A stretch of DNA of 40,580 nucleotides from Clostridia bacterium. Its GTDB lineage: Bacteria; Bacillota; Clostridia; UMGS1883. Under the pieces are notes generated by a model. It had not been told where the DNA came from. It was given only the letters and a program-made list of their open reading frames with translations, and did not search any database. A program made the position numbers and the translations under genes. This document shows positions 1 to 40,580 of the stretch, in pieces (positions within the stretch are counted from its first letter, which is position 1; every line of letters begins with the position of its first letter). The stretch lies in the NCBI GenBank assembly GCA_045591865.1, contig JAZNTQ010000112.1, forward strand, positions 1 through 40,580, given 5' to 3'.

Positions 1-11
1 AGAAAAAAGAA

Positions 12-413
12 GTGGCAAACTTAAATTTCAACAAAAGTATTTTAGGCGGCAGACTTACCGCCGATGTAGAACTCAAGACAACTACAAGCGGCGTTTCCGT
101 GTGTTCGTTCACGGTAGCCGTAACGCGCAAAGCAAACCGCGAAGAAACGGACTTCATCAACTGTGTAGCGTGGAGAAACACAGCGGAATTTATTACAAAG
201 TATTTCGGCAAAGGCTCTTCAATTTGTGTAACGGGAGCAATTCAGACGAGAAGCTGGACGGACAACAACGGCAACAAGAGATTTGCAACGGAGCTTGTAG
301 TTGATGAAGCATATTTCGTTGACAGCAAATCCGATAACAACACGCCGACAGCCGAAGCGGGCGTACCGCAGTTTGAAGAGCTTTCAAACGATGATGATAA
401 CTTACCGTTTTGA
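12..413 (+). CDS. ssb: single-stranded DNA-binding protein
   Basis: SSB OB-fold motifs (NKSILGGRLTADVELK, DFINCVAWR, GAIQTRSWTD) and acidic C-terminal DDDNLPF tail. Confidence 0.95.
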   Translation: MANLNFNKSILGGRLTADVELKTTTSGVSVCSFTVAVTRKANREETDFINCVAWRNTAEFITKYFGKGSSICVTGAIQTRSWTDNNGNKRFATELVVDEAYFVDSKSDNNTPTAEAGVPQFEELSNDDDNLPF

Positions 414-427
414 AAGGAGATCAGAAA

Positions 428-874
428 ATGAAAATTAAACTTGATGATGGGGCGATTATGCCCACAAGAGCACACCCGACAGATGCGGGGCTTGACCTCT
501 ACGCGAGAAAAGCGCAGATTGTGCCCGCAAAAGAAAGCGCGGTGTTTGACACGGGCGTTCACATTGAATTGCCAGCGATTTACTTGAACACGGGGCTTTT
601 TCCCGAAGTATTCAAAACGGTTGGATTTCTCAAGAGCAAAAGCGGCTTGAACGTAAAGCACGGCATAACAAGCGAAGGTGTTATTGATGTTGGCTATACA
701 GGAAGTATAAAAGTAAAGCTCTACAACAATAGCGGCTATGATTACAAGGTGAATGCGGGCGATAAAATCAGCCAGCTTGTTATCTTGCCTATCATAACGC
801 CAGGGCTTGAACTGGTTGATAGTTTGGAAGATACCGAGAGAGGTAACGGCGGCTTCGGGAGCACGGGACGGTGA
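428..874 (+). CDS. dut: trimeric dUTPase
   Basis: AGLDL, KSGL, GVIDVGYTG, ISQL and RGNGGFGSTG motifs; ATG 428 follows RBS AAAGGAG. Confidence 0.95.
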   Translation: MKIKLDDGAIMPTRAHPTDAGLDLYARKAQIVPAKESAVFDTGVHIELPAIYLNTGLFPEVFKTVGFLKSKSGLNVKHGITSEGVIDVGYTGSIKVKLYNNSGYDYKVNAGDKISQLVILPIITPGLELVDSLEDTERGNGGFGSTGR

Positions 875-879
875 TATAA

Positions 880-1260
880 GTGGCTGAAAAGCGCAAGCGG
901 AAGATTAACAGTAAGCGAAAAGGAGCGGGATTTGAAAGAACACTCGCAAGGAAGCTCCGAGAGTTTGGTTACGATGAAGCTCGCAGAACAGCTCAATATT
1001 GCGGAAACACGGGCGATGCTTCCGATGTAGTGGGATTACCTTATTTGCATATTGAAGCAAAGGCTCAAGAGAAAATGTACCTTTACGATTGGATGGCACA
1101 AGCGAAAAGGGATGCAAAAGCTGGCGGCGAAGGTAGATTACCCGCAGTTTTTCACAAGAAGAATTATTGCAACATCCTTGTAACTATGGAGCTTGAAGAC
1201 TTTATGAAAATTTATACGGAATTTGAAGCTGGAAAGGAGCTTGAAAATGGATTTGAATAG
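880..1260 (+). CDS. Holliday junction resolvase-like PD-(D/E)XK nuclease (Hjc type)
   Basis: SKRKGAGFER N-terminus, SDVVG...HIEAK catalytic motif. Confidence 0.75.
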   Translation: MAEKRKRKINSKRKGAGFERTLARKLREFGYDEARRTAQYCGNTGDASDVVGLPYLHIEAKAQEKMYLYDWMAQAKRDAKAGGEGRLPAVFHKKNYCNILVTMELEDFMKIYTEFEAGKELENGFE

Positions 1261-1573
1261 CACAACGAAAGTTGTGAAAGCTTTTCTCGAATTCGTCCCC
1301 GAAACGCGGGGAGATGATTATTTGCTTTGGTTGCGTGTCCTTGAATTTGAAGCGGAGCGACAGGATCGCAACACAACCTTTGCACACTGTGTAACCTTGG
1401 CTGATTTTCTCCAACAGGCAAAGTGCTGTAAATATCCGCACTTTGAAACGGTAAGCAGAACAAGGCGCAAACTTCAAGAAAAATATCCCGAGTTGAGAGC
1501 AACAGCGGAAACGCAAGCGGCAAGGGCTGAACAGGAAGAGATATACAGGGAATATGCGCGAACAGATGTATAA
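1247..1573 (+). CDS. hypothetical phage protein
   Basis: ORF with RBS GAAAGGAG before ATG 1247; overlaps its neighbours. Confidence 0.7.
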   Translation: MDLNSTTKVVKAFLEFVPETRGDDYLLWLRVLEFEAERQDRNTTFAHCVTLADFLQQAKCCKYPHFETVSRTRRKLQEKYPELRATAETQAARAEQEEIYREYARTDV

Positions 1574-1760
1574 CCACGATAAGCTCCGCGCCGCTATTCT
1601 TCGGCAAGCCGTCAAGGATTATAAAGCGGTGATAAGAAAGCGCGATTACTGCAAAATGGCACGGCTTGAACGCTTCTTCCGTGGCGAGTGGGGACAGTTG
1701 CTTTCCTTTAACCACGGGGAAGATATAATTGAGCATTGTAAAAGAATTGTAAACAAATGA
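1566..1760 (+). CDS. hypothetical phage protein
   Basis: coupled to upstream ORF; AILRQAVKDY...LERFFRGEW resembles a small phage protein family. Confidence 0.65.
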   Translation: MYNHDKLRAAILRQAVKDYKAVIRKRDYCKMARLERFFRGEWGQLLSFNHGEDIIEHCKRIVNK

Positions 1761-1769
1761 CAGAATATA

Positions 1770-1798
1770 TTGACAATTCAAAACTATTTTGGTATAAT
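1770..1798 (+). promoter_or_regulatory. consensus sigmaA promoter with extended -10
   Basis: TTGACA (1770-1775), 17 nt spacer, TGnTATAAT (TATAAT 1793-1798). Confidence 0.85.
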
Positions 1799-1804
1799 AT
1801 TCCT

Positions 1805-1910
1805 GTGTGATAACGATGTTGGCGGTATCGTTACACGGTAAACGGAATATTGTTATCACGGGCGTATTGTATGGAAGTGCCGCCAACATTTCCATACGGT
1901 ACGCTTTTTA
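1805..1910 (+). ncRNA. structured leader/small RNA: two hairpins with complementary loops, ending in a terminator-like U tract
   Basis: hairpin 1807-1836 (loop GUUGGCGGU); hairpin 1862-1904 (loop UGCCGCCAACA) followed by UUUUU; 1816-1828 is complementary to 1877-1889. Confidence 0.6.
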
Positions 1911-1926
1911 CCTTAAGGGGGAAACA

Positions 1927-2583
1927 ATGAAAATTAGACATCCAGCGAAGTATACAGATAGTTTTATATCGGTTTTTGCTGATCTTTTGAGAAACAGAGA
2001 AAAGGTACTCGACCCTTTTGCGGGAACAGGAAAAATCGGTCTTGTAAAGGAATACGGCTTTTCGGGAGAAATTTATGCAAATGAGATTGAACCCGAATGG
2101 ATAAACGACAATATTTATCGATGCGATTTCATAACAAACGCTGATGCGGAATTTTTGGAATATCCGAGCGGATATTTTGATGCAATTTGCACAAGCCCGA
2201 CATACGGCAACAGGATGGCAGACCACCACGAAGCAAAGGACGGAACAAAGCGAAATACATATACGCATTGTCTCGGCAGAACGCTTGCTGACGGAAACAC
2301 AGGGAAAATGCAATGGGGCTATGAGTACGTGGAAAAACACGAGCGCATTTATTCTCATTTGTCGCATCTCGTTAAAGACGGGGGATTGTTTATACTTAAC
2401 ATCAAAAATCATATTAGACGAGGCAAAGAGATCGATGTGAAAACCTTCCACGAAAACGCTATTGTAAAAAATGGCTTTGTCAAAATAGATGAATTGTTTA
2501 TTGAAACAAGCGGAAACGGATTTGGCGCAAACGCAGACAAGAGAACGAGCGGCGAATTTATTATGGTTTTTGAAAAGGTGTGA
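1927..2583 (+). CDS. amino (N4-C/N6-A) DNA methyltransferase, motif I before motif IV
   Basis: HPAKY, VLDPFAGTG (motif I), ICTSPTY (motif IV-like); RBS AAGGGGG before ATG 1927. Confidence 0.8.
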   Translation: MKIRHPAKYTDSFISVFADLLRNREKVLDPFAGTGKIGLVKEYGFSGEIYANEIEPEWINDNIYRCDFITNADAEFLEYPSGYFDAICTSPTYGNRMADHHEAKDGTKRNTYTHCLGRTLADGNTGKMQWGYEYVEKHERIYSHLSHLVKDGGLFILNIKNHIRRGKEIDVKTFHENAIVKNGFVKIDELFIETSGNGFGANADKRTSGEFIMVFEKV

Positions 2584-2588
2584 AGACG

Positions 2589-3407
2589 ATGGAAGATAAG
2601 AAATCATACTATGCAATAATTCCAGCCAATGTACGCTATGACAAAAGTTTACCGCCGAACGCAAAATTACTTTACGGCGAAATAACCGCTCTGTGCAACG
2701 AAAGGGGCTATTGTTGGGCTGAAAACAGATACTTTGCTGAATTATACGGAGTTTCTAAAACAAGCATATCAAAATGGATTAGTGCGTTGTCGGAACGCGG
2801 CTATATAAAAATCGAGTTGTCATATAAAGAGGGTAGCAAAGAAATTGACAAGAGGTATATAACAATAGTTAATAACCCTATTGAAGAAAAGTTAAATACC
2901 CGTCAAACAAAAGTTGATAGCCCTATTGAAGAAAAGTTAAAAGATAATAATACAAGTAAGAATAATACAAGTAATATTACATTTAATATTGCTGGTGAAG
3001 AGCCAAAACGCAAGCGTTTTGTTCCGCCCTCTCTCGAAGAAGTAAAAGCATATTGCGTTGAAAGAAAAAACAACGTAGATGCTCAAAGGTTTATTGATTA
3101 TTATAAGTCAAATGGCTGGTGCGTTGGTAAAAACAAAATGAAAGATTGGAAAGCCGCCGTGAGAAATTGGGAGCGAAACGGATATAGTGCCAACAAACCG
3201 AAAAGCGAAAACGGCTCTTTTGATGCTGATGATTTCATAAGTGCGGCTGTTGCTAAAGGGACAAAGGCGGTAAAACCGCGGGCGGCACTTGAAAGAGATG
3301 TTATCAGCCGATGGGAAAGCGAGACGAAAAAGCCGACAAAAACGGCGGCAGACGATGAAGATATAAGAGAGAGAATGGAACGGCTCAAGAAATCACTCGG
3401 CGGTTAA
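2589..3407 (+). CDS. phage replication initiator (N-terminal winged HTH)
   Basis: YYAIIPANVRYD...AKLLYGEITAL, C-terminal PPSLEEVKAYC...GW.VG...KDWKAAVRNWE; internal iterons. Confidence 0.85.
   Translation: MEDKKSYYAIIPANVRYDKSLPPNAKLLYGEITALCNERGYCWAENRYFAELYGVSKTSISKWISALSERGYIKIELSYKEGSKEIDKRYITIVNNPIEEKLNTRQTKVDSPIEEKLKDNNTSKNNTSNITFNIAGEEPKRKRFVPPSLEEVKAYCVERKNNVDAQRFIDYYKSNGWCVGKNKMKDWKAAVRNWERNGYSANKPKSENGSFDADDFISAAVAKGTKAVKPRAALERDVISRWESETKKPTKTAADDEDIRERMERLKKSLGG
2876..2974 (+). repeat. putative replication origin iterons inside the initiator gene
   Basis: CCCTATTGAAGAAAAGTTAAA at 2876 and 2921 with a degenerate copy at 2899; AATAATACAAGTAA at 2946 and 2961. Confidence 0.7.
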
Positions 3408-3425
3408 TGTGTCGTTTTGTTAGCA
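3408..3425 (+). promoter_or_regulatory. oriented 18-bp motif (putative repressor-binding site)
   Basis: TGTGTCGTTTTGTTAGCA; related copies at 36099, 39090 and 39751. Confidence 0.55.
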
Positions 3426-3436
3426 AGAAAGGAAAA

Positions 3437-3628
3437 ATGATTATGAAACAAATTGAAAATGATTGCGTAGGTTGCGAACACTGTGTTTATTGCGGGCGCA
3501 AAGAGGTTGAGCACTTCTATTGCGATGAGTGCGGCGAGGAAGGAACGCTATACGAATACGAGGGTAACGAGCTTTGTGCGGACTGCTTGCTTGAAGCCGT
3601 CCCGAAGGTAGAAGGGAGCGAGGAATGA
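3437..3628 (+). CDS. small Cys-rich, putative Zn-binding protein
   Basis: several CxxC pairs; RBS GAAAGGA. Confidence 0.65.
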   Translation: MIMKQIENDCVGCEHCVYCGRKEVEHFYCDECGEEGTLYEYEGNELCADCLLEAVPKVEGSEE

Positions 3629-4047
3629 AAATAGGAAATAAAGTGCATTGCACAGCTTATGCGGAAAGAATAAAAGGCGGTATAAGCGTTATGGATTGTG
3701 CGCCTTTTTTCGATCAGTTTCACGGTCTTGATGACGATATTCCTTGCAAAGAGATTGTATATTTTGACACGGAAAAGAATGAAATAAATTCAATACCTTG
3801 GAGCGAATTTACCGATGTAACAGTAGATAAATTCAAGGTCATTAAAAAGGAATTTGACGGTGTATATGTCGGCACAACGTACCTTACAACAAGACTTTCG
3901 GCAACATACAATGAAGACGAATACGGAAATGATTGCATACGATTTGCGGGTGAATGTGTAAAGCCTTTTGCCGTTGTATATTATGCAAACAACAGAAAAA
4001 GATTTGTGCCTATTGACTGTGTGAAAGGCGGTGAAGCAGATGCGTGA
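3625..4047 (+). CDS. hypothetical protein
   Basis: ATGA overlap with the upstream ORF. Confidence 0.6.
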   Translation: MKIGNKVHCTAYAERIKGGISVMDCAPFFDQFHGLDDDIPCKEIVYFDTEKNEINSIPWSEFTDVTVDKFKVIKKEFDGVYVGTTYLTTRLSATYNEDEYGNDCIRFAGECVKPFAVVYYANNRKRFVPIDCVKGGEADA

Positions 4048-4351
4048 TAGGTTGATAGAGTTGATAGACGAAGCTATAAATGGTGAAGAAACAAGCACAG
4101 CAAATATAGCTCATTATCTTCGTGAACACGGTGTAATCGTACCGCCTTGTAAGGTGGGTGATACGGTGTATTATATATCCTTCACAAAAATATTCAAAGG
4201 CGAATGCCACGCAATTACTATTCATTCAAATAGCGTACAAGTGCATTTGTACGATTATGACGGAGATAACGCTTCTTATAGCGCAAAAGATATATTCCTC
4301 ACAAAAGAGGAAGCAGAAAAGGCTTTGAAAGAGAGGGAAATTGATGTTTGA
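4040..4351 (+). CDS. hypothetical phage protein
   Basis: PPCKVGDTVY...FLTKEEAEKAL, a common phage motif. Confidence 0.7.
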   Translation: MRDRLIELIDEAINGEETSTANIAHYLREHGVIVPPCKVGDTVYYISFTKIFKGECHAITIHSNSVQVHLYDYDGDNASYSAKDIFLTKEEAEKALKEREIDV

Positions 4352-4481
4352 TTATAAACCTTATTACTCGCTCAAAGACATAATGCAAACGGAAAAGCAA
4401 GAACGCAAGACGGGAAGCGCAAAGTATCAGCCGAAGCGTTCGCAAGTGATAAAGCGAAAGCGACTTAACAAAAAACATTGA
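4344..4481 (+). CDS. 45-aa basic peptide (absent from ORF track)
   Basis: MFDYKPYYSLKDIMQ...KRKRLNKKH; RBS GAGAGGG; fills the gap between ORFs. Confidence 0.45.
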   Translation: MFDYKPYYSLKDIMQTEKQERKTGSAKYQPKRSQVIKRKRLNKKH

Positions 4482-4499
4482 AAGAGAGGGGCGCAAAAA

Positions 4500-4703
4500 A
4501 TGGCAAACAGGAAAATGACAAACTATGAAGCAATTAAGGAAATGAGCGTTGAGGAAGTGGCGGCACTGCTTTATATATTCATAAAGCCGTTTATGGACAC
4601 TTTCGATATGACCGAGGAACAAAAGAAGAAAGCGCGTGAATCAATTCGGGAATTTCTGAATACCGAAACAACCCAGAGGGGCGGCGAGAATGAACGAAGC
4701 TGA
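4500..4703 (+). CDS. hypothetical phage protein
   Basis: MTNYEAIKEMSVEEVAALL motif; RBS GAGGGG. Confidence 0.65.
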   Translation: MANRKMTNYEAIKEMSVEEVAALLYIFIKPFMDTFDMTEEQKKKARESIREFLNTETTQRGGENERS

Positions 4704-4887
4704 AAAGAACGTAATATTAGCGTTTGCCGATAACAATATGGACTTTTCAAAAACCGCTCGTGCGGCTCACTATCATCGAAACACTATTTATTATCACTTA
4801 AAACGTATTAAGAAAAAGTATAAACTTGATGCTCGAAAATTTTATGACTTGGTTGAACTCGTCAAAATGGCAAAATTGGACGGATGA
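4690..4887 (+). CDS. stand-alone PucR/CdaR-type C-terminal HTH protein
   Basis: NNMDFSKTARAAHYHRNTIYYHLKRIKK matches the PucR C-terminal HTH pattern. Confidence 0.7.
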   Translation: MNEAEKNVILAFADNNMDFSKTARAAHYHRNTIYYHLKRIKKKYKLDARKFYDLVELVKMAKLDG

Positions 4888-4909
4888 AATAAGGTGAGAG
4901 GGGGAGAAA

Positions 4910-5104
4910 ATGAAGATTGAGGAAGTAAAAAGGAATCTCAATAAAATAGTGAGCTATAAGGATAACGCGGAGATATACAGGCTTACGGCTTGCATTCTCC
5001 GCAAGAATGAAAATGGCTTCTTCTATCAAGCCGAATTGCTGGACACAAGGCACGGAAGATCGCTTGTAATATGCAAGCTGGATGAAGTGGAGGTAGTGGA
5101 ATGA
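4910..5104 (+). CDS. hypothetical phage protein
   Basis: ORF with RBS GAGGGGG. Confidence 0.6.
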   Translation: MKIEEVKRNLNKIVSYKDNAEIYRLTACILRKNENGFFYQAELLDTRHGRSLVICKLDEVEVVE

Positions 5105-5421
5105 CGGCGAAAGACTATTTGAAGCAGATAAAAAAGATTGATACTCAACTCAAAAACAAGGCTTTTGAGAAAAAGCAAATGGAAGAGTTGGGATTGTCGG
5201 CAGATGATATTATTGCAGAGGTCGAAGCCTTGAAGGGCAAGAGGGCGGAAATTATTCGCACGATAGAACGATTGCCCGAAGCAAAATATGATGTGCTTCA
5301 CAGGGTATATGTACAGGGACAGACACTTTATGATGTGGCGGCAGAGAGGGGAATGTGTTACAGCAACGCTACGACCATTCACGGAAACGCTTTGAGCGAT
5401 CTTGACGGCATCATAAATTGA
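5101..5421 (+). CDS. ArpU/RinA-like late transcriptional activator
   Basis: MTAKDYLKQI N-terminus, sigma4-like C-terminal HTH; last early gene before the late region. Confidence 0.7.
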   Translation: MTAKDYLKQIKKIDTQLKNKAFEKKQMEELGLSADDIIAEVEALKGKRAEIIRTIERLPEAKYDVLHRVYVQGQTLYDVAAERGMCYSNATTIHGNALSDLDGIIN

Positions 5422-5532
5422 TACAAATTGTATACGATTGTATATGATTGTATATGTTTATAAATCAAAACTATATAAGACAGCGGTATAATTACGATAG
5501 AAAGGTCTATTGTAATATGCCGCCGTTTTTTT
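5417..5532 (+). promoter_or_regulatory. late promoter region: 10-bp direct repeats, -10 box and overlapping terminator hairpin
   Basis: ATTGTATA(C/T)G x3 plus one degenerate copy at 5417-5456; TATAAT 5487-5492 with no good -35; hairpin ~5479-5526 followed by a T tract. Confidence 0.6.
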
Positions 5533-5551
5533 ATCAAGGGAGAGAAACGGA

Positions 5552-5845
5552 ATGGCAAAATACAACACATTTGCTTTGATCGATACCAAAACAAAAAAGG
5601 TGCTGATGATAACATCGAGCGCGAGAAAAAGCAAAAGGGCGTTTGTGAAAGGATACCGAATTGAGGTATGGAGTGCGAACGCTCTTTCCGAAGTTATTTA
5701 TAACAAAAATCTTGCGGACATAGATAAATATATCAACACCGAAAAAGAGTATATCGCAAGGAAACAGAAAAAAGCGGAAGAGATAAACAAACGGCGGAAA
5801 AAGAGATTGAGAGCGGACATTGAAATATACCAAAGAAAGAGTTGA
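5552..5845 (+). CDS. hypothetical basic protein
   Basis: RBS AAGGGGAG; 97-aa ORF. Confidence 0.6.
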   Translation: MAKYNTFALIDTKTKKVLMITSSARKSKRAFVKGYRIEVWSANALSEVIYNKNLADIDKYINTEKEYIARKQKKAEEINKRRKKRLRADIEIYQRKS

Positions 5846-5851
5846 TGTTGC

Positions 5852-6574
5852 TTGAAGTTATTTAACGGTGATTGTTTAGAGGTTATGAAAGAGATTCCCA
5901 CAAAAAGCGTTGATATGGTGCTGTGCGATTTGCCATACGGCACAACGGATTGTCGATGGGATAGCATTATTCCTTTTGAGCCGTTGTGGGCGCATTATGA
6001 CAGGGTGACCAAAGAAAATGGTGCGATAGTGTTGTTTTCGGCGCAACCGTTTACAACGAAACTTATACATAGCAACCTTAAACAATTTAGATATTGTTGG
6101 TATTGGAAGAAAGCTAATGTAACGGGCTTTTCTTATGCAAGGTATCAGCCAATGCGGTGTATAGAGGATATATGCGTATTCTACAAGAAAACACCAAAGT
6201 ACAAGCCACAGGGATTGAAGAAACTTGAAAAACCGATAAAGCGCAACAAGAAAGCAAAAGATAGTGAGTTATATCGCAAAGGCTTGGCGGGGGCGAGTGA
6301 ACAAAAATACACGAACTATCCGAAACACCTTCTTGAATATAGCAAGGATGCAGAGAACATACACCCAACACAAAAGCCTGTTGCTCTGCTTGAATATCTG
6401 ATAAAGACATATACTGACGAGCGCGACACGGTGCTTGATAACTGTATGGGTAGTGGCTCGACAGGAGTTGCGAGTGTGAATACGAACAGGCGATTCGTCG
6501 GGATAGAGAAAGACAAGACATACTATCGGTTGGCTAAAGATAGAATAGAGCGCGCGGGAATGAATATAGCGTAA
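5852..6574 (+). CDS. beta-class N6-A/N4-C DNA methyltransferase
   Basis: DLPYG (motif IV), HPTQKPVALLEYLI, VLDNCMGSGSTG (motif I). Confidence 0.9.
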   Translation: MKLFNGDCLEVMKEIPTKSVDMVLCDLPYGTTDCRWDSIIPFEPLWAHYDRVTKENGAIVLFSAQPFTTKLIHSNLKQFRYCWYWKKANVTGFSYARYQPMRCIEDICVFYKKTPKYKPQGLKKLEKPIKRNKKAKDSELYRKGLAGASEQKYTNYPKHLLEYSKDAENIHPTQKPVALLEYLIKTYTDERDTVLDNCMGSGSTGVASVNTNRRFVGIEKDKTYYRLAKDRIERAGMNIA

Positions 6575-6936
6575 TGAGAATACCAAGAGATATTCCGCTT
6601 GCTGTATATATAAAGAGATTGATAGCGGCGGACAAGATAGAGCAATTCTATTTCACAGAGGATTGGAAAGAGCTACGGCTTGAAGTATTAGAAGAGCTAC
6701 ACAACGAATGCCAAGAGTGTTTGAAGAATGGAAACTATACCGAAGCCGTTTGCGTACATCACGTGAACGAAGTAAGACAACAGCCAGCTCTTGCATTAAG
6801 TAAGTATTATATTGATAGCAAGGGGAACAAACAGCGCAATCTTGTGCCACTTTGTAACCAATGCCACAATAATGTACACGATAAATTAGGAGAATGGCAA
6901 AGGAAAGACAAGTTTACCAACGAAGAACGCTGGTAA
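6574..6936 (+). CDS. HNH endonuclease (terminase-associated)
   Basis: CQEC...VHHV...NLVPLCNQCHNNVH; directly upstream of cos/terS. Confidence 0.85.
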   Translation: MRIPRDIPLAVYIKRLIAADKIEQFYFTEDWKELRLEVLEELHNECQECLKNGNYTEAVCVHHVNEVRQQPALALSKYYIDSKGNKQRNLVPLCNQCHNNVHDKLGEWQRKDKFTNEERW

Positions 6937-7020
6937 ACTCCCCCCGCGGGGGTATAACCCCTTTTTGAAAAGGGGAACGAAAAACGGGAGGGGAAAAAGA
7001 CAAGATAAAAAATTCTCCCC
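6937..7020. other. probable cos packaging region
   Basis: HNH-terS intergenic with G/C runs; palindromes CCCCCGCGGGGG (6941-6952) and CCCCTTTT-TG-AAAAGGGG (6958-6975). Confidence 0.55.
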
Positions 7021-7048
7021 AAATAAACTTTAGAAAGGCGGTGAGCAA

Positions 7049-7501
7049 ATGGCGGGCAGACCGAGAGAGCCTGTTGATCTGATAAAGGCAAAAGGGAAAA
7101 AGCATCTATCACAAAAAGAGTATGACGAACGCAAAGAAAGCGAATTGCAAGTGCCGTTTGTTGATGTAGAGCCGCCCGATTATCTGACGGCAAAGCAAAA
7201 AGAAAAATTTTACGAAATATCCGCGTTGCTTGTACCGCTCGGGATATTCACCGAACTCGATGTTGATGCGCTCGGGCGATATGTTATATCAAGGGATTTG
7301 TATTTGGAATTTACAAAGCAATTAAAAAAGAAGTTGCAAGACAAAGAAGCGGATATGCGCGAGATAACCGCGACACAGGCGGCGCAAGATAAAGCATTCC
7401 GTCAGTGCGTAACAAGTGCAAATGAATTGTGCTTGAATGTAACATCGCGGGCAAAGCTCGTAATACCACAGCCGACAGACGGTGAGGATGATGAGTTGTA
7501 A
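7049..7501 (+). CDS. terS: terminase small subunit (P27 family)
   Basis: GRPREP, PPDYL, D..ALGRY, ELCLNVTSRAKL. Confidence 0.85.
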   Translation: MAGRPREPVDLIKAKGKKHLSQKEYDERKESELQVPFVDVEPPDYLTAKQKEKFYEISALLVPLGIFTELDVDALGRYVISRDLYLEFTKQLKKKLQDKEADMREITATQAAQDKAFRQCVTSANELCLNVTSRAKLVIPQPTDGEDDEL

Positions 7502-9137
7502 AACACCAATCCCCGCACGAGTGCAAGAGTATATTGACATAATCGAAAGCGGCAAAATCAATTCTTGCAAATGGCAAAAGCTTTTAATTCAACACGTAAA
7601 AAAATGCTTTGAGACAGAGGATTTACGCTATAACGAAATCCAAATCGAAAAGTATTTATCATATCAAAAATATTTTCCTTTCAATTTGTTCCCGTGGGAA
7701 GTATTTTGTTTTATTCTACATAACTGCGTTTTCAAGCCAAACGGCTCGCCGCGATGGGACGAACTGTTCGGGCTTATGGGGCGCGGCGGCGGGAAAAATG
7801 GTTATCTCTCGTTTGAGGATTTTTGTCTGCTCACTGAAACTAACGGTGTTGCCTATTATGATATTGATATTTGTGCGAACAGTGAAGATCAGGCAAAAAC
7901 CTCATTCGATGAGATATACAACATTCTTGAAAATCCTAAACATATAAAGCTATTCAAGAAGCATTTCCGTTGGAATAAAACCGAAATACAGAATATAAAA
8001 ACGCGTTCCAAAATCAAGTATAGGACGAACAACGCAAAAGGCAAAGACAGCTTGCGAAGCGGAAAAGTAGACTTTGACGAGATACACGCTTATGAAGATT
8101 GGGAGAATATCAAAGTATTTACAACGGGATTAGGAAAAAAACCGCACCCGCGCCGTACTTACATATCGACCAACGGAGACGTACGCGAAGGACCTCTCGA
8201 CCAGCTTATAAATAAAAGCGAAATGATACTGACGGGGGAAATCCCCGACAACGGATTTTTGCCGTTTATCTGTAAGCTCGACAGCGAAGACGAAGTGCAT
8301 AACCCCGAAATGTGGGAAAAGGCAAACCCGTCTTTGCCGTACTTGCCGAACTTGCGTGAGGAAATGGAAAAGGAGTATGCCGATTATATGCTCGATCCCG
8401 TTATCAATAACGCATTTATGACAAAGCGAATGAACATACCGCAAGGTAACAAAGATGCAGAGGTTACGAGCTGGGAAAACATCTTGAAAACAAACGGAGC
8501 TATCCCCGACTTAAAGGGGCGGTCTTGCGTATGCGGCATTGACTTTTCCAAAACAACCGACTTTGTATCGGCGTTTTTGCTGTTCAAGGATAAAGAGCAA
8601 TATTACGGGATTCATCATAGCTGGTTTTGCACAGCTTCAAACGATAAGCACCGAATAAAATACCCGTTGCACGAAGCAGTTGAAAAAGGCTATTTGACGA
8701 TTATTGACGATGTGGAGATAAACCCGAAAGTTATAGCGGATTGGATAAAGGCACAACAGAGCAATTACTTCATTGAAAAAGTTGGTATTGATAGTTATAG
8801 ATACACGGTATTGTCAAGAGCCTTGCGCGATGCTGGTTACGATGCGAACGAAAAGGAAGTTAAACTTGTGCGCCCGTCCGACGTTATGCAAGTAGTGCAA
8901 AAAATAAGCTCTATGTTTATCGGTAATAAAATCGTTTGGGGCGATGATTCTTTAATGCGCTGGTTTACGCGCAATACGAAGTTAGAGCCAGCACCGAATA
9001 ACAATTTCAAGTACGGCAAGATTGAGCCGAAGAGCCGAAAAACAGACGGATTTATGGCTTTTGTAAATGCCGTGATATTGGAAGATGAATTGCCCGAAAC
9101 TTTTGATATTCCACCCGTGGAAATAATGCTTTTGTGA
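7482..9137 (+). CDS. terL: terminase large subunit
   Basis: Walker A GRGGGKN, Walker B DFDEIH, WEKANP, GIDFSKTTD nuclease motif, RKTDG. Confidence 0.95.
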   Translation: MRMMSCKTPIPARVQEYIDIIESGKINSCKWQKLLIQHVKKCFETEDLRYNEIQIEKYLSYQKYFPFNLFPWEVFCFILHNCVFKPNGSPRWDELFGLMGRGGGKNGYLSFEDFCLLTETNGVAYYDIDICANSEDQAKTSFDEIYNILENPKHIKLFKKHFRWNKTEIQNIKTRSKIKYRTNNAKGKDSLRSGKVDFDEIHAYEDWENIKVFTTGLGKKPHPRRTYISTNGDVREGPLDQLINKSEMILTGEIPDNGFLPFICKLDSEDEVHNPEMWEKANPSLPYLPNLREEMEKEYADYMLDPVINNAFMTKRMNIPQGNKDAEVTSWENILKTNGAIPDLKGRSCVCGIDFSKTTDFVSAFLLFKDKEQYYGIHHSWFCTASNDKHRIKYPLHEAVEKGYLTIIDDVEINPKVIADWIKAQQSNYFIEKVGIDSYRYTVLSRALRDAGYDANEKEVKLVRPSDVMQVVQKISSMFIGNKIVWGDDSLMRWFTRNTKLEPAPNNNFKYGKIEPKSRKTDGFMAFVNAVILEDELPETFDIPPVEIMLL

Positions 9138-9150
9138 AAGGAGGGAGAGT

Positions 9151-10314
9151 ATGGGAAGAAGATTTAATCTGTTTAGCTTTCTTGAAAAGAAAATGACAAA
9201 TGCCGAGTTTGCCGCCGTGATTAGCAAAGTAATGAGCGAAACGGCTTTCCGTGAAATGGCATTGCATATCGCTATATCGTATATCGCAAATACCTTGAGT
9301 AAATGCGAGATAAAGACATACGAAAACGGCGAAGAAGTCAAGGGCAAGCTATATTACCGTTTGAATGTATCACCGAATCACAACGAAAATTCAAGCCAAT
9401 TTATAAACAAGTTTATTGAGCGGTACTATTATGACGGTGAAGTGCTGGTAGTAAAGCACGATGATATGTTGTATTGCGCGGACAATTTCTCTTGTGATGA
9501 AACAAAGCCGCTTAAAGAGTTTGTTTATGAGAACATAACGATTGACGGGCAATCGTTGAGGGGCAAGCACAAGGCGGGCGATGTATTCCGTTTCAAGCTC
9601 GACAACGAGCACACGCGAAGACTTGTAGACTTGCTCGGCGATAAGTATAGCGAACTTATGGGACTTGCTATGGCGAGCTTCAAGCGCACCAACGGCAAGA
9701 AGTACAAGTTGATACACGAGCGAGCGCAATCGGGCGATACGGCATTCAACGAGGATTACAAGAAGATGCTTCAAGAGCAGTTGAGGGCATTTATCGAAAC
9801 CGAAAACGCGGTATATCAGCAGTACAAGGGGCAAACGCTTGAAGAATTTTCAACGGCAACACCGACAAACTCAAGCGACATTATCGCTTTACGAAAAGAG
9901 ATTTTTGAAACAACCGCACAGGCTTTCAAGATTCCTCTAACAATGATGTACGGCAATATAACCAATATGGACGAGATTGTCAAAGTGTATTTGTCGATTT
10001 GCATTGATCCGTTGGCTGATATGTTAAGCGAAGAATTTACCCGCAAGTATTACACATACGAAGAGTGGGAAAAAGGTTGCTACATTGAGGTTGACACTTC
10101 TTGTATCAAGTACGTTGATATCTTGGACGTTGCCGACAAAGCGGATAAGGCTATTGCATCGGGACTTACAAGCATTGACGAATTGAGACCGAGAGTTAAG
10201 CTGAAACCTCTTAACACCAAATTCAGTACAAGTCATTTTATAACCAAAAACTATGAACTTGCTGAAAGAGTTTTATCGGGTGAGAAAGGGGGTGAGTATG
10301 AATGGGAAAGATGA
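9151..10314 (+). CDS. portal protein
   Basis: position after terL; RLNVSPN and AFKIP motifs; 387 aa. Confidence 0.9.
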   Translation: MGRRFNLFSFLEKKMTNAEFAAVISKVMSETAFREMALHIAISYIANTLSKCEIKTYENGEEVKGKLYYRLNVSPNHNENSSQFINKFIERYYYDGEVLVVKHDDMLYCADNFSCDETKPLKEFVYENITIDGQSLRGKHKAGDVFRFKLDNEHTRRLVDLLGDKYSELMGLAMASFKRTNGKKYKLIHERAQSGDTAFNEDYKKMLQEQLRAFIETENAVYQQYKGQTLEEFSTATPTNSSDIIALRKEIFETTAQAFKIPLTMMYGNITNMDEIVKVYLSICIDPLADMLSEEFTRKYYTYEEWEKGCYIEVDTSCIKYVDILDVADKADKAIASGLTSIDELRPRVKLKPLNTKFSTSHFITKNYELAERVLSGEKGGEYEWER

Positions 10315-11156
10315 GCGAAAAGTTTTACTCTTTGGAGAAGAACGGGAACGCGCTTGACGTGTATATCTTCGGCGAAATAACTTCTAATCCGTGGTTTGAC
10401 GGTGATGTGTCGGAACATTCGATTATCTCTCAAATAGCGGGGGCTGACGTTGACCGTATTGATGTTCACTTGTCAAGCTATGGCGGCGAAGTAAAATGCG
10501 GTGTTGCTATTTACAACGCGCTCAAGGCACACAAAGCGAAAGTAAGAACTATTGCCGATAGTCTTGTTTGCTCTGTTGCTTCCGTCATATTTATGGCGGG
10601 CGATGAAAGAATTATGAAAAAGGCTTCGGCACTTATGGTGCATAACGCTTGGGTTGAAACGTGGGGCAACGCTAAAGAACTGCGAAAAGCGGCAGATGAC
10701 CTTGACAAAATCACGCAGTTATGCGTAGCGGCATACGTTGAAAACTCCAAACTAACCGAGGAAGAAATCAAGAATCTATTGGACGGAGAAACTTACATAT
10801 CTCCCGAAGAAGCCCTTGAATACGGTTTTGCAACAGCGATTGAAGAAAGCAAGAACGCAAACGCAAGTCAAAGCGCGTTTATGTGTGTAATCGACATTCT
10901 CAAAAAGCACAAGCAAGAAGCCGACACAAAGGAAGCTGACGAGGACGAGAAGCCGAACACTGATGAGGACGAAACCACGGACAGCACCACGGACACCGAG
11001 AGCGGAAACACGGACGAGGAAGAAACCACGGACGATGAAAGCTCCGATGATACCGAAGAAGACGAGCCGACCGATGATGAAGAGGACGGCGAAGAAAACA
11101 AACAAAAAGCTGAACAAAGTATCAGCGCATTATTTAACGCAATTCTAAAAATGTAA
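10302..11156 (+). CDS. ClpP-like prohead protease with acidic C-terminal linker
   Basis: LSSYGGEV, CSVASVIFMAGD, LMVHN, ETYISPEEALEYGFA; D/E/T-rich tail. Confidence 0.9.
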   Translation: MGKMSEKFYSLEKNGNALDVYIFGEITSNPWFDGDVSEHSIISQIAGADVDRIDVHLSSYGGEVKCGVAIYNALKAHKAKVRTIADSLVCSVASVIFMAGDERIMKKASALMVHNAWVETWGNAKELRKAADDLDKITQLCVAAYVENSKLTEEEIKNLLDGETYISPEEALEYGFATAIEESKNANASQSAFMCVIDILKKHKQEADTKEADEDEKPNTDEDETTDSTTDTESGNTDEEETTDDESSDDTEEDEPTDDEEDGEENKQKAEQSISALFNAILKM

Positions 11157-11170
11157 AGGAGAAAAAAGAA

Positions 11171-12361
11171 ATGAGAAAGTTTGCAGATGAAAAGCAGAGC
11201 ATCAACGAAATTGTTGCCGCTATGAAGAGCGGTGACGAAAAGGCAATTCAGAGCGCGTGGGAGAGTTTCCACAACTCTATTGCCGCAGAGGTAAAGGCAG
11301 ATTTTGAGGAGCTTCAAGATACTCACGATGCCGCAGTATTGGCACAGCGTGGCTACAGACAGCTCACCAGCAACGAAACAAAGTGGTATCAGAAGGTTAT
11401 CACCGCTCTCAAGAGTGCTAATCCCAAACAGGCATTTACCGCTATTATCGGTAGCGATAACGAAGAAGACCTTATGCCTACCACGATTATTGAGGACGTT
11501 TACAAGAATCTCAAGGAAGAGTATCCGCTTCTCAAGGCGATTAACTTCCAGCACGTAGGCTATATCACAAAGTGGATATTGAACGACCACAGCGCACAGA
11601 ACGCAGTATGGGGAACTATCACAGCCGAGATTACGAAAGAGATTACTTCTTCTTTCAAGGTTGTTGACATCAATCAAAATAAGCTTTCCGCTTATGCGGT
11701 TATTGAGCTTGGTATGCTTGACCTCGGTCCTGTATTCCTTGACGGCTATATCCGCACTGTACTTGCAGAAGCAATAATGAGCGGTCTTGAGCTTGCTATT
11801 ATTGGCGGCTCTGGCAAGGACGAGCCTATCGGACTTATCAAGGATATTCACGAGGGTGTTTCCTATTCGTCCACTACGGGATATCCCGACAAGGCTCTTG
11901 AAGTTGTTAAGGACTTCACTCCCGCAACCTACGGCGCACTTGTCGCAAAGATGGCAACGACCGAAGCGGGCAAAAAGAGAAAGTTTAGCAAAGTTGCTCT
12001 TGTTTGCAATATGACTGACTATCTCACAAAGGTTATGCCCGCAACGACCGTGCTTAACGCAAGCGGCGCGTATGTGAACAATCTTTTCCCGTTCGCAACC
12101 GATGTTTATGTTTCCAACGCTCTTGACGATGGTAAAGCTGTTATGTTCCTGCCCGAAGAGTATTTCCTCGGTATGGGCGGCACGAAGAACGGCGTAATTG
12201 AGTATTCCGATGAATACAAATTCCTTGAAGATCAGAGAGTCTTTAAGATTAAGCAGTACGGCGCGGGCAGAGCGTTCGACAACACTTCCGCTCTTTACCT
12301 TGATATTAGCGGTCTTGAACCCGCTTATATCACAGTTAAGAACACCGAAATAACCGCGTGA
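11171..12361 (+). CDS. major capsid protein (HK97 fold)
   Basis: position after protease; MPTTIIEDV, G.G...PIG motifs; 396 aa. Confidence 0.9.
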   Translation: MRKFADEKQSINEIVAAMKSGDEKAIQSAWESFHNSIAAEVKADFEELQDTHDAAVLAQRGYRQLTSNETKWYQKVITALKSANPKQAFTAIIGSDNEEDLMPTTIIEDVYKNLKEEYPLLKAINFQHVGYITKWILNDHSAQNAVWGTITAEITKEITSSFKVVDINQNKLSAYAVIELGMLDLGPVFLDGYIRTVLAEAIMSGLELAIIGGSGKDEPIGLIKDIHEGVSYSSTTGYPDKALEVVKDFTPATYGALVAKMATTEAGKKRKFSKVALVCNMTDYLTKVMPATTVLNASGAYVNNLFPFATDVYVSNALDDGKAVMFLPEEYFLGMGGTKNGVIEYSDEYKFLEDQRVFKIKQYGAGRAFDNTSALYLDISGLEPAYITVKNTEITA

Positions 12362-12386
12362 GCCTTATCTTGTGAGGTGATGAGCA

Positions 12387-12698
12387 ATGACAGAGACACT
12401 TTATAAGCAAGTCAAAGGCAAGCTGAACATCACTTGGGAAGATGAGGAAACCGCCGCAAGGTTGAACAACATTATCAATTCGGCTATCCCCGACCTTATT
12501 CACAGGCTGGGGATAACCGATAACGATTTTGATTTTAGCGTTGGCGGCGCGGAGAATACGCTGTTCCTTGCTTATTGCCTTTATGAGTGGAATCACGCTT
12601 TGAACGAGTGGGAAGACAACTATTCAAAGATGATAGCACAAGTGAGAGCAAAGCACGAAGTCACGCAGTACCTTGAAAGCGGGGAAGCCGATGAATAA
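12387..12698 (+). CDS. head-tail connector (gp6-like)
   Basis: VKGKLNITWEDE motif; synteny. Confidence 0.75.
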   Translation: MTETLYKQVKGKLNITWEDEETAARLNNIINSAIPDLIHRLGITDNDFDFSVGGAENTLFLAYCLYEWNHALNEWEDNYSKMIAQVRAKHEVTQYLESGEADE

Positions 12699-13038
12699 AA
12701 CAAAATTCAGTAAATACAATGACGGCATTATTTCGGTATACCGAGAGAAGCCGAGACGGACGGACTTTAACGCAAAGCAAAATGTTTCCGCTCTTGACGA
12801 TATGGATTTTGTTGTAAAGCTGGCATTTGAAGAAGCTTCAAGGCGCGAACAAGATATTGACTTCGCGGAGCAAATGGGCTTTGCGCTTACGCTTAAAGTG
12901 CGAACACGATATTTTGACGGAGTGGATAACAAGTGCAAAGCGGTTATCGGCGGCTATTTGTACGATGTTTCTTATGTGGATAAGACACGGACGGAAATGT
13001 GGCTGTATTTAGAGGGGGTGCGAAAGATTGATACTTGA
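12691..13038 (+). CDS. head closure protein
   Basis: synteny; YDVSYVD C-terminal motif. Confidence 0.65.
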   Translation: MNKTKFSKYNDGIISVYREKPRRTDFNAKQNVSALDDMDFVVKLAFEEASRREQDIDFAEQMGFALTLKVRTRYFDGVDNKCKAVIGGYLYDVSYVDKTRTEMWLYLEGVRKIDT

Positions 13039-13378
13039 TGATATCAAAAATCAGCTTGAAACGATTGATCCGCGAGTATTTTACGGAATGGTTGACAGCG
13101 AAGAAGTAAAGGAAACCGTATGGGATTATATCGTTTTCAACCGCACTAAATTCAGAACAACGGGCAATAAAACGGGATATGCTGACGGGTACGATGTTCA
13201 CATTGTGCGTGAGAACTTTGTCCCCGAGGGAGTTGACCTTGAGGTGATAGAGAAAATGGAAGCTATCCACGGCTTGAGATTTGCCAGCGAAGACGGGGAC
13301 TACAACTACATAATGAAGCCGAATACAAACATTGTTGTTGAAATGCTGACATTACATTTCGTGAGAGCGAGAAAATGA
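13028..13378 (+). CDS. neck/tail completion protein
   Basis: synteny in the head-tail block. Confidence 0.55.
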   Translation: MILDDIKNQLETIDPRVFYGMVDSEEVKETVWDYIVFNRTKFRTTGNKTGYADGYDVHIVRENFVPEGVDLEVIEKMEAIHGLRFASEDGDYNYIMKPNTNIVVEMLTLHFVRARK

Positions 13379-13791
13379 GCAAGACGGGCTTTATACAAAT
13401 GAGCGTTGCCGAATTTGAAAAACTGCAATCGGCAATGAAAGAGTATCAAGGCGATGTGGAAGCCACTATCAATAACGTGTTACACAATCAAGGCGGCGCA
13501 CTTATTCAAGAGTCGATACAACGGCTTATTCCCGTGTCGGGTAAGTCTTGGAAAGGCAAAGCACCAGCCGCGAAGACAAGCAAATCATTACAGAGTATCA
13601 ACACTAATTTAGCCGTAGCGGTCACCACAACGAAAAGGTATCAATATTTGTACTTCCCCAATGATGGAACAAATACAAGGCGGCACGTAGGAAATCAGCG
13701 TTTCTTTGAAGAGGGCGGCGAAGCCGTCAAAGATGAAATCATCGAAAGATGTATCGGTAAACTAACAAATAATTTTGAAAAAGGAGTATAG
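13375..13791 (+). CDS. HK97 gp10-like tail component
   Basis: IPVSG...YLYFPNDGT...QRFFEEG; synteny. Confidence 0.6.
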   Translation: MSKTGFIQMSVAEFEKLQSAMKEYQGDVEATINNVLHNQGGALIQESIQRLIPVSGKSWKGKAPAAKTSKSLQSINTNLAVAVTTTKRYQYLYFPNDGTNTRRHVGNQRFFEEGGEAVKDEIIERCIGKLTNNFEKGV

Positions 13792-13795
13792 AAAA

Positions 13796-14362
13796 ATGAC
13801 AAACGGAGTTTTTTCGGATTTTGAACTCGACAAGCTCGGTATTAAATTCAAGAACAAGACCGAGTATCAGAGCGTAAATTGCGTAGGCTCTTGCGAGGAG
13901 GAAATGGAATCCAAAGTTATCACAAAGTCTTGTCGCGGTATCGTTGTCAAGAAGATTGTTAAGGGTACGGGCAATGGCTCTTTGAAAATCACGGCGCATA
14001 TTCCGTGGGAAGTTTATACGGAGTTTTACGGAATGAATCTTGACACGCTTATTAAGGGCGTAAAGGCATACGGCAAGAACTCTGTTCACGAGAGCTTCGG
14101 CGCGGTTATGCACGTAAATGACGAGGACGGCGAAGAAAAATACAAGGCATATCCTAATTGCATTATGGAAACGGGTGTTGTTCGCAAGATTGAGAACGGC
14201 GCGGAAGAAGTTGCAGAGCTTGAAATAACAGCATCGGTTATGCCCGATGAGTTTGGCAACGGTCTGTATGAAGCTCTTGCAAGTGAGGTGGACGAGGATA
14301 TAGCGGCGCAGTGGATGAGCGCGTTCACTCCCGAACTTGTACAGTCGGTTACAACGGCATAA
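13796..14362 (+). CDS. major tail protein
   Basis: synteny; 188 aa; AEEVAELEIT...PDEFGNGLYE; RBS AAGGAG. Confidence 0.8.
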   Translation: MTNGVFSDFELDKLGIKFKNKTEYQSVNCVGSCEEEMESKVITKSCRGIVVKKIVKGTGNGSLKITAHIPWEVYTEFYGMNLDTLIKGVKAYGKNSVHESFGAVMHVNDEDGEEKYKAYPNCIMETGVVRKIENGAEEVAELEITASVMPDEFGNGLYEALASEVDEDIAAQWMSAFTPELVQSVTTA

Positions 14363-14380
14363 TCGAAAGGAGACTTTGAA

Positions 14381-14548
14381 ATGAAAGTAAAGGTTATAAA
14401 GAAATTCAGAGATAAGTACAGTGGCGAATACTATAAGGTTGGTAAAATACTTGTAATTTCCAAAGAGCGTTATGACGAGATTATTAAAGTCGCTCCCCTC
14501 GTGGAAGAAGTCAAGGACACCAAAAAGGCAAAGAACACCACTGAATAA
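14381..14548 (+). CDS. 55-aa small protein (absent from ORF track)
   Basis: RBS GAAAGGAG; MKVKVIKKFRDKYSGEYYKVG...SKERYDEI. Confidence 0.7.
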   Translation: MKVKVIKKFRDKYSGEYYKVGKILVISKERYDEIIKVAPLVEEVKDTKKAKNTTE

Positions 14549-14555
14549 TAAAACG

Positions 14556-14587
14556 GGGGTGTTGTCAAACGATAACACCCCTTTATT
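14556..14587 (+). terminator. hairpin terminator/processing site after the major tail genes
   Basis: GGGGTGTTGTC-AAAC-GATAACACCCC followed by TTTATT. Confidence 0.6.
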
Positions 14588-14606
14588 CAACAAAGGAGAA
14601 TGAAAA

Positions 14607-14948
14607 ATGGATAAAATGGCACTTGCTACAAAATACACTTTCGAATTTTATGACGGCACTACTTGCGAAATGACACTTGCGTTTATTCGTCTTAAGATGC
14701 TTGCAAGTAAAAACAAATCACTTTATGACCGTTGTCAAAAGGTAATGGCGAACGGCGGTAAAGATGAGTTTGATACGCTGGCAGTCCTTTATGCCGCGTA
14801 TGTTTGCGCTAACTTGGATAGCGATAATCTTATGACGGAAGATGAATTCATTGAGAAGTGCGGCTGTGATAGACAAGCTCTTATGGATGCATTACAGGCT
14901 TTGACAACCCCAAAAAAACAGAAGGCTTCCGCAGACCGTTCAAATTAA
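14607..14948 (+). CDS. tail assembly chaperone (gpG-like)
   Basis: position between major tail and tape measure genes; slippery site near the 3' end. Confidence 0.8.
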   Translation: MDKMALATKYTFEFYDGTTCEMTLAFIRLKMLASKNKSLYDRCQKVMANGGKDEFDTLAVLYAAYVCANLDSDNLMTEDEFIEKCGCDRQALMDALQALTTPKKQKASADRSN

Positions 14949-15175
14949 GAACACACTCGCGGAAGCAGACAGTTAAGCCGCCCGAATTTATTTTAGAGGA
15001 TATTGAGGATTATTATACCTATTATGTTTTAATTCTTGAAATACCCGAAGATATATTTTGGTATGCGGATTACTCCTTTTTGCAAGGAGTGGTTGAGAAC
15101 AAAACCGCCTATGACGGGTGGCTGAATTATGTTCTTGAAAGAGAAAGAGAAAAGAATCGCCCGAAAAAGAGGTGA
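14607..15175 (+). CDS. tail assembly chaperone, -1 frameshift product (gpGT-like)
   Basis: C CCA AAA at 14909-14915; -1 frame stays open to TGA 15173-15175. Confidence 0.8.
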
Positions 15176-15184
15176 TAAATAAGT

Positions 15185-18100
15185 ATGGCGAAAAACGAAG
15201 CAAAAATAAAATTTACGGCGGAAACGGGCGAGTTTAACAGCGCAATCAAACAGGCAAATGACGAGATGGGGCAACTGCGGGCGGAACTCAAGCTCAATGA
15301 AGCGCAAATGAAAAGCACGGGGGCATCCGTTGAAGCTCTTGAGCAACAGCATAGTTTGCTTGAAAGTCAGTTGAAAGCATCGCAGAGCAAGACCGAAGCA
15401 TTGACGGCAAAGGTTGCAAAGGCTGTTGAAATATACGGCGAAAACTCTGCCGAGGTAACGAAGTTAAAAACACAGCTCGCGAACGCTCAAACAGCCGAAA
15501 CAAAAATCAGACAAGCTATTGCGAAGTGTAACAAAGAGCTTGACGAGCAAAAGCGAGCCGCCAAAGAAAGCAAGAGCGCAACGGCACAACTGACAGACAA
15601 GATCGAAGAGCAACAGAGCGAAGTCGATAAGCTCAAGAAAGATTATGTGGAAGCCGTGTTGCAGTTTGGCAAGACTTCCAAAGAAGCGAGAGACCTTGCG
15701 AGGGAAATAGACGATTTATCGGACGAACTGAAACAGAGCAAAAGAGCGTTTTCCGATGCTTCCAAAGAAGCTGACAAGCTCGACAATAGTCTTGACGATG
15801 CGGGAAATGCCGCCGAAGGTAGCGCGGGCGGTTTTACAATCGCAAAGGGAGCTATCGCGGATTTAGCTTCACAAGCTATTCAAGCGGCTATTGGTAAAAT
15901 CAAAGAGTTTATCGGCTGGCTCAAGGAATTACCCGAAGCAACGCGAGAACTTCGACAGGATATGGCAACGCTTGAAACCTCGTTCGAAACTGCTGGCTTT
16001 TCCACGGCGCAAGCAACAAACACGTGGAAAGAGCTGTACAAGGTTTTCGGCGAGGACGATAGAGCCGTAGAAGCCGCAAACCTTATCGCGAAATTCGCGG
16101 ATAATCAAAAAGACCTTAATTCGTGGGTGCGAATTACTAAAGGTGTTTGGGGTAGTTATCAAGATTCGTTGCCCGTTGAGGGATTAGCGGAAGCGGCGAA
16201 CGAAACCGCAAAGACGGGAGCGGTCACGGGTGTTCTTGCCGATGCTCTTAACTGGAGCGCAAAAGAGGGCGAGACCTACGGGGTAAAGCTCAAAAAGAAC
16301 ACCAAAGCGAACGAGGAATGGAACAAGGCGGTAGAATCGGCAACGACCGCCGAGGACTTTTTCAATTTAGCTTTGTCGGAATGCTCAACCGAGCAAGAAC
16401 GGCAACAGCTAATTACTGAAACGCTGACAGAACTTTACGGCGGCGCGGCGGATAAGTACGAAGAAGCATCGGGGGCACTAACCGAGGAAAAAGAAGTTGC
16501 CGCCGAAACTCTGCTTGTGCAGAATGAGCTTGCTGAATCAGTTGCACCGCTTACAACGGCTTGGCAAGGAATGAAAAATGAAATACTTTCGGGACTTCTC
16601 CCCGCCGTACAAAAATTTAGCGATTGGGGAGTAAGTGCTATCGGGTGGATGAAAGAACACCCCGTACTGATGAAAGTATTGGCGGCGGTAATCGGAGTTG
16701 TCGCGGCGGCTCTCGGTGCGCTGGTTATCGTTGTCACGGCTTACACGATAGCGCAATGGGCGATGAACTCGGCAATATTGGCGAATCCGATAACGTGGAT
16801 TATTGTTGCGATTGTCGCGGCGATAGCGGCAATTGTGGCTATTATCGTGCTTGTTATTGAGTATTGGGATCAGATAAAAGCGGCTGTTCTCAGCGCTTGT
16901 ACAGCTATTTGGAATGCCATTAAAACCGCTTGGGATTGGATTTGCAATCTCTTCACAGGCATTGGAGAATGGATAAATACGAATGTTATTCAGCCCGTTG
17001 CAAACTTCTTTACAGGCTTATGGGACGGAATTGTATCGGGCTGTCAAGCCGCTTGGGATTGGATTTGCAATATATTCACATCGGTTGTTGATTGGGTGAA
17101 TACCAACGTTATACAGCCTGTTGTGAATTTCTTCACAGGATTGTGGGATTCGATAAAAAACATTTGGAATAACATTTGTAACGCGGTACAAGTCGCGATA
17201 ATGTTTATCGGCTCTATCATCTCTGCCGCTTGGAATATCATTACCTTGCCTTTCCGCTTTATTTGGGAGAACTGCAAGCAATATGTATTTGCGGCTTGGG
17301 AGTGGATTAAAAACGCTGTAACAACGGCGATAAATGCCGTGAAAACCACCATCACAAACGTAATGAATGCAATCAAAAATTTCCTATCCCCGATTTTGAA
17401 CGCTATCAAAAATGCGTTTACAACCGCTTGGAACGCTATCAAGTCAGCCGTTACAACTGCCGTAAATGCGGTTAAATCTGTTGTGACTTCGGTTTGGAAT
17501 GCTATCAAGTCGGCGGTAACAACCGTTATGAACGCGATTAAATCGGCGATAACTACCGCGTGGAATGCGATTAAATCAGCCGTAACAACCGCCGTGAACG
17601 CTATCAAGTCAGCAGTAACAGCCGCTTGGAATGCCGTTAAAACCGCCGTTACAAGCGTTTTGAACGGTATCAAAAATACGGTTGTCAGCGTTTGGAATGG
17701 AATCAAAAACACAATATCCAACGTAGTAAACGGCATTAAAAACACAGTTTCCAACGCTTTTAACGCGGTCAAAAATACAGCCGTGAGAATATGGAACGGT
17801 GTTAAAAATGCAATTATGACACCGATAAACGCGGCGAAAGATGCGGTAAAATCGGCGATTGATAAAATCAAGGGCTTTTTTGATAATCTGAAAATCAAAT
17901 TCCCGAATATCAAGCTCCCGCACTTCAAGATTACAGGCAAATTCAGCCTTGATCCGCCCTCTGTTCCGAAGCTGGGCATTGATTGGTACAGCAAGGCAAT
18001 GACAAGCCCGATGATTTTGAACAGCGCAACTATTTTCGGACACGCTAACGGCAGATTGTTAGGCGGCGGCGAAGCGGGAAGCGAAATGATAGGCGGTACA

Positions 18101-18313
18101 AATACCGTTATGCAGATGATTCAAAGCGCGGTTGATAGGTCAATGCAGTCAATGAACATTAGTGCGCTGGCGGCGGCTATTGAAGATTTGGCAAACAGAC
18201 CTATTGAACTCGGTATCAACGGCAGACAGTTTGCACTTGCTACGGCGGGAGATAGTGACCGAGTAAACGGAATGAGAAACCGCATTATCGAACGCGGAGT
18301 ATTACTCGATTAA
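15185..18313 (+). CDS. tape measure protein
   Basis: 1042 aa; coiled-coil N-terminus, hydrophobic segments, 11-aa W/A repeats. Confidence 0.95.
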   Translation: MAKNEAKIKFTAETGEFNSAIKQANDEMGQLRAELKLNEAQMKSTGASVEALEQQHSLLESQLKASQSKTEALTAKVAKAVEIYGENSAEVTKLKTQLANAQTAETKIRQAIAKCNKELDEQKRAAKESKSATAQLTDKIEEQQSEVDKLKKDYVEAVLQFGKTSKEARDLAREIDDLSDELKQSKRAFSDASKEADKLDNSLDDAGNAAEGSAGGFTIAKGAIADLASQAIQAAIGKIKEFIGWLKELPEATRELRQDMATLETSFETAGFSTAQATNTWKELYKVFGEDDRAVEAANLIAKFADNQKDLNSWVRITKGVWGSYQDSLPVEGLAEAANETAKTGAVTGVLADALNWSAKEGETYGVKLKKNTKANEEWNKAVESATTAEDFFNLALSECSTEQERQQLITETLTELYGGAADKYEEASGALTEEKEVAAETLLVQNELAESVAPLTTAWQGMKNEILSGLLPAVQKFSDWGVSAIGWMKEHPVLMKVLAAVIGVVAAALGALVIVVTAYTIAQWAMNSAILANPITWIIVAIVAAIAAIVAIIVLVIEYWDQIKAAVLSACTAIWNAIKTAWDWICNLFTGIGEWINTNVIQPVANFFTGLWDGIVSGCQAAWDWICNIFTSVVDWVNTNVIQPVVNFFTGLWDSIKNIWNNICNAVQVAIMFIGSIISAAWNIITLPFRFIWENCKQYVFAAWEWIKNAVTTAINAVKTTITNVMNAIKNFLSPILNAIKNAFTTAWNAIKSAVTTAVNAVKSVVTSVWNAIKSAVTTVMNAIKSAITTAWNAIKSAVTTAVNAIKSAVTAAWNAVKTAVTSVLNGIKNTVVSVWNGIKNTISNVVNGIKNTVSNAFNAVKNTAVRIWNGVKNAIMTPINAAKDAVKSAIDKIKGFFDNLKIKFPNIKLPHFKITGKFSLDPPSVPKLGIDWYSKAMTSPMILNSATIFGHANGRLLGGGEAGSEMIGGTNTVMQMIQSAVDRSMQSMNISALAAAIEDLANRPIELGINGRQFALATAGDSDRVNGMRNRIIERGVLLD

Positions 18314-18332
18314 AGAAAGGAGAACGAATAGT

Positions 18333-20417
18333 ATGACAACTATTCACGCGATAACTAACGATCAAGTGCTTTCGGCAACAGTGTTGCCGAAGGTTGCTTG
18401 CAATAATCAGAATACCGTCCGCTTGCACGTTGATTTCGACAGCACGTGGGACGGCTACGCAAGAGCGGCGGTGTTCTATACTTCGGAAAATCCGACAGTA
18501 TATGAAAAAGTATTTTCGTCCGATGATATTTGCATCGTACCGCCCGAAGTGCTGACGGAAACGTGCCATTTGTTTATCGGTGTTAAGGGTGTGGACGGCT
18601 CGGCTGTGAAAACGTCAACCGAGCTGAAATACAAAATCGTTGCGGGTGCGCCCTCGGTGGTTATTTCCGATCCGACAGACAATGTATACAATCAGCTTTT
18701 GAGCGAATACGGAAAGACAAATTCCGCTCTTGCGCTGGAAAGAAAAAGAATTGACAGTATTATCGCGCTTCCCGATGGAAGCACAACGGCAGATGCGGAA
18801 TTGACCGATATTCGCGTTGATGACGAGGGCGAAACCCACGCTTCGGCGGGTGAAGCTGTAAGAAGTCAAGTGAAGAAGATGAAAAGAGGAAGAACGGCTC
18901 TTGCTACGCTGTTGCCGTCTTCTATTGGCAATTATCCGTCCATTTCAACGGTTGATAAAACATTCACGATTGGCGGCGATACATTGATTATCAATGACCG
19001 CTTGCCGAACGGCTGGGTATCTTTACACGAAAACAACGGAAACAACACGGTAACGTGGGGATCAGAAATCACAACATCGGCAATTTGCTTCTACTATGAT
19101 ATCGCAAACAACAAGCTGGTAGCGTTGGCTTACAATGCGCGTGTTGATGATTACAATTATATTTTGCTTGCGACCTTGCGAATTGGCGGGGGAAGTGAAA
19201 AAAAGGCTTGGGCGGTGTGTTCTTCTCCGATTTATGTTGACGGCAAATTATCAACCGAAGTAAATACCTTTGGCGGCTTCGCTTCACTCTTGCCGCCGAT
19301 GCACGATGAAAGTTGCTATCCGAAGTTTTCAACGGCTGACGATACACTTGTTTTCGCTCAAGACACTTTGATTGTAGACTCTCGCTTGCCGCAAAACCAC
19401 GTATCATTGCAAGAAACCAACGGTAATAACTCGGTGTATTTTGGCGACCACGCAACAAGCGCAATATGTATATATTACGGCATTGTTGAAGAAAAGCTCG
19501 TAGCGAAGCCGTACATTGAAAAAGTCAACACATTTGATTATTTGCTTTTATGCACCATAAGAAAGAAGTCTCCCACAGATGCAAGAGTTGTTCCGATGGC
19601 TTGGGCTTCTTGTCCCGTTTGGATTGATGATAGGTTATCAACCGAAGAAGAAAGAACACCCATTATCTATGATAATTCCACCGTGAAATCGGTCAATCAT
19701 AGAGGATATAGCACGGAAGCACCCGAAAATACTCTTGCGGCATATAGGCTTTCAAAGAAGAAAGGTTTTCGATGCGTTGAGTGTGATATTTCCTTTACTT
19801 CGGACGGCTATGCGGTACTTTTGCACGATAATACGGTTGATAGAACATCGAACGGAACGGGAAATATAGCCGAAATGACACTTGAAGAGGTAAAAGCACT
19901 TGATTTTGGCTCTTGGAAGTCGGAAAAATACGCGGGAGAACAAATACCGAGATTTGAAGAATTTATTGCACTTTGCAAGCGACTTGATTTACACCCTTAT
20001 ATTGAGCTTAAAACGGGTACAGAAGCGCAGATAAAAGCTCTTGTAGGCGTTGTGAATAGACACGGTATGAAAGGTAAGGTTACTTGGATTTCGTTTGTTT
20101 CCACGTTCCTCTCGTGGATTAAAGCGGTCGATCCTAAAGCAAGACTTGGCTTTATTGTTTCGTCCGTAACCGCTTCTACCATTAACACGGTAACAAAAAG
20201 CCTACAATCTGGGCAGAACGAAGTGTTTATTGATTGCGCATATGGCGAAGCGACTGCCGAAGCCGTGCAACTCTGTTCGGACGCTGATATTCCGCTTGAA
20301 GTGTGGACAGTAAACAGCGAAAGCGAGATTCTTGCACTTTATGCTTATGTATCGGGAGTGACAAGCGATAATTTGATCGCTGGCAATGTATTTTATAATA
20401 ACTATATTGGAGGTTAA
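18333..20417 (+). CDS. baseplate/tail protein with C-terminal glycerophosphodiester phosphodiesterase (GDPD)
   Basis: BppU-like N-terminus; NHRG...APENTLAAY...VECD...VLLHD, IELK, VWTVN, GVTSD. Confidence 0.85.
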   Translation: MTTIHAITNDQVLSATVLPKVACNNQNTVRLHVDFDSTWDGYARAAVFYTSENPTVYEKVFSSDDICIVPPEVLTETCHLFIGVKGVDGSAVKTSTELKYKIVAGAPSVVISDPTDNVYNQLLSEYGKTNSALALERKRIDSIIALPDGSTTADAELTDIRVDDEGETHASAGEAVRSQVKKMKRGRTALATLLPSSIGNYPSISTVDKTFTIGGDTLIINDRLPNGWVSLHENNGNNTVTWGSEITTSAICFYYDIANNKLVALAYNARVDDYNYILLATLRIGGGSEKKAWAVCSSPIYVDGKLSTEVNTFGGFASLLPPMHDESCYPKFSTADDTLVFAQDTLIVDSRLPQNHVSLQETNGNNSVYFGDHATSAICIYYGIVEEKLVAKPYIEKVNTFDYLLLCTIRKKSPTDARVVPMAWASCPVWIDDRLSTEEERTPIIYDNSTVKSVNHRGYSTEAPENTLAAYRLSKKKGFRCVECDISFTSDGYAVLLHDNTVDRTSNGTGNIAEMTLEEVKALDFGSWKSEKYAGEQIPRFEEFIALCKRLDLHPYIELKTGTEAQIKALVGVVNRHGMKGKVTWISFVSTFLSWIKAVDPKARLGFIVSSVTASTINTVTKSLQSGQNEVFIDCAYGEATAEAVQLCSDADIPLEVWTVNSESEILALYAYVSGVTSDNLIAGNVFYNNYIGG

Positions 20418-20419
20418 AA

Positions 20420-22591
20420 ATGGCACATTTACACAGCGTATATGATTCTGATAGGCATTTTTCAATAGACGCGATAACGCGGGCAATTCGCAACGAATCG
20501 GAAAAGAACAGCCTTGTGCAGTACGACCACAATTCAGAGCGGTTTACTTTTGAACTCCCCCGCTATGTTGAAGAACACGATATGGCACTCTGTAACAGGG
20601 TGGAGATTCATTATATCAATATCGGCGCGGGCGGGGAACAAAATGCGAGTGTTTACGAAGTCAGCGATTGGCAGATAAGCCCTGATGATAACGGCGTTGT
20701 TATATGTAGCTGGCTTATTTCCGCAAACGCAACACAGCTTGCTGGCTCTTTGAACTTCTTGCTTCGCTTTGCTTGTGTTGCCGATGATGGCACGATTGAC
20801 TACGCTTGGAATACCGAAATTTGCGGCGGTATATCTGTGTCAAACGGTATGTACAACGGCGAAGCTGTTGTTGCAGAATTTCCCGATGTACTTGAAGCGT
20901 GGAAAACGGAAGTGCTTGCGGGCATGAATGTACTGCTTGACGAAGCCAAGACAGCCGCAGAGAGTGCGGCAAGCTCTGCAAGCGCGGCGAGTGAATCGGA
21001 AAGCAAAGCGCTACGCCGCGCAGATACAGCGTACAGGTCTGCAATGGAAGCAGAACAAGCAAGGTTGACCGCAGAAAACTACTTGGCAGAGACACAATCA
21101 TTGAGGGAGCTGGCATTCGCAAGTGCGGCAGAAGCAGAAAGTGCCGCAGAGAGTGCGGCAAGCGCGGCAAGCAGAGCGGAAAACGCCGCACAGTCCGCAT
21201 ATTCTGTTTTGGTAGTGAACGCAATCGAAACGCAAACAGTAAAACAAGCCGTAAGTGGCATAATATGTTATAGTTTTAGTGATGATTCTGTTGCGTACTA
21301 CTATGTAGATGTGCCAGAGACGATTATTGTGCAAGAAGGCAGAAACAATTACACCATAGATGGTGAAACCGCAGAAGCTATAACAATAGAGGGCTTTACA
21401 GATGCAAACGGAGCAACTGTGCAAGGGCTTGAAAGTGCGAGCTGGAAACAAGTTTACCACGCGGGAGCTGACGCATTATTTTGGATATGCAAAAACAGCC
21501 TTCTTGAACCCGCAAATACTATAATGACGATCACTTACGATGAGGAATCAGCCGAAACAGTCACAACTATTGATACGCCTTTAGGCGATATATTTGCGGC
21601 GATAGACGAGGGCAAAGAAGTTATATGCAAATGGGGCAATCTCACTTTAAGGCTTGCCGAGTACACAACGGGGCAGAGCGTAGAATTTACGGCGGTATAT
21701 ACAAGCGGAACAGCACAAAGACTTGCATATATAAGATATGATTACAACGGCATAACAAGCGGCGTAAAGCCGATAGCGCAAAGCAACTCGCACAGCAACG
21801 CTCTTAAAGGCAACAAAAGCGGTTCTGCGGTGGTTCTTTCCGATGTATCACCTATTGAGCATACGCTGAAAGTAAAGGCAAGAGGGGAAAATTTAATACC
21901 ATATATAGCTGATATAACATCGGCGAAAGTTGTTGCTTGCGGAAATAATTTATTCGATGTGAGCAGTCAAGCGTATACATCTACAAACGGTAGAGCAAAT
22001 TCGGAGGTATTGGAAGATGGTACATTAAGAGTGTTGGTTGCCAAAACTTCTGATTATATTGCGGTGTCTTGTGATAGCGATATAGACTTGAACGTTTTTG
22101 AGAACAATAAGATATATGTTTCGGCAGATACTAAAACAAACGGTGAAGGTAATACTCCAACTATAATTTTAAAGGCATTCAATATAGATACAGGTGCTAC
22201 CACTATCGTTGGAAATTCGATACTCCCCGATGCAAACGGAAAGATAAAAGCAGAGGCAGACATAAGCGAAGATATAAAGAAAAACTACAACACACTTACT
22301 TTAATGTTTTACTATAACGCTTCGACTACCGATGGTTGGGCGGTTGGAAATTATATTGATTACTCAAACATTATGATTTCCGCAGAACAAGCAGAGTTCG
22401 AAAAATATCAAAGTGAAGAGTATCCAATAAGTGTAGACGGAACGGTTGAGGGTGTGACATCACTCTATCCCACAACAACGCTTATGAGCGATACAGAGGG
22501 CATTACACTTGATGTTGAATACAACAGAGATATAAACAAAGCATTTGCAGAATTACAAAATGCAATAATCAGCTTGGGTGGCAACATATAA
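20420..22591 (+). CDS. BppU-like upper baseplate/receptor-binding protein
   Basis: DHNSERFTFELPRY N-terminus, Ala-rich stalk, GNNLFD beta-rich C-terminal modules. Confidence 0.7.
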   Translation: MAHLHSVYDSDRHFSIDAITRAIRNESEKNSLVQYDHNSERFTFELPRYVEEHDMALCNRVEIHYINIGAGGEQNASVYEVSDWQISPDDNGVVICSWLISANATQLAGSLNFLLRFACVADDGTIDYAWNTEICGGISVSNGMYNGEAVVAEFPDVLEAWKTEVLAGMNVLLDEAKTAAESAASSASAASESESKALRRADTAYRSAMEAEQARLTAENYLAETQSLRELAFASAAEAESAAESAASAASRAENAAQSAYSVLVVNAIETQTVKQAVSGIICYSFSDDSVAYYYVDVPETIIVQEGRNNYTIDGETAEAITIEGFTDANGATVQGLESASWKQVYHAGADALFWICKNSLLEPANTIMTITYDEESAETVTTIDTPLGDIFAAIDEGKEVICKWGNLTLRLAEYTTGQSVEFTAVYTSGTAQRLAYIRYDYNGITSGVKPIAQSNSHSNALKGNKSGSAVVLSDVSPIEHTLKVKARGENLIPYIADITSAKVVACGNNLFDVSSQAYTSTNGRANSEVLEDGTLRVLVAKTSDYIAVSCDSDIDLNVFENNKIYVSADTKTNGEGNTPTIILKAFNIDTGATTIVGNSILPDANGKIKAEADISEDIKKNYNTLTLMFYYNASTTDGWAVGNYIDYSNIMISAEQAEFEKYQSEEYPISVDGTVEGVTSLYPTTTLMSDTEGITLDVEYNRDINKAFAELQNAIISLGGNI

Positions 22592-22608
22592 CAAGGAGGT
22601 AATATACG

Positions 22609-22794
22609 ATGTTTAGCTTAAACGAATTTATTAAAAAAGGACTTTTAAACGCAGTAGGCAAGATGGCAGATTATCAAGTTATCTTGAATGCGGCTGGCTG
22701 GTTTGAAAAAGGGGTTCTTGCGGAAAACGATCTGGCTGAAATTCAGACGGCTATTGACTGCAAAAACACAAACATTGAAACAGTCGCAGAATAG
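22609..22794 (+). CDS. small protein after the receptor-binding gene
   Basis: RBS AAGGAGGT; 61 aa. Confidence 0.65.
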   Translation: MFSLNEFIKKGLLNAVGKMADYQVILNAAGWFEKGVLAENDLAEIQTAIDCKNTNIETVAE

Positions 22795-22805
22795 GGGGAA
22801 CAGCA

Positions 22806-23825
22806 ATGGCAATTAAACCTAACACAACTTACAAGATAAACGGTGTTCTCGTAAATGAGAAAATTATTCCCGATGGTACAGTTTGGAAAGACGGAACGAA
22901 AGCAAAAAAAGCTGGCTTTAGCAAGGGCTCTCTTTACAAGAAACAGAAAAAGCTCACGAACGGTACAGGCAAGGCACTTTACATTACCGTCCACAATACC
23001 AAAGGGCACTCGGGAATAGATGACGAGGGCGAGCTTTACACAAGAGCTACTTATAACGAGAATATGAGCAGTGCGCGTGTACATTTCTACGTTGATGCGA
23101 ATGGAGCTTGGCAAAATCTCAAAGCGGGTACGGGAATGTGTGCGAACGATCCCGAAGGCTCGGCGGAGATAGGTTGGCACGCTGGGGACGGCTCGGCGGC
23201 AGACGGTGGCAACTGCACTTCTATCGGTCTTGAAATCATTATGGGAGAGAAAGACGAAAGCATAAACAAAGCCGCATACGATAACGGCGCAAGGCTTATT
23301 GCGTGGCTTATTGAAAAGCACGGTCTTACGATTGACGATGTAGTAAGTCATACGTATTGGGTAAATAAGCTCAAAAAGAAAGTATTTACCGATAGAGACA
23401 AGCAAAGCACAAATATAATCAGTGGACAGAAATGGTGTCCAGCGTATATCTTCGATAGCAACAACAAGGATACTGCATTGAAGAATTGGAAGAAATTCAA
23501 AGCTCTTATATGTGAATATTTGAGCAATCCCGACAATAGCGGAACTGATACCGACAACAGCGAAACGGACAAAAAAGAAGATGAAACACCGAAAGGAGAA
23601 TGCGAAGTGAAGTTAAGCGTTTTAAAAAAGGGTAATAAGGGGGACGAAGTTAAGGCTCTGCAAATCCTCTTAATAGGCTATGGCTTTTCTTGCGGAAGTA
23701 GCGGAGTGGACGGAAGCTTCGGACCAGCAACACAAAAAGCCGTGAAAGCATATCAAACGGCGAAGAAACTTTCCGTTGACGGTAGCGTGGGTACGCAGAC
23801 TTGGACTTCTCTTCTTAAAGGCTGA
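22806..23825 (+). CDS. endolysin: N-acetylmuramoyl-L-alanine amidase + peptidoglycan-binding domain
   Basis: ITVHNT, HFYVD, GWHAGDG, SIGLEI, KWCP; C-terminal LKKG.KG.EVKALQ...DGSFG...DG.VG..TW. Confidence 0.9.
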   Translation: MAIKPNTTYKINGVLVNEKIIPDGTVWKDGTKAKKAGFSKGSLYKKQKKLTNGTGKALYITVHNTKGHSGIDDEGELYTRATYNENMSSARVHFYVDANGAWQNLKAGTGMCANDPEGSAEIGWHAGDGSAADGGNCTSIGLEIIMGEKDESINKAAYDNGARLIAWLIEKHGLTIDDVVSHTYWVNKLKKKVFTDRDKQSTNIISGQKWCPAYIFDSNNKDTALKNWKKFKALICEYLSNPDNSGTDTDNSETDKKEDETPKGECEVKLSVLKKGNKGDEVKALQILLIGYGFSCGSSGVDGSFGPATQKAVKAYQTAKKLSVDGSVGTQTWTSLLKG

Positions 23826-23851
23826 CAAACAAGTGAGAAAGGAGCTACAAA

Positions 23852-24526
23852 ATGATAGACCAACTTATTATAGGCGATAAAGCTTCTTTTGATGATTTCG
23901 GGGCTTCCGTTGCGAAAAGAACGAGAAAGCCGCCGAAGAAGAAAAGCATAAAAGAGACCGTACCGTTCTCCAATATCACGCACGATTTTACAAAAATCAA
24001 CGGGGAGATTTATTGGGAAGAACAGGCGCACGAATATATCTTCGAAATGGTTGCACCTACTCCCGAACGGTTGGAAGAAATGAAAACGGCTCTTTCGGGC
24101 TGGCTTATGAACATTATCGGAGAGGAATTGCACGATCCTATTATTCCCTACTATCATTTTATTGTCACTTATGACGATATGAGCTTTGCCGATGATGAGG
24201 GAATGGAGAAAACCACGGCAACGGTAAGCTTTACCGCCTATCCCTATAGGATTGCGAACTATCCCAAAGTTTGCGAGTTTGATATACCAGCGAACAGCAC
24301 AAAGGCGGTTTGGATTTTGAACGATTCAAACCACAGGATAACACCGAAAATCACCGCCGACAAAGCAATTACATTGAAGCTCGAAAACGTGAGTTATTCA
24401 ATGAGCGCGGGAACGGTGGAAGATGAAGCGTTCAAGCTGGAAGCGGGTATGAATAGCGTAAGTATAGTCAACTCAAATAAGGCGGCTTGCAAAGTGGTTA
24501 TCAGCTTTTACGAAGAGGTGTTCTAA
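23852..24526 (+). CDS. distal tail protein (Dit-like)
   Basis: PPKKKSIKETVPFSN...DF, F.AYPY, L.AG.N motifs; directly precedes the Tal gene. Confidence 0.75.
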   Translation: MIDQLIIGDKASFDDFGASVAKRTRKPPKKKSIKETVPFSNITHDFTKINGEIYWEEQAHEYIFEMVAPTPERLEEMKTALSGWLMNIIGEELHDPIIPYYHFIVTYDDMSFADDEGMEKTTATVSFTAYPYRIANYPKVCEFDIPANSTKAVWILNDSNHRITPKITADKAITLKLENVSYSMSAGTVEDEAFKLEAGMNSVSIVNSNKAACKVVISFYEEVF

Positions 24527-26734
24527 ATGTATATTGTGACAATTCATAATATCGGGGCAGAGCCTATCCCGATTCATAACAGCAAAGAGAAGCTGACAAG
24601 CGGAAAAGTCACAAAGGGCATTAACACTATTGATAGTTTTCAATTTTCAATGTTGCCGTCAAATGCTGGCTTCAATGAAATATACGACTATACAACTCTT
24701 GTAACGGTCTATAACACAAATAGAAACCGTTATGAGTTTTTCGGGCGGGCGCTTTATTCGGAAGATACAATGAGCGACAACGGGGCAATCAAAAAAGAAG
24801 TCATTTGCGAGAGTTATTTAGGCTTCTTTTGCGATAGCCAACAAGAGTATGTACCCGAACAGAATTGGACGGTGGGCGGTCTGCTCCAGCATATTGTAAA
24901 CACGCATAACGCTCAAGTGGAGAGCTACAAGCAATTTACAATAGGCGAAGTGACCGTTACCGACCCGAACGATAATGTGTATTGCGGTATTCAGCGCGAA
25001 AACACGTGGGAAACGCTGAAAAAGAAGTTGCTTGATGTGCTGGGCGGTGAAATCCGTTTCCGTGTTGAGGGCGATGTGATATACCTTGATTATTTAGTGG
25101 AGATCGGCGAAAAATCTTCTACCGAGATTGCTCTATCAAGGAATATGAAATCTATTGCCCGTGAAAAAGACCCGTCCGAAATTGTAACGCGGCTCATTCC
25201 TTTAGGGTGCAAACTTAAGGGAACAGACAACAAGGGCAAAGAAGTTGAAACGGAATACCGCCTGGATATTTCATCGGTCAATAACGGCAAAAAGTACATA
25301 GACGATGAAACCGCCATTGCAATATACGGAATCCGCGTTGCTACGGTTGAGTTTGACGATGTTACGGTTGCAAGTACGCTCTTGAAGAAGGGCGAAGATT
25401 GGCTGATTGAGAACAATAAATTAGCGGTCAGCTATACGATAACTGCGCTTGATTTGTCGCTGATCGGGCTTGATGCCGATGATTTTGAAGTATGCAACTA
25501 TTATCCCGTGAAAAATGCCTTGCTTGGCATTGATGATACAATCCGCGTTATCAAAAAGAACATTGATATTTGCGAAGAAATCAAAAGCACGTTGGAATTC
25601 GGCGATAACTTTGAAACTCTTTCCGCATCAATGAAGCGGTATTCCGATGAGCTGGGCTTGATTACCGCAAACTATGTAACAAATCTGCGCTTTGAAAACG
25701 CAATTGAAAAAACATCAACGCTTATTGAGCAAACGGAAGAAAATATAAGACTTGAAGTGCGTGCACAATATACTGACCTATCCGAAACAGTTTCCGAAAT
25801 AAGCCTTGGTGTCGCCAGTATTGATATGCGTGTTACGGAAATGAGCGGCGGTGTAAACGAGCTTTCCTCAACAGTTTCCGTATTAAGCGTTCAAGTTGGC
25901 TCTATTGATATGCGTGTTACGGAAATGAGCGGCGGTGTAACGGTGGCATTAGCCGAATTAGAGTTGAAAGTTGGACGTGATGAGAACGACCATATTATAA
26001 GTATGATAAATGCTTCGGCTGATGTTATCACCCTAAACTCAAATAGGCTGATTATCAATAGTAGTAATTTTAAGCTCCAAAAAAACGGCACTGTTGTCGC
26101 AAACGCGATAACCATTAACGGCGGAACTCTATCTTTACCCTCGGGAGAAGATAAAGTGGAAATAGGAGCAGAGCGCGGTATGACAATTACGGCATCAGGT
26201 TTCTCCGATGCTCACAAGAGCCGTCTGCGCTATGCTTCCGATAGAATAGCCTATATGAGTGTCGACAGTGACGGTAAAAACCACGCTATGCCCGTACAAA
26301 TTACATTCTACGGCTATTCAGACTACACAGCGAGCGCACTCTTGGGCGGCACGTGGGAGTCTACATCAGCGATTGCCGTTATTTCCGATGCAACAAAGAA
26401 AAAGAATATTGAATCGCTCGACACAAGGTATGAAACATTTTTCGATAATATAGAAGCGCGGCGATTCCAATATAAAGACGGCACAAGCGGAAGATATCAC
26501 ACGGGCTACATTACGCAAGAAATTCAAGAAGCGTTAAACAAAGCAGATATAACGGAAAAAGAATTTGCGGGTATCTGTACGTTTAATCAAGGTGGAGAAG
26601 ATGAATCAAGCGCGTTACGATATGGGGAATTTGTCTCTTTGAACACGTGGCAGATACAAAAGCTCAAAAAGCGTATTGCGGAGCTTGAAACAAAAATCAA
26701 TGAATTAGGAAGCGGGGAAAGCTATGGAGAATAA
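24527..26734 (+). CDS. Tal/tail spike protein with coiled coil and C-terminal intramolecular chaperone (peptidase S74-like)
   Basis: VTRLIPLG prophage tail domain; SDATKKKNI...HTGYITQE...LRYGEF...IQKL. Confidence 0.8.
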   Translation: MYIVTIHNIGAEPIPIHNSKEKLTSGKVTKGINTIDSFQFSMLPSNAGFNEIYDYTTLVTVYNTNRNRYEFFGRALYSEDTMSDNGAIKKEVICESYLGFFCDSQQEYVPEQNWTVGGLLQHIVNTHNAQVESYKQFTIGEVTVTDPNDNVYCGIQRENTWETLKKKLLDVLGGEIRFRVEGDVIYLDYLVEIGEKSSTEIALSRNMKSIAREKDPSEIVTRLIPLGCKLKGTDNKGKEVETEYRLDISSVNNGKKYIDDETAIAIYGIRVATVEFDDVTVASTLLKKGEDWLIENNKLAVSYTITALDLSLIGLDADDFEVCNYYPVKNALLGIDDTIRVIKKNIDICEEIKSTLEFGDNFETLSASMKRYSDELGLITANYVTNLRFENAIEKTSTLIEQTEENIRLEVRAQYTDLSETVSEISLGVASIDMRVTEMSGGVNELSSTVSVLSVQVGSIDMRVTEMSGGVTVALAELELKVGRDENDHIISMINASADVITLNSNRLIINSSNFKLQKNGTVVANAITINGGTLSLPSGEDKVEIGAERGMTITASGFSDAHKSRLRYASDRIAYMSVDSDGKNHAMPVQITFYGYSDYTASALLGGTWESTSAIAVISDATKKKNIESLDTRYETFFDNIEARRFQYKDGTSGRYHTGYITQEIQEALNKADITEKEFAGICTFNQGGEDESSALRYGEFVSLNTWQIQKLKKRIAELETKINELGSGESYGE
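25787..25940 (+). repeat. 84-nt tandem duplication in the tail spike coiled coil
   Basis: 38 identical nt at 25819-25856 and 25903-25940. Confidence 0.85.
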
Positions 26735-26957
26735 ACAGATTGAAAAGCCGTTCACATTGGAATATGCGAACGCAAAAAACAAAATTGTCAATGCGGTCAA
26801 TGAAGCAATGCACGTAAACAAGATACCGTGTTTTCTTCTTGAAAGTATTATTTCGGATATCTTACATCAAGTAGAAGCGGGTGCAAACGAGGAGCGGGGG
26901 AGCGCAAAAGCCGCCTACGAAAAACAGCTTGCAGAAAAAGAAAATACAGGGGGGTAA
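26724..26957 (+). CDS. hypothetical protein
   Basis: coupled ORF after Tal. Confidence 0.6.
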   Translation: MENKQIEKPFTLEYANAKNKIVNAVNEAMHVNKIPCFLLESIISDILHQVEAGANEERGSAKAAYEKQLAEKENTGG

Positions 26958-26960
26958 GAA

Positions 26961-27257
26961 GTGGACGGAATTGTTATTGCGTTGATTGGCGCGGGTGCTT
27001 CAATAATTGTCGAAATATTCGTGTTTCTCGGTGTTGTTCTGACAAACAAAAAATCAAACGAGAAGATCACAACGGATATTCAACACAAGTTAGAAACCGC
27101 GCAAGCGGTCACGGACACGAAGCTGGACGAGCTGACAAGAGAGGTACGGGAGCACAACGGCTTTGCAAGGCGAATGCCCGTTGTAGAAGAGCAAATCAAG
27201 GTTATCAACCACAGGATAAAAGACCTTGAACATCAAAAGAAAGCTGAAAGGGGGTAA
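26961..27257 (+). CDS. membrane protein of the lysis cassette
   Basis: N-terminal TM segment; LTREVREHNGFARRMPVVEEQIKV coiled coil. Confidence 0.65.
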   Translation: MDGIVIALIGAGASIIVEIFVFLGVVLTNKKSNEKITTDIQHKLETAQAVTDTKLDELTREVREHNGFARRMPVVEEQIKVINHRIKDLEHQKKAERG

Positions 27258-27261
27258 AAAA

Positions 27262-27525
27262 ATGAACACGGAAATCGTTGGAGTAGCGGCTATTACAATT
27301 ATCTGCTATCTTGTAGCCGAGGGTGTAAAGGCAACTCCACTTGCTAACAAGTGGATTCCCATTATATGCGGAATCTTCGGGGCTGTTCTCGGTGTTGTCG
27401 GTATGCTGATTATGCCCGACTTCCCCGCAAGCGATTATCTTTCCGCCGTTGCGGTTGGTATCGTTTCGGGACTTGCGGCTACGGGCGCAAATCAAGTTTA
27501 CAAGCAAATCACGAGCAAGGAATAA
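27262..27525 (+). CDS. holin
   Basis: three hydrophobic segments; KWIPIICG...GIVSGLAATGANQVYKQ. Confidence 0.85.
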   Translation: MNTEIVGVAAITIICYLVAEGVKATPLANKWIPIICGIFGAVLGVVGMLIMPDFPASDYLSAVAVGIVSGLAATGANQVYKQITSKE

Positions 27526-27536
27526 ACCCAAAACGG

Positions 27537-27564
27537 AAAACGGGGCGCGAAGCCCCGTTTTTTT
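27537..27564 (+). terminator. intrinsic terminator ending the late operon
   Basis: AAAACGGGGC-GCGAA-GCCCCGTTTTTTT. Confidence 0.9.
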
Positions 27565-27599
27565 GTTGCCTTAATGCCCTTTATACTCACTTTTGTACA

Positions 27600-27721
27600 T
27601 AATACACAAAAAAATATGTAAAACTTTGGTTATTTTGCGAATTGAATTATACGCAAAAAAGAGTATAATAATAGTGTAAACAAAAGATACCCCACGGGGT
27701 AAACAAGAAAGGGAAAAGAAA
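27600..27721 (+). promoter_or_regulatory. promoter-operator unit A (homologous to unit B at 36125)
   Basis: TTGAAT 27642, 16 nt spacer, TATAAT 27664; palindrome TACCCC-AC-GGGGTA 27688-27701. Confidence 0.75.
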
Positions 27722-28204
27722 ATGAAGTTGTACGGTGAAGAATTAAGAAAAAGCATACTTGAACACAAGCAGAGACTTATTGATGCTATGGATCGCCGCC
27801 AAGAACGAATAGACAACTGTGAAACCGATTATGATGATTGCTTTATATCAATACACGTTGAAGCGGACGGCATAAGAGCGTGTGATATGCAGTTGAGAAT
27901 TCTTGACGGTGACGGAATGATGGACTATGAAACAATCGTTGACGAAAACGGCAACGAGGTTAGAATACGCTTCTTCCAAAACAAGTGGGGCGGAACTTCT
28001 GTAGTCGGCAACGGTATATTTGCAAGCTCTATAAAAGCCCTTTTGAAAAAGACGGGTTGGACAGAAAAAACAATTCGCGTTCCCGCGTGGACGAAATTCT
28101 GCACAAGCGGCAGAGGTATGGCGGGCGTGATGTCGGGAAGTACAGAGATTGTTCGCTGGCATACAAATATGAAAACAGGCGAATATGTAGGCTACCCCGA
28201 TTAA
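27722..28204 (+). CDS. hypothetical protein, first gene of operon A
   Basis: 160-aa ORF with RBS behind promoter A. Confidence 0.75.
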   Translation: MKLYGEELRKSILEHKQRLIDAMDRRQERIDNCETDYDDCFISIHVEADGIRACDMQLRILDGDGMMDYETIVDENGNEVRIRFFQNKWGGTSVVGNGIFASSIKALLKKTGWTEKTIRVPAWTKFCTSGRGMAGVMSGSTEIVRWHTNMKTGEYVGYPD

Positions 28205-28215
28205 AGGAAAAGCAA

Positions 28216-28240
28216 GCCGAGGGCGGCGGCAAAACCGCCC
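28216..28240 (+). ncRNA. intergenic H-type pseudoknot, copy 1
   Basis: GCCG-A-GGGCGG-CGGC-AAAA-CCGCCC. Confidence 0.55.
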
Positions 28241-28264
28241 ACTATAAAGAAAGGATATAAGTAT

Positions 28265-28663
28265 ATGGAAATCGAAACAATCAAATTTGTAAGAGAGTAT
28301 GAGAATTACGAAAAGAAATATGATGTTATCTACCGTTCCCGCCGTTGCGTTACATACTCCGAAAACAAACTCCCCCAAAGCGTAAAAAACTTTATCTCCC
28401 AAGCGCAAGCAACAAAGCAATACGACTACACATCAACGCGAAAGAACAAAAACGAAATCATATACAAAAAACATATAAAGTTTCGCGTAACGGCAAAAAT
28501 CGCAGACAGCCCAGCAATGCCAACAAACACATTTTATGCGGAAAAAGAGTTTCTATTTCCCGTTGATAGCAACGTATTCGGCAGAGTAGCCGATGTTAGA
28601 AATTATTACAAAACCGCCTATAAAACAGACAATATAGAGATCATAAAGGCTGTGCAACTATAA
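28265..28663 (+). CDS. hypothetical protein
   Basis: 132-aa ORF, RBS GAAAGGA. Confidence 0.7.
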   Translation: MEIETIKFVREYENYEKKYDVIYRSRRCVTYSENKLPQSVKNFISQAQATKQYDYTSTRKNKNEIIYKKHIKFRVTAKIADSPAMPTNTFYAEKEFLFPVDSNVFGRVADVRNYYKTAYKTDNIEIIKAVQL

Positions 28664-28674
28664 AGAATAGCAAT

Positions 28675-28699
28675 ACCGTGCGGGGCGGTTAAACCCCGC
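28675..28699 (+). ncRNA. intergenic H-type pseudoknot, copy 2
   Basis: ACCG-T-GCGGGG-CGGT-TAAA-CCCCGC. Confidence 0.55.
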
Positions 28700-28715
28700 A
28701 GAAAGGAAAAGAAAT

Positions 28716-29366
28716 ATGAATAACGAATTGAAATCCCTATTACAGCAGATAGGAAATCTGCCCTTTGAAGAACGGGTATCGACTATAAACGAAGTCAAAG
28801 GCTTCTTGAAGCAAATCAGCCCGTTTACTGCCGAGCCTGTCGAATGTGTGCAATGGGTAAAGGCTGACGAGGTTATAGCAAACGATTATAACCCGAACAG
28901 CGTTGCCCCCCCCGAAATGGAATTGCTTCACACATCTATTCAAGAAGACGGCTACACACAGCCTATCGTTGTATGGCAACACGATGGCATATATGAGGTT
29001 GTAGACGGCTTCCACCGTAACCGAGTAGGCAAGGAGTACGCGGACATAAAAGAACGCATACACGGCTATTTGCCCGTTGTCGTTATCAATAATGACCGAG
29101 AGGACAAAGGCGATAGAATTGCTTCTACGATTCGCCACAACCGCGCAAGAGGTAAGCACAAGGTTGAAGCAATGAGCGATATTGTCATTGAGCTCAAGCG
29201 CAGAAATTGGAGTGATGCGAAGATAGGGCGCGAGCTGGGTATGGATGCGGACGAAGTGCTCCGCCTTACGCAGATAACAGGGCTTGCGGAAATGTTCGCG
29301 GACAAAGACTTCTCGCAAGCTTGGGAAGTGGATATGACCGAAGATATTGTTGATACGGAGTTTTAA
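28716..29366 (+). CDS. IbrB-like ParB/Srx-domain protein
   Basis: ANDYNPNSVAPPEMELL..SI.EDGYTQPIV, VVDGFHR, ASTIRHNRARGKH. Confidence 0.85.
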   Translation: MNNELKSLLQQIGNLPFEERVSTINEVKGFLKQISPFTAEPVECVQWVKADEVIANDYNPNSVAPPEMELLHTSIQEDGYTQPIVVWQHDGIYEVVDGFHRNRVGKEYADIKERIHGYLPVVVINNDREDKGDRIASTIRHNRARGKHKVEAMSDIVIELKRRNWSDAKIGRELGMDADEVLRLTQITGLAEMFADKDFSQAWEVDMTEDIVDTEF

Positions 29367-29368
29367 CA

Positions 29369-29782
29369 ATGGAGCGGATATTTCATCACTACAATTTGTG
29401 GGAAGATTACCACGCGGGAATGTATGACGAGAGCAAAGACGGGCGCGCGGAGCGAGTAGCAAAAGCCGCGTATATTTTAGGCACTCCCGATATTTGCCGC
29501 GAAGCAATGCAAAAGGTTGTTGCGGAATGGGAGAAAGCAACGGAATACAATTTTTCAAACGCAGAGATCAACCGCAAAGCGTGGCTGGGGCAAGCCGCCT
29601 GTTGTTGCTACGCGGGCATACACGAGGACGAAACCCGCGAAGCGTGGGGAATTATGACCGAAGCGCAGAGAATAGAAGCAAACGTAATAGCGGGGCAGAT
29701 AATCAAAGAGTGGATTAGTAAGTGGGAATTTGAGAACGATCCGCAAATATCAATGTTTAACGATTGGGGGAATATATTTTGA
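29369..29782 (+). CDS. hypothetical protein between the ibrB-like and ibrA-like genes
   Basis: HHYNLWEDYHAGMY...NRKAWLGQAAC; tightly coupled to both neighbours. Confidence 0.7.
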   Translation: MERIFHHYNLWEDYHAGMYDESKDGRAERVAKAAYILGTPDICREAMQKVVAEWEKATEYNFSNAEINRKAWLGQAACCCYAGIHEDETREAWGIMTEAQRIEANVIAGQIIKEWISKWEFENDPQISMFNDWGNIF

Positions 29783-31005
29783 AAACCTTGCTTGATATGA
29801 ATGTATACGAAGCGGCAAAACAGCGCATTGAGTGGACTTTTGATAACTTCGAAAGGGTTTATGTTTCATTCTCGGCGGGAAAGGATAGCACTTGTATGCT
29901 TCATATGGTTATGGATGAAGCAATCAAAAGAGGGCGCACCGTAGGCGTTCTATTGATTGACCTTGAGGGGCAATACAAAAAGACGATAGACCACGCTTTG
30001 CGTTGCCGAGAGCTATACAAAGAGCATTCGGAGTGGTATTGGGTGTGCTTGCCGATACACTTGAGAAACGCGGTGAGCGTTTATGAGCCGTTTTGGAAGT
30101 GCTGGGATAAAGAAGCGGAAAGCCAATGGATAAGACCGATGCCGAAAGATGTTATAAAGGATTTGGACTATTTCCCGTTCTTTGAAGACGGTATGGAGTT
30201 TGAAGAGTTTGTGCCGCTTTTCGGCGAATGGTATTCGCAGGGCAAGAGTTGTGCTTGCTGTGTCGGCATTAGATCAGACGAAAGCTTGAACAGATACAGA
30301 ACGATTGCCAATCGTTACAAAACCCCGAAAGACGGCAAAATGTGGACAACGAAAGTCACGGAACACACCTACAACGTTTATCCTATATACGATTGGGCTA
30401 CGGAAGACGATTGGATTTATCAAGGGAAAAACCCCGACAAGCCATACAACGAACTATATGATTATATGCACCTTGCGGGGCTTACCATTCATCAGATGCG
30501 AATATGCCAGCCCTACGGGGACGATCAGCGGCGCGGGCTGTGGCTTTTCCACTTGATAGAGCCCGAAACGTGGGCGCGTGTTGTCGCAAGGGTAAACGGG
30601 GCGAATAGCGGCGCGATGTACATAAACGAAAATGGCAATGTCAACGGCTACCGCAAAATCACGAAACCAGCGGGGCATACGTGGAAGTCATTTGCGACCT
30701 TGCTTATAAATTCAATGCCGCCCAAAACGCAGGAACATTACAAAAACAAGATTTACAAATTCGTTAAGTGGTGGGAAACAAGGGGCTACCCCGAGGGAAT
30801 ACCCGATGAAGCGGACATACACCTTGAAACAAAAAAGGATGTGCCGAGCTGGAGAAGAATATGCAAATCTCTGTTGCGTAACGATTATTGGTGCAAGGGA
30901 CTTTCTTTCACACAGCAGAAGTCAACGGCTTACGAAAAATATATAGCAATGATGAAAGCGAAGCGAGAGCAAGACGAAAATCAAATAACCTTATGGGAGA
31001 GTTGA
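29779..31005 (+). CDS. IbrA-like PAPS reductase-family / DUF3440 protein
   Basis: PP-loop VSFSAGKDS, VGIRSDESLNR, YPIYDW...D.W, MRICQPYGDDQR, PSWRRICK.LL.ND..CKGLSF; probable TTG start. Confidence 0.9.
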   Translation: MKTLLDMNVYEAAKQRIEWTFDNFERVYVSFSAGKDSTCMLHMVMDEAIKRGRTVGVLLIDLEGQYKKTIDHALRCRELYKEHSEWYWVCLPIHLRNAVSVYEPFWKCWDKEAESQWIRPMPKDVIKDLDYFPFFEDGMEFEEFVPLFGEWYSQGKSCACCVGIRSDESLNRYRTIANRYKTPKDGKMWTTKVTEHTYNVYPIYDWATEDDWIYQGKNPDKPYNELYDYMHLAGLTIHQMRICQPYGDDQRRGLWLFHLIEPETWARVVARVNGANSGAMYINENGNVNGYRKITKPAGHTWKSFATLLINSMPPKTQEHYKNKIYKFVKWWETRGYPEGIPDEADIHLETKKDVPSWRRICKSLLRNDYWCKGLSFTQQKSTAYEKYIAMMKAKREQDENQITLWES

Positions 31006-31009
31006 GACA

Positions 31010-31303
31010 ATGAGAAAAAGAGGAATGACACCCGAACAGGCTGAAAAGTTAAGGCTAAAGAGAGGACTTGACCGAGGGACAAAGCTCCGCATCGTAAGGG
31101 TGCGGAGCGGGCTGTCGCAAAGTGAGCTTTCGGCGGCTTCGGGTGTACCCGTCAAGACAATACAGCGATACGAGCAAGAGCCGAACAAGGTTGACGGCGC
31201 AAGGCTTGATAAGCTTTGCGGGTTGAGCGAAGCACTCGGCTGTAAAATCACCGATATTATAGAAGATAAAAAGCTGATTGAACGGTTTAACAAAGTTAAA
31301 TAA
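31010..31303 (+). CDS. XRE-family HTH regulator
   Basis: GLSQSELSAASGVPVKTIQRYEQ. Confidence 0.85.
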   Translation: MRKRGMTPEQAEKLRLKRGLDRGTKLRIVRVRSGLSQSELSAASGVPVKTIQRYEQEPNKVDGARLDKLCGLSEALGCKITDIIEDKKLIERFNKVK

Positions 31304-31357
31304 GCCGTTCTTTCGGCTGAAATAAAATGAAAGCGTTTACGTAGAAAGGAAAGAAAA

Positions 31358-32023
31358 ATGAAAAGTTACAAAGGATTTGACAAGGACTTAAAGTGCAGAG
31401 GTTTTCAGTACGAAATCGGAAAAGAGTATGAAGAAGCAAAGGCAGAACAATGCAAAAGCGGTTTTCACGCTTGCGAACATCCTCTTGATGTGCTGGGATA
31501 TTATCCACCGACAGATAATAACCGCTATTGTGAAGTAGAGCAAAGTGGAGAAATCTCAAAGGGCTTTGATGATACCAAAGTCGCAAGCACAAAAATAAAG
31601 ATCGGTGCGGAAATAGGGCTGAAAGGCTTAATCAAAGCGGCTTTTGAGTACACAAAAGAAAGATGCACCAACAGTCAGCAAGGGGAAGCCTTTTCAGCCT
31701 TGACGGGCGGTTACAGTTCAGCCTTGACGGGCGGTTACAGGTCAGCCTTGACGGGCGGTTACAGGTCAGCCTTGACGGGCGGTAACAGTTCAGCCTTGAC
31801 GGGCGGTTACAGGTCAGCCTTGACGGGCGGTGAATATTCCGTCGTCTATGGCGGTGAGGGTGCGAAAGTGAGAGCAAAGAAAGGCTCTGTGCTTGCCCTT
31901 CAATATTGGGTAGATTATGAGTTAAAGGGAATTAAATTCAAAGAGGTTGACGGCGTGAAGATAAAAGAAGATACATACTATAAGCTTTCTGCCGACGGCA
32001 GATTCATAGAAGTAAAGGAGTAA
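31358..32023 (+). CDS. phage protein with YKGFDKDLKCRGFQY N-terminal domain and beta-helix-type repeats
   Basis: GFHACEHPLDVLGYY; SALTGGxx x6; VDGVKIKEDTYY C-terminus. Confidence 0.8.
   Translation: MKSYKGFDKDLKCRGFQYEIGKEYEEAKAEQCKSGFHACEHPLDVLGYYPPTDNNRYCEVEQSGEISKGFDDTKVASTKIKIGAEIGLKGLIKAAFEYTKERCTNSQQGEAFSALTGGYSSALTGGYRSALTGGYRSALTGGNSSALTGGYRSALTGGEYSVVYGGEGAKVRAKKGSVLALQYWVDYELKGIKFKEVDGVKIKEDTYYKLSADGRFIEVKE
31694..31837 (+). repeat. 6 x 24-nt coding tandem repeat
   Basis: TCAGCCTTGACGGGCGGT+6 nt, head to tail with no spacers. Confidence 0.95.
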
Positions 32024-32025
32024 AA

Positions 32026-32253
32026 ATGGCAAGCAAAAACATTTATCAAGATTACGCGGAAGACTTAAAGAAATATCTCACAAGCAAACTTCCCGATGAG
32101 CTGTCTCACATCGTTGCGGAAATCTCGGAGTATATCGCCTGTAAAACGGCAAATTTGATTCACGATGTAATTCGTGAGAGGGACAACGAGTGGGAAGATT
32201 GGAACAATTTGATAAATAAGCAGTTAGAAAGGAAAAGGAGGAACAAAGAATGA
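32026..32253 (+). CDS. hypothetical protein
   Basis: RBS AAAGGAG. Confidence 0.6.
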   Translation: MASKNIYQDYAEDLKKYLTSKLPDELSHIVAEISEYIACKTANLIHDVIRERDNEWEDWNNLINKQLERKRRNKE

Positions 32254-32486
32254 GCGAATATTGCCATAATTGCGCGGCTCGCAACAGTTGCGGCGCGGCG
32301 GTTGCATACGGCTCAATATGTTGTATGGTAAACAGGATGAGAAGCGGGCAAACAAAGGGCGATTTTGTCGGGGCAAGCAAAGAAAAACCGAGGTATTGCG
32401 CTTATTGCGGTCAGCCGTTAAGGGAGATCGGAAACAAACGCTTTTGTAATAATGTGCAATGCCGAAACAGATATAACGATGTTTGA
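32250..32486 (+). CDS. Cys-rich, putative Zn-finger protein
   Basis: CHNC, CAYC, C..V.C motifs; RBS AGGAGG. Confidence 0.6.
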   Translation: MSEYCHNCAARNSCGAAVAYGSICCMVNRMRSGQTKGDFVGASKEKPRYCAYCGQPLREIGNKRFCNNVQCRNRYNDV

Positions 32487-32556
32487 AAGGCGGCGAGGAT
32501 GAAGAATACAGAGTGTTGCCCGATGATTTTTGTAGCTACGACGAAAGGAGAAAGCA

Positions 32557-32859
32557 ATGAATGAACGATATATAGCTGTAAGCCGCCTTTGTGAATGGCT
32601 GAAAAATCTTAAAAGCGGCTTTACGAAAGATGAACTTGTATTCCGTGATGAACTAATAGAGCACTTGCAAGGGAATAACGGCATTGCGAACGTGCTTCCC
32701 GTTGCCGATGTTGTCGAGGTGGTACGGTGCAAGGATTGCCAATTTCGGGGGAACGACCTTTGCGCGATGACTTATTATTCGGAATATGCGGGATGTTATG
32801 TCGATGAAACGGAAGATTGCGATTTTTGCAGTTACGGAGAAAGGGGAAACAATGGCTGA
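32557..32859 (+). CDS. hypothetical phage protein
   Basis: P.ADVVEVVRCKDC...DFCSYGER, a common phage motif. Confidence 0.7.
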   Translation: MNERYIAVSRLCEWLKNLKSGFTKDELVFRDELIEHLQGNNGIANVLPVADVVEVVRCKDCQFRGNDLCAMTYYSEYAGCYVDETEDCDFCSYGERGNNG

Positions 32860-33121
32860 TGTACATATTGGGGATATTCTCCGCAATGATTTTGTAAGTG
32901 AAGAAAGTCCGTTAAGGTATCAAGTAGTTATTCAGCATATAAAAATGCAACGGCAAAACACCGTTAAGTGCTTAACGAGGGAACTCCGTTATTCTTATTA
33001 TTTCAAAAATGATATAGGAAAGGGCATTGAAATAGTAGGGCATTTTGATGTGATGAAAACAATAAAAAGTGCTTTTGTAACGGCATTAGACGAAGCTTTG
33101 AAAGAGAGGGTAAACCGATGA
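32852..33121 (+). CDS. hypothetical protein
   Basis: RBS AAAGGGG before ATG 32852. Confidence 0.55.
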   Translation: MADVHIGDILRNDFVSEESPLRYQVVIQHIKMQRQNTVKCLTRELRYSYYFKNDIGKGIEIVGHFDVMKTIKSAFVTALDEALKERVNR

Positions 33122-33450
33122 GCAAAACGATCTTGTGTCAATGTAGTAATTGCGGATTCCATTTTGAAGTACGTCCTATGTTGGGAATTGCAGAGGGAAT
33201 GTATTATAACGGATATCGCGCCGTGGGTACTGCCTTTTATTGTGATAAATGCGTTAAGACTTGGAAAGAGCGCAACGGGAAAGAATTTGACGAGCAAGTC
33301 ATAAACCCGTCAAAGCAGTTTGCGAACTGGTGGAATAATCAAGTGCAAAGCGTTGTTAAGGACAAAAGCAAAATCAAGACATATCGCATTGTAAACGGCA
33401 TATATGAAGAAGTGCAAAAACGAGTTGACAAAACAGAATATTCAGAATAA
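33118..33450 (+). CDS. hypothetical protein with two CxxC motifs
   Basis: CSNC...CDKC; ATGA overlap. Confidence 0.6.
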   Translation: MSKTILCQCSNCGFHFEVRPMLGIAEGMYYNGYRAVGTAFYCDKCVKTWKERNGKEFDEQVINPSKQFANWWNNQVQSVVKDKSKIKTYRIVNGIYEEVQKRVDKTEYSE

Positions 33451-33456
33451 TATTAA

Positions 33457-33490
33457 CAAAAAAGAAGCGGGCATTTCGCCCGCTTTCTTG
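33457..33490. terminator. bidirectional intrinsic terminator
   Basis: A-tract-AAGCGGGC-ATTTC-GCCCGCTT-TCTT between convergent genes. Confidence 0.8.
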
Positions 33491-33492
33491 CT

Positions 33493-33750
33493 TCAAAATA
33501 CGTTGAAGTGTTCCACGCTTTCGACCGTAATTCCTCTTGACTTAATTTCGGCAAGTATTTTGTGATACTCCGCTTCATCTCTCGCAATTCTTGAAGCGTT
33601 GTGAATAACCATTGTATCGCAGTTTCTCACGGCTTCGAGATCACTTGTTACAAATAGGACTTTGCAACCCTTGTCGGCGGCATAAGCTCTGCAAAACATT
33701 TCTTGCATTGCTTGTCTATGCCCTCTAACGTAGATAATAGCTGTTTTCAT
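33493..33750 (-). CDS. minimal serine-recombinase-fold protein lacking the catalytic Ser
   Basis: AIIYVRG, DTMVIHNASRIARD and RGITVESV align with integrase AVAYARFS, DIVLVHKFNRFARN and MGITVVSV; RBS AAAAGGGGA. Confidence 0.65.
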   Translation of the reverse strand: MKTAIIYVRGHRQAMQEMFCRAYAADKGCKVLFVTSDLEAVRNCDTMVIHNASRIARDEAEYHKILAEIKSRGITVESVEHFNVF

Positions 33751-33754
33751 ATCT

Positions 33755-35356
33755 TCATCCCCTTTTGTTTAATGGCTGTTGATGTGTTTTCCGCTTCACC
33801 GTCTTTTTGATTGTAACGGGTGTTATAATGCGGTTTGCCCCCCTCTTTTTCATTTTATCCCCCCGTAGGGTAGAAAAATCTACCCGTAGGGTGATATCAA
33901 GGTTTTCGGGGTAAACCACAATTTGCTCAACAAATGTGTTGAAGATGATTTGCGCGTATTCTGCATCGGTCGCGCTGACGGTGCGGCGAAAGTTTTCTAA
34001 AAATATCTTTATTTCCTCAAACTCTATATTTTCGGTGCTTTCAAGATATCTGTTCTTTTCAATCTGTTCTTCAAGGTGCTTTTTCTCCGCTTTCAAAGCC
34101 CTGTTTTTATCTTCAAGTATGTTCATTTCAATACCGCCGTTGATATACAAATCCATTAGCTTTGCTTGCTGATCCTTGATTTTATTAAGCTGTTTACTCA
34201 ATTTTTCCGTTGATACTTGCGGTGTTTTTCTCTCTTTTTCGAGCTGTAGCAAAACTTGTTTGGCAATGCTATCAATGGCATTGTCTGTCAATACATTTTC
34301 TGTTATAGTATCTATTATAAGTTTTTCGTAATAATCTTTGTTTAGAGATGGATTGTTGCAACTGTTTTTGTGCTTGGTTTTTCCCGCGCATTTATAGTAT
34401 GCCGCTTCATCTCCTTTTTTGTTTTTCTTTTTCGCGCCGCTTCCGCAGTAGGTGAAGCCGCAAACCCCGCATTTTAATTTCCCTGTCATTATATACTTTC
34501 TTTTTCTCCAACGGGCTTTATTTTTGCTTCGCCGCTTCTCTTGAACGGCTTCCCACAAATCCTCGTCAATTATCGGATTTTTGATAATCCCGTCAAGCCG
34601 TATTGTTTCGGTGCTTGTGTGGTGATAAACGAAGTTACCGACATATTTCTCATTTTGCAAGAGATCGAACACGGTGCGCTCGCTGAATCGTCTGCCGTAT
34701 TGGTTGCGGTAGCCCTCTTCGTTTAAGCGTGCCACAATCTGAGTTTTCGGAACACCGTCCGCGTATTCTTGGAAAATACGCTTTATAATATGCGCGTTTT
34801 CATCGGGATAATAATACCCCTCTTCATCGACAGACAGCCCGAGCAATTTGCCGCCGCCTGTGTGCTTGCCTTTCAAGGCGTTCTCCAGCATTCCTTTTTT
34901 GACCTCAAGTGCAAGGTTTTCGGAGTAATATTGATCCATTGCTTCAATAAGGCTTTCCAATATGCGCCCCTCGGGACTATCGTCAATCGGCTGTGTTACG
35001 GAAACAACCGTAATGCCCATATCGCGCAAGCGTTTTTTATAAATCGCGCTATCGTACTTGTTACGGGCGAAACGGTTGAACTTGTGAACAAGCACAATAT
35101 CAATATCGACTTTGCCCGCGAAAATATCATCAATCATATTTTTGAAATCGTCCCGCATATCTGTTGTAGCTGATTGTGCTTCATCGGTGTATATCTCTAC
35201 AAGTTGGATATTTTCCCGTTCGCAGTATTCGCGGATCGCCCGCAACTGTGCATCAATACTTTCGTCCCTTTGATTGTTGGAGCTGAAACGAGCGTAGGCT
35301 ACAGCCCGCCTTATATGTTCCCCGTTTCGTTTTATCGTTCGTGTCATACTTGCCAT
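33755..35356 (-). CDS. int: large serine recombinase (integrase)
   Basis: YARFSS catalytic motif, RFAR, recombinase domain (LQNEKYVG, PII...W), Zn ribbon CGVCG...YYKC...C, coiled coil. Confidence 0.95.
   Translation of the reverse strand: MASMTRTIKRNGEHIRRAVAYARFSSNNQRDESIDAQLRAIREYCERENIQLVEIYTDEAQSATTDMRDDFKNMIDDIFAGKVDIDIVLVHKFNRFARNKYDSAIYKKRLRDMGITVVSVTQPIDDSPEGRILESLIEAMDQYYSENLALEVKKGMLENALKGKHTGGGKLLGLSVDEEGYYYPDENAHIIKRIFQEYADGVPKTQIVARLNEEGYRNQYGRRFSERTVFDLLQNEKYVGNFVYHHTSTETIRLDGIIKNPIIDEDLWEAVQEKRRSKNKARWRKRKYIMTGKLKCGVCGFTYCGSGAKKKNKKGDEAAYYKCAGKTKHKNSCNNPSLNKDYYEKLIIDTITENVLTDNAIDSIAKQVLLQLEKERKTPQVSTEKLSKQLNKIKDQQAKLMDLYINGGIEMNILEDKNRALKAEKKHLEEQIEKNRYLESTENIEFEEIKIFLENFRRTVSATDAEYAQIIFNTFVEQIVVYPENLDITLRVDFSTLRGDKMKKRGANRIITPVTIKKTVKRKTHQQPLNKRG
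33818..33863. other. candidate attP inside the integrase 3' end
   Basis: imperfect inverted repeat GGGTGTTATAATG / CATTTTATCCCCC (10/13) around a 20-nt spacer. Confidence 0.45.
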
Positions 35357-35363
35357 ATTGTCA

Positions 35364-35687
35364 TCACTCCATATCAAGATACATTTTCATTATTTCCTTG
35401 TAAACTCGTTCCCGTTCGGCTTTCGGTATTGCTTGATTGCAGAGAACGCTTCGTGCCCTTGCCAAAAGCTCAAAGCTCTCGTTCTCGGTCTCTACTCCCC
35501 AATAATCCATTGACACACCGAAGAAATAACATAAGGCTGTCAATTGTTGTAGGTGGGGAACACGCCTATTTGATTCATAGTTGCTGATAGTTGCCCTGCT
35601 CCAATTCATCCGAATTGCAAGCTCCTCTTGTGTCAGCCCTCGCCCCTTTCTCAAAGTTTTTAGTTTACTGCCTATACTTTCGTTCAC
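35364..35687 (-). CDS. XRE-family immunity repressor with no peptidase domain
   Basis: LKTLRKGRGLTQEELA...SRATISNYESNRRVP; upstream of int and divergent from the lytic genes. Confidence 0.85.
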   Translation of the reverse strand: MNESIGSKLKTLRKGRGLTQEELAIRMNWSRATISNYESNRRVPHLQQLTALCYFFGVSMDYWGVETENESFELLARARSVLCNQAIPKAERERVYKEIMKMYLDME

Positions 35688-35793
35688 TATTACACCCCCT
35701 CTCTTATTAGCATAATATCATACATTGTAAACGAAGTGAAACATTTTGCCCGCCAAAAGTCACAAAAAGAAAAACATTTTTGAAAATTTGTTA

Positions 35794-35822
35794 TTGCGCC
35801 CGAACAAATATTCTAATATAAT
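35794..35822 (+). promoter_or_regulatory. sigmaA promoter with a LexA/DinR-like SOS box in the spacer
   Basis: TTGCGC, 17 nt, TATAAT; CGAACAAATATTCT at 35801-35814. Confidence 0.6.
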
Positions 35823-35871
35823 GATTGAGAAAGTTGACAATTAACTGAAAATGATAACGAGGTGTAGCAAT

Positions 35872-36069
35872 TTGCGAAACAAACACGGCTTGACGATTAC
35901 TGAACGAATTACCAAAGATATAGAGCTTGCGGAAATGTCACGAAACGAAGAACACAGAAAATTGCTTGCACATATGGCAATAGCGGCGGCAGAGCTGGCT
36001 ATTGACTTCGGGCTTATTACATATAAAGAGTGGGGAGATTTAACGCGGAGAGCGTTCGCGGCTATGTAG
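35872..36069 (+). CDS. small helical protein, candidate antirepressor
   Basis: RBS GAGGTG with TTG start; single gene between the SOS-box promoter and a hairpin. Confidence 0.5.
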   Translation: MRNKHGLTITERITKDIELAEMSRNEEHRKLLAHMAIAAAELAIDFGLITYKEWGDLTRRAFAAM

Positions 36070-36090
36070 GGCGGGAAGCCCTTTGTTATT
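36068..36090 (+). terminator. putative terminator
   Basis: AGGGC-GGGAA-GCCCT-TTGTTATT. Confidence 0.5.
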
Positions 36091-36124
36091 ATGCTTTTTG
36101 TGTCGATTTGTTTACATTATGTAA

Positions 36125-36256
36125 AACATATACAAAAAAATGTGTAAAAGTTTGTATAAAATGCGAATTGAAATAATACCCAAAAATGGTATAATAATAC
36201 TGTCGATAAGAGATACCCCACGGGGTATAAACAAAAGAAAACAAGGAGAAAGAAAA
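36125..36256 (+). promoter_or_regulatory. promoter-operator unit B
   Basis: TTGAAA 36168, 16 nt spacer, TGnTATAAT 36190; palindrome ATACCCC-AC-GGGGTAT 36213-36228. Confidence 0.75.
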
Positions 36257-36427
36257 ATGAGAATTGCGGCAAAAGGAAAATATTTTATCGAAGCAACGGA
36301 CAAAAAAAGAAATCGTAAATTCTTCCCTTTCTACGATGGATTTGACACCAAAAAGGAAGCGGAAGAATTTTGCGAAAAAATGAACAAGGCAACACCAAAT
36401 TTTGCACATACGGTTGTTAAGCGATAA
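36257..36427 (+). CDS. 56-aa hypothetical protein, first gene of operon B
   Basis: RBS AAGGAG; FDTKKEAEEFCEKMN. Confidence 0.65.
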   Translation: MRIAAKGKYFIEATDKKRNRKFFPFYDGFDTKKEAEEFCEKMNKATPNFAHTVVKR

Positions 36428-36433
36428 CAAGCA

Positions 36434-36463
36434 TAGGCAACGGTGAGAGCCTACAATCTCCCC
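36434..36463 (+). ncRNA. intergenic H-type pseudoknot, copy 3
   Basis: TAGGC-AAC-GGTGAGA-GCCTA-CAA-TCTCCCC. Confidence 0.45.
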
Positions 36464-36483
36464 ACAGAAAGAAAGGAGCAGAT

Positions 36484-36684
36484 ATGGAATTAAAGGATAT
36501 GTGCAAATTCGCAAGACAGCACGTAAAAGAGGGGGGGGCAACGCAAAGCGATTTTGCCGCTATGGTAGGCACAAATCAAACGGAAATTTCGTTTATCGAG
36601 AGAGGTTTTATCCCCGAAAGTCAACAAAAGATTAACAAGATTATTCGTCTTTACAATGAATGCTTAAATAATCGAAACGGCTAA
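36484..36684 (+). CDS. small HTH protein
   Basis: TQSDFAAMVGTNQTEISFIERG. Confidence 0.8.
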   Translation: MELKDMCKFARQHVKEGGATQSDFAAMVGTNQTEISFIERGFIPESQQKINKIIRLYNECLNNRNG

Positions 36685-36716
36685 AACCGACTACAAGAAA
36701 TGGAAAGGCACTTGAA

Positions 36717-36998
36717 ATGGAATTGAAAGAGCATCATAAATTATTAGTCGTATCACTTGTGCTTGCTATGGTAATATGCGTTTGCGCCGCACAAGAATCC
36801 ACAATGGATAGAGTGCAATGGGAGCAAGAAGCCTACATCGTGGAAAAGGGCGATACCCTATGGGGAATAGGCGAAAAGCATTGTCCCGACAGCGTAGATA
36901 TCCGCGAGTGGATAGAAGAGGTAAGGAAAATAAACGAGCTTTCCGATAGCTGTATTTATGCTGGGGATAGATTGATTATTTTAGTGCCGCAAGATTGA
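36717..36998 (+). CDS. membrane-anchored LysM protein (YneA-like)
   Basis: N-terminal TM helix; YIVEKGDTLWGIG...IREWIEEVRKINEL...IYAGDRL. Confidence 0.8.
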   Translation: MELKEHHKLLVVSLVLAMVICVCAAQESTMDRVQWEQEAYIVEKGDTLWGIGEKHCPDSVDIREWIEEVRKINELSDSCIYAGDRLIILVPQD

Positions 36999-37051
36999 GT
37001 GCTGTCTAAAATGTGTCATTATGAAACTATTTATTGAAAGGTGGTGAAGAA

Positions 37052-37258
37052 ATGCGTAAGAATCTAAAATTATTGCGTGTCGAGAATGACTTGACTCAAG
37101 CAGATATGGCAACGCGGCTCGGTGTAACCCGAACAACCTACTGCAATATTGAGAACGGGAAAAGCAAAGGATCAATGACTTTTTGGCTGGCGGTAAAACG
37201 AGCGTTCCCCGAAATCGACATTGACGAAATGGCAAAAGTGAAAGGAGCAGAAAAATGA
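37052..37258 (+). CDS. Cro-like XRE HTH protein
   Basis: LKLLRVENDLTQADMATRLGVTRTTYCNIENG. Confidence 0.85.
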   Translation: MRKNLKLLRVENDLTQADMATRLGVTRTTYCNIENGKSKGSMTFWLAVKRAFPEIDIDEMAKVKGAEK

Positions 37259-37374
37259 GGAACAAGCGGAAAATCATTCTTAACAAGATCGAGAGCGGCA
37301 AAGTAAACAACGCAAGACTTGCGGAGTATTTCGCAAACAAATACAAAGAAAGGGGAATTGAAAATGCCTTTTAA
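37255..37374 (+). CDS. 39-aa peptide (absent from ORF track)
   Basis: RBS AAAGGAG, ATGA overlap; MRNKRKIILNKIESG... Confidence 0.5.
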   Translation: MRNKRKIILNKIESGKVNNARLAEYFANKYKERGIENAF

Positions 37375-37555
37375 GCCTTTAATAAGCGGCGAATCTACCG
37401 TTGAAATTTCGTCAAGCGAATACTTTAACTTGGCAAAGAAAGCCGAACGCATCGCGGCTGTAGAAAGATTCATCAACGCAAGCGAATTTGTAACAGTAAA
37501 AGATATTATGGCTTTGCTGGATATCAAGAAAGAAGAAAGGAAAACAGAGAAATGA
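37364..37555 (+). CDS. hypothetical protein
   Basis: RBS AAAGGGG. Confidence 0.55.
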   Translation: MPFKPLISGESTVEISSSEYFNLAKKAERIAAVERFINASEFVTVKDIMALLDIKKEERKTEK

Positions 37556-38175
37556 ACAATCTTGAAATTTATAACAAGGTGGCAAGCGTTCCGAAAGAAG
37601 CGCAAAAGACCATTACGGCGGGCAGAATTAAGGGAATGACCGATATTAACCCTATGTGGAGAATTAAAACGCTCACAGAAACATTCGGGGTTTGCGGCTT
37701 CGGCTGGAAGTACATAATCACGGACAAAAGAATTGTCGAGGGCGCGGACGGTGTTGTTTGTGCATTCGTTGACATTGATTTGTTTGTGAAGGTTGGGAAC
37801 GAATGGAGCGAAGCAATTCAAGGCACGGGCGGAAGCAGTTTCGTAGCGGTAGAGCGCAACGGCTTATATACAAGCGATGAATGCTTCAAAATGGCTCTTA
37901 CCGATGCTATTTCGGTAGCTTGTAAGGCTTTGGGAATCGGCGCGGATGTATATTGGGCGGCTGGGCGCACCAAATACGATACCAACGGGGACGGCGAACA
38001 ATCCGAGCAACAGCCCGCAACCACGAAAAAGCCGAAAGAACTTGCACCACGCGAAAAGCTGATTGCAAAGCTCAAGGAAAAGGGAATCAGTGCGAAAGAA
38101 TACGCGAAAGAAAAAGGGCTTGAGGGCGCAGTCCCCGATAGCCGATTTGAAGAACTGCTTGCGGAGCTGGGGTGA
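37552..38175 (+). CDS. Rad52/Sak-like single-strand annealing protein
   Basis: DINPMWRI..LTETFG.CG.GW...DECFKMALTDA...ACK.LGIGADVY. Confidence 0.75.
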   Translation: MNNLEIYNKVASVPKEAQKTITAGRIKGMTDINPMWRIKTLTETFGVCGFGWKYIITDKRIVEGADGVVCAFVDIDLFVKVGNEWSEAIQGTGGSSFVAVERNGLYTSDECFKMALTDAISVACKALGIGADVYWAAGRTKYDTNGDGEQSEQQPATTKKPKELAPREKLIAKLKEKGISAKEYAKEKGLEGAVPDSRFEELLAELG

Positions 38176-38179
38176 GTAA

Positions 38180-39088
38180 ATGGAATACGATGTTACCGTA
38201 GACAGAGAATTTTATATAGGCGGCTCGGATATTCCCGTGATTATGGGAATAAGCCCGTTCAAAACGCGCTATGAATTACTGCTTGAAAAAGCGGGCTTGC
38301 GTGAAGATGATTTTGCGGGAAACAAATACACCGTTTACGGTCAGCAGTTAGAGCCGCAGATCAGAGAATACATAAACGGGCAAATGCCCACGGGTGGCAA
38401 GTTTGAGCCGAACAAGGTTATTGACGGCGATATCCGATGTCATACGGACGGCTTCAACGGTTATTGTGTGCTTGAAATCAAGACCACATCGCACATATAC
38501 GAAACGCTTGATGAATACAAAAACTATCTTGTGCAGTTGCTTCTATATATGCAGAAAAACAAGGTAAAAAGCGGACTTCTCGCGGTTTACAAGAGAGATG
38601 AAGAATTTAACCCCGTTTTCCTTGCAGAAAACCTATCTATTTTTGAAGTTGATGCCGAAGCCTACCAAACACTCACGGAAGAAATAAACGCGGAAATAGA
38701 GCGTTTTAGAGCCGATTTAACGCGGTTGAAAGAAAACCCGCTTTTGAGTGAAGAGGACTTCCAGCCGAATGAGCTTGTCGCACTTTCTCAAAAGGCTGTT
38801 GCCCTTGAAAATCGACTTGCAGAGCTTAAGGCGGTAGAAAAGCAATGCAAGGAAATGAAGCAGACACTTTTTGAAGCAATGCAAAAGCACGATGTGAAGT
38901 CTTGGCAGATGCCGAACGGCACACGCATAACAAGAGTAGACGGAGCGGAAGCCAGCACGGAGACCGTAACGGAATTCGATGTTGAAGCGTTCAAGGAAGA
39001 AAACACAGAGCTTTTTGAAAAGTATCAAAAGACCGTAACGAAGAAAAAGGCGGGGCGGGCTGGATATGTCAAAATTACTCTGCCTTGA
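38180..39088 (+). CDS. YqaJ/lambda-exonuclease-family nuclease
   Basis: R..YIGGSD, G..LEP, HTDG, LEIKT, YLVQ. Confidence 0.85.
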   Translation: MEYDVTVDREFYIGGSDIPVIMGISPFKTRYELLLEKAGLREDDFAGNKYTVYGQQLEPQIREYINGQMPTGGKFEPNKVIDGDIRCHTDGFNGYCVLEIKTTSHIYETLDEYKNYLVQLLLYMQKNKVKSGLLAVYKRDEEFNPVFLAENLSIFEVDAEAYQTLTEEINAEIERFRADLTRLKENPLLSEEDFQPNELVALSQKAVALENRLAELKAVEKQCKEMKQTLFEAMQKHDVKSWQMPNGTRITRVDGAEASTETVTEFDVEAFKEENTELFEKYQKTVTKKKAGRAGYVKITLP

Positions 39089-39124
39089 ATGTGTCGGTTT
39101 GTTAGCAATTTAGAGGAAATGTAA

Positions 39125-39802
39125 ATGAAAGTATTGGACTTATTTTGCGGGACAAAATCCATTGCAAAAGCATTTGAAGCGAGAGGGCACGAGGTTTTTA
39201 CGGTGGATTGGGACAAACAATTCAATCCGACTTTGAGCGCAGATATCGGAACGCTGACAGCACAAGACATTATCAATCTTTGCGGCGGTGTTCCCGATGT
39301 GATATGGGCAAGCCCCGACTGCACAACGTATTCCGTTGCGGCGATTTCAAAGCATAGACGAAAAGAAGCTAACGGCAATTTAACCCCGATAACCGATTAT
39401 GCGAAACGCTGTGATGAAATAAACAGCCATTTAATAAAGCTGATAAAAGAGCTTAACCCGCGCTATTGGTTTATTGAAAATCCACGGGCGGGAATGCGAA
39501 AAATGGATTTTATGAAAGACTTGCCACGGCACACGGTTACATATTGCAAGTACGGGGAAAGGCGGCAAAAGCCTACAGACATTTGGACGAATCACCCCGA
39601 GCCGAATTTTGCGTTGCCGTGCAAGAACGGCGATACTTGCCACGAAGCCGCACCGAGGGGAGCGAGAACGGGAACGCAAGCACTCAAAAATCGCATTGAA
39701 AAAGCAAGAATACCCGTATTACTCTGCGAACACATTGTTGATATATGTAGTGTGTCGCTTTGTTATCAAAAGAAAGAGGGTGAAGACGATTGTATGAAAT
39801 AA
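39125..39802 (+). CDS. compact C5-cytosine DNA methyltransferase
   Basis: VLDLFCGT (motif I), WASPDC (motif IV), FIENP (motif VI). Confidence 0.8.
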   Translation: MKVLDLFCGTKSIAKAFEARGHEVFTVDWDKQFNPTLSADIGTLTAQDIINLCGGVPDVIWASPDCTTYSVAAISKHRRKEANGNLTPITDYAKRCDEINSHLIKLIKELNPRYWFIENPRAGMRKMDFMKDLPRHTVTYCKYGERRQKPTDIWTNHPEPNFALPCKNGDTCHEAAPRGARTGTQALKNRIEKARIPVLLCEHIVDICSVSLCYQKKEGEDDCMK

Positions 39803-40311
39803 CGGGCAAAATTCAAGGGCTTGCGCTCGATTTCTCCACAAAGAAAGCAACGCTCACTTTATCAATCAATGAGGAAGCGGCGGCAAAGAATCTGTTTGAC
39901 GAATTACACGAAGCCGAAAAGCTGTCAATCAAGATTGATAAATACCGAGAAAAACGCTCTTTGAACGCGAACAATTACGCTTGGAAGCTCTTAACCGAAA
40001 TGGGAAACGTACTCCGAGCCAACAAAGAAGAAATATATCTTGAAATGCTGAAACGCTACGGGCAAAGCGAAATAATCAGCGTATTATCGCATATCCCGAT
40101 AAGCGAATATGTGAAGTATTGCGAAGAAGCGGGCGAAAGCACTCTGAACGGTAAGCTGTTCAAGCATTACAAGGTTTACAAAGGCTCAAGCGAATTTGAC
40201 ACGCGGGAAATGTCAATCTTCCTTGACGGTGTTGTGAGTGATGCACAAGGACTCGGCATACAGACCGAAACACCCGAACGGATCGCAAAGCTGAAATCGT
40301 TATGGGGGTGA
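39790..40311 (+). CDS. NinB-like recombination protein
   Basis: KRSLNANNYAW...GSSEFDTREMSIFLDG...A..LGI. Confidence 0.65.
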   Translation: MYEITGKIQGLALDFSTKKATLTLSINEEAAAKNLFDELHEAEKLSIKIDKYREKRSLNANNYAWKLLTEMGNVLRANKEEIYLEMLKRYGQSEIISVLSHIPISEYVKYCEEAGESTLNGKLFKHYKVYKGSSEFDTREMSIFLDGVVSDAQGLGIQTETPERIAKLKSLWG

Positions 40312-40315
40312 ATAA

Positions 40316-40580
40316 ATGGCAAAAAGCGTTATTCAAGAAGATAGAACACATTGCTTTATATGCGGTATGAACACCAATCTTGAGCCGTTGGATTGTCACC
40401 ACGTTTTCGGGGCGGCAAACCGAAACAAAAGCGAAAAATACGGCTTGAAAGTATATATCCACCATAGCAAGTGCCATATCTTCGGCGAAAACAGCGTTCA
40501 CCGTAACGCAAAAGTCGATAGAGCATTAAAGAAGCTCGTGCAACAAAAAGCAATGCAATACTACGGCTGGAGCGTTGACA
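40316..40580 (+). CDS. HNH-like Zn-binding nuclease, truncated by the window end
   Basis: MAKSVIQ...CFICG...CHHVFG.ANRNKSEKYGLKV...CH; no stop before the end. Confidence 0.7.
   Translation, partial: MAKSVIQEDRTHCFICGMNTNLEPLDCHHVFGAANRNKSEKYGLKVYIHHSKCHIFGENSVHRNAKVDRALKKLVQQKAMQYYGWSVD

Follow-up and report, generated by a model that had tools for sequence, protein, structure and literature searches.

Two homologous early-type promoter units share a palindrome, a candidate operator, in a temperate phage contig from a Clostridia bacterium

Two promoter units and their palindrome

The window analysed here, a stretch of 40,580 nucleotides from a Clostridia bacterium, is a temperate siphovirus-like phage contig. 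It carries two mutually homologous units, Unit A (27590-27721) and Unit B (36110-36256). Both contain TGCGAATTGAA, a −35/−10 pair with 16 nt between the hexamers, TATAATAATA, and then the palindrome TACCCCACGGGGTA.

27541..27566, + strand: intrinsic terminator closing the tail/holin module, directly 5′ of Unit A; GC stem followed by U7
27590..27635, + strand: Unit A upstream region, whose A-tract and inverted repeats with TGT are candidates for operators or an UP element; homologous to 36110-36161
27636..27673, + strand: predicted Unit A core promoter with TGCGAATTGAA, −35 TTGAAT (27642-27647), −10 TATAAT (27664-27669) and extended TATAATAATA; 10/12 consensus, promoter family member
27688..27701, + strand: palindrome TACCCCACGGGGTA, Unit A copy, which may be an operator or a leader hairpin and would span about +12 to +25 of the transcript; RNA hairpin of −6.7 kcal/mol
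36110..36199, + strand: Unit B upstream region and predicted core promoter with TGCGAATTGAA (36162-36172), −35 TTGAAA (36168-36173) and TG-extended −10 TATAAT (36190-36195); 11/12 consensus, positioned like the family unit of relatives
36214..36227, + strand: palindrome TACCCCACGGGGTA, Unit B copy, identical to the Unit A copy at 14/14 positions; RNA hairpin of −8.1 kcal/mol

A preliminary description of this DNA had reported homologous regions of about 120 nt (27600-27721 and 36125-36256), and alignment confirms them with a mean column identity of 83% over 166 columns. In ungapped comparison, TGCGAATTGAA (11/11), TATAATAATA (10/10) and the palindrome (14/14) are invariant, whereas the four flanking segments agree at 66 of 111 positions (~59%): 9/17 in the spacer, 9/14 between the −10 element and the palindrome, 10/20 in the 20 nt past the palindrome, and 38/60 in the 60 nt upstream. 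The 14-base palindrome begins 18 nt past TATAAT in both units, as had been described. The 16-nt spacer given earlier also holds with TTGAAT or TTGAAA taken as the −35 hexamer; 17 nt separate TGCGAATTGAA from TATAAT.

Both units resemble sigma-70/sigma-A promoters, which have near-consensus hexamers 16-18 nt apart (TTGAAT-16-TATAAT in Unit A, TTGAAA-16-TATAAT plus TG in Unit B). They are the two top scorers (11/12 for B, 10/12 for A) among 30 sigma-70-like sites in 25000-40580, a total that is not above that of shuffled sequences (26.6 ± 5.1). The composite TTGAAW-N16-TATAATAATA has two matches in the window with up to two mismatches, versus 0.14 expected, and none of 100 shuffles reach two. 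The terminator hairpin ahead of Unit A is strong (−18.1 kcal/mol, with 0/200 shuffles as stable), and the hairpin ahead of Unit B is weak (−8.7 kcal/mol, z 0.05).

The exact palindrome occurs only at these two positions in the window and in the entire assembly to which it belongs (1.46 Mb), while the reversed control gives no matches. Allowing up to three mismatches yields 10 matches in the window versus 0.90 expected, a number reached by none of 100 shuffles. The more general TACCC-N4-GGGTA form has three sites in the assembly, of which two are the phage copies and one was judged by eye to be coding; it is absent from host intergenic DNA of this assembly.

Genes behind the units and the promoter family

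The gene content noted previously for both units is borne out. Downstream of Unit A, which would drive it, lies a mosaic accessory operon.

27722..28204, + strand: g160, first Unit A gene, a conserved protein with no Pfam, PHROG, PADLOC or NCBIfam family
28265..28663, + strand: g132, rare small protein with a sub-threshold DUF4364 match only
28716..31005, + strand: self-contained three-gene module of ParB_N (IbrB-like, 28716-29366), g137 (29369-29782) and PAPS-reductase/DUF3440 (IbrA-like, 29764-31005)
31010..31303, + strand: HTH_3/HTH_26 protein of 97 aa within the Unit A operon (Pfam E 3e-9)
31358..33450, + strand: remainder of the Unit A operon up to a bidirectional terminator (33465-33485), with a DUF7666 protein gene (31358-32023) plus six small ORFs

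Transcription from Unit A presumably extends to this terminator, since no strong + strand terminator is found before 33465. The g160 protein has 185 homologues, the best 120 of which are 57-93% identical, and in 35 of 35 viral loci that carry its gene, the other Unit A genes are missing. For g132, 15 proteins were found, comprising the window's own, six full-length and eight half-length (72-77 aa) homologues. In 27 viral loci with the three-gene module, the ParB-like and IbrA-like genes occur together in 26 and g137 in 25, in two gene orders, and the other Unit A genes are never seen with them.

Unit B is located beside the lysogeny module.

33755..35687, − strand: lysogeny module with a large serine integrase (33755-35377) and a CI-like HTH repressor (35364-35687)
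35851..36082, + strand: small conserved gene running divergently from the repressor, probably starting with TTG at 35872, with a weak terminator hairpin behind it (36068-36082); homologues and the same GC hairpin seen by eye in relatives such as L011-L022 and L037
36257..36998, + strand: Unit B variable cargo slot with a 56-aa ORF (36257-36427), a weak HTH gene (36484-36684) and a LysM protein gene (36717-36998)
37008..37258, + strand: junction motif shared by the family (37008-37045), then the Cro-like HTH gene (37052-37258), from which the conserved early operon continues

The small divergent gene gave no family match. The 56-aa ORF has two homologues in one search and five small relatives in another, and the HTH protein encoded at 36484 falls under the Pfam cut-off (21.9 versus 23 bits). 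The Cro-like HTH protein has homologues of 40% and 38% identity in two complete phages that carry this type of palindrome in the same slot (G087 and G088, respectively), and relatives examined by eye show the same junction followed by an HTH with an N-terminal ...NLK..R...LTQ pattern. An HTH gene does follow Unit B as described earlier, but the HTH gene conserved in the family is the one at 37052-37258 rather than 36484.

Both units belong to a widespread family of temperate-phage early promoters with TGCGAATTGAAA at the −35 position, for which we collected 35 non-redundant units (the two in the window and 33 from viral contigs). Members were defined by TTTG[GT] up to 18 nt upstream, TGCGAAT, 19-23 nt, TAYAAT, a purine-rich leader, and an SD with an ORF, all of which both window units have; two pattern matches in unrelated contexts (L053 and L071) were left out. 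Upstream of the core lies an A/T-rich region of inverted repeats, in which, as judged by eye, an ACAAA...TTTGT arrangement recurs across the family. A search of relatives for the same promoter with variable cargo, as the preliminary description had proposed, found exactly this: the 32 first ORFs after family promoters fall into 27 clusters, and one of them (in L055) encodes the antirestriction protein ArdA (E 6e-39). Duplicated units with concordant leader elements are also present in L019 and in G087, where near-identical units about 1.6 kb apart flank four small ORFs. Concordance within a phage is not universal, as L060 has three units with three different leader elements.

From these comparisons, Unit B is the conserved early-operon promoter of the family, beside the repressor switch, and Unit A is an extra copy of the family promoter behind the holin terminator. 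Unit B leads into Cro-like, recombination and methylase genes; it is not the promoter of a separate anti-defence operon.

A candidate operator in the slot past the −10 element

The slot past the −10 element appears, from sequence comparisons, to be a modular regulatory site. The Cheo-type LexA box has the consensus GAAC-N4-GTTC, which is supported by the box ahead of host lexA. Such a box occupies the slot in six of 28 repressor-linked relatives. Strict matches number seven in these 28 loci (169,128 bases), versus about 2.6 expected anywhere, and six of the seven sit 7-18 nt past the −10 element of the promoter divergent from the repressor. Cheo-like boxes likewise occur in three of the 35 TGCGAAT-family units compared with 0.04 in shuffles. 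Neither window unit has a Cheo box, and the slot holds TACCCCACGGGGTA instead. LexA-controlled early/lytic promoters are known from temperate phages, for example P1 of GIL01 (PMC4551915). The window resembles LexA-controlled phage promoters in having a candidate repressor site in or just past the early core promoter, in the slot that carries the Cheo box in relatives. It differs from them in that its palindrome is not a Cheo box.

In other phages, TACCC-N4-GGGTA sites behave like protein-binding sites, to judge from their arrangement. At least 120 viral contigs have paired copies 8-38 nt apart, some of them in CI/Cro switch regions. Among the 120 such contigs listed, 63 have identical centres in both copies and 36 show the order −10, palindrome, SD and start codon; 16 of these 36 also have a palindrome adjoining a TTGACA −35 box. 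Among the contigs listed, the sites adjoin a CI-like HTH family in eight loci and a Cro-like one in nine. In L130, for example, a TTGACA-17-TATAGT promoter is flanked by three sites at intervals of 31-33 nt, two of them perfect and the third degenerate. The CI/Cro regions of this type (L130, L294, L316, L320, L329, L334, L355 and L375) share the 5-4-5 palindrome with the window, and one of their copies lies 10-13 nt past the −10 element, directly before the SD of the first lytic gene. However, they have two or three sites, one of them in the promoter spacer, together with a CI protein carrying a conserved G[VI]PYTTI[DA]G helix, whereas the window has one site per promoter and lacks such a CI. 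The window is thus not a member of this operator class.

Our preferred reading, which we consider about an even chance (probability roughly 0.5), is that the palindrome is a DNA operator that couples the two operons. Two copies of one strong-looking early-type promoter make co-regulation of both operons the natural reading, as was proposed at the outset, and the LexA boxes that relatives carry in this slot are consistent with a repressor site. Also in favour of an operator, the palindrome is as well conserved as the −35 and −10 elements amid drifted flanks, and its arms are kept while the centre changes from CACG in the window and G088 to CGCA in G087. The concordant duplicated units of L019 and G087 point the same way, and the discordant units of L060 the other. 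A dimeric repressor might bind the palindrome just past the −10 element and block RNA polymerase at both promoters, such that the accessory operon would be silenced and released jointly with the early operon. Expression of the accessory cassette would probably begin along with that of the early genes. The single site per window promoter argues against an operator, given the two or three sites in clear operator cases.

No binder of the palindrome was identified, and no phage HTH protein tracks it. The CI-like repressor, which has 28 relatives in viral contigs, carries a recognition helix (RATISNYE) that is common to phages with quite different leader elements, which argues against it as the binder. 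Likewise, the helix of the Cro-like protein differs between the window and both G087 and G088. Host LexA was considered and rejected, as the host lexA gene is preceded by CGAACAAATGTTTG, a Cheo-type box, and not by this palindrome. The CI type that flanks TACCC arrays is absent from the window and from its assembly; an HMM built from eight such proteins scored in the window no better than generic HTH matches do (E 1.6e-5 and 2.8e-5).

The main alternative, unlikely but deserving of some weight, is that the palindrome acts as RNA, forming a hairpin of 5-6 bp that both early transcripts would carry about 11 nt from their 5′ ends. This hairpin would protect the mRNA from 5′ decay or bind a 5′ UTR regulator, possibly one that also acts on the DNA, as is reported for Aca1 and Aca2. 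The predicted hairpins of both units dominate the leader ensemble, and inverted repeats with arms of at least five bases are present in the first 45 nt of 15 of the 35 family leaders, compared with a shuffle mean of 4.9 (maximum of 11 in 300). Many family leaders have hairpins with long loops (GGGGG-N16-CCCCC) or GNRA-like loops (GAAA or GCAA), which suit RNA better than a dimeric operator, and by eye the variant arms in L024 pair only via G-U on the sense strand. There is also published precedent for HTH proteins that recognize 5′ UTR hairpins as well as an inverted repeat in the promoter (PMC13551039). However, folding of the 35 leaders shows no strand advantage (sense better in 20, antisense in 14; Wilcoxon p 0.21). 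The z-scores for folding of the whole leaders (−1.37 and −2.34) are modest, the SD lies outside the hairpin, and Rfam gives no match at gathering score in the whole window, with only chance-level hits in 27500-27800. Moreover, the same arms lie upstream of −35 boxes in other phages, at positions that are not transcribed. In Firmicutes, 5′ stabilizer hairpins are most effective when only a few nucleotides separate them from the 5′ end, and this one lies farther in.

It is improbable that the palindrome is a functionless remnant carried along by promoter-leader exchange and promoter duplication. Leaders are indeed modular, as near-identical repressor regions (L011 versus L012/L014) are joined to different leaders, and several family units lack any leader element. 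In addition, 27 bases around the palindrome are identical between Unit A and G088 although their promoters differ, so some of the conservation may stem from recent exchange instead of selection. Against a remnant are the 14/14 identity amid flanks of about 59% and the retention of this site class in three phages with integrases of only 27-29% identity.

Least probable, and by our estimate very much so, is a nut/boxB-like hairpin read by a phage antiterminator. Lambdoid phages offer the analogy of a leader hairpin (nut) shared by early transcripts, and here too the same hairpin would be present in two early-type transcripts of long operons. However, no N-like or Q-like protein was recognized, although such proteins are small and diverse, no internal + strand terminators in need of suppression are evident in the Unit A operon, and LexA boxes occupy the same slot in relatives.

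Relation to anti-CRISPR operons and accessory cassettes

In acr-aca operons, some Aca proteins recognize inverted repeats in promoters as well as hairpins in 5′ UTRs and control more than one operon (PMC9410906, PMC8633003, PMC13551039). The preliminary description had likened both units to acr-aca operons. By that account, an HTH protein of the operons (36484 and/or 31010) autorepresses both promoters via the palindrome, and 27722, 28265 and 36257 encode candidate anti-defence proteins. The window shares with such operons a strong-looking early promoter, an inverted repeat near the predicted start, an HTH gene behind variable small genes, and a motif that precedes more than one operon. Control of several neighbouring operons by a single Aca through repeated motifs has been published (PMC13551039). 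The very diverse small genes of the slot, including that for ArdA, and the HTH gene in each operon support this account in part.

Its HTH component is not supported, and we judge the account as a whole to be improbable. Neither 31010 nor 36484 has a homologue in G087 or G088, the two complete phages with this type of palindrome in the same slot, and 31010 is also absent from the 27 loci with the three-gene module and the 35 g160 loci. Both lack sequence resemblance to solved Aca proteins. Furthermore, 31010 comes sixth in a mosaic operon and is not an adjacent partner. Whereas acr-aca systems have an HTH family conserved beside variable genes, the HTH conserved in this way here is the Cro-like early regulator at 37052, and the promoter is a general early one rather than one dedicated to anti-defence.

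Searches of the cargo with Pfam, PHROGs, PADLOC and NCBIfam likewise yield no homologue of a known Acr or Aca, and the three ORFs carry no PADLOC, Pfam or PHROG anti-defence signal. Family and fold searches matched none of them to a known family or fold; the AF2 model of g160 (pLDDT 94.2) has no informative PDB match, and the beta-beta-alpha-beta model of the 56-aa ORF (pLDDT 83.6) has no PDB match. Because no function can be assigned to 27722, 28265 or 36257, their designation as anti-defence genes stays conjecture. The g160 family is strongly conserved and widely dispersed, whereas typical Acr proteins evolve fast. The arrangement is a variant of ordinary phage regulation rather than a proven anti-defence system.

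Temperate phages carry morons, or accessory cassettes with their own promoter, at the junction of the lysis and integrase modules. The Unit A cargo is similar, as it lies between the holin terminator and the integrase, is flanked by terminators, and is composed of independently mobile genes. In contrast to morons with an unrelated constitutive promoter, Unit A copies the phage's own early promoter, which predicts that its cargo is expressed with the lytic early genes and not from the prophage.

The phage and its two promoter units

The window is the entire contig C112 of a 1.46-Mb assembly of 114 contigs, and no terminal overlap was found between its ends. The phage that it carries is temperate. 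Structural genes extend to 26734, and a Hol44-type holin is located at 27226-27525. The features of the adjoining region that are relevant here are as follows:

27541-27566: strong terminator located after the holin (-18.1 kcal/mol, with a U7 run)
33493-33750, minus strand: ORF of 85 aa that contains part of a Resolvase N-terminal domain and follows directly after the full serine integrase
33755-35377, minus strand: large serine integrase
35364-35687, minus strand: CI-like HTH repressor of 107 aa
35851 or 35872 to 36069, rightwards from the repressor: small gene with a weak terminator hairpin after it
37052, and further right: early genes, among them a Cro-like HTH gene (37052) and genes for a YqaJ-type exonuclease and a C5 methylase

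The 85-aa ORF may be the remnant of a second recombinase. The small gene (35851-36082, approximately 65-72 aa, with a probable TTG start at 35872) is divergent from the repressor, has a GC hairpin after it and sits at the position expected for cro. It has no family match and no obvious HTH, and counterparts are kept in many relatives (L011-L022, L034 and L037). A megablast search of 27000-37000 against deposited phages matched no similar DNA, and the source of one cargo-protein homologue is a MAG labelled Oscillospiraceae.

Units A (27590-27721) and B (36110-36256) are homologous promoter-leader regions, each with a 14-bp palindrome located 18 nt past the -10 box. Their alignment has a mean column identity of 83% over 166 columns, and this identity is unevenly distributed. 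The elements TGCGAATTGAA (11/11) and TATAATAATA (10/10) are fully conserved between the two units, as is the palindrome (14/14), whereas the promoter spacer (9/17), the segment from the -10 box to the palindrome (9/14), the 20 nt past the palindrome (10/20) and the 60 nt upstream (38/60) have drifted. The exact palindrome is confined to these two units both in the window and in the whole assembly. Likewise, the promoter pattern occurs in the window only at Units A and B, compared with 0.14 occurrences expected, and the two are the top sigma-70-like matches within 25000-40580. The alignment and the counts for the palindrome and promoter pattern thus confirm that the twin homologous units noted in the preliminary description are real and non-random.

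A degenerate copy of the palindrome (TACCCTATGGGGAA, three mismatches) is present in the Unit B operon, at 36854-36867 within the LysM gene. Upstream of the -35 element (36083-36172 and 27590-27646, and also in family units of L011, L017 and others), TGT motifs recur every 10-11 nt or so and continue into TGCGAAT. This periodicity, together with ACAAA-N14/15-TTTGT inverted repeats, suggests either that several binding sites share one side of the helix or that the DNA is intrinsically bent.

A promoter family with variable cargo

The repressor used as a single query yielded no related locus, and an alignment of it with that of a related viral contig (L003/L028) yielded 28 loci. By eye, many of these match the layout of the window, with a repressor, a divergent small gene followed by a GC hairpin, and a unit with TGCGAAT at the -35 position. 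A direct scan for TGCGAATTGWAA-N14-17-TAYAAT returned 53 stretches; removal of duplicates and of two hits in unrelated context left 35 units, including the two in the window. Common to these units are the upstream ACAAA...TTTGT inverted repeats, the -35 motif, a purine-rich leader and an SD, and a palindrome within the promoter spacer is frequent. Because the relatives have the same layout and shared promoter features, Unit B appears to be the ordinary early-operon promoter of the family and Unit A an additional copy. The presence of multiple units in one phage is common, with two in L019, two in L046, three in L060 and two arranged back to back in L089.

Many family promoters (L042/L088, L044/L038, L065, L069 and L063) carry a perfect, phage-specific spacer palindrome that lies between the -35 and -10 elements and overlaps the latter. 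In L042/L088 and L065, this palindrome recurs approximately 50-60 nt upstream, resembling a classical operator pair.

The preliminary description had suggested searching related phages for the same promoter with variable cargo genes, and such variation is found: clustering of the first ORFs that follow 32 of the 35 family units gave 27 clusters. Ten of these 32 ORFs, comprising most of the longer ones and the first ORFs of L019, were scanned for known families. Three of the ten scored above the Pfam cut-off, corresponding to ArdA in L055 (E 6e-39), pentapeptide repeats with DUF5758 in L083 and AAA_24 in L073. Two others gave sub-threshold Pfam matches, and five had no match.

The putative operon behind Unit A is a mosaic. 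Its first gene, g160 (27722-28204), is found in 35 viral loci, with no other Unit A gene within 5 kb. The model of its product is confident (pLDDT 94.2) and consists of a helical hairpin and a beta domain. No informative structure was recovered for it, as Foldseek returned nothing at E <= 0.001 and the best VIA-align match (Z 7.8) spans the N-terminal helical hairpin only. This 160-aa family is widespread and well conserved, with an invariant Cys, an invariant Asp and a C-terminal RWHTNM..G.Y.G.P sequence. The second gene, g132 (28265-28663), is rare. The next three genes (28716-31005), which encode a ParB-like (IbrB-like) protein, g137 and a PAPS-reductase/DUF3440 (IbrA-like) protein, form a module of their own. 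The ParB-like gene accompanies the IbrA-like gene in 26 of 27 loci, and g137 is present in 25 of the 27. These loci lack g160, g132, HTH 31010, DUF7666, the promoter family and the palindrome. A literature search on IbrA/IbrB and on DUF3440 with ParB found no functional study of the phage module among the matches listed. The trio occurs in two gene orders (L251-L277), and its IbrA-like protein has weak DndC-like matches.

The variable slot behind Unit B contains a 56-aa ORF (36257-36427), HTH 36484 and a LysM protein, after which come a conserved junction motif and the Cro-like gene. Relatives of the 56-aa protein are very few, and it is modelled as a small beta-beta-alpha-beta fold. For this protein, Foldseek returned nothing at E <= 0.001, the ESM Atlas gave a top score of 0.87 and no family, and the similarity to the first ORF of G088, a complete relative sharing the palindrome type, is not significant (E 0.25). 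On present evidence, none of these genes can be called anti-defence, including those at 27722, 28265 and 36257 that had been put forward as candidates. The acr-aca label given to this arrangement is not earned; the underlying general idea of early, co-regulated units with a variable cargo slot is supported.

The palindrome and its position in the leader

In G088 (L003/L028), an identical palindrome is located 18 nt past the -10 box of the promoter divergent from the repressor. The repressor of this phage is 48% identical to that of the window, and the integrase only 29%. A search for the exact palindrome behind TATAAT gave two stretches among viral contigs, one related (L003) and one unrelated (L004). 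Three stretches were returned from genome contigs, in records titled Alphaproteobacteria, Gemmatimonadota and Desulfoprunum, and none is unit-like in context by eye; the single stretch from metagenome contigs is in an unrelated context. Allowing one mismatch in 87 order-level genomes gave three sites in two genomes other than the source assembly, all of them coding-like by eye. A looser pattern combining the palindrome with GGAG was rejected, as it gave mostly chance matches, with a -10-like hexamer upstream in 6 of 120 among the matches listed.

Of the 35 family units, 15 have an inverted repeat with arms of 5 or more within 45 nt past the -10 box, compared with 4.9 on average and at most 11 in 300 shuffles. 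In 6 of the 28 repressor-linked loci (L023 and L029-L033) this leader slot holds a strict GAAC-N4-GTTC box, the LexA (Cheo) consensus, and these are six of the seven such boxes in 169 kb. A Cheo-like box fills the slot in 3 of the 35 family units. The Cheo boxes in the slot have constant arms and differing centres, and therefore carry the signature of a protein site. In the host, CGAACAAATGTTTG precedes the lexA gene (contig C58 of the same assembly, 7307-7486, minus strand), just upstream of a TATAAT, and is a Firmicutes-type SOS box. The slot holds the TACCC-N4-GGGTA class of palindrome in the window and in two other phages (L026/G087 and L028/G088), and the remaining family units have other hairpins or none. 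With fillers that vary in this manner, the slot is, as judged from sequence, a modular site of regulation, and part of the family would clearly use it as a repressor operator.

TACCC-N4-GGGTA is not the host LexA box, and none was found in host intergenic DNA. Two copies spaced 8-38 nt apart occur in at least 120 viral contigs (L278-L397), whose GC content ranges from 29 to 66%. Among the matches listed, the two copies have identical centres in 63 of 120, the preferred gaps of 26-28 nt are seen in 54 of 129 pairs, and the order -10, palindrome, SD and start codon is found in 36 of 120, with a palindrome also adjoining a TTGACA -35 in 16 of those 36. Also among the matches listed, the genes adjoining the sites belong in eight loci to a CI-like family, whose G[VI]PYTTI[DA]G helix is conserved, and in nine to a Cro-like family. 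In L130, the switch promoter is bracketed by three sites 31-33 nt apart, two of them perfect and one degenerate, and some contigs (L282, L285, L311 and L339) carry, by eye, iteron-like tandem arrays with a period of 23-27 nt. Because such paired or arrayed sites adjoin CI/Cro genes and promoters elsewhere, the balance tips towards the palindrome of the window being a DNA-binding site. If this reading is true, TACCC-N4-GGGTA stands out as a recurrent binding-site motif of phages, with binders that are mostly uncharacterised.

We assign a probability of roughly one half to the reading that the palindrome serves as a DNA operator. Function as an RNA element is compatible with this reading, although we regard it as rather unlikely. 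Long-loop or GNRA-like hairpins in some relatives resemble RNA. The leader hairpins of the window are modest (-6.7 and -8.1 kcal/mol), folding of the 35 leaders reveals no advantage of sense over antisense (20 versus 14, p 0.21), and no Rfam family was matched. Aca1 and Aca2 are documented examples of HTH proteins that recognise an inverted repeat at the promoter as well as hairpins in the 5' UTR, and that jointly control several operons (PMC13551039).

For a DNA operator, several candidate binders can be considered. The repressor has one and the same recognition helix (RATISNYE) across phages whose leader elements are unrelated, and the leaders of L011 and L012 differ although their repressor regions are nearly identical. 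Of the window ORFs, only six have a homologue in each of G087 and G088, the two complete phages with this type of palindrome: 12-413, 7482-9137, 15185-18313, and those of the integrase, the repressor and the Cro-like protein. The helix of the Cro-like protein differs from that of G087/G088. Homologues of HTH 31010 and HTH 36484 were sought in these two phages and none was found. The array-associated CI type was not found in the window or the assembly. A search of the assembly with the CI and Cro proteins of L130 gave no convincing relative, the best match (E 0.001, contig C76) covering the C-terminal part of CI only, and HMMs of the array-flanking CI and Cro families gave generic HTH matches only.

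Duplicated promoter units

The relative G087 carries two near-identical promoter-leader units, including TACCCCGCAGGGTA, that are located approximately 1.6 kb apart and bracket four small ORFs ahead of the Cro-like gene. In L019, a second unit is found beyond the immunity region, ahead of a run of small ORFs that it would drive. Unit A would likewise drive a 5.8-kb operon. If this reading is true, temperate phages wire acquired cassettes into the early programme by duplicating the early promoter together with its operator, a simple route that would be represented in the window, L019 and G087. It would also define a promoter family with a variable first-gene slot, which might serve as a guide to early counter-defence genes in phages of uncultured gut Firmicutes.

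The feature is informative as a variant on known modes of phage regulation and does not amount to a system of a new kind. It involves no new principle, as early-promoter operators, LexA-controlled phage promoters and promoter-anchored accessory genes are already known. A more speculative proposal, which we consider improbable, is that the TGCGAATTGAAA promoter and the leader slot constitute a portable expression cassette in a large group of phages of gut Firmicutes, with a first-gene slot that is a hotspot for counter-defence genes (ArdA in one relative). A small regulator would then read TACCC-N4-GGGTA as DNA, and perhaps as RNA, tying the duplicated units into one early regulon. In that event, the promoter could be used as an anchor for new anti-defence genes, g160, g132 and the gene for the 56-aa protein included, as aca genes are now.

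As a minor observation, the ends of the complete relative G087 (L402/L403) form a direct repeat of 79 nt, and the duplicated promoter unit of this phage spans the contig junction.

Follow-up and report, generated by a model that had tools for sequence, protein, structure and literature searches.

The T-even gene 32 mRNA carries a compact H-type pseudoknot in which a one-nucleotide first loop crosses a second stem of 6-7 bp. This knot heads a long unstructured leader, which is coated by SSB up to the RBS, and it serves a single gene. Small H-type folds with an A-rich loop in the minor groove of the first stem (S1) are also found in recoding pseudoknots and in exoribonuclease-resistant viral RNAs; these knots lie a few nucleotides 3′ of a decoding site and mechanically resist 5′-to-3′ unwinding. 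In H-type folds with coaxial stems, a short first loop (L1) can span a second stem (S2) of 6-7 bp, and the last loop (L3) must have at least 3 nt in order to span S1.

The pseudoknots described here resemble the gene 32 knot in being compact H-type folds in phage mRNA leaders, but their SD follows within 0-8 nt and they precede many unrelated genes. They differ from the recoding and exoribonuclease-resistant knots in having no conserved extension frame and in belonging to bacterial hosts rather than to eukaryotic viruses. A parallel in kind, though not in membership, is offered by the SAS and ESAS elements of Cluster K mycobacteriophages, which lie at the SD before many different genes of one phage, are common to related phages and have no known function in the account given (PMC3203893). 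The SAS has a 13-bp consensus that includes or abuts the SD, and the ESAS which precedes it consists of imperfect inverted repeats of 17 bp, with a spacer that varies, and does not form a pseudoknot; host phylum and sequence also differ, and the part of that account dealing with the elements reports no fixed distance to an upstream stop codon (PMC3203893). In Bacillota, a ribosome bound at a strong SD and/or a 5′ structure can protect a coding sequence, as in the Bacillus subtilis hbs mRNA, where RNase J1 is stopped at the 5′ side (PMC5737220). A position directly upstream of the SD would fit such a role. The known stabilisers are hairpins or bound ribosomes at host 5′ UTRs, and none is known to be a repeated intercistronic pseudoknot.

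Results

We analysed a 40,580-nt stretch of Clostridia bacterium DNA (the window; contig JAZNTQ010000112.1), for which a sequence-only reading had proposed three H-type pseudoknots at gene junctions. The sequences of all three, re-read from the window, stand exactly as proposed. The features are as follows.

28202..28204, + strand: stop codon TAA of the upstream 160-aa ORF (27722-28204), 11 nt 5′ of S1 of pseudoknot 1
28216..28240, + strand: pseudoknot 1, matched by covariance model R1 (28208-28259) and by the strict definition
28249..28267, + strand: SD GAAAGGA (28249-55) and ATG (28265-67) of the 132-aa ORF
28661..28663, + strand: stop codon TAA of the 132-aa ORF, 11 nt 5′ of S1 of pseudoknot 2
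28675..28699, + strand: pseudoknot 2, matched by R1 (28667-28711), a canonical family member
28700..28718, + strand: A and SD GAAAGGA (28701-07) adjoining S2 of pseudoknot 2, and ATG (28716-18) of a ParB/IbrB-like 216-aa ORF
36434..36463, + strand: element 3, a possible TAGGC/GCCTA plus GGTGAGA/TCTCCCC fold, unsupported as a family member or above chance

Pseudoknot 1 consists of GCCG (S1a, 28216-19), A (L1, 28220), GGGCGG (S2a, 28221-26), CGGC (S1b, 28227-30), AAAA (L3, 28231-34) and CCGCCC (S2b, 28235-40), and pseudoknot 2 of ACCG (28675-78), T (28679), GCGGGG (28680-85), CGGT (28686-89), TAAA (28690-93) and CCCCGC (28694-99) in the same order, with a possible seventh S2 pair, T28679-A28700. 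As had been claimed, both share one geometry (S1 4 bp, L1 1 nt, S2 6 bp, no L2, L3 4 nt) and differ by compensatory changes, of which two are in S2 and one replaces the outer G-C pair of S1 by A-T. Element 3 reads TAGGC-AAC-GGTGAGA-GCCTA-CAA-TCTCCCC, with one T.C mismatch. All three lie between a stop codon (28202-04, 28661-63 and 36425-27) followed by AGCA and a GAAAGGA-type SD (28249-55, 28701-07 and 36470-78); AGCA is present at these three sites but is not a feature of the wider family and is not supported as part of the element. Junctions in the window's operon either overlap or leave 5 nt or less, and are then coupled, or have gaps of 50-70 nt which hold a structure.

Under a strict definition (S1 of four Watson-Crick pairs, L1 of 1-2 nt, S2 of 6-7 perfect pairs, L3 of 3-5 nt), folds occurred at three sites on the + strand of the window (28216, 28675 and 37320), and 60 dinucleotide shuffles gave a mean of 0.28 (sd 0.52, maximum 2). 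Element 3 requires a relaxed definition (S1 of 4-5 bp, L1 of 1-3 nt, one mismatch in S2), by which the window holds 12 folds on the + strand and 15 on the - strand, against 9.65 ± 2.6 in shuffles; because such folds are about as common in shuffled as in native sequence, element 3 is not above chance. It was unmatched by R1 in the window search even at an E-value of 10, and a fold of this kind is missing at the corresponding junction of the one relative of the HTH gene downstream of it. Two of the three proposals, elements 1 and 2, are real H-type pseudoknots and members of a large family, as the evidence below bears out; the proposed third member does not exceed chance expectation, and comparison with relatives lends it no support. 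MFE folding returned only the S2 hairpins (z-scores -0.47, -1.68 and +0.05 for elements 1, 2 and 3), which neither helps nor hurts, as the tool cannot fold pseudoknots. The stem energies of elements 1 and 2 are -6.1 and -2.6 kcal/mol for S1 alone and -11.5 and -11.3 kcal/mol for S2; given this weakness of S1 on its own, selection on it makes sense only together with S2.

Hundreds of relatives came to light in viral, metagenome and Clostridia-MAG contigs when a search prescribed one stem and placed no constraint on the other. Relatives supporting S2 only would have pointed to a plain hairpin, and the outcome favours S1: it is enriched at one offset and covaries. With S2 and the RBS fixed and the loop and upstream sequence free, viral contigs gave 64 matches. 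A perfect 4-bp S1 at L1=1 was found in 20 of the 43 unique RBS-abutting hairpins, with 0-3 at other offsets, and in 1 of 52 other hairpins. The same design with S2 GCCGGG gave 111 unique matches in metagenomes, and its raw 8-nt loops (n=38) had a perfect S1 at L1=1 in 13 cases, at L1=2 in 4 and at L1=3 in 1, with none at offsets 0 and 4-9. S1 occurs as GCCG/CGGC, ACCG/CGGT, GCCC/GGGC, CCCG/CGGG, TCCG/CGGA and CGCC/GGCG, and in a second subfamily (NGGN/NCCN) as AGGC/GCCT, CGGC/GCCG, TGGC/GCCA, CGGT/ACCG and CGGG/CCCG; the two inner pairs of S1 are almost constant within subfamily A. The outer S1 pair was GC, AU, GU or other in 16, 13, 2 and 2 copies of one model-made alignment and in 28, 13, 5 and 3 of another; on none of five measures was the observed value attained by any of 500 shuffles of either alignment, although these controls overstate significance because many copies are related.

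When S1 and the RBS were fixed and S2 left free, complementarity was bimodally distributed: of 56 copies with the 6-bp geometry, 11 paired perfectly (6/6), and 42 of the remaining 45 had only 0-3 pairs. The family contains at least 15 distinct S2 pairs. A wobble test on near-perfect copies counted 9 G.U, 16 A.C and 26 other, with no excess of G.U, and because register artefacts contaminate these counts the test does not independently prove selection at the level of RNA. Judging from these alignments and counts, S1 and S2 both covary, each being supported with the other fixed, as a crossing topology predicts.

In the window, R1 matched only 28208-28259 (26.3 bits, E 5.8e-5) and 28667-28711 (56.2 bits, E 9.6e-13), and a search of the whole 1.46 Mb assembly added no others. 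The elements had been said to occur only in the window's two twin-promoter operons; both matches lie in the first of these. Matches were present in 4 of 87 genomes of the order and absent from all 150 other genomes sampled from the phylum. By this distribution the element is phage-borne rather than a host element; the family occurs in phages and prophages whose hosts are of Clostridia type, and the phages are of gut type. A related genome (L009) carries a near-copy of pseudoknot 1 at 1502-1526, among different genes, and between the window and one genome of the same family the element alone is common (43 nt, 86% identity), with unrelated flanks. The knot is missing at this junction from a close relative of the 160-aa gene upstream of pseudoknot 1 (L002, 80% identity), and the junction of another relative (L003) carries a terminator-like hairpin, which indicates that the element is dispensable at a given junction. 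No Rfam 15 model matched at its gathering score in the whole window, or at E-values up to 10 in 28190-28730, and the literature searched contained no description of such a post-stop pseudoknot family; the family is widespread and, in these sources, uncatalogued.

The family geometry is a G+C-rich S1 of 4 bp, L1 of 1-2 nt, a G+C-rich S2 of 6-7 bp, no L2 and an A-rich L3 of about 4 nt. The commonest combinations among 133 unique copies, L1=1/S2=6/L3=4 (49 copies) and L1=1/S2=7/L3=4 (28 copies), obey the loop-length rule for H-type folds, and a few type-B copies, with an L3 of only 1-2 nt, fall outside it. Any of the four nucleotides can occur in L1, and the only conserved property of L3 is that it is A-rich; this lack of any invariant single-stranded nucleotide argues for a structural role over a specific ligand or protein pocket.

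Positions were counted in two sets, of 76 and 52 copies (128 in all), that had been retrieved by the knot alone, whatever its flanks. S1 lies 5-12 nt past a stop codon in 60/76 and 40/52 copies (100/128), and nearly all within 18 nt. In 97/128 a start site lies no more than about 24 nt behind the knot. The knot is followed by a start codon and by an SD whose core begins 0-2 nt past S2 in 39/76 and 35/52 copies (74/128; mode 1 nt), and the SD is 3-13 nt away in about a quarter of the 128, so that the 8 nt of pseudoknot 1 is a minority arrangement. SD adjacency is modal and not universal, as 26 of the 128 knot-anchored copies have no SD and start within about 24 nt, and six near-identical contigs have a terminator-like hairpin after the knot in place of the SD. 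The knot is on the sense strand, in intercistronic regions with a median length of 49.5 nt (range 39-56). The 111 downstream proteins form 102 clusters of small, unrelated genes (median ORF 73.5 aa), and the upstream genes are just as varied. The term cassette-boundary RNA element suits this pattern, the same knot being found between unrelated small genes in many phages.

Membership of several described classes could be assessed at the locus. The likeness to the gene 32 operator, which had been drawn from geometry, does not amount to membership: there is no long unstructured A/U-rich leader, the SD lying 8 nt past S2 in element 1 and 1 nt past it in element 2, and the genes behind encode not an SSB but a 132-aa protein with a weak DUF4364 match and the ParB/IbrB-like protein. 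The suggested antitoxin-like decoy fared no better. ToxI antitoxins form a tandem array of ~34-36 nt repeats, and TRF run on 27000-37500 found no array at or near elements 1 and 2 (arrays only at 27384-27402 and 31694-31855); nor did any of the ten ORFs scanned give a PADLOC or Pfam match to a ToxN/AbiQ-type endoribonuclease. A riboswitch is not indicated, as no Rfam 15 model matched and the associated genes are unrelated small ORFs rather than genes of one pathway. No conserved extension ORF of the kind expected with a recoding stimulator exists in the 0 or -1 frame, the frame relation of upstream and downstream ORFs being uniform (33/36/33 of 102). Finally, S2 is followed by ACTATAAAG and AGAAAGGAA and not by the U tract of an intrinsic terminator, and neither element was among the calls of a terminator scan.

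Discussion

The reading that we prefer, with a probability of about 0.45, is that elements 1 and 2 belong to an uncatalogued knot family whose members act as constitutive intercistronic insulators or stabilisers, as their anatomy suggests. This anatomy favours a roadblock or insulator over a specific operator. A translational operator, at which a phage or host RNA-binding protein represses or activates the genes behind, as do T4 gp32, RegA and ribosomal protein S15, is unlikely in our estimate. Its position beside the SD would suit it, and the same 25-31 nt sequence recurs unchanged with different flanks (ACCG-G-GCGGGG-CGGT-ATAA-CCCCGC, for example, in at least 10 contexts), which suggests that more than structure is conserved; however, no single-stranded position is invariant, S1 and S2 vary widely, the downstream genes share nothing, those beside the window's knots differ from those in other phages, and no candidate binder was identified. 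Somewhat less unlikely is an action on the ribosome, with S2 stacked on the SD/anti-SD helix or docked at the 30S platform so as to raise initiation, or with the knot depriving the ribosome of a single-stranded standby site and limiting initiation to a fixed low level. The modal 1-nt spacing speaks for it, as does the SD used (A-GAAAGG), which matches the 5′ part of the host SD consensus AAAGGAGG, and a hairpin-only class abuts the same SD. Yet the SD stands farther off in about a quarter of copies, element 1 among them, and is lacking in a fifth, and its register past S2 varies (AGAAAGG, AAAGGAG, AGAAGGAGG); a 16S gene, and with it the host 16S 3′ end, was absent from all 64 family MAGs. The knot might instead belong to the upstream gene and travel with that cassette, either protecting its 3′ side, past the stop, against 3′-to-5′ exonucleases or acting on the terminating ribosome, a view to which we give a place between these two. 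The stop distance is the most constant feature of the family, and a stop still precedes those copies that lack a downstream SD or have a terminator-like hairpin behind them. Against 3′ exonucleases, however, a plain G+C hairpin would be enough, most copies have a start site close behind, upstream genes are varied too, and the short distance may only reflect genome economy.

The other explanations are markedly less probable. A role at the level of DNA, with the conserved 25-45 bp block as a recombination hot spot or boundary sequence and the RNA fold secondary, is improbable: it would account for identical elements between unrelated genes and for the block being all that the window and the same-family genome share, but recombination alone explains neither covarying crossing stems nor their fixed orientation to stop and SD. 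A small ligand-sensing pseudoknot or a stimulator of frameshifting or readthrough seems slightly more improbable again, for although the small size and the place beside the SD are reminiscent of small pseudoknot riboswitches, and the 5-12 nt past a stop recalls the spacing rule of recoding stimulators, no Rfam family matched even at an E-value of 10, the downstream genes are unrelated ORFans and the frame relation is uniform. Hardly any weight goes to plain hairpins with chance S1 complementarity or to a ToxI-like mimic. The MFE folds, with S2 only and weak z-scores, agree with a plain hairpin, a reading which fits element 3; for elements 1 and 2 it is contradicted by the enrichment of S1 at a single offset and its covariation in independent data sets, and there is neither a tandem array nor a ToxN-like or other PADLOC toxin adjoining them. 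On this sequence evidence, an antitoxin-like decoy is for practical purposes excluded.

If the knots are insulators, they would be constitutive structural modules and not sensors. Each would sit just past the unwinding reach of the terminating ribosome and beside the footprint of the initiating 30S subunit, and because of this placement may stay folded while both neighbouring cistrons are translated, leaving a junction with almost no naked single-stranded RNA. Insulation could then work in two ways, by blocking the entry of endonucleases and the progress of exonucleases into the neighbouring genes (in Bacillota, RNase Y and RNase J1-type enzymes), and by keeping the SD from pairing with whatever sequence lies upstream. 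Such an arrangement would allow each small gene cassette of these phages to be expressed independently of its context.

Elements 1 and 2 in their phage setting

The window is a complete 40.6-kb contig (C112) within a 1.46-Mb assembly of 114 contigs, and is a temperate siphophage-like element with nearly all of its genes on the + strand. Two near-identical promoters head two + strand operons; they lie in a true repeat (27591-27706 versus 36117-36234, 80% identity), and both are followed, a few bases 5' of the first Shine-Dalgarno sequence (SD), by the 5'-UTR hairpin TACCCCACGGGGTA (27688-27701 and 36214-36227). The twin-promoter block was also matched in prophage regions of two other genomes of the genus (loci L007, L016 and L008). 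The first operon begins with ORFs of 160 and 132 aa, and its junctions are of two kinds: at some the genes overlap or are separated by no more than 5 nt, suggestive of coupled translation, and at the others a gap of 50-70 nt contains a knot or a hairpin. The features referred to below are:

27642-27669 and 36168-36195, heading + strand operons: sigma-70-type twin promoters, each inside a repeat copy
28216-28240, + strand: element 1, pseudoknot
28675-28699, + strand: element 2, pseudoknot
28716-29366, + strand: ParB/IbrB-like gene of the first operon, after the 132-aa ORF
29764-31005, + strand: PAPS-reductase/DndC-like gene of the first operon
33755-35377, - strand: serine integrase
35364-35687, - strand: CI-like HTH repressor
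36434-36463, + strand: element 3, proposed pseudoknot

Directly behind element 2 lies a cassette (28716-31005, +) made up of the ParB/IbrB-like gene, a 137-aa ORF and the PAPS-reductase/DUF3440 (DndC-like) gene. A blastn search against deposited phages returned only distant matches to this ParB/PAPS-reductase cassette, in phages of unrelated hosts (Microcystis, Chlorobiaceae, Pseudomonas).

The sequence-only reading had proposed three covarying H-type pseudoknots at gene junctions. All three sequences are present exactly as it gave them, each with a stop codon and AGCA on its 5' side and a GAAAGGA-type SD on its 3' side. Elements 1 and 2 do share one geometry of two crossing stems, S1 (4 bp) and S2 (6 bp), with loops L1 of 1 nt and L3 of 4 nt and no L2, and differ by compensatory changes, one in S1 and two in S2. 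A strict definition of such a fold finds three sites on the + strand of the window (28216, 28675 and 37320), against 0.28 +/- 0.52 (maximum 2) in sixty dinucleotide shuffles, while the looser definition needed for element 3 finds 12 sites on the + and 15 on the - strand, against 9.65 +/- 2.6 in shuffled sequence; the first two elements thus stand out from chance, unlike element 3. Minimum free energy folding of the three regions gave hairpins only, with weak z-scores, using a tool that cannot fold pseudoknots. The third strict site (37320-37344, +; TGCG-GA-GTATTT-CGCA-AAC-AAATAC) is A+T-rich and lies just 5' of an SD (AAAGAAAGGGG), within coding sequence at the 3' end of a 39-aa ORF; it does not match the family model described below and is probably due to chance.

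Covariation of both stems among relatives

As two related copies cannot settle the existence of S1, relatives were sought with the tested stem left free. In viral contigs, a pattern holding only S2 of element 2 and the SD (GCGGGG-N5-10-CCCCGC-AGAAAGG, with loop and upstream sequence free) gave 64 matches at 63 loci. A structure-blind scan of these loci and the window yielded 95 unique hairpins; among those abutting an SD, a perfect 4-bp S1 at L1=1/L2=0 was found in 20 of 43, with 0-3 at each other offset, and among those not abutting an SD in one of 52. Replacing S2 by GCCGGG and searching metagenome contigs gave at least 129 matches (at least 111 unique). Among the matches listed, 38 raw 8-nt loops contained a perfect S1 at L1=1 in 13 cases, at L1=2 in four and at L1=3 in one, with none at offsets 0 and 4-9; again among the matches listed, S1 was present in 42 of 60 eight-nucleotide loops once S2 was extended inward. 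The first pattern, applied to one genome per species, produced 95 unique matches that were mostly ordinary short-loop hairpins; 14 had a loop of 8 nt, eight of them with S1, and the titles shown were those of uncultured Clostridia, Eubacteriales and Oscillospiraceae MAGs.

The S1 variants observed were GCCG/CGGC, ACCG/CGGT, GCCC/GGGC, CCCG/CGGG, TCCG/CGGA and CGCC/GGCG. When copies were aligned by a model of S2 only, the outer S1 pair was GC in 16, AU in 13, GU in two and other in two, and in an independent metagenome set GC in 28, AU in 13, GU in five and other in three. In both alignments S1 pairing was lost on sliding the partner by 1-3 columns, and none of 500 shuffles attained the observed value by any measure, a control that overstates significance because many copies are related. 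Mismatches in near-perfect copies showed no excess of G.U (9 G.U, 16 A.C and 26 other), a count affected by register artefacts. The inner two S1 pairs hardly vary within the subfamily of canonical knots to which elements 1 and 2 belong.

A second subfamily, with S1 of the form NGGN/NCCN, was seen in metagenome loci such as L366 (three copies), L335, L372, L374, L313 and L350. It has L1 = CC, a 7-bp S2 (GCCGGGA/T) and S1 variants AGGC/GCCT, CGGC/GCCG, TGGC/GCCA, CGGT/ACCG or CGGG/CCCG, which covary at the outer as well as the inner pairs. In some members L3 is just 1-2 nt long, which is sterically hard to fit.

The converse search of viral contigs, with S1 and the SD fixed and S2 free (GCCG-N7-8-CGGC-N10-11-AGAAAGG), gave at least 119 matches. 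Among the matches listed, S2 complementarity in the 6-bp geometry was bimodal, being perfect in 11 of 56 and amounting to 0-3 pairs in 42 of the other 45; in the 7-bp geometry S2 was perfect in 3 of 16. The 55 unique canonical copies have at least 15 distinct S2 pairs between them. The sequence-only reading had made the knot depend on covariation in S1, and the outcome favours the knot, since both stems covary. S1 is weak alone (-6.1 and -2.6 kcal/mol in elements 1 and 2, versus -11.5 and -11.3 kcal/mol for S2) yet covaries, as would be expected only of a stem that forms jointly with S2 in a pseudoknot. We conclude that elements 1 and 2 are real pseudoknots.

A covariance model of the family (R1), built on S2 alone from 27 ungapped copies and run on the window with filters off, recovered element 2 (28667-28711, 56.2 bits) and element 1 (28208-28259, 26.3 bits, with a 7-nt insertion 5' of the SD). 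The next-best match scored 13.4 bits (E 0.13), nothing else in the window was convincing, and the remainder of the assembly gave no further match. One genome of the same bacterial family shares with the window only 43 nt of element 1 (86% identity), the flanks being unrelated. Protein-guided searches found no viral relative of the 132-aa ORF, no relative of a 56-aa ORF and four relatives of the 160-aa ORF, with no knot at the homologous junction in either of the two examined (L002 and L003).

Element 3 did not hold up as a third member. It has no R1 match, its loose kind of fold is equally common in shuffles, and a viral relative (46% identity, one of two relatives) of the HTH gene behind it has no such fold at the junction; it was therefore dropped. 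It may be a diverged copy, though one indistinguishable from chance. The same viral relative carries a canonical family knot one junction earlier.

Anatomy and distribution of the family

Two sets of copies were used, one anchored on the SD (133 unique copies) and one anchored on the knot with both flanks free, which guards against bias from the search pattern (76 and 52 unique usable copies). In the knot-anchored sets, the stop codon of the upstream ORF lies 5-12 nt from S1 in 60/76 and 40/52, with a sharp drop below 5 nt. The SD core follows S2 by 0-2 nt and is in turn followed by a start codon in 39/76 and 35/52, and lies at least 3 nt from S2 in 17/76 and 6/52. No SD with a start codon was found within about 24 nt of the knot in 20/76 and 11/52, including three and two copies with an SD-like core and no start codon. 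In the SD-anchored set the intercistronic gap has a median of 49.5 nt (range 39-56), and the spacer 5' of S1 is A/C-rich; AGCA, which the sequence-only reading had noted 5' of each element, is not conserved and does not belong to the family element.

The frames of upstream and downstream ORFs are unrelated (33/36/33 of 102). Downstream ORFs of the SD-anchored set are small (median 73.5 aa), and clustering of 111 downstream proteins at E 1e-5 gave 102 clusters. Hundreds of copies were found in phage contigs from gut, rumen and fermenter, up to three per locus and a few hundred bases apart. The pseudoknot is rare in host genomes: four of 87 genomes of the order have it, and 150 others sampled from the phylum yielded none. 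We show that the element is a compact sense-strand H-type pseudoknot, placed between a stop codon and the next SD, before unrelated small phage genes.

Searches for the host 16S 3' end in related MAGs (13 and 64), with a short pattern and with Rfam RF00177, found no match; start-codon contexts supplied the host SD consensus (AAAGGAGG), of which GAAAGG is part. A hairpin-only class (GCGGGGG-TGAAAGT-CCCCCGC, A-rich upstream and without S1) also abuts an AGAAAGG SD, at viral loci L017, L032, L034, L041, L050, L057, L059, L065 and L067-L069. The pseudoknot may be one version of a broader design in which a stem lies directly against the SD.

Other features of the window

The 14-nt motif TGTGTCGNTTTGTT has four copies, all on the + strand, versus 0.13 expected by chance:

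3408-3421, + strand: in a short gap just 5' of an SD, then TAGCAA
36099-36112, + strand: upstream of the second twin promoter
39090-39103, + strand: in a short gap just 5' of an SD, then TAGCAA
39751-39764, + strand: fourth copy

A similar string occurs in the related viral locus L002 (around 1090), and the motif may be an operator or else a promoter element specific to the phage. Within a 221-aa ORF (31358-32023) lie 5.8 copies, at 95% identity, of a 24-nt unit, TCAGCCTTGACGGGCGGTTACAGG (31694-31855, +); these could be iterons of a replication origin inside a replication gene, or could encode a protein repeat of 8 residues. In the long intergenic regions 1758-1929 and 5419-5554 (+), boxes resembling promoters (TTGACA/TATAAT) precede long hairpins of very high stability (minimum free energies of the gaps -58.9 and -38.6 kcal/mol).

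Known systems and proposed function

Rfam 15 gave no match, whether for the whole window at gathering score or, at E up to 10, for the 541 bases surrounding the elements. The family is apparently undescribed; full-text literature searches, together with the available parts of PMC5737381 and bioRxiv 10.64898/2026.09.22.753630, yielded no account of the element, though supplementary motif tables of large comparative-genomics papers may list it under another name. The nearest analogue in kind, going by the available part of PMC3203893, is the SAS/ESAS of Cluster K mycobacteriophages, described there as a repeat, with an SD in it and an inverted repeat upstream, that precedes many genes and has no known function; the nearest in proposed mechanism, from the accessible text of PMC5737220, are the 5' stabilisers of Bacillota mRNAs.

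The likenesses to the T-even gene 32 operator and to ToxI antitoxins drawn by the sequence-only reading fail, as the defining features of both are absent. A riboswitch, a recoding signal and a terminator were rejected on the same ground (no Rfam match, unrelated downstream genes, unrelated frames and a terminator scan). Small cis-acting pseudoknots have been known in phage mRNAs as isolated examples, such as that of gene 32. In contrast, the present element forms a family of hundreds, with minimal textbook geometry, both stems covarying and a precise stop-to-SD address.

The position of the helicase in the ribosome sets how far a terminating ribosome unwinds the message, and the minimum of about 5 nt from the stop codon is as expected of a knot that has to remain just beyond the unwound stretch. 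On its other side, the initiating 30S would cover the abutting SD. With this spacing the knot could persist while both neighbours are translated, and almost no naked RNA would remain. Judged from sequence comparison, the knot would most likely act as a constitutive intercistronic insulator or stabiliser. It would bar RNase Y-type entry and the progress of RNase J1 or of 3' exonucleases, and would keep the SD unpaired whatever the upstream sequence, as would suit freely exchanged gene cassettes.

The main rivals partly overlap with this. The juxtaposition of S2 and SD may serve the ribosome directly, as an enhancer or a limiter, which would overlap with insulation; a core within 2 nt of S2 is the commonest arrangement in both knot-anchored sets. 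A role for the 3' end of the upstream gene would overlap likewise; six near-identical contigs (L436, L446, L448, L460, L461 and L489) have a canonical knot with no SD after it and, 3' of the knot, a second, terminator-like hairpin (AGCC-TTYC-GGGCT) with an A/T-rich stretch, and there the knot closes the operon. The knot may instead be a protein operator, a reading against which stands the lack of any invariant unpaired nucleotide in the family's knots.

A wider proposal, which we consider unlikely, is that the knot is the bacterial-virus counterpart of exoribonuclease-resistant RNAs and a general punctuation system for Clostridia phage gene cassettes. Cleavage in the A/C-rich post-stop spacer would leave the pseudoknot of about 25 nt at the new 5' end, where it would stall the 5'-to-3' exonuclease RNase J1, 3' exonucleases being stalled from the opposite side; a single early transcript would thus become a set of mini-mRNAs, each stable and translated individually.

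For annotation of uncultivated phage contigs, a family knot is a useful marker of the sense strand and of a genuine stop/start junction. If the knot is indeed an insulator or stabiliser, it would offer a natural 25-nt intercistronic part for synthetic biology in Bacillota, and would explain how arrays of small, exchangeable ORFan genes in temperate Clostridia phages are expressed independently of context.
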